Source of the DNA: Tubulanus polymorphus | Lineage: Eukaryota; Animalia; Nemertea | Length of the DNA: 64,000 nucleotides | Reading direction: 5' to 3' | NCBI RefSeq assembly: GCF_964204645.1 | Contig: NC_134032.1 | Coordinates: forward strand, 3,930,175 to 3,994,174 | Part shown: piece after piece, positions 1 to 64,000 of the stretch | Layout: each line of letters starts with the position of its first letter | Position numbering within the stretch: position 1 is the first letter of the stretch | The notes under the pieces: generated by a model | Database searches by the model: none | The model's input: only the letters and a program-made list of their open reading frames with translations | What the model was told of the DNA's origin: nothing | Translations under genes and position numbers: made by a program

Positions 1-326
1 TCAAGTGTGAGTCCAGCATACGGAAAGGAGTGTGTTATATACTTTTGTATTTAGTAAATACCTTGTGCATTTGACAATGATCGGTATGTAATGTAGGGAA
101 TATAGAGTATTGATGGTATTGATATAGAGGTTGAAGCCCGCGGCCGAATAAAGTAATATATTCTTTTATTTTGATACCTCGGCTTTTCTCCGCTATATCT
201 CTTCGGCGTGTTTCGTTTAGGCCCACGACTCCCCTGTACACCTAGGATTTATCTTAGTAAATACACGGTTAATTTGGTATGGAAAAAATAGGTATTGCTT
301 AACTAACTGCCGAAACCTGAAAACCT

Positions 327-710
327 GAAAATTTCGAAATTGTTTGGAATAATTTATACGGGGCATTTCTTATAGATGATTGTGGTGAATTTAAATTTAA
401 AGTTGGTCAAAATGTTAGAATTTCTAAGTATAAAAAGATATTTCATAAAGGATACAATCGTAATTTTACTAGAGAAATATATAAAATATAAAAGTAATAA
501 CAACAAAACCGTATGTCTATAAGTTAGAAGATTTAGATGGTGAAGAAGTTGATGGGAATTTTTGTGAAGAAGAATTAATTTTAACTACTGAAAATCTAGA
601 ACAAGAATATAAAATTGAAAAAGTACTAAAAACAAAAACTGTTAAAAGAAAAAAATATGGGGTTGGACGGCCAGATGAATTTAATGATTGGATATTATCG
701 AGTAATAAAA
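327..710 (+). pseudogene. Polinton integrase C-terminal fragment (SH3-like and chromodomain region), frameshifted
   Basis: Manual translation ENFEIVWNNLYGAF..KFKVGQNVRISKYKKIFHKGYNRNFTREI../KPYVYKLEDLDGEEVDGNFCEEEL..EYKIEKVLKTK..DEFNDWILSS aligns colinearly with ORF 55585..56136. Confidence 0.85.
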
Positions 711-711
711 A

Positions 712-1002
712 TTCGAATTTCGAGATCCAAATTCGACTTAATAAATCAAATTTCCACATAATAAGTCAAATTTCCACATAGTTAGTCGGAATTCGACTAA
801 CGTAACAAATCAAATTTCTACATTAAGTCCAAATTCGACTCAATAAGTCAAATATCGACTTAATAAGTCGAATTTCGAAAGTCGATTTTTCACATAATAA
901 GTCGAATTTCCACATAATAAGTCGAATTTCCACATGATGAGTCGAGATAATCAGTCGAAATTGTGAAAATATTATCTCGTATGTCACCTAGGGGCTTCGG
1001 TA
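712..1002. repeat. Degenerate ~20-bp tandem repeats (AAGTCGAATTTCCACATAAT), probably the internal array and one end of a MITE
   Basis: Motif repeated about 10 times with variants; ends in GGGGCTTCGGTA, resembling the end of a TAYGG-terminated element. Confidence 0.55.
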
Positions 1003-1529
1003 CGTATGCGCCGTTTCTCTATCGTGTAGAAACTTCTACAAACGCTACCAGTTAGTACGAATTCGGTGCTAGTATTTCACTTGACAGACCCTGCCTTCAC
1101 AAGCAAGAAATTACCTTACTCTTAGTTGGGTAGTTTCCTAATCATTTGTGTATTATCTGCGACATGAATGTCATTCCATATTGTTTCTAATTCACATGAA
1201 TCTTACATCGATTCCTGTACGTATTGGTTGATTAGGGTAACATGCCCAGTTTTATCTATAACCATATCTTATGGATTTATTCAATCAATTTTACTCGTCT
1301 AATCACAACAATAACTATAACTATATCTGATTATTTGTCATAGCCATATACGTTTATTTCATCATAGTCCAATAGATATCATTAGAATTATTTGATCTTA
1401 ATTCTATGGTAATTTTGGGGCCTTCTCATTTAAGTTAAATTATTTTACTCCCGAGGCCCAGAAAAACAGTTGATTCGATGTCAAATGAAATGTAGACATC
1501 AACCAACCGAGTAGACAAACTAGTAGCGC

Positions 1530-2957
1530 ACTCTGGCGGTGCCGGCAGGTCGCTGTAACGAATTTACTGTGTCTAATTTAGGCTGCTCGATCGACCGCTT
1601 CACGATGACGATGATGGGATTCATTTCGATATACTCGACGATGGAAATTGCGCTGGATCGCTGCTTCGCGATCAAAACGGCATCTTAACCGGCACAACAC
1701 GACGACTATCCGGTTCTAAGCTATGGTGGCTGATTAGGGCCAAGTTAAAAAAAAATTTCCGTGCAATATAAACCATGCAAAAAATATATTGCTTCGTTTC
1801 TGCGTCCGTTTCTGCGTGGCGCAAAAACGAAATTCACCGCGCAGAAACGCGCCAAAACGAGCGCAGAAACGAAGTTCGTTTCTGCGCCCTTTTTGGCGCG
1901 TTTTAGCGCGGTAATTTCTCATTTTTGCGCCGCGCAAAAATGCACTTCGTTTCTGCGTCCGTTTTGGCTCGTTTTAGCGCGGTGATTTCTTGTTTTTGCG
2001 CAGCGCAAAAACGAACATCGTTTCTGCGTCCGTGCGCGGCGCAAAAACGAAATTTAACGCGCAGAAACGCGCTAAAACGAGCGCAGAAACGAACTTCGTT
2101 TTAGCGCCCGTTTCATCCTAAAACGTAGCCTATTTTAGAGCCCATCAAAACGTCAATTTATTACAACTATTTGTTTTTTTTGCATTTGAATTTGTTTACT
2201 TAAGTGAAGGCAGTGCTACTGGCTTTAGTAAAAAATCAGAAAATCACCGATAAAGGTAGTTTTATTGCGAATAAACGTAACTCTGAAAATTAAATTAATT
2301 AGAAAATAATTGGTATAATAATACAACGTTTTAAGGCCGTAATTAGTATCACGAGATGAACCCTGGCGCCACCATCCGACCAAAATTACCGCGCATGAAC
2401 GAAGAAACGCTATATTCGCTGTTTGGTCGGGCGCGTTTATCTGGGCTATGCCCCCGCTAGTGGGTATTTGTGGTTACTCTAACGAGGTTATACCCGTTTC
2501 CTGTTCGTACAACTTTCCAAACAAGAATAAATCGTGCGTCTCGTTTTTACTATCGGCCTTCATCGGCGGGTTCAACATTCCTCTCATAGCTATGTTATTC
2601 ACGTTCCTTAAAGTCTACAGCGCGGTCGTCGAGTATTGAGATGAAATTTACCACACCAACAGAGGACTTAATTCGAAAGGACGCAAGAAACGCCGTAAGA
2701 TGGCGCTCGCTACTAACCAAGCCTCGATGTTGTTGTTCTGCGCGGCGTGGACGCCCTACACGATCCACCCTGTAGTCGACGTGTTAAACTCGTCATCGAT
2801 TTCGTGGTTCTCGATTTTGCTTCCGATTGTGGCTAAGATATCCATCATACTGCATCCAGTCATGTTCGCGCTGCTCAACCACAAAGTTCGCGAACGCGTA
2901 CGTGCCATTTTCTGCACGATACGATGCCCCGTAAAAATTACAAATCGGCGGAATTAG
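1530..2957 (+). pseudogene. Opsin pseudogene (TM3-TM7), interrupted by a MITE and carrying in-frame stops
   Basis: GCSIDRFTMTMMGFISIYSTMEIALDRC (TM3); WAMPPLVGICGYSNEVIPVSC (TM4-EL2 opsin signature); AWTPY (TM6); VAKISIILHPVMF with Lys at the rhodopsin K296 position; TGA at 2637-2639 and TAA near 1686. Confidence 0.8.
1722..2376. mobile_element. Non-autonomous DNA transposon (IS3EU-like termini) with internal palindromic GCGCAGAAACG/CGTTTCTGCG repeats, inserted in the opsin
   Basis: Starts TATGGTGGCTGATTAGGGCCA, nearly identical to the terminus of the 40949-41162 MITE; ends GCCACCAT; no clean TSD. Confidence 0.65.
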
Positions 2958-3711
2958 AATTGTACGACGCGTTTGCAAGTCGATCGAATACCAGTCAATC
3001 AGATCCAACGACTGCGACGAAATCGATGTATCAATGTGCAGCCTTGCATTCCTTCACACTATCTTCTGTCCTGAACCCTTCAGTGCATCCCCTTTAAAAC
3101 ATTTTACAGTCCTGATCCGTCTTCGAGGGAATTTTCAACCCAGAGGTTCTGAACACATGTGAAGTATGGGCGATCAGCTATGGATAAATATGATAAATAC
3201 GTGAGCTGATAAAATGTCTAATGTCTGGTGTTTGTAGTTCATTTTCAATTAGAAATGTCTCAGGTGAAGTTCTGAACACATGTGAAGTTTGGATATTCAG
3301 TTTTTTGAAATTTGAAATTGTTCTGATAAAATGTCTTATATCTTGTGTTTCTAGTTCATTTTTCAATCATAGATTAGTCCTCAGGTGAAGCCCTGAATAT
3401 TTAGTGTGTGGGCGAGGGGTTCAGACAGCTAAACCTTTTCGGTGCCAAACTCACAGACCACTCTTTATGTAAACGGTTGATATTCTTTAGAATGCTGCGT
3501 GCAGTTAGTATTCCAGAAACCTCAGAAAAATTTGAAAGGAATAAATATGAAATTCGACTAAATTGAACGTACATATATTGGTTTAGAATGTTTTGTAATA
3601 TGATAAATGATTTCAGGCGTTATAGCGGCGAATCGAGAGTGTAATCAAATAAATTCCTCCAGAATAATTACATTTATCTATAGGGTAATTTTGAATGTCA
3701 ATGTAGTTTAA

Positions 3712-3985
3712 GACGATGTTATGTATTGAAAAACGATGTTTTCTGTCAGGTTGGATGTAATTCAAGACGATGTTTTCTGCCAGGTTTGATGTAATTCAAG
3801 ACGATGTTTTCCGTCAGATTTGATGGAATTCAAAACGATGTTTTGTGTCAAGTTTGATGTAATTCCAAACGATGTTTTCTGTCAGGTTTGATGCAATTCA
3901 AGACGATGTTTTCTGCCAGGTTTGATGTAATTCAAGACGATGTTTTCCGTCAGATTTGATGTAATTCAAAACGATGTTTTCTGAT
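3712..3985 (+). repeat. 34-bp minisatellite, about 8 copies (GACGATGTTTTCTGCCAGGTTTGATGTAATTCAA)
   Basis: Directly visible, period 34. Confidence 0.9.
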
Positions 3986-4103
3986 GTAAGTGAGACGCAG
4001 TTCTTGAGTCGTAATTATTTTGTAAATGCGATGTGGCCGTTATTAGACCTCTGCGACACAACTGCCGGTGACGTAAATGATATATACACACGACGTGAAT
4101 ATT

Positions 4104-6356
4104 TAGGGTTTGTGCTGCTTTCGCAGAAACCCTCTTGTATTCCTGTTGATTATTACTATTATTATAAATGGTCCACTTTTCAGCCAAAAGTTTTTCATAA
4201 AATGTAACTCCTCTCAGATTCGACTACCAACAGCTTATAAACGTAATTTTAAATTCTGTCAGAAATATAACTCAGCGCCTGACCATTTCGAATTTGCGTA
4301 TAAAAATCTATTATGAATTAATCCTGCATAATTACCGGGTCTAAACAGCGACAAGAATAACGCAAAGAATCGTCATCCATTGATAAAAGTGCACCCCGAA
4401 AAGCCTAAAATTTACCGCACGACCTTGAGCTTCAAAGTCAACCGTTAAATCACGGAATCGGACTTACAATTAGTCCGGATCCGTCATTTCCCACGAACGA
4501 TAACTACAGCCGGTGCGTAATAAGTGTCTTATGAATGAAATATGGCGGATGGTTGAAATCATTTTCGGCTTAAATTTATCGCGAGTTTTAGGAATTTAAT
4601 GAATTTCACGAAACCATGATCCTTAAAATGAGTCAATTGGTTAATTCTATTCGTAAATTATTTACGTTGGCTACATTTCCTGAAGATTTCTGGCTCGATT
4701 GAACGTAATATGGACAGAAATGGTAGGAATTTTCATACATAAATTTACTTCCGCGTTCAGTAGACGACTCAAATCGATGACAACGACAGCAGTTTTTACG
4801 TAATTTAAGGTGAGAATCCGTTACCCAGGGAATGTTTTACATGATTTCTTTACAATATTAGTACATATGGTGGCAAATGAGTACTCGGTGAAGCAATGAT
4901 CATTGTTGGCTAGCTACTTGAGCTAGCTTTTTTGGGGGATATACCTAGAATAGACCCTAAATGTAGTGAATAGAGACAGTGGAAAGCCTAAGTTGTTAGT
5001 AAGGGGCTGGTTTACACTTATGTGTACGACTATTTATTTCGATTACTTTCTTTCCAGCTATCATTCGTGGAATGAACTGGTCACTACGGTCTTCAATTCC
5101 TTTTGCCGATTCCTGCAGCTGGTGGAAATAAATTTAAATCACAGTGTGCAAGTGTATGTTCCGAATCAGGCTTTTTCGTCATTGTCGTAACTTAAGCGCA
5201 ACTGTCTCAGATGCTGTAAGTACTTGACGTTTTATGTAATTGTTATTTTTTGTTTGTTGCCATGTTTGTTTATTTGGATAAGTAATCAGTTATTATACTT
5301 TCTTTCACTCCTCTATGATATTATATAACCGAGTAATTATTACATTTCATTGCTTAATTGCAGGTGGAAAGAGGTCAGATGGCATGAAAATCGACTGTGG
5401 CTGACTAATTGGTGCGATTAGATCAGGCGTTGGTGTTTCAAAAGGTGTAGCCAAAAAGCTTGTATCATCAGGGAGTAGACAAATATCCGAAGATAAATGA
5501 AAACTTAGCCTCGTTGATCATCAGTTGATTTTGCTGTATTTTTTTCGCCTGGATAAATCAACTAGTCATTCAGTTCAAAATCTGTGTTCAGTAGTATTTC
5601 TTTCAATAAAATGAAAATTTAATTGACTTATTTTTATGTATTCAATATTGAAATTGAATGGATCTTAAAACCAGAGAAAGCATTCTTCAGAAATTTAGAA
5701 AATCCTAGACTCATAATCAAATTCTGTGAAGTCAGTTAAGGTCTTTTGCTCGAGTCAAACCGAGGGCTCAGATGGCTAGAATTCAATTCCTCAATGTCCT
5801 ATAATGCAGAGTATGATAAAGTTTACACACTGAAAAACGTTGGGCTGTGTAAGTGTAATTTGGATAAGTTAGCAATATAATGACCGTCCTGGCCCGCTGC
5901 ATCTGATACATGAACAAGTTAGACTGTGTTGCTTCGTTGCTTTGACAAACGGACTCCTAAGCAAGATGACCTGCCAAATCAAATGTAAATTAAGAAAGAA
6001 AACAACACAATTGATCAATCAATGCCTTGCGTCTTCAAAAAAATTTTCCCGGAAATATTTCTTTTTCTGGCCACCACCTGCCTCGACACGCGACGTTTAA
6101 GTTGATACAACTGCCACCGGGGGACCATATCTTCGGTATCCTCAAAGCCATTTTGATTAGACTTGGTACATCAGTACTTTTTACATGGTAGCCCTTTTGG
6201 ATCCAGCATATTGTTGACACAGGTTGCGCTTCTTGGAAATAGTCCTATAAAATGGACGAATTTGAATAATTTCGATGAAATCTTTTTTACGCTTCCCATT
6301 GCAACATATGAAACCAGTTAGGCAGAAACCCGTTGTCGCTGCAATGCATCTATATT
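4104..6356 (+). mobile_element. Helentron-associated non-autonomous element (HINE), family A copy 1, ~2.25 kb
   Basis: 5' AGGGTTTGTGC..GCAGAAACCCT palindrome then ATT microsatellite; 3' GCAGAAACCC plus GCTGC..GCATC stem-loop and TATATT; colinear full-length copy at 15324-17560. Confidence 0.8.
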
Positions 6357-6860
6357 TAGGGTTTTCTGACTTTCGTCGAAAACCCTCTTGAAATTCTGTT
6401 GATTATTATAATTATATATTTTCCGCCGATTTCGTCAAATAAAATTCATCTTCATTCAGATTCGGCAACTGACAGCTTCGAAACGAAATGTTTAAATTGA
6501 TACTGTAATAACGGTCTCTCTGAACCAACAGATTGTCTGAATGTACTTTCCATCCTATTTGAAACTTAAAATTACTTATTAGGTTACTGTAAATAAAGAA
6601 TTGAATTGAATTGTTAGACAACAAGCACCGGCGAAATAACCGTTTGTGACGTCATTTAGTAAGTAGATAAAGGAGGGCTCCGAGAATTTCCAAATCACGG
6701 GGGACTAAACTGGGGTTAGACCATTCAACCAAAAAGAGGATTGCTCCGATAATATCCAAATCATCTCATTTTATTTTTTCCATCGAATACCCGGTAATTA
6801 ATTTTTCCTTCCGATCACATGCATCCAGAAAACCCGTTATCGCTGCTTTGCAGCTATATT
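6357..6860 (+). mobile_element. Short HINE (family B), head-to-tail with family A
   Basis: 5' AGGGTTTTCTGAC..GTCGAAAACCCT; 3' CAGAAAACCCGTTATCGCTGCTTTGCAGCTATATT. Confidence 0.75.
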
Positions 6861-8260
6861 TATTATTATTATTATAAATGGTCCACTTTCCAGCCAAAAT
6901 TTTCATAAAATGTATCTCCTCTCAGATTCGACTACCAACAGCTTATAAACGTAATTTTAAATTCTGTCAGAAATATAACTCAGCGCCTGACCATTTCGAA
7001 TTTGCGTGTAGTAATCTTTTATGAATTAATCCCGTGTAATTACCGGGTCTAAATAGCGACAAGAATAACGCAAAGCATTGTCATCCATTGACAAAAGTAC
7101 ATCCCGAAAAGCCTACAAATTACCGGACGACCTCGAGCGTCAAACTCAACCGCGAATTCAGACTTGCAATTAGTCCGGATCCGTTATTTACTGCGGACAA
7201 TATGCAGCCAACTTGGCGGATGGGTGAAATCGTTTTCAGCTTAAATTTATCGCAAATTTATGGCGAGTTTTAGGACATTAATGAACTATGATCCCGAAAA
7301 TGAGTCAATTGATAAATTCTATTAGTAAATCAATTTACGTTGGCTACATTTCCTGAAGATTTCTGGCTCAAGTCAACGTAATATGGACAGGAATGGTAGG
7401 GATTTTGCTATGGAATTTTACTTCGCGTTTACTTGACGACTCGGATCGATGACAACGACAGCAGAGTTTATGCAATTTAAGGTGAGAATCCACTAACCAG
7501 GGAATGTTAGACATGATTTCTTGGTCTAACTGCAGTTAAGGTTACCTCTCCAGTGGGTGGTGCTATGATATGAGTACATATGGTAGCAAATGAGTACTCG
7601 GCAAAGCAATGATCATTGTTGGCTACCTACTAACCTAATGCCTAGCTTAATTAATAATTCACGAACATCAAGAGTCCTACGATATACCCTTGATATGAAG
7701 CTTTTAAAAGTTCATCAGAGACTTGTTTTCGAGTAAACCGAATAGCCCTTGAAATACCAATTCCACATGGCTTAACGGTCGGTGTCTATGCTCTGCGAGA
7801 CAGTAGTTATAGATGTTTCATGACAAACGCACGATTTAAATATTTATTATACTTTCTTTCACGCCTCTATTATATTACATAACTGAGTAATTCTTAGGCT
7901 AAAAAAATTGATACCTTGTTTCTCCGTTCTGCTGAGCTTAAATGTTGACCCGGCCCGCCGCCTATCTACCCTATACATTACTTTTTTTAAAATCGTGATC
8001 AATTTTACCATAACAGACCCGGCCGCTATAGAAATGAACTGTTTACAAATTTTATCATATTTTACAAAAATGACCCGGCCGCTGCGGAGAAACAAGGTAT
8101 CATTTTTGTTTAGCCTTACATTAGATTGCTTAATTACAGGTGGAAAGAGGTCAGATGGCATGAAAATTGACTGTGGCTGACTAATTGACGCGCGCAGATA
8201 AAGCGTTTAGGTTTCAAAAGATGTCGCCAAAATGCTTGTATCATCAGGGGTAGACAAATT
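6861..8260 (+). mobile_element. Partial third copy of HINE family A
   Basis: Colinear with about 4150-5475, with internal deletions and a MITE insertion. Confidence 0.8.
7897..8115. mobile_element. PIF/Harbinger-type MITE
   Basis: ~30-bp TIR GGCTAAAAAAATTGATACCTTGTTTCTCC; TTA TSD at 7894-7896 and 8116-8118; empty site present in the other two HINE copies. Confidence 0.85.
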
Positions 8261-8264
8261 ATAG

Positions 8265-8680
8265 GACACATTAACATTGCCATGACTGTCAGGTCTCGTT
8301 TAGCGATAATAATTTCAAAATTTTAGATAAAGGATCTTCTGATTTAGATTGCTAAATAAGAGAACCACTTTTTAGCAAAACTCAACAGCCCTCCCTTTAT
8401 CAACAACTATTCGAACACGGGTCAGGATTCATCCTCAATGTTTTTAGATAATTAGCTACTAGTCAAATATCTTCACTCAGTAATTTAGATTGTGTGTAAT
8501 TATTATCTTTGTATAGTAATTATGTTGTCACTCAGTAATTTGAAATCATTTGTAATTAGCTTCGTCTTATTCTATATAAATACCAGTATGATATGTAAAT
8601 TTAATCCCTTGCGCTATGCCTGAAGAGGGCTTAATGTAACTCCCGAAAACGTTCCCTTAATAAATATATATTACTTATTA
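8265..8680 (+). mobile_element. Penelope-like retroelement 3' remnant (GIY-YIG endonuclease C-terminus plus terminal region)
   Basis: CHDCQVSFSDNNFKILDKGSSDLDC*IREPLFSKTQQPSLYQQ..LNVF fits the PLE F.IL...E.L.I....P.LN motif; followed by a hammerhead core and AATAAA. Confidence 0.65.
8615..8659 (+). ncRNA. Degenerate minimal type I hammerhead ribozyme
   Basis: CTGAAGA (8620-8626), GGG..CCC stem II, GAAA, palindromic stem III AACGTT, then TC; stem I is imperfect. Confidence 0.55.
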
Positions 8681-8689
8681 GAAAATGAG

Positions 8690-9000
8690 ATTTGTACTGT
8701 TTTTGCTTCTATGGATCTTTGAATATATTTTTACTTGAATTTTGTTGGTGTTTTCTTTTATTCAAGATGTCTTTTAAAATTCATTTTTACTATAAATTCT
8801 TTACAAACATCGCATGTAATTTCATCTATTTTCATATTTTCTAATTGTCCTTTTCTTTCATTGGAATTTTCTGGTGTCTCAAAATCAATAACATTTTTTC
8901 TATATTTTACAGTTTTTTTTTTTTTCATTCCGAGATTTGTGTGATTTATCGATCTATTTTTTACAATATGGGCAATAAAATTCATTTTTATTAACATCAA
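8690..9000 (-). pseudogene. Polinton PolB N-terminal zinc-finger relic
   Basis: FYCPYCKK*IDKSHKSR and CDVCKEFIVKMNFKRHLE resemble YCPICKINIDKSQKARH of 43095..43310. Confidence 0.6.
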
Positions 9001-9089
9001 CTTTCTCTGTTTGGAACTCTCTCTCTCCCATTTATGAGGAAGAAAAATCAATGAGTGGTGATGAGTGATGTGACACCTTCTCGCCCTTT

Positions 9090-10105
9090 GATCTGAAACT
9101 CTGATTTTGCAATTACTGATGATAACTAAATGCTTGCCCGACGAATTCAAACTGTTCTGTACCGCCATCAATCAAAGAGAAAAGACCGTGTCTTTGGCTG
9201 AATTCAAAGTCGCATTGCATGATTATGAAGAGACCAATAAGTCAATCGGACAATTTTGAAGAGAATCGTGTTTTGAGAGTTAACTCGACACATCTTCCAT
9301 CTCGTGGTCGCGTAAGACCTGGAAATAGCCAATCGGTGTGGGTCCTGCTAAAGTACAAAACTACGAAATATGAAACGAAATTACGAAATATGGAGCGAAA
9401 TTACGAAATGGAAATTTTTTTGCCAGTAGTGCTAAAATACGAACCGAAATACGAAACGAAATGGTCACATTTCAAACACACACCCTCAACTTTTAAGCTC
9501 CTCAGCAGAGGAGAAACGAGGTATCAATTTTTTAGCCTAAACACTGCAGGATATATTCTAAGGCACACTTCGTTCTCTAACCCGTAATTTATTAATCGCT
9601 ACCTTCCAGTTGTATATGAGCATGCGCAGATAATTCTCCCTGATGGCATCGCTAAACTCAGTCGCGGCACGGAACCCTGCCACACTAGACCGGGTGCGCA
9701 TGTTTAAGCCAGCTCCACGAATCCGCTGCTATAGCGCAAAAAATTACAAAATTTTCGTTTATATTAATTATATACATTTATAATAAAAATATTACATTTT
9801 ATACTTTAGCAGGACCCGCGAAAAATTGACCACTTCGTTTCGTAGTTTAGCATTTCGTATAGTATTTCGTTTCGTACTTAATTTCTTAATTTCGTTTTGC
9901 ATTTCGTAATTTCGTTTCATATTTCGTAATTTCGTTGCATATTTCTTAATTTCCTAGTTTCGTACTTTAGAAGTACCCAATCGGTGTTGTGTTTCCGATA
10001 CAATTATCCAGGACACGACATGGCCAAAAGCAGAGAAAATTCGCGAAGTGAGAAATGCGTTGGCGTGAAAACCGTAAATGTAGAACGCATGACACACTGC
10101 CATAA
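9090..10105 (+). pseudogene. Ty1/Copia gag remnant split by a MITE
   Basis: CLPDEFKLFCTAINQREKTVSLAEFKVALHDYEE before the insertion; decayed zinc knuckles CFRYNYPGH and RW..RKCRTHDT after it. Confidence 0.6.
9340..9978. mobile_element. Mutator-like foldback MITE with internally repetitive long TIRs
   Basis: Perfect 9-bp TSD AATCGGTGT (9331-9339, 9979-9987); TIR GGGT(C/A)CT(G/T)CTAAAGTAC followed by ACGAAAT repeats; contains a Harbinger-MITE end at about 9505-9540. Confidence 0.85.
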
Positions 10106-10718
10106 AATTCGTGATTAAGTGAAACTCGTAGATGCGTCTCGAGGCATAACGATTTAACTACTGTTTAAGAAATTATACTTTATTCATCATTGATAGAATT
10201 CTAATCATTAAATCCGTGATACTTGGATAAGGTTTGAAACACATCTAGCGAGCAATCAAATATTGCTAATAACAGCTTTGGTATTTCGTTTACACCGAGG
10301 AGAAAATTATCTAATTGTCTATGAATCGAAATTTTAGACTTTTGCGAAACTGTCGACGGTTGAAGAATTATTCTTAATTCATCATTGAATGGACGTTTAA
10401 CAGTTCAAAGGCGATGAACGAATGGAATTTTTTCGAAGTCGTCAGCATAATTGAATTGAATGTTCCGTATGATCAAAAAGATAGAATTGATACATTTTTA
10501 ATAATTGGATAAATTAGAAACGAGGAAAGAAAGATGGAGAGTTAATAGTCTGATTAAGTCGGATAAAGATTCCTTAATTAATTCAATTAATTGAATGGAA
10601 TACAGGGTACGGTACTGATGATCGATTTTTCTAAACGACCGTCCAGCTACCGGTTGAGCTCGATTGTCGGAGATGAACAGTTTTAAGATCTGATGTACAG
10701 CGATGTTTTTGTGGACGC

Positions 10719-11663
10719 TCAAGACAATCCCTTTTTGAAAATCAAATTTTTCAATTCTTTTCTGATTTCTCTGCCCGTCATCAGATACAAGTAGAGATTA
10801 AACGAATAATTTATCATCAAAATATCGGCGAGGGCGGCGAAAATGTCATTTGATCGTGGAATTATTCCGACAAATGGGCTTAATAAAGCAGTAGGGAATG
10901 TTGTTACCATGAAGAAAATGCACAGTAGCAGAACCAACACGGTTACCTGATTTGAGAATTTCGATGCTCGAGTTGTTTCTGATTTACCTTTTTTTCGGAA
11001 TAAAGCGATAGATGTTATTGCGGACATGATGGTTGACGAAATAAACGGGCCTATAGAGATGATGATAGACGACAGCAAAGGCCTGCTAAATATGGGCACA
11101 TTTTCAATACAGCCGTAGTCACTTACGTCAATAGTTACGAATATAGAACTATGAATTAGCGCTATGGGGCAGATTACGGAGAAGCAGAGTATAGAAGCGG
11201 TATTCGGGCTCCAGAAACGAGGACCTCTAAACGGAAAACAAACAACACACATTCGCTCGGTAGCTACGAGGACCAGTGTCCACGGACTGTTCGAAAGGCC
11301 AACCATTACAAAATACTCAAAAAACATACATTGAATTCGTGTTGACGGTTTGACCAATATTTTCCTCCCGTGAAATGTATAAGATATCACGTTGATGTAT
11401 CTCATCGAATGGTTGAGGAGAGCCAAAGTGTCGCAGACGGCTAGCTGAACGAACATACGACTGAAAGAACGTCGCCATAGCTTACGTTGCTGCATCACTA
11501 CTACGATCAGAAGATTACCAATGAATCCGAGAATAAAAAAAAGACTGACGATTGCGAGGAAAAACCAAAGATAAGTTCCGTTTATCGTAGTTGCAGCCAG
11601 TACCGTGATTGTGTAGGCGATAGTGGGATTTGTGCGGTTCGGGGGAACTGAAGTTGCAGCCAT
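10719..11663 (-). CDS. Intronless class A (rhodopsin-family) GPCR, peptide-receptor/chemoreceptor-like
   Basis: Seven hydrophobic segments; GN in TM1, LAVCD in TM2, TERM (DRY-like), FP in TM6, NYSFNLYLY in TM7; first ATG at 11663. Confidence 0.9.
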   Translation of the reverse strand: MAATSVPPNRTNPTIAYTITVLAATTINGTYLWFFLAIVSLFFILGFIGNLLIVVVMQQRKLWRRSFSRMFVQLAVCDTLALLNHSMRYINVISYTFHGRKILVKPSTRIQCMFFEYFVMVGLSNSPWTLVLVATERMCVVCFPFRGPRFWSPNTASILCFSVICPIALIHSSIFVTIDVSDYGCIENVPIFSRPLLSSIIISIGPFISSTIMSAITSIALFRKKGKSETTRASKFSNQVTVLVLLLCIFFMVTTFPTALLSPFVGIIPRSNDIFAALADILMINYSFNLYLYLMTGREIRKELKNLIFKKGLS

Positions 11664-12059
11664 TGCGTCGACCAATCAGACTATACTTTCAATTATAGCT
11701 AATTAATGAAACTATATTGAAAGCTATATATATTTCACAAATGTCCACGCCTTCGCCCATTCGTCAATTCAAATGACCTTAGATTCCATACTCAGTGTTG
11801 TATAAGAATCTATTATAGCAGTTTCTATGAGAAAAATTCACGATGACTTTCCTCAAAGTTCAAAATTAAAATAAAAACACTTTTGAAGATAACAATTTTG
11901 AATAGAATCATATAATATAATCTTGTTCAACTGTTAAACAGTTAGAATAAGAGTTAGATAAATCTGTGAGTAATTGTATTGACAAGAAAATTACTCCGTG
12001 GTGAAATATAGTGGACTCTGTTTGTCACAGCTATAAAACTCTTCACCGTGTTGGAGTCA

Positions 12060-12430
12060 AAACTGACTAAGAGTATTTTATCAAAAATTACGAGTTTTCG
12101 TTACTATTGTGTAGTAGCTTTATCAGGAAAATGAGTAGTTTAATTTATCCCATCAAGTTATTAGAAAGAGTTTTCGCTATCAATGTATAGTAAAATGAGT
12201 TAACAGGTACCATATATAATCATATAGTACTAGTCTATGTAATTCAACTGATTTTCTTAGAAATTACGAGTTTTCGCAACTAGTTTAAAGTAGCTTCATT
12301 AGGTAAATGAGTAAACAGGATGTGCTTTGTAGTTTAATTGATTTTAGCAAGAAATCACGAGTTATTGCTACTAGTGTATAGGATTCACGAGGAAAATGAG
12401 TAGACAGGTAGTACCGTGTAGGTTAACTCA
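12060..12430. repeat. Degenerate tandem repeat, unit about 90-100 bp
   Basis: Recurring AATTACGAGTTTTCG..CTAGT..GTAG..GGAAAATGAGTA blocks. Confidence 0.6.
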
Positions 12431-12439
12431 TTTTGGAGA

Positions 12440-15323
12440 ATAAAAATTAATTATTTATTTTTTCATCATATTCACTAATCCAAAAATTATTGCACAGCAC
12501 AACTGTAATTAAAAATAAAATTATATGTTCAGCAGCAAAGTTAATGATATTTCCAGCAGATTTTAAAACAAAACCAACAATTGATGCTATAACTCCGGAT
12601 AAAGCTGCAGCAGATTTTTTAGATAATCTCCACAAATATTTTGCTAATTTTTTCAAACCATCTTTCACTTTATCTTGTATAGAATTATGACTTGGCAGTT
12701 TATCTTGTTTATTAGGATTTGGTGTAAGTTTTAATGAATTTGATATAGCTAAACCTATTGTTGAAAATATCATAGTTACAGCTGTTAGAATTGAAAGAAT
12801 TGTGATACCTTCTAATTTAAATAATAATTTCATTCTTTCATTTAATTAATTTCATAATTTCATCTTTAAATGTTACTTTAGAATTTAGTTTTATCAACAA
12901 ATCTTCAAAAATAACTTTTAATCTATTAATATTATAATCATATGATTGTAATGATAATTTAATTTCTTCATTCTGTAATTCTAAATTATATTTTAAATCA
13001 TCAATTTCTTTTTCTAAACTTAATTCTTTTTGCCTATATTCAATTTCATCAATTACTTGATGATCAAAATCTGATTTTGATTGTTTTAATTCTTCATTTG
13101 CTTTAGATAATTCATCTCCTAAAGTAATCATTTTTGATCTCTAATCATTTTATCGTGCGCAATTTTGTCAGCTTCATTTCTTATACTTATTATTTCTCTA
13201 ATTGCTTTATCAGAAAATATATTTAAATCTTCTTATTCTTGATTTGTTGCGTCAAAAAATCCACTCTGTAAAATGTTTTCAATTTGAAATCTTCTTGATT
13301 TAAGTTTACTGGTTTTGGAATTAATAACTTCTTTAGGAATTGTTTCTGGTTCTAAATTTTCATAAATTATCTTCAAAAAATCATCATTTTTTCGATTAAA
13401 TTCTCTTTTAATTGTGTTATCTCTTGTTCTGTAACATCAGTTATGACATCATTATTGATTTTCTTAATTCTAGATTGTTCTAATTTATCAAAGTTGGTTT
13501 TGTTATTATTTTATCAAGACTTTTATGAGAAGATATCTTAAAATAATAGTCATCTTTCAAATGCCAATAATAATCACCATTTAAATATTTCAAATCTTTT
13601 ACTAAACAATTCATACCTTTATTAGTTATATTTTTTTAATATTGGTTTAAATTTTTCAATTAATTCATCATAATCTAATTCTTTTTCTTTTCTAGTCCTG
13701 GATTTAAATTTTCAATATTCAATGTTGAACGTGCTTTAGTAATATATTCATAAGTATTAGGTCTTGTTAAATTAGAATTATATGCTGTTTCATTATCGTT
13801 ACTAAAACTTGTATCAGTAAAATCAGGTGGTTGTTCATCGGTTATACCGGGTTCATCAAAAGTATCCATCGGAATATCTTCTCCACCTTCTACATCCATT
13901 TATATCTTATGAAGATTAAAATGTAAAATATAATATTCCTTCTATTACAATTCCTATACAAGTTATAGCTAATTTGGTATTTTCATGTGATTTATTATCA
14001 TTATTACTTTTCATTATTTCAGGCTGAATATTATCAGTTTTTATATTTTCTGACGTATTGTAATCTTTTTTTTTTAGAATCATTATTTAATTTAATATTC
14101 TTTGTTTTAGTTCCTGTTGATTGTATATATTTTTAAATTTTTTCACCTTCATTAGTTTTGAAGCAATGATATTTTTTTTTTATTTATATCATTTAATCCA
14201 AATGAATTATTATTGTTGCAGTCTTATTGAATTATTATACCCAATCATATTTCCCATTTTAAAAATTATATCATCAGAAATAATAAATAAGGACCTTTTA
14301 CAATAATTTAATCTTACATGAGATTTATCTAAATAATTTTGATATATTACTATATTGTCTGGAATTGATCTATTTTTATCATTATGAATTGAATCTTCAA
14401 ATAATACTTTGAATTGTTTTTGTATATCAAATGATGTATTCAAATTTACAATTATTGGGGATCTTGTTTCAACCTGTGATCCTAATATACAAATCAAATA
14501 TATTCTAATAGATTGATTTATTCGTTGTATACCTGATTTTGTTAAACCTTCACTATTTTCTAAAATAAAATAAACCCAACCATTATCATTTTCTTGTTTT
14601 AAATCATCATAAATTTCGGTAATTTATTGAAATTTAAATTGATTTATTATTATAGATATTATTCTTAGGAATTGATCTTATTGTTCCAATTTTTGTTCGA
14701 AAATCAGAATTATCTATATTTTGTATTGAATGCATTACAAACTTTATACAACTTTGATAAATTGATTTTATTATCTAATTCTTTGAAATATCTATATCCT
14801 GGTAAAGGACATTCTAATTCATTAAATATTTATCATTTATTTTATTATAATTTGAAAATAAGTATGAAATAAAAAAAAAATACTTTGCAACAATTTATAT
14901 TTTGAATTATTTGAATGATCATTCCAACTATTTCCACATCCTGTTGTTGCACAATAAACTGCAAAATTTAATTGGTTCACCCAATACTAGATATTAGATT
15001 TGAATAACCATTGCTTTTCATCTTTCAATTTTTTAAAATTAATTCAGTATACATGAAATATATTTTCCACCTTTACATTAAAATTATTAGTTTCAGTGAC
15101 ATAAATATCTAAATTAATTAATGAATTTAAAACGTCATTTCTATATGTAATATTTTTATTAAAATCTATTCCTGGAATATTATATTTAATTGATTTATTA
15201 TTGAAAAATTATCTACCATTTATATAATATAAAAATTAATAATTTATTAATTCTTCTAATAATTAATCTTGTTCTTCAATTGTTATATTACCATTTAAAC
15301 TAATAATATAATCTAGTGTATTT
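12440..15323 (-). mobile_element. Decayed inverted Polinton fragment, homologous to about 49700-52100
   Basis: ORFs 12447-12833, 12838-13131 and 13675-13899 match 50606..52051; 14210-14497 matches 49815-50353; truncated by the HINE at 15324. Confidence 0.9.
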
Positions 15324-17560
15324 TAGGGTTTCTGCTGCTTTCGCAGAAACCCTCTTGTATTTCTGTTGATTATTATTATTATTTATGGTCAACCTTCCAG
15401 CCAAAAATTTTTCATAAAATGTAACTCCTCTTAGATTCGACTAGGAACAGCTTATAAACGTAATTTAAAATTATGTCAGAAATATAACTCAGCGCCTGAC
15501 CATTTCGAATATGCGTAAAGTAATCTATTATGAATTAATCCCGTGTAATTACCGGGTCTAAACAGCGACAAGAATAACGCAAAGAATCGTCATCAATTGA
15601 TAAAAGTGCACCCCGAAAAGCCTATAGTTTACCGCACGACCTTGAGCTCCAAAGTCAACCGTAAATCACGGATTCGGTCTTACAATTAGTCCGGATCCGT
15701 CATTTCCCACGAACGATAACTACAGCCGGTGTGCAATAAGTGTCTTATTAATGAAACATGGCGGATGGTTGCAATAATTTTCGGCTTAAATTTATCGCTT
15801 GTTTTAGGACCTTAATGAATTTCACGAAACCATGATCCTTAAAATGAGTCAATTGTTAAATTCTATTTGTAATCAATTTACGTTGGCTACATTTCCTGAA
15901 GATTTCTGGCTCGATTCAACGCAATATGGACAGAAGTAGTAGGAATTTTCATACGGAATTTTACTTCCGCGTTCACTCGATGACTCAGATAGATGACAAC
16001 GACAACAGATTTTACGTAATTTAAGGTGAGAATCCGTTAATCAGTGAATGTTTTACATGATTTATTTATAATATAAGTACATATGGTAGCAAATGAGTAC
16101 TCGGTGAAGCAATGATCATTGTTGGCTAGCTATTTTACCCAGCTTTCTTGGGGGATACAACTAGAATAGGCACTAAATGTAGTGAATAGAGACAGTGGAA
16201 AGCCTGAGTTGTTAGTAAGGGGCTGGTTTATACTTATGTGTACGACTATTGATTTCGATTACTATCTTTCCAGCTATTATTCGTGGAATAAACTGGTCAC
16301 TACGGTCTTCAATTCCTTTGCCTATTCTTGCAGCTGGTGGAAATAAATTTAAACCACAGTGTGCAAGTGTACGTTCCAAATCAAGCTTTTTCGTCATTGT
16401 CGTAACTTAAGCGCAACTGTCTCAGATGCTCTAAGTCCTTGACGTTTAATGTCATTTTTATTTTTTCAGTTGCCATGTTAACAATATTTGGATAAGTAAT
16501 GAGTTATTATACTTTCGCTCCTCTATGATATTATATTTCCGAGTAATTATTACATTTGATTGCTTAATTACAGGTGGAAAGAGGCCAGATGGCATGAAAA
16601 TCGACTGTGGCTGACTAATTGGTGCGAGTAGATCAGGCGTTGATGTTTCAAAAGGTGTAGCCAAAATGCTTGTATCATCAGGGGGTAGATAGACAAATAT
16701 CCGAAGATAAATGAAAACTTCACCTCGTTGATCGTCAGTTGATTTTGCTGTAATTTTTTCGCCTGGATAAATAAACACGTCATTTAGTTAAAAATCTGTG
16801 TTCAATAGAATTTCTTTCAATAAAATGAAACTTTAATGGACGTTTTTTATGTATTCAAGATTTAAATTGAATGGATCTTAAATCCAGAGAAAGCATTCTT
16901 CAGAAATTTAGAAAATCCTAGACTCACAATCAAATTCTGTGAAGTCAGTTAAGGTCTTTTGCTCGAATCAAGCCGAGGGCTCAGATGGCTAAAATTCAAT
17001 TCCCCAATGTCCTATAATGCAGAGTACGATAAAGTTTACACACGGAAAAACGTTGGGCTGTGTAAGTGTAATAAGTTAGCAATATAATGACCGCCTTAGC
17101 CCGCTGCATCTGAGACATGAACAAGTTAGACTGTGTTGCTTCGATGCTTTGCCAAACGGACTCCTAAGCAAGACGACCTGCCAAATCAAATGTAAATTAA
17201 GAAAGAAAACAACACAATTGATCAGTCAATGCCTTGCGTCTTCAAAAAATTTTCCAGGAAATATTTCTTTTTCTGGCCACTACCTGCCTCGACACGCGAT
17301 ACATGTTGATACAACTGCCACCGGGGGACCATATGTTCAGTATCCCCAAAGCCAGTTTTATGAGCCTTGGTACATCAGTACTCTTTCCATGGTAGCCCTT
17401 TTGGATCCAGCATATTGTTGACCCAGGTTGCGCTTCTTGGAAATAGTCCTTTGTTATGGGCGGATTGGAATAATTTCGATGAAATCTTTTTTACGTTTCA
17501 CATTGCAACATATGAACCAGTTAGGCAGAAACCCGTTATCGCTGCTATGCAGCTATATAT
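15324..17560 (+). mobile_element. HINE family A copy 2, full length
   Basis: 5' AGGGTTTCTGC..GCAGAAACCCT; 3' GCAGAAACCCGTTATCGCTGCTATGCAGCTATA; inserted in a T-run. Confidence 0.85.
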
Positions 17561-17627
17561 TTTATTTTAGCTCTGATGCATGTGCAAATTTTACCATTCC
17601 AGGGGCATGGTTCACAATTTTAAAAGT

Positions 17628-19300
17628 TTCATACACTAGGAGCCAGTTTCATAGACTAGGAGTCAGTTTCATATACTAGGAGTGAGTTTCATATACTAGG
17701 AGTCAGTTTCACACGCTTGGAGCCATTTTTATAGATTATAGGAGGCAGTTTCATATACTAGGAGCCAGTTTCATACACTAGGAGCCAGTTTCATAGACTA
17801 GGAGTCAGTTTCATATACTAGGAGTCAGTTTCATATACTAGGAGTCAGTTTCATATACTAGGAGCCAGTTTCATACACTAGGAGCCAGTTTCATAGACTA
17901 GGAGTCAGTTTCATATACTAGGAGTCAGTTTCATATACTAGCAATCAGTTTCATATACTAGGAGCCAGTTTCATATACTAGGAGCCAGTTTCATGGACTA
18001 GGAGTCAGTTTCATATACTAGGAGTCAGTTTCATATACTAGGAGTCAGTTTCACACGCTTGGAGCCATTTTTATAGATTATAGCAGTCAGTTTCATATAC
18101 TAGGAGCCAGTTTCATACACAAGGAGCAAGTTTCATATACTAGGAGCCAGTTTCACACGCTTGGAGCCATTTTTATAGATTATAGGAGTCAGTTTCATAT
18201 ACTAGGAGCCATTTTCATATACTAGGAGCCAGTTTTTATATACTAGGAGACAGTTTCTTACGTTAGGAGCCAGTTTCATAGACTAGGAGTCAATTTCATA
18301 TACTAGGAGCCAGTTTCATACACTAGGAGCAAGTGTCATACACTAGGAGCCCAGTTTCATATACTAGGAGTCAGTTTCACACGCTAGGGGCCATTTTTAT
18401 AGATTATAGGAGTCAGCTTCATATATATGAAGCCAGTTTCATACACTAGGAGCCAGTTTCATACACTAGGAGTCAGTTTCATATACTAGAAGCCAGTTTC
18501 AAATACTAGGAGCCAGTTTCATATACTAGGAACCAGTTTCATGCACTAGGAGACAGTTTCATATACTAGGAGCCAGTTTCAAATACTAGGAGCCAGTTTC
18601 ATATACTAGGAGCCAGTTTCATACGCTAGGAGCCAGTTTCATACGCTAGGAGCCAGTTTCATACGCTAGGAGCCAGTTTCATATACTAGGAGCCAGTTTC
18701 ATACACTAGGAGCCAGTTTAATACACTAGGAGTCAGTTTCATATACTAGGAGCAAGTTTCTTAGACTATAGGAGCCAGTTTCAAAGACTAGGAGCCAGTT
18801 TCACAGACTAGGAGTCAGTTTCATATATTAGGAGCCAGTTTCAAAGACTACGAGCCAGTTTCATATACTATGAGCCGGTTTCATACACAAGGAGTCAGCT
18901 TCATAGACCAGGAGTCAGTTTCTTAGACCAGAATTCAGTTAGATAGACTAGGAGCCAGTTTCATACGCTAGGAGCCAGTTTCATATACTAGGAGCCAGTT
19001 TCATAGACTAGGAGCCAGTTTCATACACTAGGAGCCAGTTTAATACACTAGGAGTCAGTTTCATATACTAGGAGCAAGTTTCATAGACTATAGGAGCCAG
19101 TTTCACAGACTAGGAGTCAGTTTCATACGCTTGGAGCCAGTTTCATATATTAGGAGCCAGTTTCAAAGACTACGAGCCAGTTTCATATACTATGAGCCGG
19201 TTTCATACACAAGCAGTCAGCTTCATAGACCAGGAGTCAGTTTCTCAGACCAGAATTCAGTTAGATAGACTAGGAGCCAGTTTCATAGACTATTGGAGCC
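17628..19300 (+). repeat. 20-bp satellite (GGAGCCAGTTTCATATACTA), about 80 copies, with higher-order structure
   Basis: Contiguous 20/22-bp monomers without unique spacers. Confidence 0.95.
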
Positions 19301-19609
19301 ATAAACTCAATTCTAAATTCCAAACACTAAAATAGTCAGTGATGGGCACAGGTTTTCTATGTTCTCCCAATAGATACCAGACTGTCTCTATTGGCAATGG
19401 GGATACCTCCTAATTTCGCGGTCAATATATCGAAAATTTTGAATTATTTTAAGCTAACGAACTAGTTTGTTTTTGTTTCGTTAGTAGTATTTTTTTAATA
19501 TTCATAATTAACACTACTTTTGTTCTGCGCAATATTTATTTCTTCAGTTTTAATTTTAACATCTGATGGTGGGTTATCAATTAATGGATAGATTTTCTAT
19601 CCATATCAA

Positions 19610-20312
19610 AAATAATATTAAAAACCTTATATTCTCACGATAATTTTTAACAATCAAATAGTATTTTTGATTCAAAACCCATGTTGTAATCCCATAATGT
19701 CTCCCACTAAAAGCTCAATAGCATAATTATGTTTCTCGTATTTTTGAATCACGAACATTTGCACAATCATATATAATGAATAATGTATTTGAACCTTCAT
19801 GAATATCAATTGCTATTGCAATTCATTTAAATCTAAGTTATCTTTGACGACTTTAGGATTTAATATTATGAACTTTTTATTTTAGTTACAATATCTCAAT
19901 GATAAATTTTATTAAATTTATATGTAGTGCAGAATAAAACAATATTATCATAGTAATTTTTAGATATAGTTTCTAATAAATCTAAAATAAAGTGTGTTTT
20001 TCCACAATTTGTGAGACCACTTACTAAGGTGTTATGAGGCTCGAATATAAATAAACTTCTATCCATTTATTAAGATTATGAATTACTTATTTTACTTTTA
20101 ATTTTCCGGATTAGACTTATATTTGACTAAGCTATATTTTTTACCTCGAATCTTCTTTGTTTTTAAAACTTGTTCTATTTTATAATAGATATTATCTATA
20201 TAAGGAACTAATGTTACTTCTTCTTCATAGAAATAACCTAATATTTCTTCGTTTTGCAAATCATATAACTTATAAACAAATGGTTTAGTTAATATCAATT
20301 TTTTTATTTTAA
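19610..20312 (-). pseudogene. Polinton relic: integrase C-terminus followed by packaging ATPase
   Basis: KPFVYKLYDLQNEEILGYFYEEE..YKIEQVLKTK (20098-20312), then ATG at about 20067 giving FIFEPHNTLVSGLTNCGKTHFILDLL; same gene order as 54981-56136. Confidence 0.85.
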
Positions 20313-20684
20313 TGTGGTAGGTCGGTTCCGCCCGGATCTGGATAGTTATTAGCTGTTTATCTGCAGTAGGGTTGTTGCTGCCTGGTGGCGCCATCTGTTT
20401 GTGTTTTGCTACGTTCTTTCCCCTTCCGGGTAGAATGAGGTAGCATTTAATGTAAATACATTCTGCATATTTGTCGAATGTATGCGTTCGTTTTGATCTT
20501 ACTGCAGGTAAGCTTTGAGTTTTAATTAGTACTGTTAATTATGAGCAATCGAGCTACGTTGTGGGGGTTGTCACTGGGAATCTATTGGGTTTTGCTGGGG
20601 ATGTTTATTCAGGTTAAATACGACAATGGGTTCCCGCGGTTTTGGCGGGAGTCACCACGTGTTTATGTGTATACTAGTCTAACA
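20313..20684. mobile_element. Putative solo LTR (TG...CA, ~370 bp)
   Basis: Begins TGT where Polinton homology stops and ends ACA where the duplicated segment starts; no TSD. Confidence 0.5.
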
Positions 20685-21772
20685 TCGTCAAAGCCGACAA
20701 CCTAACATTTGGATGGGAGAAGTCTTCTCGATTATTGCCGGGCTACTGAAAAGTCGCCCAATCGCCACTGTATCGCCTTCGCCTCTAGACGAGCCACCGA
20801 TTACTACAAGCAATTTCTCGTTGGGCGAGGTTCTTTGCATAGTGTGCAAATGCCGTTTGCAGACTACGTTAGTAATAACCAAGCAAAGAAGAAAACTTTG
20901 CAAGATGATGGTGGACGGTTCCTGGTGGATGGTGTTTCGGTTTTTGGAACTGAACCTAGTGTCATATTAAACCAACACAGTGCACACGATGACCACGAAC
21001 GGCCTAGGTTCGGACTTGATGCTGACGCACAATTCATAATTAACAGAGATGCAAATCCCAGAATTGATTTCGATTGGTCCCAATACTTCATTGAGGTTGA
21101 TATGGGGATTAACAGGTTCAGACCTAAAAGGTTAAAAGCTACAGCAACAAACATACCATAACATAATATGAATGTATCATAAAGTTTTAACGATATGATA
21201 AATAAACGAACCGCTGGAACGCGATTTAAAACGTTATAACCTATTTGATATAAACACCATAACTAATTATATTCGATCATATATTCGTAAATCCTGAATA
21301 TACACACGTGTGCCCGAGCTTTTAGTGCTTCATTGATAATCTAGATCGATATTGTAACGGAATGGCTCGCAACGATCATTCGATAACTGGGTGATCAACA
21401 ACTGACCATACGACGAGTAAATCCATAACGGAATCGCCCACAACGACCAATGTAATAACTTTGACTGTTCAATTATTTTTGTTCATAATTTCCGTCTCCT
21501 ATCAAATTTGATTTCTAACGTCTATCAATAATATATCAGGTTTTTTTACTCGCATTATTTGACTTAGCAATTATACCAGACGGAGTATGATTGTTGTCAC
21601 ACGCCTGATGTGCGTTAACTGTGCGTGAACCTGCGCGCTCAGGGGGCAAAGACATGGTTGGTGCCATGGCAGTCTTGCATCAATCGAAAGAAGACTGCAT
21701 GTATTTTGAGTAGATTTTCTATTCAAATCCGCATTTAAATAGGTTTAGATTATATTAGAATTTTGATTGCAG

Positions 21773-24319
21773 GTTTATCAGAAGTTTACTTCTGGCAGTT
21801 GCAGTTATCGTGTACTCCGAGATTGACGTAGAAAAATGTGAGTTTTACAGGAAGTCTTTTTGCATAGTTTCACCAGATACTTGTATATATTGAACAAATC
21901 ACCAAAATTTAATTTACAATGATTATACTAAAAACTTTCGTGCAATGTTCTTTTAGATTACTTCATTACTTTCAGGAAGTAACTATGGTTGAATGCCACT
22001 TTTTATTTTACAGGAATTTCATAGGACTATTCTATCGTTTCTTTTACATTTGTTTGTTCTGCTCGTTGTGGAAATTTGGTAAGTCTTCTCACGTTTTGCT
22101 TTACCGCACGTCTTTTGGAGCTTCGTTTACGCAGATTTTCAAACTATTCGATCGTTGTTGTTTAAACCTCACGGGACCGCAGTCTTTGAAGTTGTACAAT
22201 GCCTGTACAATGTTAGCCACAAGCAGGACTCCATCCCGTTTGCCACTCACGAGTGTTATCGAATTTTTCGTTTATATTTATACGATCGAAAACTGAATTA
22301 CATTGCACAGGTTATGATGCAGTGATACAATTACTGGTACTACTATTACAGATACCGTAATTTCTATCAGCGTTGAGAAAAGAAGCTTGGACCAGTTTGG
22401 CCATATGATGAAAGAATTGACAAAACGACCGGCATCAGATTTTAACAAATACGGCAACCATTGCGGGAAGGGAGGTAGTGGGCGTGTCCTTGATCAGATT
22501 GACAGGTATTTAGCACCCAACAGCTATGATGAAATTACTTTCTATGCGATGATTATACCTTGCAACAAACCTACACCAACTTTCTATGCTTTTAAAGCCA
22601 TTGCAATGCTATAGACAAATACGTGTATTTCGATCTATAACTTCAAAAGACAATCTTCAATGTTTAACCGGAGTTAATTACTTTTTTTGACCTTTTTACT
22701 TAACTGGAAAACTCAATATCCTTAGATCAGTTATAGAACCAACTTAGATTTTACAGGTCCTGTGTTGTAAACGGTTATAGAACCAAAGCATAATTCCGCT
22801 GGCCTAATGCTGTTGGAATGCTGTAGAACCTGAATGAGTTAAGACAATGGTCTCAAGTTGTTAGGTTTGGTTATGAAACGAAAATTTCCTTTATTAGGTT
22901 TTAAGTTGTTAACTGGTAAAAGTACCAAAGCATCTCATTAATTGTGGGTTTGTTTTATTTAATACATATATATCATTTTATTGGCAGGTTAAATTTATCA
23001 CATGAAATTCAAGCTTAAAATCCCGTACTATTTTTTTGAAGGTGCTGTAAAGTGCACGATGATTGTTACGATCGTATTAGCAACAACGAATGTAAAAGCA
23101 AGAGTTTTTGGGACATTCTGTTTACTTCAGTTTATCTGAATAGATACGCGTGGAAAATGCAAAATGGCGCGATCATTTGCGGTACGTATATCTAACCAGA
23201 TATATCTTAACGGCGATAGTGCCGATCACTTAAACCCGAATGTTGCACTTAGCGTTTTGAATTTTCCTACTTTACTCAAATTCAATATAAGATAAGTATA
23301 CTGACTTTTACTCGGTGCATTTTAGAAGAACATTGACAACACAATCTGAATTGAACATAACATTGAAAATAAAAACAGCCTGAACCCTTTCGCTGGGGAC
23401 TATTTGAATACTCCACGAGCAATAAATCTGTGTTTATATTGATTCTGATTTCAAAATTAATTCATATGCTTTTTAATGAAGAAAGACTCATCAAACTAGT
23501 ATCGGTTATGATGCTAGTAGTAAGAGCTATAAACGACGATAAAATGTTTGGTACAAAAAGTTTGAACATCACGGTAACCAGTGACTTGATAGATCTCGAT
23601 GTTAAATTTACTTCACGTCTTTGTTTACATAAAGTAGTTTGATAACAATAGAAAACATTTTTAAGCACTTTTAGAGTAGTAGAGCATTTCAACGACTGTA
23701 AGACAACCGTCGAGCATCCTGATAACGTTTTAGCAGCCAGGTGGCTAGTTTGACATCTAGTGGAAATTAGGTTAATAGGTCAAGTGTCACGTGTCAGGGG
23801 ACTTCGTCGATTGCGATCCGATTAACATCGTTACAACCCAAATGATATCGCCAGTGAAAGGGTGGAACAGATGATATGAAATTCGACACGTAAAAAAGTG
23901 CCACGTGTCGTTGAGCTAATAGATTATTCGGCGTTTGGGATTTAGCTCGCGAGATCTTATGTTTCAATTCCATATTAAGAGCATTATGCTTTTCTGAAGA
24001 TTCTTTTGAGTTAATTCTAAACGTCGAGATGACTATATAATGATGAAGTCGAAACGTGGAATGAAGTATTACCTGGAAAATTTTGAAGACGCTTTAAGCC
24101 GCATCTAACAGCGAACTCTGTGAATGTGTTAATCAATTCGATAATTAACAATATATATTATATTTTCTACTAGAAGCAAGAAATAACAGATGTGATATGG
24201 TACTGTGCCAATGCGACAAGACTGCCGCCGAGTGCTTCAAGAAAAACTTACGATTTTACAACCCGGCCAGAAAATCGTCGAGTCAATTGGATCTGCAATT
24301 CATCCACGCTTTACACTAA
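21773..24319 (+). CDS. Secreted phospholipase A2 (group I/II-type), copy 1; exons 21773-21837, 22352-22505, 23042-23181, 24174-24319; first exon not located
   Basis: GT-AG exons join in frame: signal-like LLLAVAVIV; EKR/SLDQF; Ca-loop YGNHCGKGGSG; catalytic DRCCKVHDDCY; CQCDKTAAECF. Confidence 0.88.
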
Positions 24320-24999
24320 AATGATGACTCATTTACGTCAAAAATGTAATATTTTGCCATAAATACATATTAAGTCTATGTCACCAGGTCATCATTAAAC
24401 GTTTGTTTGCGTCTCTAGTGACAATTCAATTCAAATCTTTATTGATCCATATGTTGAAAAACGCATATAAGATTCCCAAATTCAATAAAGTTACAAATTT
24501 CGAAATAAGAAAACACAACATACGAAACACATGCGTAATTTATACACCAACAAATGACTATGTCTACTTCAACCCAGACTCAAGAGGATCGAGTTGCAGT
24601 CCCCCGATTTAGCCCGGCCAACCTGCTACCCAATTGCCAAATTTCTTAAAACTTCGATTTCAAATTCGCAATCCCACGTTAGCTTATCCCAAAAATTCTA
24701 CATTTTTTCGCGTCAAATAATTCATTAAAATTGATTTTCTTGTTATTTCTGCTTTTTTAAATGGAGGTAGAGATAAAAACTTTCCGCCCTCCGCCGCTTT
24801 CAGAGGGCACATGAGAAACGAGGGCATTTTTGCGTGGTTAGGTTATCATTCAATGAATTTGTAATCCAATTATTTCTTCCTAAGTGCGAGAATGAATAAT
24901 GATTTTAAAGATTAGAGAAAATTTTAATTCTTGTGAAAATCGCAGTGAAACAATGCATCAATTGGTACGCAATTCACAAGTGATGATCATCGACAACAG

Positions 25000-25790
25000 G
25001 CTACAGAGTGGCCTTCGAACGACCTCGCAAAAGTAGAGAACTCAATACGTAACGGAATAAGGAATAAGGAACAAGTAACCAACTTCACTGAGGTATAATA
25101 ATAATGAGATGAAGAGATACATAAAGATTGATGGTGATGTGATACTAGGACTCGATACTGATGGTAATGGGTATCTGTTTGCGCTCGTGGAGAAAAACAG
25201 CAAATTATACCTGAGAAAATATAAAAATCTACAGAAACTGATACGTAGATGAAAATATCACTGATATCCGGTCTGGAGACTGTGGATCCCAATATCTATA
25301 TACAGTCATTAAGAGACGTTCATGTTTTACGTTTACTAGAAAACCCTGAAAACAGTTTGATTGATAGAAATATCAGCTCCCGGATGGAGGTTACTCTTTC
25401 AAATGTTAAGATGTCGACACACGGGGACGCATGTTTATTTACTGTTACGAGACTCATAGATTGTTGTTTCTAACAGCTGAAGCGGAACTGATGGGATTTA
25501 TCAATATAAAGGATTGTGGACTAACATTTTATCCATGTGCTGGACGCCCGTGTGTTATTAGTGATGAACATGTATTACTATCGACAAACTCTAATACTTA
25601 TTACAGAGGAGCTGTTATTAGTATCAGATATAATGATCACGTGCATAGTACTGAACTCTACAGACAGTATGACATGCGAGATACATAAAGTGTGTGACAG
25701 TAACACTGTAGTTATTCACTGGGATAACAGTAATAATCAGCACTCACTGAGACTCTACAATATAAACACTGTATTAACTCCCCCGATTTA
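25000..25790 (+). pseudogene. Decayed coding remnant of unknown, possibly beta-propeller-like protein (also at about 40330-41340)
   Basis: Protein-like segments in shifting frames (DGDVILGLDTDGNGYLFALVEK; LMGFINIKDCGLTFYPCAGRPCV) shared by both duplicates. Confidence 0.35.
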
Positions 25791-26045
25791 GAATCGAAGT
25801 CTAAACCGGTTTTAGGGTTCCAGAACAGCGTGTATACAATGAAATGCTACTCGTAGTCAGCCGGTCAAATGCTGCCCGGCTGTGAAAGGGCACCTTTGTC
25901 ACAGAAAAGTTTGAATCTTTAGGGCAATCTAAGTCGCTTTGGGGCATCAAATCTATGCATCCACAAAACATGACAATTTGTTTCTTATATTTTAACCCCA
26001 AGTAAAAAGTTGTTCGACTCATTAAAATATTGCAAATGAATTTTA

Positions 26046-26577
26046 GGCTAGAAAAAAATGATACTTTGTTTCCCTGTCTGCTGGGCTTAAAAGCTCTGCT
26101 GAGCTTTGACCCGGCCGGCCGCCGATCCTATCTATCCATTCATTTCGGTTATTATTAGTCAAAGAATATGTCATATAACCGATGCGGATACCTACGGATA
26201 ATTGTTTCCACTCGTCGAAACCATCAAGCCGGATTTCTTAAATTTCTTTTCTGTCTAAGTATCAGCACCGGACAATCGACGTATGGTTCCGGATGTATCA
26301 ATGCATACGCAGATCCGTTTTTCCCGGATTTGTCAGTTACGGATTGAGGTCTGATATCAAACGTATATGACCTTTATCCCTTAAAATATGTCACAAATAC
26401 GAGGTCGGATATTGATATTTACACCCTGCGTCTACCCGATACATCACTTTTTTAAAAATCATGATCAGGCTATCTATACCAGACCCGGCAGCGTAGAAAT
26501 GAACTTGATAACAAATATTATTGGAATTTACAAAATCACCCCGCCGCTGCCAAGAGACAAGGTATCATTTTTCAGCC
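26046..26577. mobile_element. Harbinger-type MITE, same family as 7897-8115, with an extra internal segment
   Basis: GGCTAGAAAAAAATGATACTTTGT ... ACAAGGTATCATTTTTCAGCC; flanks TTA/TCA. Confidence 0.7.
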
Positions 26578-26739
26578 TCATGGTTGGGAATTGTGGAACT
26601 GTGGAATCAGATCCACATTAATTGCATGAATACCGAAAATCTACGTTTGTTGCAGTTTAGCACGGAGTATTATATCCATTTCAATAAGTTCAGTAGTATA
26701 ATACACTATGTGACATAAGTCTGTCTTAGGAGAAGCCAA

Positions 26740-27290
26740 TATCCTGAAAGCCGTTGTAAACTTGGAACTGAAACACTTAGTTAGATGATTCAGAGCCAAC
26801 AAATTATCTTTAAACATAACTAATTTCATGATTTTTGGTAATTCACATGTCCCAAAAAACCAAAAAAGATTGTGATTGACAATGCCAGAATTTCCATCGT
26901 CTGAATCTAAATTTTTAGGGGTAATGGTAGCCGACAAACTGAATTGGTCATCCCATATAAAATTTATTTCCATAGGGTTACTTTATAAAGCCCGTAAATG
27001 TCTCCCATATCACACCCTCTCACTATTTTTCAGTCCACTAATACTACCATACTTGCAGTATTGTATTATTGTATGGTGAAATACCTACCCAACGCGACTT
27101 CATAGACTCAATTTATTACTCAAAAGAGCGGTCCGTATGATATTCATCAATGCCCCGTTTCTAGCCCACACTCGCCCTCTACTTAAGCAGGGAAATATTT
27201 TAGGCCTGGTAGATTTAAATAAATTGAAGGTAGCATCATGTATGTATAAGCTTAAAAATGGCCTTTTGACAGAAAACTTTAATTATATAT
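26740..27290 (+). pseudogene. CR1/L2-group LINE ORF2 3' fragment
   Basis: FRANKLSLN..KFLGVMVADKLNWSSHI..LILPYLQYCIIVW..KRAVR..AHTRPL. Confidence 0.85.
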
Positions 27291-27312
27291 ATATAACCCC
27301 CGCGCTAACCAC

Positions 27313-28760
27313 CTAGACGCAATTTGATTTGATGAAAACCTTGCGTGCTGCCATTACTAAATGCCAGAGTCCAGGTAACAAGAGAATCCAGTCGAACTCA
27401 TGCGTCGGTACAATATCATACATGGCTGAACACGGATGTTCCGTGAAATTATTTTCACCGTAAAACGAATTCTTGCATCTATCGCAATGCAATACAATCT
27501 TAGTTAAATGACTGACGATCCAAAAAATGGCGCCGTCCATTTCTACGATCAGCCACGAGCGCACGTTCCCGCCATATCGTCGAATCCCCGCTCGAAAGCC
27601 GATTTTACGTATCAGCTCCGCTATACTTTCAAAGCTATTTGCATTCAACATTTCGGGTTCGCCAGTCACAGCAGTTACAGAACGCTCAATCAGTGGAATC
27701 CTAGTTGTAAACTCGTCATTTGGCGGAACTGGGAAATCGAGTTCTTCGACTAACTTTCTGTCTATTGTTAAACGAATGAGTTCGCAACCGCAATTCGTGC
27801 AGCTTCTCACAGTTACATCATTTTCCGCTCCACATCCAGAACAACGTCTTTTACTTTCGCTCACGCGTACTGCCTGGGTTACTCGTTCCTCATTGTCCAG
27901 TCCTGCTTTATTTTCAGAAAACAACCTTTCAAGTCGAGCAGTTATTACACAATCCCGCGAATATCTAAACTCGTCGTCTGTTTCCCCCGCGTTATTTATT
28001 CGCTCTTTGACGTCATCTGTGACTTCCGAGAAGAGCCAATTTCCAGGTTTCAAGTCGTCACGCGATCGCATTTCCCATCCATTACAATACTGGACGTTAT
28101 GACACTAACCGGCGTTTTATTCCCAGCTCTTACTGCATACATTTTTCCGACAACTTGTTCGTTGTCGAACACAAATTTGGCGAGTCTACGGGGTACCTCT
28201 GGCTCGATATCAGCCTGGCGTTTTATCCATTTATTTATATATGTATATGAGCCACCACCGGATGCCGAGCGCAATCGCAATAATGTTTTACTCTGCGACA
28301 AGCTATATGCCACGAGATTTTCGCGAAAAGACGCGGGCAGCACCCTTCGAGAGTTAATCTGCGCATATATTCCCTTGATCATGCGTGCCAAGGTTAACCA
28401 ATGTTTCGTTGTTGTTTCCCCAGTAAAACCACATAATCCTGAGCATAAACGTACTAAGTCCGGTGGCCTTGCTTCAAGCCATTTTCGCGGGTTATAATCT
28501 ATGAGTTTGATTATTTCTGAACGCAATTTCTCTTTGTGGCGTTTCGTACAGTACCGTGGCAATATCAGTCCCTAGTGATTTCACTGTTTCGGAAATAGGA
28601 TTAGAGAAAACATCATCGGTTTGAGGGGAACCTTTTCCTCCGACACTTCAAACTCTGTTCACTTTGTCGTTTCACCTTTGTCGAAATACTTCACGCATGT
28701 CTCGCAGATGAACGAACTTTTTCCGCGAAAATTTCCGCTATTATATTAAAATTTGCACTA
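27313..28760 (-). pseudogene. Frameshifted transposase-like ORF of a DNA transposon (family unresolved)
   Basis: Consecutive ORFs 28050-28562 and 27313-28071 with FDN, EMDG and PGLWHLVM motifs plus CxxC zinc ribbons; truncated. Confidence 0.55.
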
Positions 28761-29289
28761 TTTTCACTTAGCCAAGAACGGCGAAATACGCCAGAAATGG
28801 CGAATGTTTATATGTGTACCCATGGCAACGAATACTTGAAAACTTTATGATAGTTTTTAAAACTTGTTTCCACGTTAATTATTAACAAAAATCATGGTGT
28901 TTTTATCGTAGAATATGATAAATGTTATCATTTTTAACACACGATCAAGGTCTAAGCCCATATTCAAGTGCTTGCGTCCATGTCAAACAAAGCTGAGACG
29001 TTAAAAAAAGGAAATGGAACACCTATATATAACGAATGAAATGATGTTAAACGAACTGAAATAAAATTTATTTGCACTAGCCAGCGTTTAAAGGAAAATA
29101 AGTGAACCAATACTGGAAATAATCAATCAAGCCATATTTGCGAAAGGAGTAGAAAGTTTGAACTCTTTCGAGGCGCCATCGTTCAGTCATAAAAGTAGAT
29201 TGCTAGATTCGTTCTATATACGTTCATCTCCGACAAAGAACCAACTCTATTCGGGTGTCCTCGCAAAATTTCTTGGCAATAGTCAAGTA

Positions 29290-30109
29290 TACGTGATATC
29301 GACAAATTCAAGTTCTTGGATTACTCGTTTGATGGCGCTAGTCAGAACCGAAAATTGGAACCTAAATCCGCCATGCTCTAGTTCATTTGCGATGAAAATC
29401 TCTCGCTTCAAGTTTTCAATCAGCGATATTCTACTTACTATATATCGTCACGCGTAATCCTTTAAATATGATAATCTACCGTAACGTTGGATGTGATAAA
29501 ACCTTACAGCAAAAGCTAGAAATCACTATAAGTGTCCTAAAATTATCAAAAAACACTTTGCAACAGCTGAAATGTAAGGACTGGTTGCCAGGTATCACAT
29601 GGTGGCAGCACTTGACGGCCCAATTTCGATTGTTGGTTCGAGTCCTGGTACTTTTCATATTTTTATTATGAATCTAAGAGTGTAGTCCTTCAAAAATCAA
29701 TTTTATTTCGTAATATTGTTTCATATTAATCAGTGTAGCCTGCAATATATTCACCTTAGAGTCTTAAACTCAACAACAGAGTGATGACACCGGGCGCCAG
29801 TCATAACTTCCGTTAGCTGCTTCGAGCGTCATCACTAAATTTGTGATTTTTGGTAGTTTCTTGACATTTCTAGTGATCTTTTGCATTGAAAGTGAGGTTT
29901 TATCGAATTCAGCACATTGTCAGGATATCATACTTAAAGGATTATGCTTGCCTATGTATATTAAGTAAAATATCGCTAACTAAAAATTTGAAGCGAGAGA
30001 TTTTTATTGCAAATGAACTAGAACATGGCGGATTTAGGTTCCAATTTGCGGTTCTGACTAGCGCCATCAAACGAGTAATTCAAGAACTTGAATTTGTCGA
30101 TATCCCGTA
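29290..30109. mobile_element. Foldback element with ~190-bp inverted arms
   Basis: 29290-29480 is the reverse complement of about 29918-30109 (TACGTGATATCGACAAATTCAAG / CTTGAATTTGTCGATATCCCGTA). Confidence 0.8.
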
Positions 30110-31353
30110 TTGCTAGCGATGTCTTTCGTTGGTAGATCCCTGTTTACACCATTACACGAAGCACACTGCATTCAAAATTGCATTTCAAATCTAGCTGGTC
30201 CAAATATTTTCCACGGATGTTATACACGTGTGTGCCAGAATATCGGCGGCCAAAACAATTGCCAACACCTATTCGCCAGTAATACTGCACGAAGCAGACA
30301 TGTTTATCAGTGTGAACCAGTCCAATGTCTATCAAAATCTTTAGTTACATTACATTAAAGTGTCGCTAGTAGTACATATAAATGATTGTGACATTAAATG
30401 ATGGCATTGTGCACTTGTAGGGTTGTATTTCGAATAATTCACATTATCATCATTGTTAGGAGAATAGATGAAGCGATTACTAAATTTTTCGAATCATCTC
30501 CTCGTTGACAGGTTAAATCGTCGGTCTTTCCAGTTCTGAGATGAATATGAAAATGTTAGCTTATGTTCGATGTAATGATTTTTCTCTTTATTTCTAATTA
30601 TCTGTTCTTCGAGGTCCTGTATTTCAAATTCGATACCGGATAGACACCAGTTTGTGTTTATCGCTATAAGATATCGCATCTGCAGCGTTGCTGTGAAATA
30701 AGGTCAGTACTGTGCGATCAGTGATGATACCGGGTGGAAATGTCTATTGTGTTTATATTACCTTTGAAATTTTGCTGTAGATGTACACGCCCTGATTAGC
30801 TCGATCACCGTTGAAATACCTTTGTAATGTCGTCGACAGTAACAACAGCTGGCTGTTGGCTTTCTTTTCTACTGTGCGGATTTTGCAATGTGACTGCACA
30901 ACGTATAATTCCATTGCTAAATCAGAAAATTTATGTAATTTGCAGTTTAAGAAGGCATCCATTTTTTGCTTCATAAGAGCCCACATCACAAGTTAGCACA
31001 ATCTACCAAGTGGTCTTTGACAATACTTGCTACGATTCTCTTCAGCAACGTGTGTAGCATTTTGTCGCCCACTTTTGCATATTTTCGCTGAGGAGTTTTT
31101 GTCAAAGTTTTACCATAGGCACGCATCACCATTTCAATGTGACTTGCCCTTTTATCTGCAAATTTCATTCTTGCTCTTGCCTCCAAATTATTGGACCAAT
31201 TTTTATATAGCTCAACTTCTCTCTCCACGAGATATGAACGTAAATCCTGTTTCAATCCATCTATAGTTCAAATTCCATCTAAAGTACAAACAACACACAT
31301 CATTCTACAACATTCTTACCACTTAATAATTGGACATAGAGTAACGTTGATAA

Positions 31354-32313
31354 TCATTTCGACAAGTTTCTACAGGAAATAACTGCACAGAAATATTCAC
31401 GAATTTCTCGTCCCAGTAGAAGATAAATGTAGAAATTAACGACATAGTTACAAATTTGGATATGGGTGCAGATGTCTAACATTAATTGTTTTTGGTCCAC
31501 AGGCATTGTTTGGAATGCTGTAATAGAGGTTGGAAGAGTGAATATTGCAAATGCGAGTGAAACTGTTACAAGCATAATTGTTGTGCGTTTTGCTTTTGTA
31601 GTTTTCTTGTCAGACGACACCATTTTCGTACCTTTGAATAACTGAATTATTATAACAGAATTTGATACGATGATCACCGTTAAAGGCAGAAAATAAACAT
31701 GAATGACAAATGTGGTGAAAATTTCGGCTTGGTTAGATATTTCTAAGTAGCATCCGGTAATTTTTTCCGAAAACTTAATTAATACGGCTTGGGAAATACC
31801 AGCAACTAAAATATCTATGATGAAAATGATAACAATGACGCATCGGGCGAATCCAGGAGTACATATCAAACGAGATGTGAATGGGAAGAGCACAACTGCC
31901 GCACGTTCAATAGATATCGCTACTATGAACCATGAACTGCAGGCAATCAAAAGTGATATGACAAATTCATATATTTGACAGCTGATCAGTGAATTTATCA
32001 AGAGCGTAGCGTCGATAGCACTTATGTGAAGATGGCCAAAAACAAACTGTAAAACAGGCATCAGACTTAAACTGACGACAACCACAAAATCACTGATTGA
32101 CAAAACGATCAGATAGTTAGCGTAAGATAAACTGCGGAATCTGTGACTTATCATTATCAGGAAAGTAGCCGAATTTCCAAAAACGCCTAACAGTAGAAAG
32201 ATAGGCAGAATGACCAGTGACGCGGTACGGTAGATACCAGACTTGTTCACCACAGACAAGATAGCGATATAGCTGTTATAAGGTCTCGCAATCTGCATTA
32301 GAGTAGAATTCAT
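31354..32313 (-). CDS. Intronless class A GPCR, paralog of 58908..59858
   Basis: 7TM; GNSAT, LSISD, SIER, LP in TM6, NYVVNFYIY. Confidence 0.92.
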   Translation of the reverse strand: MNSTLMQIARPYNSYIAILSVVNKSGIYRTASLVILPIFLLLGVFGNSATFLIMISHRFRSLSYANYLIVLSISDFVVVVSLSLMPVLQFVFGHLHISAIDATLLINSLISCQIYEFVISLLIACSSWFIVAISIERAAVVLFPFTSRLICTPGFARCVIVIIFIIDILVAGISQAVLIKFSEKITGCYLEISNQAEIFTTFVIHVYFLPLTVIIVSNSVIIIQLFKGTKMVSSDKKTTKAKRTTIMLVTVSLAFAIFTLPTSITAFQTMPVDQKQLMLDICTHIQICNYVVNFYIYLLLGREIREYFCAVISCRNLSK

Positions 32314-33521
32314 GATTGATTTGATGCTTCGTTTAGATGCACGAATTGTCGTCTATTCAAGTGAATATTAAGAAATACGCATCTATATATTGATACAATC
32401 TGTTGAATGAAAGCAGCCATTCAACAATTGTTCAGCCAGATTAAATTAACTCCCAATTTGACGCATAAATCAAAAATAAATTCCCAGATATCGAACACAA
32501 AACACTAAGATTCGTGAAATGATTATCGTTTGAAGCGACGAATTTAATGCTTCTAAATCAGGAAGTTGGAATTGCATCGAGCTTGACGGGAAAACTTCTG
32601 AAATACGAACAAAAAACCGAAGTGACACCACGTTCTACTGTCGAAATCGAGGCTTTCGGTTGTGGCAAGCCGGGATCCATCAGGTGTCACACAGTTTTGT
32701 GATATTATAATTCCATTTGTGGCAAGTGAGGATGCACCAGGTGTCGCTAGTTTGCATTAGGAACAGATGCCCTCAAAAATCTATTTCAACTATTGTTAAT
32801 GAATGATTAATTTTTAGGCTTCGGTAACACATTTTCTGAGATACCCTAGCAGTGTTACATGCTGTAATAGAGGCCGTCCACACATCTGAGTTCGTCTGCC
32901 CGTCGGTGTTTGAGACACGCAGTACAACACAACACAATATAATGGGGGCTTTAAAAACTTCGATTGTCCGTCATGTAAATTACTTTCGCGAACAGTATAT
33001 GTGCTTGTTACCAATCTTATAAAATGGCAATTGCATTCCAGACTTCTCGCAGAAGTGTTTATACCATCATGATGACGTCGACAATCGAAAACCAATTGAT
33101 AAAAAGATGACCAATTTTAGATGGGACGATAGTGGTGTGCGGTGTAGAAAGCGAGCCTAATTTGCAGACACAGTTCAAGTCTATCCTCCAAACCTAATTT
33201 GCATATTCAGTAATCTGCCGCAGTCGAGGCGATGACGTAAGATTAGAACCAATATCGTCGTGTTTGATAATGGACGACCGATCGAACAAGCGCGCGTGTG
33301 TCGATTCTAACGACATCCTTGTTGTGTTTGTTGCCGATCGCACGGGAGAGACGAGTTATCGAATGATGAATGGTGGAGACATAATATTTGAAAATGAAAG
33401 ACTGAAATCGCATTCTGCTTCCGTCTTTCTAGCCAGGGCAGCTCGATAGCGAAAGACAATATCCGATATTTTCAGAGTTCGCAAAGTTATCTAATTAATC
33501 AAATGTAAAATATAAGTATTT

Positions 33522-33928
33522 TCAATCGATTAACTTTCCTACCCGAACGCGACCGGTTTTACATTCGTGCGTCGCTAGTTGAACAACAGCGAGTCGAAAT
33601 TTACTGTAAGACAAACAAAAGACTAAAAAGTTCATACATGAATCTACCAGAGTTAGACCGTTAGCGATATTTCGCCGAACCATAAGAACCTCATCACCAG
33701 TTGAATTACCAGTTGAAGAAGATTGATTATTCCAAACCCAGCCCACTGCAGCTTTTCGACAAATATGAATGATTCGAATGTGACAAATAGAGCTACAAGG
33801 CCGAACGACATTCTCAAAGCGCGTACGGTAACTCCAAGTTGGCAGTTTGATTCTTTTTCATTAACGACTTTTACCAATTCGTGAACATTTGATCGCAATC
33901 AATGCCAAAATTAAGATGGCGTTTACAC
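33522..33928 (-). pseudogene. Class A GPCR fragment (TM5-TM7), frameshifted
   Basis: RALRMSFGLVALFVTFE and LTLVDSCMNFLVFCLSYSKFR lie in different frames; cut by the HINE at 33931. Confidence 0.7.
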
Positions 33929-33930
33929 TG

Positions 33931-34340
33931 ACAAGCGTGAATGATACAAAACAGCTCCTGGGACCTTGACCTTCGACCTACAGGACCCGAAATGTAATCA
34001 ATTACTCGCTGTCTTTAGGATAACCCATTCAAAAAATGTCACCAAATTATCTTCAACCATCCACGAGATAGAGCCCGGAAATGAAAGATACATGACAGCT
34101 TCTAGTAACCTTCTGGTAACCTTGACCTTCGACCAATACGACCAGAAATCTAATCAGTTACCCATCCATAGAATTTCAGTTAGTTAGTTATCTTATACGG
34201 TTTATGAGTTAGAGCCCGGAAATGAAATTCGCAAAATGGCTTCCTGCGACCTTGTCCTTGGATGTACAGGATCCAAAATCTAATCGGTTACTAACCACAT
34301 ATAGTACGACACAACCGCAACGCGTTGTGGGGGCATAAAA
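33931..34340 (-). mobile_element. HINE-like element with GACCTTGACCTT core repeats
   Basis: ACAAG ... three GACCTTGACCTT-type repeats ... GGGGGCATAAAA termini. Confidence 0.65.
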
Positions 34341-34699
34341 TAGCAAAATTACATGAAATTTTACGTGAAATTTTATAAACAAAATATTTCTTAAATACCA
34401 ACAGCATCTAAAAAAGAGAGGTTAATTCTACTGCCGGTAACATATGTATAGTTGAATCTGCAATCCAATTCAATATCATCTTTATTGCACCGCAATAAAT
34501 CGATAGTTTGGCAGTCTTGAGGAATAACCCGCGGGAGGCTTTCACCCAATCCCCTTCCGAGGGTCATTCCAATTGAAATAACTATCGACATTTTGAGATA
34601 CTCCCTTATTGCTTTGTCTTCATCCTGACCCAGGCATAACTGTATTTCTTTTTTTAGCTTTACAACTGACTCTACTTAATTTAATAATTCCATTTTGAA

Positions 34700-35435
34700 A
34701 TAATAATGTGTTAGTCCTGGATTGTTGGTGACACCAATATTAGCCAGACATGTCATCCATGAGTGCGTCACCTGCCGAAGTTAACGAGTGACGCCACTAC
34801 AGCAACGAATGGCAGACCTACCAAACCTCCGGCTGATGCCATTCAGCCCACCATTCAGGCCAAAAATTGTTGATAACCTTGGACCGGTCCTCGCGAAGTT
34901 GAACCGTAATACGACAAGGGCTATTGCGCGGTATTGGTTTGTGCCGTGCTACAAGCTGTTCATTTAATTTGTGTCCAGGACCTTTCGACGTCAGGATTTA
35001 TGCAAGGCTTTCGAACGATTCGTTAGCACATGTGGTGTCCCTGCTCTTACCGTTAGTGGCAGCGCAACTTGTTTAAAAGTTCGTTGGTTGCAGTTTAGCC
35101 TCGATCGAGAAAAACTTCAAACTGACACGCAGGAGTACGATGTTCAGTGGAAGTTTGATCCATCCGCAGGTCCACGTCATCAGGGTCTGGTTTAACGCAT
35201 CGTGCAAGAAGTGAAGAAATCCGTGAGACATATCGTCAAAGCCGATAACCTAACATTTGAATGGGAGAAGTCTTCTCGATTATTGCCGGGCTACTGAGTA
35301 GTCGCCCAATCGCCTCTGTATCGCCTTCTAGACGAACCACCGATTACTTCCAAGCATTTTCTCGTTGGGCGAGGTTCTTTACATAGTGTGCAAATGCCAT
35401 TTGAAGACTACGTTAGTAATACAAAGAAGAGATAC
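34700..35435 (+). pseudogene. BEL/Pao LTR retrotransposon integrase remnant (3' part duplicated at 20685-20950)
   Basis: HECVTCR..PLQQRMADLPNLRLMPFSPPF..DNLGP; QWKFDPSAGPRHQGLV; SRPI..PITSKHFLVG. Confidence 0.8.
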
Positions 35436-37061
35436 CTAGTGTAATATTAAACCAACGCAGTGCACACGATGACCAGGAACAGCCTAGGTTCGGTCTTGAT
35501 GCTGACGCTGAATTCATAATTAACATGGATGCAAATCCCAGAATTGATTTCGATTGGTCCCAATACTTCATTGAGGTTGATCAGGGGATTACCAGGTTCA
35601 GACCTGAAACGTTAAAAGGTACAGCAACAACATACCATAACATAATATGAATGTATCATTAAGTTATACCGATGTGATGAATAAACAAACAGCTGCAACG
35701 CGATTTAAAACGTCATAAACTATTTGCATATGAAAACCATAGCAAATTATATTCGATCATATATTCGTAAATCCAGAATATACACACGTGTGCCCGAGCT
35801 TTTAGTGCTTCATTGATAATCTAGATCGATGTGATAACGGAATGGCTCGCAACAATCATTCGATAACTGGGTGATCAACAACTGACCATACGACGAGTAA
35901 ATCCATAACGGAATCGCCCACAACGACCAATGTAATAACTTTGACTGTTTTCAATTTTTTTTTCCATAATTTCCGTCTCCTTTAAAATTTGATTTCTAAC
36001 GTCTATCAATAATGAATCAGGTTTTTTTTATTCGCATTATTTGACTTAGCAATTATACAACACGGAATATGATTGTTGTCGCACGCCTGATGTGCGTGAA
36101 CCTGCGCGCCTAGGGGGCAAAGACATGGGTTGGTACCATGGCAGTCTTGCCATTTTTCGTCATTTTCGGATCCCTTTAGGTTAGTTGGCCAGTTTATGGG
36201 ATTCTGTGGACTATTTTCTCATTGGGTCCATTTGGATAATCCAGTTAACTCTTTCAGCACTGGCAATTTTACATGGTATAATACTAAGCGAATTTGGAAG
36301 AAACTGGTGTCTCCAGTTAACTTAGCATTACACAGGAGCTACTGAACCTAAATGAACAAACTTGACCAAATTTGAAATACGAAACAGGGCTACATTTCAG
36401 AGCAATTTTCCTAGGTTCAGATTGGTGCGTTGAGGTCATGTGACCAAAGTCAGTAATCTTGGATTCGAAATTACCATGCAAAATTTCTGGAATCGAAGCC
36501 TGGAAAAACAGTAATCCTCAAAATAGAGCCAGTTTCCACACACATTTAGATTACTACACTTCTTTTCTTTGATATGATGATAAAATAAATATATTTTAAC
36601 AATATTTCATAGAAATTTGGTACGGAAATATAGAACCCAACGGTGAACAATATCGTATTGAAGGGGTTAGACCGCACAAATGATGATAGAATCTGTCATA
36701 ATTGTTCTCCACTTCTTTAGAATCAGTCTATAAAAAGATTTAGAAACAATTTTTGCGTTTTTTGCTACAAATAAAATCCTTATTTCTTATCGTATATGTA
36801 TCTAGGTCACTAGGTCTGTATTTTGCTCGCACAGTGTATGGCAAACAATGAATTTATTTGTATGATAAGTTGATTATTCAAACATATGATGGATATATTT
36901 TCAGCGCAAATGAAATTGCATAATCCCTCAATTGATCTTTCTGTCAGAACAATATCCTCTGATTAGCATCAATTGACAGATTACTGCACGTATTTTGAAT
37001 AAAATTTCTATTCAAATCCGCATTTAAATAGGTTTAGATTATATTACAATTTTGATTGTAG

Positions 37062-39605
37062 TTTTATCAGTAGTTTAGTTCTGGCTGTTGCAGTTATCGT
37101 GTGCTCCAAGACTGACGTAGAAATATGTGAGTTTTATAGGAAGTCTTTTTGCATAGTTTCAACAGATACTTGGATATATTGAACAAATCACCAAAATTTT
37201 ATTTACAATGATAATACTAATAACTTGCTTGCAATTTTCTTGTAGATTTCTTCATCACTTTCAGGAAGTAACTGTAGTTAAATGCCACTTTTTATTTTAC
37301 AGGAATTTCATAGCACAATTCCCTCGTTTCTTCTACATTTGTTTGTTGTGCTCATTGTGGAAATGTGGTAAGTCTTCTCACGTTTTGCTTTACCGTTCGT
37401 CTTTTGGAGCTTCGTTTACGCAGATTTTCAACCTATTCGATCGTTGCTGTTTAAACCTCACGGGACCGCAGTCTTTGAAGTGTTGCCCGTGCACTGTTAG
37501 CCGCAAGCAGGACTCCAACCCGTTTGCCACTCATGAGTGTTATCGAATGTTCGATTATATAGATACGATCGAAAACTGAATTACATTGCACAGGTTATAA
37601 TGCAGTGATGCGATTACTGGAACTTCTATTACAGATACCGTAATTTCTATCAGCGTTGAGGAAAGAAGCTTGGACCAGTTTGGCCATATGATGAAAGAAT
37701 TGACAAAACGACCGGTATCAGATTTCAACGAATACGGCAACTATTGTGGGAAGGGAGGTAGTGGGCGTGTCCTTGATCAGATTGACAGGTATTTAGCACC
37801 CAACTGCTACGATGGAATTACGTTCTATGCGATAACGATACCTTGCAACAAACCTACACCAAATTTCTATGCATTTAAAGCCATTGCAATGCAATAGACA
37901 AATACGTGTATTTCGATGATCTATAACTTTGCAATAGGCAATCTTCGATGTTTAACTGGAGTTAATTACTTTTGTTGACCTTTTTACTTAACAACTTAAA
38001 ACCTAGTAAAGGAAATGATGGTTCCATAACCAAACCTAACGACTTGAGACCAGTCTTAACTCATTGAGGTTCTACAACATTCCAACAGCATTAGGCCAGT
38101 GGAATTATGCTTTTGTTCTAAAACCGTTTACAACCCAGGACCTGTATAATCTAATTTGGTTCCATAACTGATCTAAGGATATTGAGTTTTCCAGTTAACT
38201 GGTAAAAGTACCAACACATCTCATTAATTGTTGGTTTGTTTTATTCAATACATTTATATCATTTTATTGACAGGTCAAATTTATCACATGAAATTAAAGC
38301 TTAAAATCCCGTACTATTTTTCTTAAGGTGCTGTAAAGTGCACGATGATTGTTACGGTCGTATTAGCAACAACGAATGTAAAAGCAAGAGTTTTTGGGAC
38401 ATTCTGTTTACTTCAGTTTATCTGAATAGATACGCCTGGAAAATGCAAAATGGTGCGATCATTTGCGGTACGTATATCCAACCAGATATATCTTAACGTC
38501 AATAGTGCCGATCACTTAAACCCGATTGTTAAACTTATCGTTTTGAATTTACGTACTTTACTCAAATTCAATATAAGATAAGTACCGACGTTTACACGGT
38601 ACATTTAAGGAGAACATTGACAACACAATCTGAGTCCGTGTTGCAAAAAAGGTTAAAAATCCAACATTGAGAATAAAAACAGCCTGAACCCTTTCGCCGG
38701 GGACAATTTGAATACTCCATGAGCAATAAATCTGTGTTTATATTGATTTTGATTTCAAAATCAATTTATATGCTTTTTCATGAACAAAGACTCATCAAAC
38801 TAATATCTGTTATGATGTTAGTAGTAAGAGCTACGAAAAAATGTTTGGTACACAAAGTTACAAGGTACAAAAGGTAACCTGTGACTTAGATCTCGATGTT
38901 AAATTTAGTTCACGTCTTTGTTTACATAAATTAGTTTTATAATAATAGAAAACATTGTAAGCACTTTCTATGGGTAGTATGGCATTTCAACGACTGTAAG
39001 ACATCCGTAAAGCATACTGATGACGTTTTAGCAGCCAGGTGGCTAGTTTATCATGTGGAAATTAGGTTAATAGGTCAAGTGTCACGTGTTAGGGGACTTC
39101 GCCGATATCTTTCGGATTACATCGTCACAGCCCAAATGTTATCGCCAGTGAAAGGCTGGAACAGATGATATGAAATTCGACACGTCAAAAAAGTCCAATG
39201 TGTCGTTGAGCTAATAGATTATTCGGCGTTTGTAATTTAGCTCACGAGATCTAATGATTTAATTCCGCATTAAGAGCATTTTGTTTTTGTGAAGATCTAT
39301 TCGAGTTAAGTCTTAACGTCGAGATGACTATATAATGATGAAGTCGTGACGTCGAATGAAGTATTACCTGGGAAATATTAATAACAATTTAAGCCGTAAC
39401 AGTACTCCGTGAATTTGTTAATCTATTCGATAATTAACAATATATATCATATTTTCTACTAGAATCAACAAATAACAGATGTGATATGGTACTGTGCCAA
39501 TGCGACAAGACTGCCGCCGAGTGCTTCAAGAAAAACTTACGATTTTACAACCCGGCCAGAAAATCGTCGAGTCATTTGGATCAATTCATCCACGCGTTCT
39601 ACTAA
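37062..39605 (+). CDS. Secreted phospholipase A2, copy 2; exons 37062-37126, 37635-37788, 38328-38467, 39463-39605; first exon not located
   Basis: Same exon phases as copy 1; YGNYCGKGGSG, CCKVHDDCY and CQCDKTAAECF intact. Confidence 0.88.
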
Positions 39606-40948
39606 AATGATGACTCATTTACGTCAAAAATGTAATATTTTGCCATAAATACATATTGAGTCTATGTCACCAGGTCATCATTAAACGTTTGTTTGTGTCT
39701 CTAGTGACAAATAAATTCAAATCTTTATTGATCCTTATGTTGAACATCGCATATAAGATTCCCAAATTCAAGAAGTTACAAATTTCAAAATAAGAAAACT
39801 CAACATACAAAACACATGCGTAATTCATACACCAACAAATGACAATGTCTACTTCAACCCACACTCAAGAGGATCGAGTGGCAGTCCCCCGGCTGCGATT
39901 TAGTTCGGTCGACCTGCTACCCAATTGCCAAATCTCACAATTCCCCAAATTTCTTAAAACTTCGATTTCAAATTTGCCATCCCACCTTAGCTTATCCCAA
40001 AAATTCTAAATTTTTTTCGCAGGCGTCAAATAATTCATTAATCAATTGATTTTCTTGTTATTTCTGCTTTTTTAAATGGAGGTAGAGATAAAAACTTGCC
40101 GCCCTCCACCGTTTTCAGAGGGCAGATGAGAAACAAGGGCATTTTTGCGTGATTAGGTTATCATCGAATGAATTTGAAATCCAAATATTTCTTCCTAAGT
40201 GCGAGAATGAAAATGATTTTAGAGATTAGAAAAAATTTGTAATACTTGTGAAAATCGCTTTGAAGCAATGCATCACTTGGTACGCAATTCACAAGTGATA
40301 ATCATTGACTACAGGATACAGAGGAGCCATTGAACGACCTCGCAAAAGTAGAGTACTCAATAAGTAACGGAATAAGGAATAAGGAACAAGTAACCAACTT
40401 CACTGAGGTATAGTAATAATATTGAGATGACGATTTACATAAAGAATGATGGTGATGTAATACTAGGACTCGATACTGATGGTAATGGGTATCTGTTTGC
40501 GCTCGTGGAGGAAAACAGCAAGTTATACATGAGAAAAAAACAATCAGTAGAAACTGATACGTAGATGAAAATATCACTGATATCCGGTCTGGAGACTGTG
40601 GATCCCAATATCTATATACACTCATTTAGAGACGTTCATGTTTTACGTTTACTAGAAAACCCTGAAAACAGTTTGACTGATAGAAACCGAGTGAAGAAAT
40701 ATCTGCTCCCGGATAGAGGTTACACTATCAAATGTTTAGATGTGGACACACGGGAGGTATGTTTGTTTACTGTCACGAGACTCATAGATTGTTGTTTCTA
40801 ACAGCTGATGCGGAACTGATGGGATTTATCAATATTAAGGATTGTGGACTAACATTTTATCCGTGTGCTGGACGCCCGTGTGTTCTTAGTGATGAACATG
40901 TATTACTATCGGTAAACTCTAATACTTATTACAGAGGAGCTGTTATTT

Positions 40949-41162
40949 ATGGTGGCTGATTCGGGCCATACTTTTCTGTACGGCTAAAGCACCGATAAAA
41001 AATTTTTCACATTGGCCCGTTTTTTTGGTTTTCTCGCGCGAGAATACCAAACTTTTTGAATTCTCGCGCGAGAAAACCAAAAAAGGGCCACTGTGAAAAT
41101 TTTTTTATCGTTGCTCTAGCCGTACAGAAATTTTTTTAGTATGGCCCGAATCAGCCACCATA
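40949..41162. mobile_element. Palindromic MITE with TATGG termini and 6-bp TSD (IS3EU-type)
   Basis: TATGGTGGCTGATTCGGGCCATAC ... GTATGGCCCGAATCAGCCACCATA flanked by GTTATT; empty site GCTGTTATTAGTATC at about 25611 in copy 1. Confidence 0.88.
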
Positions 41163-42734
41163 GTTATTAGTATCAGATATAATGCTCACGGGTTTTTAGA
41201 TCACCCGCGTATAGTACTGAACTCTACAGACTCGATACATAAAGCGTGTGACAGTAACACTGTAGTTATCAATCACTGAGGTAACAGTAATAATCAGCAC
41301 TCACTGAGACTACAATATAAAACTGTATTAACTCCCCCGATTTAGAACGGAAGTTTAAACCTGTTCTAGGGTTCCAGAACAGCGTGTATACAATGAAATG
41401 CTACTATGAAATTATATTTGGTTTATACATGCATCTACCCTAACATCTTCAGCCTAAAAACTGGCCCTGCCAGATTCAAGATGGCCGTTTGGCAGCCATT
41501 GTTGTTCGCCAAAATCAGCCCTTTTGACACATTTTCGAAGATTTCGAGGGGAATTTTGAAGACGCTTTGATCATTTATTTACCTTGATTGTCCATATGTA
41601 TTTGAATCCCCCAAGGGCCCATCAACATAAGAAAAATTGAGTCGATCGGACTCAAGATGGCTGTCCTGTGACCTTTTTGTGCCCAAAATGTCAATTTTGG
41701 CCTGAATTCTGAGTCCTGTAGCTTCCTAATGGTTTGCCATTTTTCATTCCAATTTGTGATGGGTATTGATACACCGGTCACAATCCTCTCTTTAATCGTT
41801 ATCTATAAAATACTTGAGTAAGGCCCTGGCGAGAGAACGTGTCCGTGCACAAATCCGAATGAATAAATTGAAATACCGGATGATAATATTGAAGATAATA
41901 TATTTTATTTACCTTGAACAAAGAATGATTTTCCTAATCCCTATTGTATATGAATCCCTATCGTTCCGAAGCTTCTCCTGTCCTGCTGTCGACACTCGTC
42001 TTACTAAGGTACAGATTCTCTCGATTGACTGCTCTCAAGATGCGGGTCCCTTTTATAGAAAGAATCGGCATTCTTAAAATACCGACTCTCCCACGCAGGG
42101 TCTTCCGCTTTTTGGCAAGGAGCAGCTACCCACCTGTCATGACCGTTTTTAGTTACAGAAAATTTAGCCCTACTGATTTGCTGATCTAAAGGTTTTTAAG
42201 AAACTGATTTGCTGATATAAACTTTTTCTTCCAACCCTCCTGTCATGACGCGTTGTGATTTACTCACTCCTTGCTAATCGTTGTTGAGAGAGCAGCTATT
42301 GTCTGTGAATTACCAACGAGCGCATACAGACAACAGAAACTTCAGACAGCTAGTTTTAACATTTAACACAAATTAATTTTTCTAAAACATTAGCGATTAT
42401 TAACAATTTGTTCTTCAACAACATCTAGATTACTCAAATTAAATATCTTTTCAAAACTTTGTTTTCTTTTCTAATTACAGTACAAATTCATTGTTTCTTT
42501 TTTAATTATTATAATTAACTACGATTCGGAATACATTGTGATTGATTATCAATTCTTAAATTATTTGAAATACTTATACTAATTATTTTATCTACAATTT
42601 AACTAATTCTGTTTTAATACAGGATAAGCAAAACAACCACATCTTCCTAAACTTCCGGTTTTTCCTTTTACGGAAAGTAGCCGGGAATATCATCAAGTAT
42701 CAGCGTGATCCCTTCACGACCCTCATTATAAATA

Positions 42735-43002
42735 AGTAATAGGGATAATAGGCTTTCAAGCCAAAGGTCGAACGGTCGAGCTCGTAAAAAATGAAAAACA
42801 TAAAAATAATAACAATTTCTACTTGAATTACTCGCGAAACTCATAAAAATGAAAAATAAATTCTCACACGCTCGAATTTAATTTTCATTTTTATGAGTTT
42901 CACTCCTAATTCAAGTAGAAATTGTTATTATTTTCATGTTTTTCATTTTTTACTCACCCGCCCGTTCAACCTTTAGCTTGAAAGCCTATTATCCCTATTA
43001 CT
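42735..43002. repeat. 268-bp near-perfect palindrome just upstream of polB
   Basis: AGTAATAGGGATAATAGGCTTTCAAG... pairs with ...CTTGAAAGCCTATTATCCCTATTACT throughout, with small bubbles. Confidence 0.9.
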
Positions 43003-43094
43003 CTTAAAATATTCATATATATGAATAAAATATAAATGAATAAAAAAAAATCAAAAATCCTAAAATCAATTTTAATAAAAAATTTAGTATTAAA

Positions 43095-46000
43095 ATGGAA
43101 GCAAATAAGTACTACTGTCCAATATGTAAAATCAATATAGATAAATCCCAAAAAGCAAGACACAATAAAACTAAAACACATTTAGAGAATAAATTGAAAT
43201 TAGAATATAAAGATGATATATTAGAAACTAAATTAGATGAATTAAAGAATGAAAAAGAAACATACAAATGTGATTCATGTAATCAATCATTCAGTGATAA
43301 AAGATATTAAAAAGAACATTTAAAATCTAAAAGTCATATTAGAAATAAGAATAATGATATTTTAGGTGAAGATTATTTTGATAAAGATAATGATAAGAAA
43401 CAGAAGACAATTAAAAGAATAAGAAATAAATTAAACAATAAAAGACCATACATGGAAGATGTAAGAAAATATATTAATTTATTGGATAATAAAAAAGATA
43501 TAGAGATAACCGAAGCATTTAAAAGTGATATTGGCCTAGCAGCTATCGAGTTTAAATTTCATAAAGGAAAAACATTAGAAGAAAATAAAAAACATTTAGA
43601 AAATATGAAAGAAATAATAAAAATAATAACTGATGTTGAATACCCTAAAATTAGTATATCTTCTAAAGTTAAATTCATAAAATCTGAAGATAAACCAATA
43701 TATAATATAAATTCTCATTCACAACATATTATTTCAAAACAACATATAGATGATAAATTAGATAAATGTTATAATGAAGTAAAAACTAAAATAGAAGAGA
43801 AATATTTTGAAGGATCTGGTTTAATATTTGATGAAATAATATTTATGACTTTACATGTTTATAACACAAAATATAATAAGTTAACTAAATCGAAACCAAT
43901 AGATGAAAATAATTTATCTTATTATAAAGATGATAGTATAAATGGAACAAGTTATATTAAACTACCATTTAAAACTAACGCTGTAATAAATGTACAAAAT
44001 TTTGATGATAAATGTTTTCTATGGGTTATAATAAGTTGTTTACACCCAGTTGAAGATTATAAACAACATAGTTTTAGATTAACTCATTATAAACCATTTG
44101 AAAATAATTATAAGATAGATAAGTATCCTGTTAGAATTAAAAACGTACCAAAGATAGAAAGAGATAATAATTTAAGAATAAATGTATTTGATTTAATCAA
44201 ATTACCAAATACAAAAGGTAACAATATAAAACATTATACATTTGAACCTTTATATCTATCAAAAGATTATGATTCAAACGATGTTATAGATATACTATAT
44301 TATGAGAATCATTATATGTGGATTAAACAAATCGATTTATTCTTTAGAACAGAAAGTGATCACCATAATAAAATATATCTATGTAGAAAATGTTTACATA
44401 GATTCAGTAATGAAAGTACATTATTAAATCATAAACAATTATGTGAAAATCATGATTATTGTAAATTAGTTTTACCAAATGAAAAGGATGAAATATTAGA
44501 ATTCAAAAAATATGATTACAAAAATAAAGTACCATTTGTAATATATGGAGATTTTGAATCATTAAATAAAGAACTAACTGATCAAGATAGAAAAGAAATA
44601 TATTATAAAAGAAAGAAATTAAATTCTAATGAAAATGATTTTTCAGATGAACCACCAAAAACAAATACTATTAAAAAGATTCATCAATCAGCTGCAGCTT
44701 TCGGGTTATATATTAAATCTGATTATCCAGAACTAATTAAAAGTGAATATTATCATTATAGAAATGAAAATGTTATTAATCATTTTTGTGACTTATTAAT
44801 TGAATATGAAATAAAATTTAATGAAAAGTTAAATAAAAATATAGAAATTATAATGACAGAAGAAGATAAAGAAGCATTTGAGTTTGCGGATAAATGTTAT
44901 TATTGTGAAAAGATATTTAATTATAAAGATAAAAAAGTGAGAGACCATGATCATTTGAATGGAAAGTTTCGAGGCGCTGCACATGAGAATTGTAACTTAC
45001 AAGCTAAGAAAATTAACTTTATACCAGTTATATTTCATAATCTATCAGGATATGATGCACATTTATTTATCAAACAGTTATGTCATAAAATAGAAGAAAT
45101 TAATAATGAAATAGAAAGATTAAATTCAAATAGATCAAAAGATAAAATACCAACTTATAAATTTAGAATGTTAGCTAAAACATCTGAGAATTATATATCA
45201 TTCCAATTTGGTTGCCTAAGATTTATAGATTCATATAGATTTTTAAATAGTTCATTAGATAACTTATCAAAATCATTAGTTGATGATGAATTAAAGATAT
45301 TAAAAGAATATTACCCAAATAATGATGATTTTCAATTAATGAGATATAAAGGAGCAATTCCATATTCATTTTATAAATCACATAATGATTTCAATATAAC
45401 TGAATTATTGAAAGAACAATTTTATGATGAATTAAAATACGAATATGTTAAAGATGAAATATATAATAGAACATTGAATATTTGGAATCATTTCAAAATA
45501 GAAAATCATGGACAATTAGTAGATTTATATTTAAAATCAGATGTATTATTATTAACCGATATATTCGAAAGGTTTAGAGATGTAAACCTTAAATATTTCA
45601 ATATTGATCCTTGTCATTGTTATTCATCACCAGGATTAACATGGGATTGTGGATTAAAATTTACAGATATAAAAATGGATTTGTTAACAAATATAGATCA
45701 ATTATTATTATTTGAAAAATCTATAAGAGGAGGAGTTTCAGGTGTATTAGGTGATAGATATTTCAATGTAAATGATAACCCCGGATATAAGTTATTATAT
45801 ATAGATGCAAATAATTTGTATGGTTGGGCAATGATGGAACCACAACCTTATGGAGTATTTGAATTAACTTAAGTTTTACTGAATGAAAATAATGATAAAT
45901 TTGATTGGAAGAAACGAATTCTAGATATTGCAGATGATTCAGATACTGGTTACTTCTTTGTTGTAGATTTAGAATATCCTGAACATATTAAATTTAAATC

Positions 46001-47141
46001 TAGAAATCTAGCATACTGTCCCGAACATAAGACTGTAACTCATGAAGAATTATCAAATTACCAAAAAAGAATTAAACCCGAAAATCATTTTCATACAGAA
46101 AAGTTAATGGTAACTCAAGAAGATAAATATAATTATGTAGTATATTATAGAATGTTAAAGTTTTATTTGAATCAAGGAATGATTCTAAAAAAAGTACATA
46201 GATATATTTCATTTAGTCAATCTAAGTGGTTAGAAAAATATATAGATTTTAACACCAAACAGAGAACTAAAGCTAAAACTGATTTCGAGAAAGATTTCTT
46301 CAAGTTAATGAATAATGCATTCTATGGTAAGACTTGTGAAAATATTAGAAATAGAAATGATATTGAGTTAGTCAGTAATGGTAAAAGAATTAGACATTTA
46401 CAATCATATCCTAAGTTCATTGGTAACAGAATATTTGATGAAAATTTAGCCGCAGTTAAGATGAGAAGAACATCAATGAAATTTAATAATAAACCAATCT
46501 ATGTTGGTGCTTCAGTTTTAGAATTATCAAAATTACTAATGTATGAATTCTATTATAATGTATTACAAGCACTTTTTGGAGAAAAACATATAGAAATATT
46601 ATATTTTGATACAGATTCTTACATATTAAAGATAAAAACTGATAACATAACAGATGATTTAAAAACATTAAAACATCAGTTTGATTTTAGTAACTATCCT
46701 AAAAATCATGAATTGTTTAGCAATGATAATAAAAAAGTTCCCGGTAAATTCAAAGATGAATTAGGCGGTGAAGAAATGATTGAATTCATAGGTATTCGAT
46801 CTAAAATGTATTCATATAAAACTAAAGAACATGAAGCTAAAAAGTTAAAAGGAATAACCAAAAGTGTAGTAGAAAAGAATATTCATTTCAAAGATTATAT
46901 CAATTGTATATTCAATGAAGAAGTTAGAAAACATAAGATGAGATGTTTAAGATCTGAAGATCATGAAATGTTTATTGAAGAAATTGAAAAGATAAGTCTA
47001 AACCCATTTGATGATAAAAGATATATTTTAGATGATGGAATTCATACAGTTGCTTATGGTTGTAATTTAGATGAATACTTAAAATTTAAAAGAGAAGAAA
47101 CAAAAGAGAACGAGATAATGAAAAGAATTCTAACGTGTTAA
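43095..47141 (+). pseudogene. polB: Protein-primed family B DNA polymerase; one reading frame with two premature TAA (43308, 45870)
   Basis: Exonuclease motifs YGDFES, FHNLSGYDAH, YLKSDVLLL; polymerase motifs YIDANNLYGWAM, KLMNNAFYGK, YFDTDS; N-terminal C2H2 fingers; the three ORF-track pieces are in the same frame. Confidence 0.95.
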
Positions 47142-47170
47142 TCAAATCTTAATAAAAATATGTTATTAAA

Positions 47171-47524
47171 ATGGAGAGTAAACAAGCGCACAGTGAGAAC
47201 AACAAATAATTTCTAGATAGAATTAAAGATATAACAAATGTAAAATCTGTAGATTATAAATTCAAAAAGTTAACAGAATTAACAATTCATAAGAAATATC
47301 TAATTACAAATATTGTTACAGTTACTAACAAATATGGAGATAAATTAGTTATACACTTAGAATATGAAGGATTAAAAGGAAATACATATAAATTCAGAAC
47401 ATATTTACCTGATAGATTTCATAGATTATCAAGTGAAGATCTAGAAGAATTATGTTCTGGAGATTTCTATTTCGTATACAAAGGTAAGAATGAAAAAGGG
47501 CACCATGAAATAGATTTCGAATAA
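47171..47524 (+). pseudogene. Small Polinton protein, possibly an ssDNA-binding protein; early in-frame TAA
   Basis: Not in the ORF track; MESKQAHSENNK*FLDRIK..TNKYGDKLVIHLE..RTYLPDRF..YFVYKG; function is inference from position and beta-rich pattern. Confidence 0.55.
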
Positions 47525-47541
47525 GAAAATATGTAAAATAA

Positions 47542-48357
47542 ATGGTGGAATTAAAAGAATACAGAATATTTGTAGATTCTAGAAAACTTACAAATTATAA
47601 ATCACATAATTTATTAGTACAATTAGATAGAGAATTTAAGAATTGTGTAGATTTAAAATTAGTTAATATAAGTTTATGTAATTCTTTTTACAATATATCG
47701 AATAAAACTATTGAACATAATACTTTTTTAATTCATATTAGAAATGTAAATAAATGGTTTCATCTATTTTTAAAACAAGGATTATATAATTTAGAAACAT
47801 TAGCTCAAGAAATCAATCGTAGAGCACGGTTGAAAATTAGAAAAGATGATAAATTTTTAATAAGATTTATAAAAAGTGATAGCACAAATAAAATTAAAAT
47901 AAAGGTATTTGATGAAAGTCAACATGCATTTATAGTAAAAAAACCATTAGCTAAATTGCTAGGAATTGCACCAGATACCGTTACAGTAAACGTAGAAGGC
48001 ATTTCAAATATAATACCTTTTACACACTTTTATATTTATTGCAATTTAATTGATCCTACAAAAACTTTCGAAGCAACTAAAGATACAATTTGTAATTCTG
48101 GTTTATTAAATATTTTACCATTAAAAAATGTTAAACAATTTGGAACGCAAATAAATTATAATGTAGCTGAATGTGATTTCAAACCTTGTATTCCACATTT
48201 TAATAATTTTAAATTAGAAATAAGAAATCATAAGGGTTATTTAATTGATTTGAATAACTTTCCTGTAATTTATGAATTAGTTATAAGATGTAAAGAGAAA
48301 TTTTTTCATTATGTAAATGAATATAACTGTTGGACCGAGTATATGTTTTGGGTTTGA
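47542..48357 (+). CDS. Minor capsid protein (penton, single jelly-roll)
   Basis: IFVDSR, NSFYNI, GLYNL, YIYCNLI, LEIRNHKGYLIDLNN pattern typical of Polinton/PLV minor capsid proteins. Confidence 0.75.
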   Translation: MVELKEYRIFVDSRKLTNYKSHNLLVQLDREFKNCVDLKLVNISLCNSFYNISNKTIEHNTFLIHIRNVNKWFHLFLKQGLYNLETLAQEINRRARLKIRKDDKFLIRFIKSDSTNKIKIKVFDESQHAFIVKKPLAKLLGIAPDTVTVNVEGISNIIPFTHFYIYCNLIDPTKTFEATKDTICNSGLLNILPLKNVKQFGTQINYNVAECDFKPCIPHFNNFKLEIRNHKGYLIDLNNFPVIYELVIRCKEKFFHYVNEYNCWTEYMFWV

Positions 48358-48643
48358 TTTTAAACGTGAGAAAGAAATGAAATTTAACATTAATGATGTA
48401 ATTACACATATCAGAAATATTGCATTTTCTAATGAAACAACATTTGAGTATGAAACAACAATAGATAAAGAAACTTTAAATGTAGAAAAGATTGTTAATT
48501 TAATTAGAGAATCTTTAAGATTTTATGAATTAGATGAAGATTTTATTATAGATGATATTAAAAAAATAATAATTGAAATATATACAAATGAAACTAGTAA
48601 TGAAATAAATGTTGAATTAATCATAAATAAGATAACTAAATAA
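48317..48643 (+). CDS. Hypothetical Polinton protein
   Basis: 108-aa ORF with TAAATG start in the gene-dense block. Confidence 0.6.
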   Translation: MNITVGPSICFGFDFKREKEMKFNINDVITHIRNIAFSNETTFEYETTIDKETLNVEKIVNLIRESLRFYELDEDFIIDDIKKIIIEIYTNETSNEINVELIINKITK

Positions 48644-48673
48644 TTTGATGATAGTAATTTTTTTCATAAATAA

Positions 48674-48893
48674 ATGAGTGATAATAAGTGGATAATAACT
48701 GGATTATATAATGGCGCATTACTATCAGTTGGAACTGTTGGTTATTCAATGGTATTAAAAAAGTATTCAAAATGGGAAGTGTTAATGTTGATAGATTTGA
48801 TATAAATGATATTTTAAAATTAACATTAGCAGTTACTTTATCTAATTTAACTATTGATTATTTGGAAAAACAAAAATATATTCCTCCCATATA
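48674..48893 (+). pseudogene. Small hydrophobic (membrane) protein, one frameshift
   Basis: MSDNKWIITGLYNGALLSVGTVGYSMVLKK / FKMGSVNVDRFDINDILKLTLAVTLSNLTIDYLEKQKYIPPI. Confidence 0.6.
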
Positions 48894-48919
48894 AATGCAT
48901 AATTTTTTTTGCTAAATAA

Positions 48920-49342
48920 ATGGCTTCAGCAATTATAACTATTATAGGATCGGCAATTGTTAACGCTTTAGCATTTACTGGTGGTGGATATTTATTTAAA
49001 CATATTGATAAAAATAGTTCATTAGGAGAACAAAGAAGACATAACTTAGCGTTAGAGAAATACAATAAAGCAGCAGAAGAATATAGAGAAAAGAGGCTAA
49101 ACTATATGGATTACATCAATAAAGAATTATATGATCAGAATATTTCACATAGAGATTTTCAATCAGTTGATGATGCAATGAGTTTATATAACGCGGTAAC
49201 CAATAAAGAAAAATTACATCTATACAAACCTAAATTATCAGATTATTATACCCCGAGTAAAGAACAACAGAAATATGAAATAATTTGGATTTTAGGTGGA
49301 ACAGTTATTGTTATATTTGTTGCTTATAAGTTTACTAATTAG
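48920..49342 (+). CDS. Polinton protein with hydrophobic N-terminus and C-terminal TM helix
   Basis: MASAIITIIGSAIVNALAFTGGG..EQRRHNLALEK..IIWILGGTVIVIFVAY. Confidence 0.75.
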   Translation: MASAIITIIGSAIVNALAFTGGGYLFKHIDKNSSLGEQRRHNLALEKYNKAAEEYREKRLNYMDYINKELYDQNISHRDFQSVDDAMSLYNAVTNKEKLHLYKPKLSDYYTPSKEQQKYEIIWILGGTVIVIFVAYKFTN

Positions 49343-49363
49343 TAATTTTTTTTTGCTAAATAA

Positions 49364-49798
49364 ATGGAAGATAAAGTTGATAATACTGATATTATTCCTC
49401 ATGATATAAATAAAACTAAATTAAAAACATATTTAGAAAAACAAATATTAGAATTTGAAAGTGACTTAAAAGTTAAAAAGAAAAAATATCTAAAAAGTAA
49501 AATTATATATTATTTGATTATAAGTGGTTCGGTTACAATTAGTTCTGTAATAACATTTCTAGCAATATTCAGTCCATTAACACCTTTAGCTATATCAATT
49601 GGTGTATTAGGATTAAGTTCAAGTGTTTTAACTGGTATAAGTTCAAAATTAAATATAAAAAGTAATAAAGAAAAAATTAAAACTAATATAAAAGAAATTA
49701 ATAAATTAAAGAATACACTAGATTATATAATAAGTTTAAATGGTCATATAACAGTTGAAGAACAAGATAAATTATTAAAAGAATTAATAAATTATTAA
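49364..49798 (+). CDS. Two-TM membrane protein flanked by coiled coils
   Basis: Hydrophobic hairpin IIYYLIISGSVTISSVITFLAIF / LAISIGVLGLSSSVLTGIS. Confidence 0.75.
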   Translation: MEDKVDNTDIIPHDINKTKLKTYLEKQILEFESDLKVKKKKYLKSKIIYYLIISGSVTISSVITFLAIFSPLTPLAISIGVLGLSSSVLTGISSKLNIKSNKEKIKTNIKEINKLKNTLDYIISLNGHITVEEQDKLLKELINY

Positions 49799-49814
49799 TT
49801 TTTTTATTAAATAA

Positions 49815-50590
49815 ATGGTAGATAGTTTTCCAAAAGCTTTCCAATATAATAAATCAATTAAATATAATATTCTATTATATGATAATTTTAAACAAGAAAA
49901 CAATAATGGTTGGGTTTATTTCATTTTAGAAAATAGTGAAGGTTTTACTAAAGCCGGAATACAAAGAATAAATCAATCTATTAGAACTTATTTGATATGT
50001 ATTTTAGGTGCGCAAGTTGAGCAAGATCCCCAATAATTGGAAATTTGAATACATCATTCGATACACAAAAACAATTCAAAGTATTATTTGATGATTCCAT
50101 ACATAATGATAAAAATAGATCGATTCCAGAAAACATTATAAGATATCAAAATTATTTAGATAAATCTCATGTAAGGCTTAATTATTGTATAGGCCCTAAT
50201 CTATTAATTATTTCTAATGATTTAGTATTAAAGATGGGAAATATAATTGGTTATAATAATCTAATTAAAACTGCAACAATAAATAATTCATTTGGATTGA
50301 ATGATATATATAAAATATATATAATAAAAAGATTATTACTGCTCCAAAATTAATGGAAGGTGAAAAAAATAAAAAACATATTCAATCAACTGAAACTAAA
50401 ACTAAGAATGTTAAATAAAATAATGATTCTAAAATAAAAGATTACAATACATCAGAAAATATTAAAACTGATATTATTCAACATGATATAATTAAAACTG
50501 ATAATGATAATAAATCCCATGAAAATACTAAATTAGCTATAACTTGTATAGGAATTGTAATCGGAGGAATATTATATTTTAAATTTTAAT
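49815..50590 (+). pseudogene. Conserved Polinton protein, internally deleted and frameshifted, C-terminal TM
   Basis: GFTKAGIQRINQSIRTYLICILGAQV; homolog at about 13920-15220 is ~570 bp longer. Confidence 0.75.
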
Positions 50591-50605
50591 TTTTTTATTA
50601 TGTAA

Positions 50606-52051
50606 ATGGATGTAGAAGGTGGAGAAGATTATGAAATGGGAGAAATGGGAAATAATAATGAAGGATATATTGATGATGATTTTAATGATGCAGAAACTAA
50701 TATTGATAATGACGGTAATGAGCCAGAATATAATAATAATTTAAATATGCATGATTATATTAAAAATGCAGAATCAAAATTATATCCTGAAAATTTAGAC
50801 CCATATTTAGTAAAACAAGATTTAGATAATTTAAACAAAGTAGCTAAATTAGAAGATTTAATTGAAAATTCTAAACTTAACATAAATGATGAAGACGTTG
50901 GACCTTTAGCAGATCAATTAAGATTTTTAGATAATGGTAAATGTTATTATCATTTCAAAGATGATTATTATATTGATATCACTTATAAAAATAATAAAAA
51001 TAAAATATTAACAAAATCAACTTTGAGTGATTTAGATCCAGATAGAATTAAAAGAATAAGTAATATTAATGAAATAGAAAAAGATTTAACACAAACAGAA
51101 ATGAATAAAAATAGAGAAGTATTTAAACAAAGAATTAATGAATTATTTGAAATAATTAAAAAGAAATCAGAAACAGAAACAACTTCTGAACAGAATATAA
51201 CTACCAAAAATAGTAAACTTAAATCAAATAAAGTTCCAATTGAAAAACTTTTACCGAATGGATTACTTGATGCAACAGATCAAGAATTAGAAGATTTAGA
51301 TATATTTTCTGATAAAGCAATTAGAGAAATTATTAGTATAAGACTTGCATCTGATAAAATTGCGCATGATAAAAGTATAAGAGATTTTAAAATTAGAACT
51401 TTAGAAAAAGAATTAACTGATAAAAATAAAGAAATAGAACAATTAAAGTCTGATTTAGATCATCAAGTAATTGATGAAATAGAATATAGGCAAAAAGAAT
51501 TACGTTTAGAAAAAGAAAAAGATGATTTAGAATATAACATAGAATTACAAAAAGAACAAATTAAATTATTATTAAAATCATATGATTATAATATTGATAG
51601 ATTAAAAGTTATTTTTAAAGATTTGTTGATAAAACCAGATTCTAAAATATCATTGAAAGATAGAATAAAGTTATTATTTAAATTAGAAGGAATAACAATT
51701 CTTTCAATTCTAACAGCTGTAACTATGTTATTTACAACAATTGGTTTAGCAATATCAAATGCTTTAAAATCTACTCCTACTCCCAATAAACCAGATAAAC
51801 CCCCAGGTAATAATTCTATACAAGATACAGTTAAAGATGGTTTAAAGAAATTAACAAAATATTTATGGGAACTATCTAAAAAATCTGCTGCAGCATTGCC
51901 AGGAATTATTGCATCAATTGTTGGTTTTATATTGAAATCTGCAGGAAACATTATTAACTTTGCTGCTGAACATATTATTTTATTTTTAATTACAGTTGTA
52001 AGTGCTATTATTTTTGGGTTAGTGAATATGATATCAAAATATATCAAGTAA
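50606..52051 (+). CDS. 481-aa coiled-coil protein with C-terminal hydrophobic helices (putative virion membrane or entry protein)
   Basis: Acidic N-terminus, long heptad region, then ITILSILTAVTMLFTTIGLAI, ALPGIIASIVGFIL and IILFLITVVSAIIFGLV. Confidence 0.8.
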   Translation: MDVEGGEDYEMGEMGNNNEGYIDDDFNDAETNIDNDGNEPEYNNNLNMHDYIKNAESKLYPENLDPYLVKQDLDNLNKVAKLEDLIENSKLNINDEDVGPLADQLRFLDNGKCYYHFKDDYYIDITYKNNKNKILTKSTLSDLDPDRIKRISNINEIEKDLTQTEMNKNREVFKQRINELFEIIKKKSETETTSEQNITTKNSKLKSNKVPIEKLLPNGLLDATDQELEDLDIFSDKAIREIISIRLASDKIAHDKSIRDFKIRTLEKELTDKNKEIEQLKSDLDHQVIDEIEYRQKELRLEKEKDDLEYNIELQKEQIKLLLKSYDYNIDRLKVIFKDLLIKPDSKISLKDRIKLLFKLEGITILSILTAVTMLFTTIGLAISNALKSTPTPNKPDKPPGNNSIQDTVKDGLKKLTKYLWELSKKSAAALPGIIASIVGFILKSAGNIINFAAEHIILFLITVVSAIIFGLVNMISKYIK

Positions 52052-52117
52052 ACATGATATCAAAAAATATCAAGTAACCATGATAAAAAATAAATAATTA
52101 ATTTTTTTGTTAAATAA

Positions 52118-53367
52118 ATGAGTGGGGGAGTTATATCAATCCTTCTAAGAATCATAGAATATCTAATGCTATTAAAGCAGAAAGATCTCATCATATAATT
52201 ACTCATAACCCTTCAAATATTAATCCCGATGAAACTTTATATGTTAGAATTCCTCGATTAACACAAAATACTTTTTATGTTCCAAATAGTATTTATTTAT
52301 CAGCCGATATAAAAGTAATCGGTAATAATAATAATTATGTTGTTGATAATGTTGGAAGATATTTGATTAAAAAGTTAACAATAAAGATTGTTCCAGAAAC
52401 AGTTTTCTCATTAGATGATTATAATTTATTTATGCATTATAAAGATTTATGGTTAACTAAAGAAAATAGAAATAATATGATATTTCAAGGCATTCAATCG
52501 AAAAACCATAATAAATTAGGATCAGGAGCTAATGACGCAATAGTAACTCTTGCCACAGATAATTTGATAAAAAAGATTTATGGAAGCAAATATAAAATTC
52601 CATTAGACTTTGAATTGATAAATAATAATGCACCTTTATAAAAATACGCAATTCAAGAAGACGTTATATTCGAAATAACATTTGCTCCTGAAAATGAAAT
52701 TGTATTATCTAGCGTTGTTAAAGATATGAGTTATAAATTATCGAATATATGTTTAGAATATGATACAGTAACTGATGAAAATATTTCAAGTATAATTCAA
52801 ACTCAATACAATCAAGGATTTTCATTATTATATGATTATATTGATAAATTTAAAACCGTAACTATTAATGCAAATGATGAAATGATTAATGAGAATATCA
52901 ACTTCCCAAGAAGATCTATTAAAGGTATATTAATATTTTTTACCATTGCAACATATACTAATGGCGCAATAAATGTTGATAATTATTATAATCCTGAAAT
53001 AACAAAAGTAGAAATAACTATCGAAGGAATAGCAAATAAAATATTTTGTCAAGGAATGAGAATGATAGATCAATGGCCAGAAATTAGAAAACATTTTATG
53101 AATGAAAAAGTAAAATCATCTGAAAATTGTAACATTAATCAAATTGATTATTATACCGGCAATAAATATGCATTATGGTTAGATTTTAGAACAACAGAGG
53201 ATAATTCATTACATGGTTCTGGAAAAAAACTACAGAACACTAAAGATGGAATACAATTATTCATGACAAAGAATAAAGGAATCAAAAATTTTAAAATGCA
53301 CATTTATATTATATCTGATGCGCAATTAAATATTGTAAATTCACAATTAGATAGTGTTATGTATTAA
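52118..53367 (+). pseudogene. Major capsid protein (double jelly-roll hexon); frameshift near the start and TAA at 52639
   Basis: ITHNPSNINPDETLYVRIP..NICLEYD..NINFPRRSIKG..LWLDFRTTEDNSLHGSG; strongly similar to 61944..63014. Confidence 0.85.
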
Positions 53368-53399
53368 CATTTTAACTTTAATAAAAATCTATATAATAA

Positions 53400-54560
53400 A
53401 TGGAAGGTGGAATATATGAAATACAAACTCCAAGTGAAATGATATCAGATATATATTATATATTACCTTAGGATGAATACATTAAGTATTTTGGAGATTA
53501 CTTTAATCAATTCAAATATAGAATAAGTAAAATAAAAGATAATATTGAAACTAAAATAGAAAATAATATTGAAACTAAAATAGAAGATTAGAATGATATT
53601 GAATATAAAATAGAAGATAATATTGAGACTAAAATAGAAAATAGTAATAATATTGAAACTAAAATAGAAGATGTAACAGCATCTACATCTTATAATATAC
53701 CCTCTACATATGATATTGAATCAAAAAAAGATTATTATAATCCAAAATATTGTGATGTATGTAAGAAATATATATCATATAAAAATTGGGCATCACATAA
53801 GAAATCAAAGAAACATATAGAAATAGAAAAGAATAATAATGATAATAATATATCAGTAAGTAATATAAAAGATAACGTTAACCCAATTGAAACTAATGAT
53901 ACCATAGATAGTATAACAGATAATGTAATATATAATGTTAACCCAATTGAAACTAATGATAATGATATAACAGATAATGAAATAATTGATGATTCTAAAA
54001 AACATTGTAACATTTGTAATTTAGATATTTCTAAAAGTAATTTTTCTAAACATAAAAAATCTAAGGGGCACATAGAAAATGAAAAAGAATTAATATGTGA
54101 TTATTGTAATAAAGAAATTGAACCTGTTGATAAAATTACTCATTATAAATCAAAATTACATCTAATTAATGTTTATAAAAAAGTGGGTATGTTACCATTG
54201 TTAGATGAACCAAAGAAATATATCAAATATTTTAATCCTGAAACTAAACAATATCATATATTCTTTAAGTTGTTATTTGATAAATTATTAGCTTATGCAG
54301 AAGATAATCCTGACCAAATATATAAATTAGCGTATAATGGATACCTAGATTTATTTAATTTAATAAATGATTTTGAATTTGATTTTGATGGTGATAATTC
54401 TAATGATTACTTTGAAAAATTAAGAATAAAAGCTGGATTAAGTGATGATGAACGTAGAATGAAGGATGAAATAGAATTAATAAATATGCCAAATACTTCT
54501 GATGAATTTGATATAAACAAAGATGATTTCATAAATGTATTAGAAACAAAATTAGAATAA
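53400..54560 (+). pseudogene. Zinc-finger protein with IETKIEDN-type repeats; in-frame stops
   Basis: Three CxxC..H...K.H fingers (CDVCKK..HKKSKKH, CNICNL..HKKSKGH, CDYCNK..HYKSKLH); TAG stops near 53469 and 53589. Confidence 0.65.
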
Positions 54561-54569
54561 TTATTATAA

Positions 54570-54960
54570 AACTATTTATATATCTATAAAAATATTTATA
54601 TATCTATGCACTAGACGTATGAGTAAGAAAGTAAGAATCCAAGAATCCTTGCCAAGAAATATAAATTATAAACATAAATTATAAACATAAATTATAAACA
54701 TAGATTATAAACATAAATTATAAACATAAATTATAAATATAAATTATAAATATAAATTATAAACATAAATTATAAATATGAATTATAAACATACTTTTAA
54801 TATATGATTTATTCATTATTATATATTTCATTTAATAATTCATATTTCTATGGACTAGACGTACGTAAGAATCCAAGATTCTTGCCAAGAAAGTTAAAAG
54901 GTAAGAATTTACTTTCTTACTCATACGTCTAGTACATAGATATATAAATTAGTTTCTATA
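54570..54960. repeat. Inverted repeat enclosing a 12-bp minisatellite at the junction of convergent gene blocks
   Basis: 40-bp arms 54595-54634 and 54909-54948; about 11 copies of ATAAATTATAAA(C/T). Confidence 0.85.
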
Positions 54961-54980
54961 ATATTCCAAATTATAAATAG

Positions 54981-55592
54981 TTATTTCATAAATTTATATT
55001 CATAGGGAAATTGTAATCTCAGTAATAATTTTGAACCTTTATTATTCTTTAATTTATTCATATATTCATCATGTAATTCAGTAGGTATAATTTGATTTTC
55101 TTCCAATGATTGTTGCATCGATTTTTTATCTTTATTGTAGAATAAAACTAGAAATCTGATATTCTCCCTAAAGTCTTTAACAATTGAATTAAATTTTTGA
55201 TTTAAAACCCATGTTGTTATCCCAAAATGTCTCCCAGAGAAAGCTAGATAACATAACTCACTTTCTCTAACTTTTGAATCATGTAAATTTGCGCAATCAT
55301 CTACAATGAATAATGTATTTGATCCTTTATAAGTATCGATTGCTATTTTAATACAATTATCTAAATTTTCTTTTACTGTTTTAGGATCTAATATAATAAA
55401 CTTTTTCATCTTAACTATGTCTCTATTATATGTTTTATTCATTTCATAAGTAGGACAGAATAATATTATATTATCAAAATGATTCTTATAAATAGTTTCT
55501 AACAAGTCTAATATGAAATGTGTTTTACCACAATTGGTTACTCCAGTAACTAACATATTATGCGGTTCAAATATAAATAAATCTTTATTCAT
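54981..55592 (-). CDS. A32/FtsK-HerA DNA packaging ATPase
   Basis: Walker A GVTNCGKT, Walker B LFIVDD, SGRH arginine finger, LNQ. Confidence 0.93.
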   Translation of the reverse strand: MNKDLFIFEPHNMLVTGVTNCGKTHFILDLLETIYKNHFDNIILFCPTYEMNKTYNRDIVKMKKFIILDPKTVKENLDNCIKIAIDTYKGSNTLFIVDDCANLHDSKVRESELCYLAFSGRHFGITTWVLNQKFNSIVKDFRENIRFLVLFYNKDKKSMQQSLEENQIIPTELHDEYMNKLKNNKGSKLLLRLQFPYEYKFMK

Positions 55593-56554
55593 TTATTTTT
55601 TTAATTTTACTAGATAAAATCCATTCATTAAATTTATCATCGTATCCTTTATATTTCACGATAGAATACTTTTTTCCTTTAAGAGTTTTTGTTTTCAATA
55701 CTTTTTCTATTTTATATTCTATTTCTTCTGGATTTGGCACAAGTGATAATTCTTGTTCATAGAAATAACCTAATATTTCTTCATCTTTTATATCTTCTAA
55801 TTTATAAACAAAAGGTTTAGTTAACATTATCTTTTTAATTTTAAATATTTCTTCAGTAAAATTAGGGGTATAACCTTTATAAAAGGTTTTTCTATATTTA
55901 GATATTCTTACGTGTTGTCCTATTTTAAATTTAGGTCTTCCGAAATCATGTGTAACAAATGCTCCATATAAATTATTCCATACTATTTCTGAATTATCTT
56001 CTTTTCTAGCTTGTATAGGTTTCATATTTATAGAACTATGTTTAGAATTATTATAACCTTTCACTAAATCATCTAATACATCGATATATTTATATGTTTC
56101 ATAAGCAGTAAAATATTTCCACATTCTAGTTTTCAATGTTTTATTAAATCTTTCTATAATAGATGCTTTTTTATCTGAATGTGTTGAAAAATAATCTACA
56201 TCGTTATCAGATAATAGTTTTTTGAAATGCGTATCTACTGAATATCTCTATAACATTTAATATCCAGAAATATCGTATGTTGTATTCCTCTATGTTCTTC
56301 ATGTCAATTAAATTTGCTTGCCATTGTTGATCAATATATGAAACCATAACTTTTCTTGTTAAATAAGTTTTATCCATTTTCTTGTGGATTTGATATGTTG
56401 GTTGAATTTGTAACCATGATTTTAATTCACTATATTTTATATTACCATTTTCCTTATCAGATTTAATTTTACCCCATAATTCTGTAACGTTAGAATATGA
56501 TACTTCACTCTCTGGGTTATAATATAAATCTCTTAAATATTGTTCTTTTTTCAT
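55585..56554 (-). pseudogene. Retroviral-like (rve) integrase with C-terminal chromodomain; core partly deleted
   Basis: YYNP..WQANLIDM (first catalytic D reads N)..IFSRYAF, then jumps to KASIIERFNKTLK; chromodomain YKIEKVLK..VKYKGYDDKFNEWI. Confidence 0.9.
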
Positions 56555-56560
56555 CTTATT

Positions 56561-56920
56561 TTAATCCATCAATATTAATCTTGGTTTATTTTCAATGACT
56601 TTATCATTTGACTTATTTGGTATGATAGGTTTGTTGTCAATGGAATCATTATTGTTATCATCAGATTTGAATTTTGATTTATATATTACACCGGAGAATA
56701 TAATAATTGTAATTAACCCAATTGTAATATATAAGTAATTATTTCTTCCACTATTAGAAGAATCAGATGGATTATTATTTGAATCAATATCAGGTGATTC
56801 ATTTATATCAGTTAATTTCTTTTTCTTAGCTTTTTTTAATTCTGAAGATCTTTTACCTAATTCTCTTGCCCATTTAATTTGTTTTTCAGATCTAACCTTT
56901 TTCTTAACGCTATCACTCAT
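56561..56920 (-). CDS. Basic protein with a single TM helix
   Basis: RSEKQIKWARELGKRS..LYITIGLITIIIFSGVIY. Confidence 0.7.
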   Translation of the reverse strand: MSDSVKKKVRSEKQIKWARELGKRSSELKKAKKKKLTDINESPDIDSNNNPSDSSNSGRNNYLYITIGLITIIIFSGVIYKSKFKSDDNNNDSIDNKPIIPNKSNDKVIENKPRLILMD

Positions 56921-57507
56921 TTATTTTAGTTAATTTTTGTTCTGATTCATTTTCTGTTTCGACGTTTGGTTGTAGTTCATCTGTTTCATTCTTACCTGAT
57001 TTATATTCCATAGGTTTGATGTTCGAAAATGTTATGACGCCAGTAGAAATTAATGTCATAACCGATCCTAATTGAAATGAAGCGTATCCAACCCATTTTT
57101 GTAATTCAGTCATAACTAAGTAGTCATTTTTCAAATCACTATATAATTTATTTTCATCATTAATTGGTATTAACTGGTTACATAATTTTGAATAACATTT
57201 GACAATACCATCTGAAATAGAATCATTTATTCGGGCTAATCTTGCCTCTTCATAAATCTTAAAATATTTTATTACTTTATCTGGTTTCATAGCATCTAAT
57301 TCTTGAAAAGTAATGATTCTATTTAAAAACTCTTTAGTTTTTCCACCGGAAATCAATAGTTCTAGATGATGCTTACAATATAAATAGTATTCATAATCAA
57401 TATTACAATTAACAATTCGTTACAACTGTATCTTTATTATCACTTATACCCAAATCATCTAATGTCTTTTCAATATCAATACTATTCTTATTAGATTTCT
57501 TTGACAT
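56913..57507 (-). pseudogene. Conserved Polinton protein (homolog of 63667-64000), 5' part disrupted
   Basis: YEEARLARINDSISDGIVKCYSKLC matches YENRYSAAVSDSLINSILYGYSKLC; TAAATG start at 57507. Confidence 0.7.
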
Positions 57508-57754
57508 TTATATTAGAGAAAAAAAGCAAAAAAAATATTATAAGTATTCTTCAAATGATACTAGTATCTCTTTGGGTTAATACTAGTTAGTTAAAGGTAA
57601 AGAATTTTAGTATTAGTTATTGTTTTTTTAGTATTTTTTATTTGTGATATAAAGTATTCTTTTTTGAAAAGAAAATACTAAAAATATAATAGAATTCACT
57701 AGCTAGTTGAAGTTATTGTTTTTTTAATATTTTTTATTTAAAATCTATTATTCT

Positions 57755-58230
57755 TTAACCACTCATTAAATACTCAACGTATTGTTCATTATTTGGATCC
57801 TTGTTCCATTGATCAATAAATTTCTTTGCCTTTGTTAACTGTTCTAAATATAACTGTAAATCTAGTTTATTAGATTTGATTTGATTTTCTTTCTTTTCTA
57901 AAGGCCTTAAATTTTTCCAACCCCAAATAAGTTTTTTATTGTATTCATCATTCATATTAAATTTAGATATTGGTAACACGTGATCAATATGGTAATAATC
58001 CCCATAATTATCTATATTCATTTTATCATCGAATTGAAATATAATCCATGATTTGAGAAATTCAACCCAAGAACAACCCAATAGATTAGATAGTGTTTCT
58101 GAATGTGTTTCTTTGTTGAATAATTGTGTTAATCTAGATCTTAAGCATTGTTTCAATCTAAAATTAATATCTGTTTGATATCTTACTCTCATATATTCTG
58201 TCATATAATCATTGTAAGCTTCCCTATTAT
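57755..58230 (-). CDS. HNH (endonuclease VII-like) nuclease of the type common in large DNA viruses; 5' end lost
   Basis: LLGCS..MNIDNYGDYYHIDHVLPISKF..WKNLRPLEKKENQIKSNK. Confidence 0.8.
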
Positions 58231-58907
58231 ACGCGACGAGTGAGGGTTCGGGGTAGCAGACGAACCCCCTTAATTTTTTCAAAATTAACATATATTTTTC
58301 AGGTTTTTTTTCTTTGATATGCCTATGATAAATGATAAGCCTTAGCTTCGTTTCTCATCTTCTTCCTACGGACCGAATTTCAGCTATTCCGACCGTTCCA
58401 ACTATAAATGGATGATAGATGTGAGTATATTTCGCAAGATTTCTGATATTTTATTCGTGCCAAATTGTGTCAACCATAAAGTAACTTTATTTCTCTAACG
58501 GTAGATAGCTATCATGAATAAGACTGTATTCGTATCAAATTAATTAAACAAATATGCGAGAGTGCGTGCAAACAGTATGATACCATCAATCCTATATGGC
58601 GAATAGTTTGACAGTATCTCTAATGAATGGTGAATAGCTATCACCAGTAAGACTTGTAAATAAGACATTTTGTAACCACACGGATCTCTATCTCGTGAAA
58701 TTAATTTATCGATTCATCAGAGAATGCAGCCATTCCATGCAGCGGAGACGACCATCCATTAATATTACATGGAAATATGAGGGTTAAGATTTGGATGCTA
58801 ATTTGATTTGCTAGAATTTGAAGGCAAACAAGAAATTACAATAGGATATAACATTTAGAAGTTTCTAATAGATCTGTAACTCCTAACGTGCTACTTGTTG
58901 ATCCGAG

Positions 58908-59858
58908 ATGAATTATACTGAGATGCACTTAGTTGGACGACCTTACAGCAGTTACATCGTTCTAATGGCATTGGTGAACAAGTCTGGCACCTACCGTACA
59001 GTTTCATTGGTCATACTGCTTGTCATGTTCTTGTTAGGAGCGTTTGGAAATTCGGCTACATTCCTGATAATGATAAGTCGCAGATTCCGCAGTTTATCTT
59101 ACGCTAACTACCTGATCGCTTTGTCTATCAGTGATTTAGTGTTCTGTGTCGGTTTTACACTGATGCCTATTTTACAGTTTGTTCTCTTTAGTCCAAAGAC
59201 TGGTGAAATAATCTTGGTAGATTCACTGATCAGTTGTCAAATATACGAATTCTTAATAAATTCCATGGGCGCCAATAGTGCCTGGTTAATAGTAGCGATA
59301 TCTCTAGAACGTGCGACAGTTGTTCTCTTCCCGTTCACATCTCGTTTGATATGTACACCAAGATTCGCCCGATGCGTCATTGCTTTTATGTCAACAATAA
59401 ATGCATTCGTAATTGGTGTTCATCCTGTAGCAACAATGAAATTTGTTTATCCTTTCGGATGTTACTACAAGTCTTCGGACCAAACCTTACTTTTTATGGT
59501 ACGTGTAATATACGTTTTTCTTGTACCGTTAACTTTCATAATAATATCAAATTCAGTCATAATAATTCAGTTATTCAGAGGTTCAAAAATGGTTTCGTCC
59601 GATCAGAAAACTACAAAATCAAAACGTACAACAATAATGCTTCTAACAGTTTCACTCGCATTTGCAATTTTTACACTGCCAAACTCTCTGGTCGTACTTT
59701 TACCAATCTCACCGGAACATACAGACTTCCTCATAGATATTTCCTCCCAGCTCGAATCGTGTAATTATGTCGTGAATTTCTACATATACCTTTTACTGGG
59801 ACAAGAAATTCGTGAATATTTCTGTATGATAATCCGCTGTAGAAATTCATTAAAATAA
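58908..59858 (+). CDS. Intronless class A GPCR, paralog of 31354..32313
   Basis: 7TM; GNSAT, LSISD, SLER, NYVVNFYIY. Confidence 0.92.
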   Translation: MNYTEMHLVGRPYSSYIVLMALVNKSGTYRTVSLVILLVMFLLGAFGNSATFLIMISRRFRSLSYANYLIALSISDLVFCVGFTLMPILQFVLFSPKTGEIILVDSLISCQIYEFLINSMGANSAWLIVAISLERATVVLFPFTSRLICTPRFARCVIAFMSTINAFVIGVHPVATMKFVYPFGCYYKSSDQTLLFMVRVIYVFLVPLTFIIISNSVIIIQLFRGSKMVSSDQKTTKSKRTTIMLLTVSLAFAIFTLPNSLVVLLPISPEHTDFLIDISSQLESCNYVVNFYIYLLLGQEIREYFCMIIRCRNSLK

Positions 59859-61667
59859 CCATCGATTTCAAGTTTTTGATTTATTCAGCGAATATAATAT
59901 AACGCTTTAAAACAGTTTCATGAATTCTTCGTAAAGCTAATAATTACTGTACCGACCAACGGCCCCTATATGACCTTATTTCCTATGATACACGCGCGTT
60001 CCCCTCTCATTCCATAACCAACCTCCACTTTAAAATCGTATATTGCCTGCCTACAGTCCGTTCAGTCGGAGTGTCTGGTCCGGTATACGGAAGAAATGAC
60101 CCGAGAAAAAATGTCCCCAGAAAAAATAACAATAATAATAACGACAATATTTTAACATTTGATTACAAATAATAGCTCTACTTTGATTTGATCATTTGTA
60201 TCATAAATGTAACATCTTCTCAAATTTGACGTATCATGTAATGAGTTCATATGATCTCAATAAGCATAACTATTTAATGCCAAAATTCTTCCTATAATTC
60301 TCATGGCCACTCAATGCATTTTTTATGGTTAGTGTTTGTGCTAACAAGTTTGTTCTCTGGTATTATTTTGAGGTGAAATTGACTTTCAGTTTCAAACACT
60401 GGAGTCCTCTGATCGGGACAAAAGCTGTTGGTATTCAGTTCTGTGATACCACAGGCACTTGAATATCGGCTTTGATAATGGATAAATATTTGATAAATGA
60501 CCAGCGATACGTTAATCCTACTTCGATAGATCCGCCATGTTTGATAACGAATTTACCCATGATGCAATGCGCGCCCGTCGTTTAACTATACCATATGGAA
60601 AGGCTGGAAACGATGCTATCTCCGTAATGCTTAAATCTACCCGCAATTATCGGGACAGCGGTGACGTCACAACCAACCGAAGAGCCATGTCGATGATGTC
60701 CGATTGCGACTTCGGGAAAGTTCGGGATTGTTCGGACCACATCGGATGACAGGAAATATGGCGCGCTGATTGGGAACACAGCTGGGATGGATAACAACAT
60801 AATTTTACTGCTTTTACGCATGTTTGAAGGCCTTTAAAAGGAAAGTACACATAGTTATTGCTGCTGACATGCCTAGTTGTTTATTTTCCCATTTATTCTT
60901 ATCATGGGATGGAGGGGGTGCCGTCAAAACTTGTAGAGTGCAGTACCACCGAGCCAGCAGCATGAGGGATTCGATGGCATATTTGTCCATAATACTAATA
61001 GTCCTTTAGTTTGAAGTAATAATTCATAATGTTGGTTCTCTCACATTCCAGTAGGCCTTTTCATGCCCATTTCTTGAATTCGGCTGATACTTTCCACGAA
61101 TGTTCGACTTTTGGCCTGGTGTACTAAAACGCTGATTCTGGTTTGAGCTTGCCTTATAGAAGATGGACCCACATCTTTTTTGCCGAGTTCTTATCAAATT
61201 TAGTTTGGTTTTTCTTGCATTGTCCATTTTCGGAATTGGTTTCGTATCAACTTTTCAAAAGTTTCACTGTACCCATGTAGACTGAGCGGGGTAGTCTTTT
61301 AATAGTGTATTAAGTGCATTTACTAATGCGTTAGTGAGGTTTGGCCAGGTTTATAATGTTTCAAACAATTCATTACATTGTTTATGAGAATGGGCTTGTG
61401 AGCTACCCATTGAAGACTAGGTCACAGGCAGTTGCTGTTATTGCATTCACTTTTCCGTTTTTGAGATTTTGCAAGGTGTGTTAATGTTTCATTATCACAC
61501 TGGGCTTGTAATGGGCTTGTGATCTCTCTATAGAAGGCTGGGTCTGTGTACTTGCTGTTATTGCATTCACTTTTCCATATTTGAGATTTGGCCATGTGCT
61601 TATTGGTTTTTAAAAACATTGACTCGTTAATGCTGTGTCTCGTTTCCATATGAGAAATTGCTGAAAT

Positions 61668-61915
61668 ATGCTTAATCAACAACAATCAAACATCATTTTC
61701 TTAGCTACCGCTGGCCATAGCCTGTGTATTCTTGGTCAAGCAGGTACTGGCAAGTCGTTTTGTTTGCACCATATATATAAAACCATGCGTAGAAATGGTA
61801 AGGTGGAATCAGTTTGTGCGAGTACTGGCATAGCATGCCTCCAGCTCTAGCAATATGAATGCAAAGACTTTACATAGTTGGAGTGGTATTCAAGATGGAC
61901 GAAATTCGAAATCTG
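61668..61915 (+). pseudogene. PIF1-family SF1B helicase N-terminal fragment
   Basis: ILGQAGTGKS (motif I), CASTGIA (Ia), AKTLHSWSGIQDGR (Ib) after a stop/frameshift. Confidence 0.75.
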
Positions 61916-61943
61916 AATTATTTCATCGGTTTTTACCGGAAGC

Positions 61944-63014
61944 TTGAAACTCACGTTCGACCTCAGCAAAGAGGGTCCGGCTAATAACTTCTTCGTGAAC
62001 AACATTTTGAGGAACCTAATGGCCAGAATCGTTGACAAACTGGGTGGTGAAATCTTATCGGATTTGAACTACAGCTTCGTCTTCCAGACCTACAAAGATC
62101 TGTGGCTTACGGACAAAAGGCGAAGTAACATGATTCTGGATGGAATCGGCAACGAGAACTTGAGGAAACTCAGATCGGATGCAGAAGACGCCTTCAAAAC
62201 CAACACCAAGGAAACGATGATCAAGTCGGTGTTTAAGAACAGGTACGCCATACCCATTGATTTCGAACTGTACACGGACCACGGTCCTTTCTATCCGTTC
62301 GCAATCAACGAGGACTTTGTTAGGGAGATCACTTTCAACGAAATCAAGTTCACTGTAACCGGGAGTGCGGAGGCATGGGGATACTCCGTGAAAAATATAG
62401 CCCTCGAATACGACACCGTGCATTCGGCGGAGCTCGCCAGACAGATCGAAGCCGACCTGTCCGCCGGGGTAAGCTTCTTGTACGACTACGTCACGTTCTT
62501 CAGGAGTCAATCCACGGGAACCTCGACAATTCTGAACGTAAACGTTAACGTTCCCCGAAGGTCGATGAAGGGCCTGTTGATATTCTTTCAAGAAGAGTTT
62601 GACAACGGGCAGTACGATTCCGAATCCACCTCGTTTCAGAACCCTAACATCAAGAACGTCGATGTCACGATCGAAGGAATATCTCACAAAGTGTACAAGC
62701 AAGGACTGAAACCTTACCAACAATGGGAAGAGTGCAGAAGATTTCTGATGCCAGAATCGGCCAAAGAAACCGACGAGTCGCACATAGACGAGTTCTCGTT
62801 CTTCGTCGACGACAAATACGCATTGTGGATCGATCTCAGAAGCACAGACGACAACTCGCTTCACGGATCTGGTCTAAGGTTGGTCAACACAAAGGACGGC
62901 GTTCAGTTAGCCATCACCCGTACCAGCACAATGGAGTACACGATGTTCATTTACGTCGTAGCCGACGCCCAAGTAAACATCCAGAACAACCAATTAAAGG
63001 CGATTCTGTTCTAA
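61944..63014 (+). CDS. Major capsid protein, 5'-truncated
   Basis: YKDLWLT..NIALEYD..NVNVPRRSMKG..LWIDLRSTDDNSLHGSG; lacks the N-terminal ~60 aa seen at 52118. Confidence 0.85.
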   Translation: MKLTFDLSKEGPANNFFVNNILRNLMARIVDKLGGEILSDLNYSFVFQTYKDLWLTDKRRSNMILDGIGNENLRKLRSDAEDAFKTNTKETMIKSVFKNRYAIPIDFELYTDHGPFYPFAINEDFVREITFNEIKFTVTGSAEAWGYSVKNIALEYDTVHSAELARQIEADLSAGVSFLYDYVTFFRSQSTGTSTILNVNVNVPRRSMKGLLIFFQEEFDNGQYDSESTSFQNPNIKNVDVTIEGISHKVYKQGLKPYQQWEECRRFLMPESAKETDESHIDEFSFFVDDKYALWIDLRSTDDNSLHGSGLRLVNTKDGVQLAITRTSTMEYTMFIYVVADAQVNIQNNQLKAILF

Positions 63015-63026
63015 TGTATAGCGGAG

Positions 63027-63638
63027 ATGGATAGGCTTTGGTTACAGCCCCCGTTCAACATGATTGTGTCGGGGCAAACGAACTGCGGAAAAACGCACTA
63101 CGTGCTCGACCTCCTACAATCTGTCTATCGCAGCAAATTCCACAATATAGTGATTTTCTGCCCGACTTTCCTCGAGAACACCACCTACGATAGATCGTTT
63201 GTGATGAAGGACCCCAATATCTTCGTCATGAACCCGGGTTCGGTGTTAAACGACCTAGACGGTTTGCTTTCCACGTGCACCAAAGTATACGGCGATCCTC
63301 ATTGTCAAACTCTGTTTCTTATAGACGACTGTGCCAACTTGAGGGATACTAAAACCAAGTCGTCCGAATTGACGAAACTCGCGTTCTCGGGCCGTCATCT
63401 GAATATCTCAGTGTGGGTGCTCACTCAAAAATACAACGCCGTTGTGAAAGATTTCCGAGAAAACCTGAGAATGTTAGTCCTGTACCACCAAAAAGACGAG
63501 GATGGTTTAAAGGATGCTCTGCGTGAAAACAACATCGTCCCGAAAACCAAAAGGGAACGTGTGATCGCAGATCTCTCTGCTAGGAATCGGGCCCGTCTCG
63601 TCATGCGCCTCGAGTATCCATTCGCCTACGGGGTTTAA
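63027..63638 (+). CDS. A32/FtsK-HerA packaging ATPase
   Basis: GQTNCGKT, LFLIDD, SGRH; 203 aa like 54981..55592. Confidence 0.93.
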   Translation: MDRLWLQPPFNMIVSGQTNCGKTHYVLDLLQSVYRSKFHNIVIFCPTFLENTTYDRSFVMKDPNIFVMNPGSVLNDLDGLLSTCTKVYGDPHCQTLFLIDDCANLRDTKTKSSELTKLAFSGRHLNISVWVLTQKYNAVVKDFRENLRMLVLYHQKDEDGLKDALRENNIVPKTKRERVIADLSARNRARLVMRLEYPFAYGV

Positions 63639-63666
63639 ATTTTGGACGACTAACATATAGCGAACA

Positions 63667-64000
63667 TGGACGAAGTCTACGACGAACTACTGAGTGACAT
63701 TGGGTTGGATGTAGAATCACCCGAAGACGACGAGTCGGAAGGGCGCAGGCAGCTACTTGTCGGGCTTTCTCAGAGCGGGTTGCTTGCAAAAATAGGTATC
63801 AAGAAATCCGAAGGTCAACTTAAGAAGATGAACTCAAAAGCGCTCGAACGGGTGTGGACGGAGTACGAAAACCGTTATTCCGCCGCGGTTTCCGACAGTC
63901 TGATCAACAGCATACTCTACGGTTATTCCAAGCTCTGCAAGTGGTTCAGACCTAACGTAGACACAGAACAGCTAAACAAGGAGTTGACTGAAAACTTTGT
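63667..64000 (+). CDS. Conserved Polinton protein, partial at the window edge
   Basis: Open frame MDEVYDELLSDIG..YGYSKLCKWF; homolog of 56913-57507. Confidence 0.75.

Follow-up and report, generated by a model that had tools for sequence, protein, structure and literature searches.

Our data support the conclusion that a lineage of animal Polintons carries, at its gene starts, a conserved and lineage-specific signal of fixed spacing that ends in TAAATG, contrary to the Kozak rule, under which position −3 is a purine. The signal was found in the window, the 64,000 nt stretch of the Tubulanus polymorphus genome analysed here, where the region from 42735 to ~58300 is an AT-rich (~22% GC) endogenous Polinton, one of many copies and now decayed, in which polB, the likely major capsid gene and the integrase are all broken (Table 1). 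Loose, mutually disagreeing ends before 42735 were seen in 1355 reads, the pattern expected for many insertion sites. A repeat search of the window found no right terminal repeat in this copy, whose left end is at 42735, and 131 reads connect 43206 with 57861 on opposite strands, the pattern expected from a right repeat in other copies. Inverted repeats at the convergent-gene junction are also found at the equivalent place in loci L003 and L004. The segment 53780–55107 and the right end of the element are variable.

Table 1. The Polinton copy, its genes and related sequences in the window
Feature	Position	Strand	Start and other characteristics
Same-lineage relic	12453..15322	-	TAAATG retained at 13899 and 15219
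Relic, ATPase/integrase	19585..20312	-	TAAATG retained at 20066
Left terminus	42735..43002		Begins AGT; 268 nt foldback, two 129 nt arms, I13, 90% complementary
polB, broken	43095..47141	+	TAAAATG; polymerase motifs YIDANNLYG, KLMNNAFYGK, YFDTDS in translation
Putative SSB, internal stop	47171..47524	+	TAAAATG; 33% to L002:125-469
Penton / minor capsid protein	47542..48357	+	TAAATG, A-rich core
ORF of no assigned family	48317..48643	+	TAAATG, T6 run
Small conserved gene, frameshifted	48674..48894	+	TAAATG, T7 run
Conserved gene, hydrophobic ends, open	48920..49342	+	TAAATG, T8 run; 79% to L002
Two-transmembrane-type gene, open	49364..49798	+	TAAATG, T9 run
Family-wide gene, deleted and frameshifted	49815..50589	+	TAAATG, T7 run
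Coiled-coil/membrane gene, open	50606..52051	+	TAAATG, T7 run
Likely major capsid protein, frameshift and stop	52118..53367	+	TAAATG, T7 run; 74% to L002
Zinc-finger gene, stops inside	53400..54560	+	TAAATG, A-rich core
Spacer, convergent genes	54561..54991		Inverted arms flanking a 13 nt tandem array
A32-type packaging ATPase, open	54981..55592	-	TAAATG, A-rich core; PF04665, E 1.2e-11
rve integrase with chromodomain, frameshifted	55585..56554	-	TAAGATG; 72-84% to L003
Basic/membrane ORF	56561..56920	-	TAAATG
Conserved gene of no assigned function, frameshifted	56913..57507	-	TAAATG, T7 run
HNH-like ORF near right end	57755..58291	-	First ATG without motif; HNH_4 E 0.035, weak
GC-rich sister-lineage fragment (capsid, ATPase, next gene)	61950..64000	+	ATGs 63027, 63666; TATAG 10 nt upstream

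The element shares polB, an rve integrase with chromodomain, an A32-type ATPase, a likely capsid gene and a penton gene with the animal Polintons/Mavericks (Polintoviricetes; adintoviruses, PMC8502044), which are likewise ~15 kb, multi-copy and integrated. It differs from them in having no recognised adenain protease, and every lineage closely examined here has a start grammar of its own. The polB gene is 29–43% identical to the polB pieces of L059 and contains the PF02945 domain; it gave no Pfam DNA_pol_B_2 match, and the divergent Beta class is likewise described without one. A predicted model of the penton (pLDDT 61.5) matched the mavirus penton (6g41, E 5e-6) and that of Sputnik (E 1.3e-4) in Foldseek. 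The gene at 52118 likely encodes a major capsid protein, judging from its homologs: P0037 and P0038 carry PF16903, and the atlas neighbours of P0016 at 0.97–0.98 are capsid-type clusters with capsid families in 10–24% of members. No PDB sequence match was obtained. The integrase homolog of L002 matches rve (PF00665, E 1.5e-10) and Chromo; the deoxynucleoside kinase of the same locus has relatives at 30–44% outside its own group. Family and atlas searches gave no match for the ORF at 48317, the intact homolog of the 49815 gene (a family-wide 442 aa protein) had no fold match above Z 4.8, and three proteins of no assigned function had no useful PDB sequence match. Several genes have no assigned identity, and Pfam revealed no Ulp1/adenain protease in the window or its relatives. 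When 66 proteins and pieces from the element and its relatives were compared with Pfam, none could be recognised as an RNA polymerase, in agreement with the initial annotation of the element as RNA-polymerase-less.

That annotation had reported an exact TAAATG at 12 starts of the element and T-runs upstream of eight of them; all 12 were confirmed, as were the eight runs, which lie within 25 nt. The remaining four (47542, penton; 53400; 55592, ATPase; 56920) have no long T-run. The exceptions it named, polB, the putative SSB and the integrase, do lack TAAATG, with AATAAAAA preceding TAAAATG at polB and SSB, and the HNH ORF at 58291 is a fourth that had gone unlisted. TAAATG was thus present at 12 of 15 starts (43095 and 50606 having no homolog match in the first 80 codons and 53400 a weak match only), or 12 of 16 including the HNH ORF, compared to the 1.2 of 15 that the upstream composition of each individual start predicts (p 2e-11). 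Among 602 non-start ATGs in the element, 35 lay in TAAATG and one in TAAATG with a T6 run; an out-of-frame exact TAAATG lies at 43033, 59 nt upstream of the polB ATG. The spacing is regular too: a T occurs 9 nt before TAAATG at 12/12 window starts and 49/59 starts in relatives, versus 24/87 non-start TAAATGs (p 4e-11). A T at 10 nt upstream was seen at 42/59 relative starts and A at −15/−14 in 71%, giving a consensus of roughly AA(A/T)TTTT, about 8 nt, then TAAATG. Among the 40 variable sites listed for reads over 48560–49460, with 60 further rows outside the listing, none falls inside the three TAAATGs there.

A division into two promoter classes, one for DNA metabolism and one for the rest, had also been proposed and was not upheld. 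The A-rich form occurs at the penton, ATPase and zinc-finger genes as well, the T at −9 is common to all 12 window TAAATG starts, and in other loci TAAATG starts are found at the integrase (L002, L003), the SSB-like gene (L002) and polB (L059). The polB and SSB starts of the window have the A-tract together with a T at −12 from the ATG, as in other starts. On our reading there is a single kind of promoter, which occurs in A-shifted and T-shifted forms, rather than classes sorted by function.

The signal extends beyond the window copy. Homology anchors 41 starts in the 14 related loci that form the element's capsid group (20–44% GC), and TAAATG is present at 34 of them; the loci are not independent, as they include several near-identical pairs. 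Twelve of the 14 group with the window capsid in a 13-row clade (SH-aLRT 99) of a quick capsid tree built without reference virophage capsids; L017 and L034 were placed by identity only. The motif also occurs at 12/12 starts in L043/L047/L057 and at 4/7 in L038/L039, and the tree test does not reject a single origin for the core group and the L043 group (p-AU 0.23). The diverged minus-strand relics in the window retain it too, as had been noted. In the outgroup set it was found at 3/137 starts, two of these three being in L053, which is absent from the tree. It was seen at 0/34 starts of the GC-rich sister group, 0/3 GPCR-like host ORFs and 34/809 starts across 80 viral loci that carry a kinase, many of them with the label GVMAG (21/292 in loci of ≤30% GC). 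AT-rich outgroup loci (26–36% GC) had TAAATG at 0/22 starts and AAAATG at 16 of them; the contrast with 34/41 in the capsid group indicates a lineage trait, rather than an effect of AT content.

In favour of a pox-type promoter, back-to-back TAAATG pairs with 24–29 nt between the ATGs occur in L008, L009 (two), L014, L016, L057 and L061, most of them surrounding a shared A/T core. However, divergent genes lie very close together (gaps of −2 to 46 nt) across the family, lineages without TAAATG included, so compactness alone does not indicate a pox-type polymerase. All three groups show depletion of TTTTTNT and none shows it for GT(A/G)AG, so neither motif tells them apart.

In vaccinia late promoters TAAAT(G) overlaps the start codon, and the 10th nt upstream is a conserved T (PMC11980589, available sections); the vaccinia late and intermediate promoters together offer the same elements as seen here, namely TAAATG fused to the start codon, an upstream T and an A-rich stretch further up (PMC11980589, in part; PMC5294985). 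The intermediate promoter has a TAAA initiator and an A-rich core 15–19 nt upstream, and no T at the 10th nt. Our signal differs in that its T peak, at 9 nt, is 1 nt closer and that the A- and T-features are merged in one pattern. The earlier likening to pox promoters stands as regards the grammar, which matches that of poxvirus post-replicative promoters and is not yielded by composition controls, but not as regards a functional two-class split. On this resemblance, the signal is probably a post-replicative promoter of poxvirus type that a co-infecting helper transcribes with its own RNA polymerase. Slippage on three Ts creates a poly(A) leader (PMC6211774, in part); by analogy with vaccinia, transcription would start inside the AAA and the polymerase would slip, adding a 5′ poly(A) leader, so that the T at −3 would never be in the mRNA and Kozak context would be irrelevant. 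By analogy with mavirus, integrated copies would be silent until a helper infects the cell, after which expression, replication by the element's own polB, packaging and re-integration would follow. Virophage types bear the late promoter of their helper (PMC10945749), and PLVs, or Polinton-like viruses, occur in entomopoxvirus occlusion bodies (PMC11296320). Counting against a helper, transcription of some adintoviruses is seen in tissues of fish (PMC8502044, in the part available). Our IMG/VR motif scan found no helper, giving 15 scattered full-motif matches, in none of which do most starts follow the grammar; capsid and ATPase scans found no relatives in IMG/VR and none in prokaryote genomes.

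The leading alternative, which we consider possible but unlikely, is that the promoters are compact, specific to the element and transcribed in the nucleus by host RNA polymerase II, perhaps helped by a zinc-finger factor that the element encodes. In this view AATAAATG, in which the host poly(A) signal is embedded, would also provide the gene upstream with its poly(A) signal, and the T-tract would be a downstream or initiator element. Consistent with this, AATAAATG is found at 9/12 window and 26/59 relative starts, AATAAA is enriched near 3′ ends (27/61 gene ends versus 14.3), and an integrase with a chromodomain requires the nucleus. However, 33/59 relative starts differ from AATAAATG, TAAATG also occurs at head-to-head genes that have no co-directional upstream gene, and T at −3 is retained, whereas AT-rich relatives have AAAATG. 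The coding strand, moreover, has 151 AATAAA over 56 kb, with no depletion (O/E 0.98 versus 0.80 in AT-rich controls, a weak line of evidence).

A pox-like polymerase may instead come from a helper other than a poxvirus, such as a cytoplasmic linear plasmid or a larger RNA-polymerase-bearing Polinton-like element, much as pGKL2 serves pGKL1 in yeast; we regard this as improbable. The yeast pGKL system combines a TAAAN initiator, slippage and a pox-related polymerase (PMC6211774, in part), cytoplasmic linear plasmids are described as descendants of polintons in the available part of bioRxiv 2024.03.18.585575, and no poxvirus was found in this analysis. Against this, the pGKL upstream element resembles poxvirus early promoters (PMC6211774, same sections), whereas the present signal has a late-type T-tract and a fused ATG, and no gene for such a polymerase turned up in the protein scans. 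An origin of the motif as a side effect of AT-richness, of Kozak preference, of stop–start fusion or of splice acceptors is very improbable and largely refuted by the controls, since the element's low GC content and the fact that TAA is a stop codon are outweighed by the composition-matched expectation, by the AT-rich relatives without the motif and by its persistence at 40–44% GC in L006 and L007. Within the TAAATG group, stop–start fusion was rejected, as just 2/59 take their TAA from the stop codon of the gene upstream, and so was a splice acceptor, with no AG ≤11 nt from the ATG at 12/12 window and 48/59 relative starts.

Furthermore, our study found a GC-rich Polinton lineage with a start grammar of its own. 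TAAATG had been annotated as absent from this lineage, which is correct (63027 and 63666, the latter given as 63667), but a T-run followed by TATA 5–20 nt before the ATG is present instead, at 18/23 starts. The late promoter of ASFV and pacmanvirus, and the pacmanvirus transpoviron, similarly have a T-run ~11–15 nt before a TATA initiator and a short leader (PMC5294985, PMC7458399, PMC11788076), a likeness drawn from three loci plus two window starts. The TATAG of the lineage could partly be a splice acceptor. If the likeness holds, this sister lineage would be served by an asfarvirus-type helper.

Animal Polintons are widespread and often abundant. The adintovirus paper contains no promoter analysis in the available part of its main text, with 0 matches for 'promoter' (PMC8502044), and the main text on entomopoxvirus-associated PLVs has no TAAAT or promoter analysis (PMC11296320). 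By their description, these PLVs (AHEV_PLV1/2, CBEV_PLV1 and Ca_PLV1) are poxvirus-tied Polinton-like viruses and proposed hyperparasites; they are ~12 kb, have a protease and no rve integrase, and are physically in occlusion bodies (PMC11296320). The mavirus/EMALEs of Cafeteria are, as here, integrated rve/polB elements whose types differ in promoter motif, and induction was restricted to the type bearing the helper's late motif (PMC10945749). In contrast to our sequence-based case, their induction and protection are shown experimentally, in a protist host with CroV as helper and a TCTA motif (PMC5294985).

In summary, if the poxvirus-type reading is right, virophage-like dependence reaches integrated animal elements, which hints at further poxvirus-type viruses of invertebrates, and a helper-type promoter code offers a way of sorting Polinton lineages by likely helper. 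We tentatively suggest that lineages of one animal Polinton family may differ in the cytoplasmic helper whose late-promoter code each has adopted, TAAATG of poxvirus type and T-run plus TATA of asfarvirus type, both in one animal genome. If true, the host would carry a collection of virophage-like elements that are inducible and each specific to one helper, as EMALEs are in protists, and undiscovered invertebrate poxviruses and asfarviruses would be predicted from the promoter code.

The TAAATG start motif of the AT-rich Polinton (the element) is real and well controlled. An exact TAAATG was present at all 12 starts for which the initial annotation had listed it (12/12), with T-runs of 6-9 at the eight said to carry them (8/8). 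It was also kept in diverged relics of the lineage at 13899, 15219 and 20066, and was missing from starts 63027 and 63666 of a second, GC-rich copy, as described there. Chance or AT content was checked as its source: 12 of 15 starts carried the motif against 1.2 expected (p 2e-11), and 35/602 non-start ATGs of the element were TAAATG. Adding an HNH ORF at 58291, previously omitted and without the motif, gives a fuller count of 12/16. The starts mostly coincide with the N-termini of intact homologs; for 43095 and 50606 no homolog matched within the first 80 codons. Stop-start fusion and splice acceptors can be dismissed, as TAA was the upstream gene's stop in just 2/59 relative starts and the window T-runs had no following AG.

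Relatives were the best 80 of 98 confirmed metagenome loci retrieved with a capsid alignment. A quick tree of 42 capsids placed the element within a 13-row clade (SH-aLRT 99), and the GC-rich window copy grouped with L011/L012. Counts took in only the homology-anchored starts of loci that had two or more, and several loci are near-identical pairs, so the counts overstate independence: TAAATG occurred at 34/41 starts in the core group related to the element's capsid (20-44% GC; two loci placed by identity), 12/12 in L043/L047/L057 and 4/7 in L038/L039, against 0/34 in the GC-rich sister group, 0/8 in L010/L032, 0/2 in L030 and 3/137 in the outgroup set. At 26-36% GC, outgroup loci had TAAATG at 0/22 starts and AAAATG at 16/22, and unplaced partial loci had 1/2 (L051), 1/2 (L059) and 2/3 (L061). 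First-ATG starts were TAAATG in 34/809 cases in 80 kinase-bearing IMG/VR loci, many of them with giant-virus genome labels. These group counts and controls indicate that TAAATG is lineage-specific, that AT content does not account for it and that the viruses of the kinase loci do not generally share it. Capsid homologs with 56% identity to the window's (the P0046 cluster) lie on short contigs and are labelled Bartonella sp. proteins; they are probably host-derived contamination.

According to passages of PMC11980589, vaccinia late promoters overlap the start codon with TAAAT(G) and conserve a T at the 10th nucleotide, whereas intermediate promoters lack this T and are A/T-rich 15-19 nt upstream. 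The element's signal closely fits the late type, although its T differs by one base: it lies 9 nt upstream of TAAATG at 12/12 window starts and at 49/59 relative starts, compared to 24/87 non-start TAAATGs of the same loci (p 4e-11). An A peak lies at -15/-14, counted from TAAATG. Under the Kozak rule, the T at position -3 relative to the ATG is unfavourable. Vaccinia mRNA is described, in passages of PMC6211774, as starting within AAA and bearing a poly(A) leader made by slippage; were the element to start likewise, the T at -3 would carry no cost. Head-to-head genes had paired TAAATGs 15-29 nt apart, and equally short gaps occurred in lineages without TAAATG.

As initially annotated, the polB and putative SSB (47171) starts are TAAAATG behind AATAAAAA and the integrase start is TAAGATG. 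The proposal that an A-rich class marks DNA-metabolism genes did not hold in relatives, where TAAATG starts were found at the L002 SSB-like gene, the L002 and L003 integrases and the L059 polB; the L001 integrase start was without TAAATG. In close relatives, an A-shifted core again heads the penton, ATPase and zinc-finger genes, and capsid and membrane genes again have a T-shifted one; this recurrence at set genes makes two promoter strengths or timings possible.

Poxviruses and asfarviruses belong to one class. In the GC-rich lineage, TATA lay within 25 nt of the ATG at 18/23 starts of L011, L015 and L018 (4.0 expected; 0/500 shuffles) and at 8/8 starts of L010/L032 (4.0 expected); with 63027 and 63666 added, it stood 5-20 nt before the ATG. 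As a TATA box lies 25-30 nt before the transcription start site, this TATA is too close to be one. TTT preceded it by 9-17 nt at 11/20 starts, compared to 26/130 other TATAs (p 0.002). This T-run then TATA (63027, 63666, L011, L012, L015, L018, L010, L032) resembles African swine fever virus (ASFV) late promoters, given in passages of PMC5294985 and PMC7458399 as TATTT at -15 to -11 and TATATA at -1 to +5. Enrichment of TATA was weak in outgroups (20/87 vs 13.1 and 15/24 vs 9.8). In a GC-rich outgroup (L019, L023, L025, L027, L040, L065, L067), TTTGAAC recurs upstream of a family-wide 442-aa gene, and some divergent genes overlap at CATG.

The element largely conforms to a Polinton and probably codes for a major capsid protein. 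Pfam recognized neither a protease nor an RNA polymerase subunit in the 66 proteins or pieces scanned, which came from the window and from related loci. In the window copy, polB and the SSB, capsid and integrase genes are broken, as are four more. In one DNA run, which bears the species label of the best match, read depth was 340-880-fold over most of the element, while two flanking bins had 92 and 182. The ends of 1355 reads disagree before 42735, and with the read depth this indicates many copies at many sites.

Features of the window and of related loci
Feature	Position	Description
AT-rich Polinton	42735 to ~58300	begins AGT; 268-nt foldback; ~22% GC
Foldback	42735-43002	extreme end of element; ~108 reads represent a shorter form skipping 42836-42901
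polB	start 43095	coded by element
A32 ATPase		coded by element
rve-chromodomain integrase	start 56554	coded by element
Penton		in element; fold match to mavirus penton, E 5e-6
Cargo region varying among copies	53780-55107	read depth 5- to 20-fold below rest of element
Inverted repeats with short tandem units	54561-54991; L003:3720-3837; L004:3092-3177; L002:9173-9340	beside ATPase gene 3' end; sequences differ, place the same; possible terminator or origin
Deoxynucleoside kinase gene	L002:10340-10981	close relative of element; PF01712, E 1.7e-31; TAAATG start
Single-exon GPCR-like ORFs	58908-59858; 31354-32313; 10719-11663	ORF 58908 matches 7tm_1, E 3e-17, which identifies the host as an animal
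Inverted similarity to ORF 58908	31349-32285	73-82% similar
Long tandem array	17587-18850	20-nt unit
Segmental duplications	e.g. 21.2-25.6 kb with 35.7-40.9 kb	

We lean towards the element's promoters being read by a pox-type helper, a co-infecting virus that would supply RNA polymerase; a motif scan of IMG/VR found no helper with TAAATG grammar. Reading by host polymerase II is unlikely, yet stays alive through the frequency of AATAAATG at starts (9/12 window and 26/59 relative TAAATG starts) and the enrichment of AATAAA by gene ends (27/61 vs 14.3), although coding strands show no depletion of AATAAA (O/E 0.98, with AT-rich controls at 0.80), a weak point against it. A helper of the pGKL kind, with a polymerase related to that of poxviruses, appears more doubtful still.

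Polinton-like viruses (PLVs) are present in entomopoxvirus occlusion bodies according to portions of PMC11296320, the main text of which contains no TAAAT or promoter analysis. The word 'promoter' had no match in portions of an adintovirus paper (PMC8502044) or a coral polintovirus paper (PMC11131425), and no description of TAAATG promoters in animal Polintons was found in literature covering main texts, mostly outside subscription journals. Passages on EMALEs describe types with distinct promoters, of which the CroV-matching type alone was induced (PMC10945749; bioRxiv 2025.10.09.676808), and part of PMC11788076 reports a pacmanvirus transpoviron bearing the TATATA of its host. By analogy, the TAAATG signal may work like a virophage promoter match, with dependence on a helper; antiviral defence by the element would be pure analogy.
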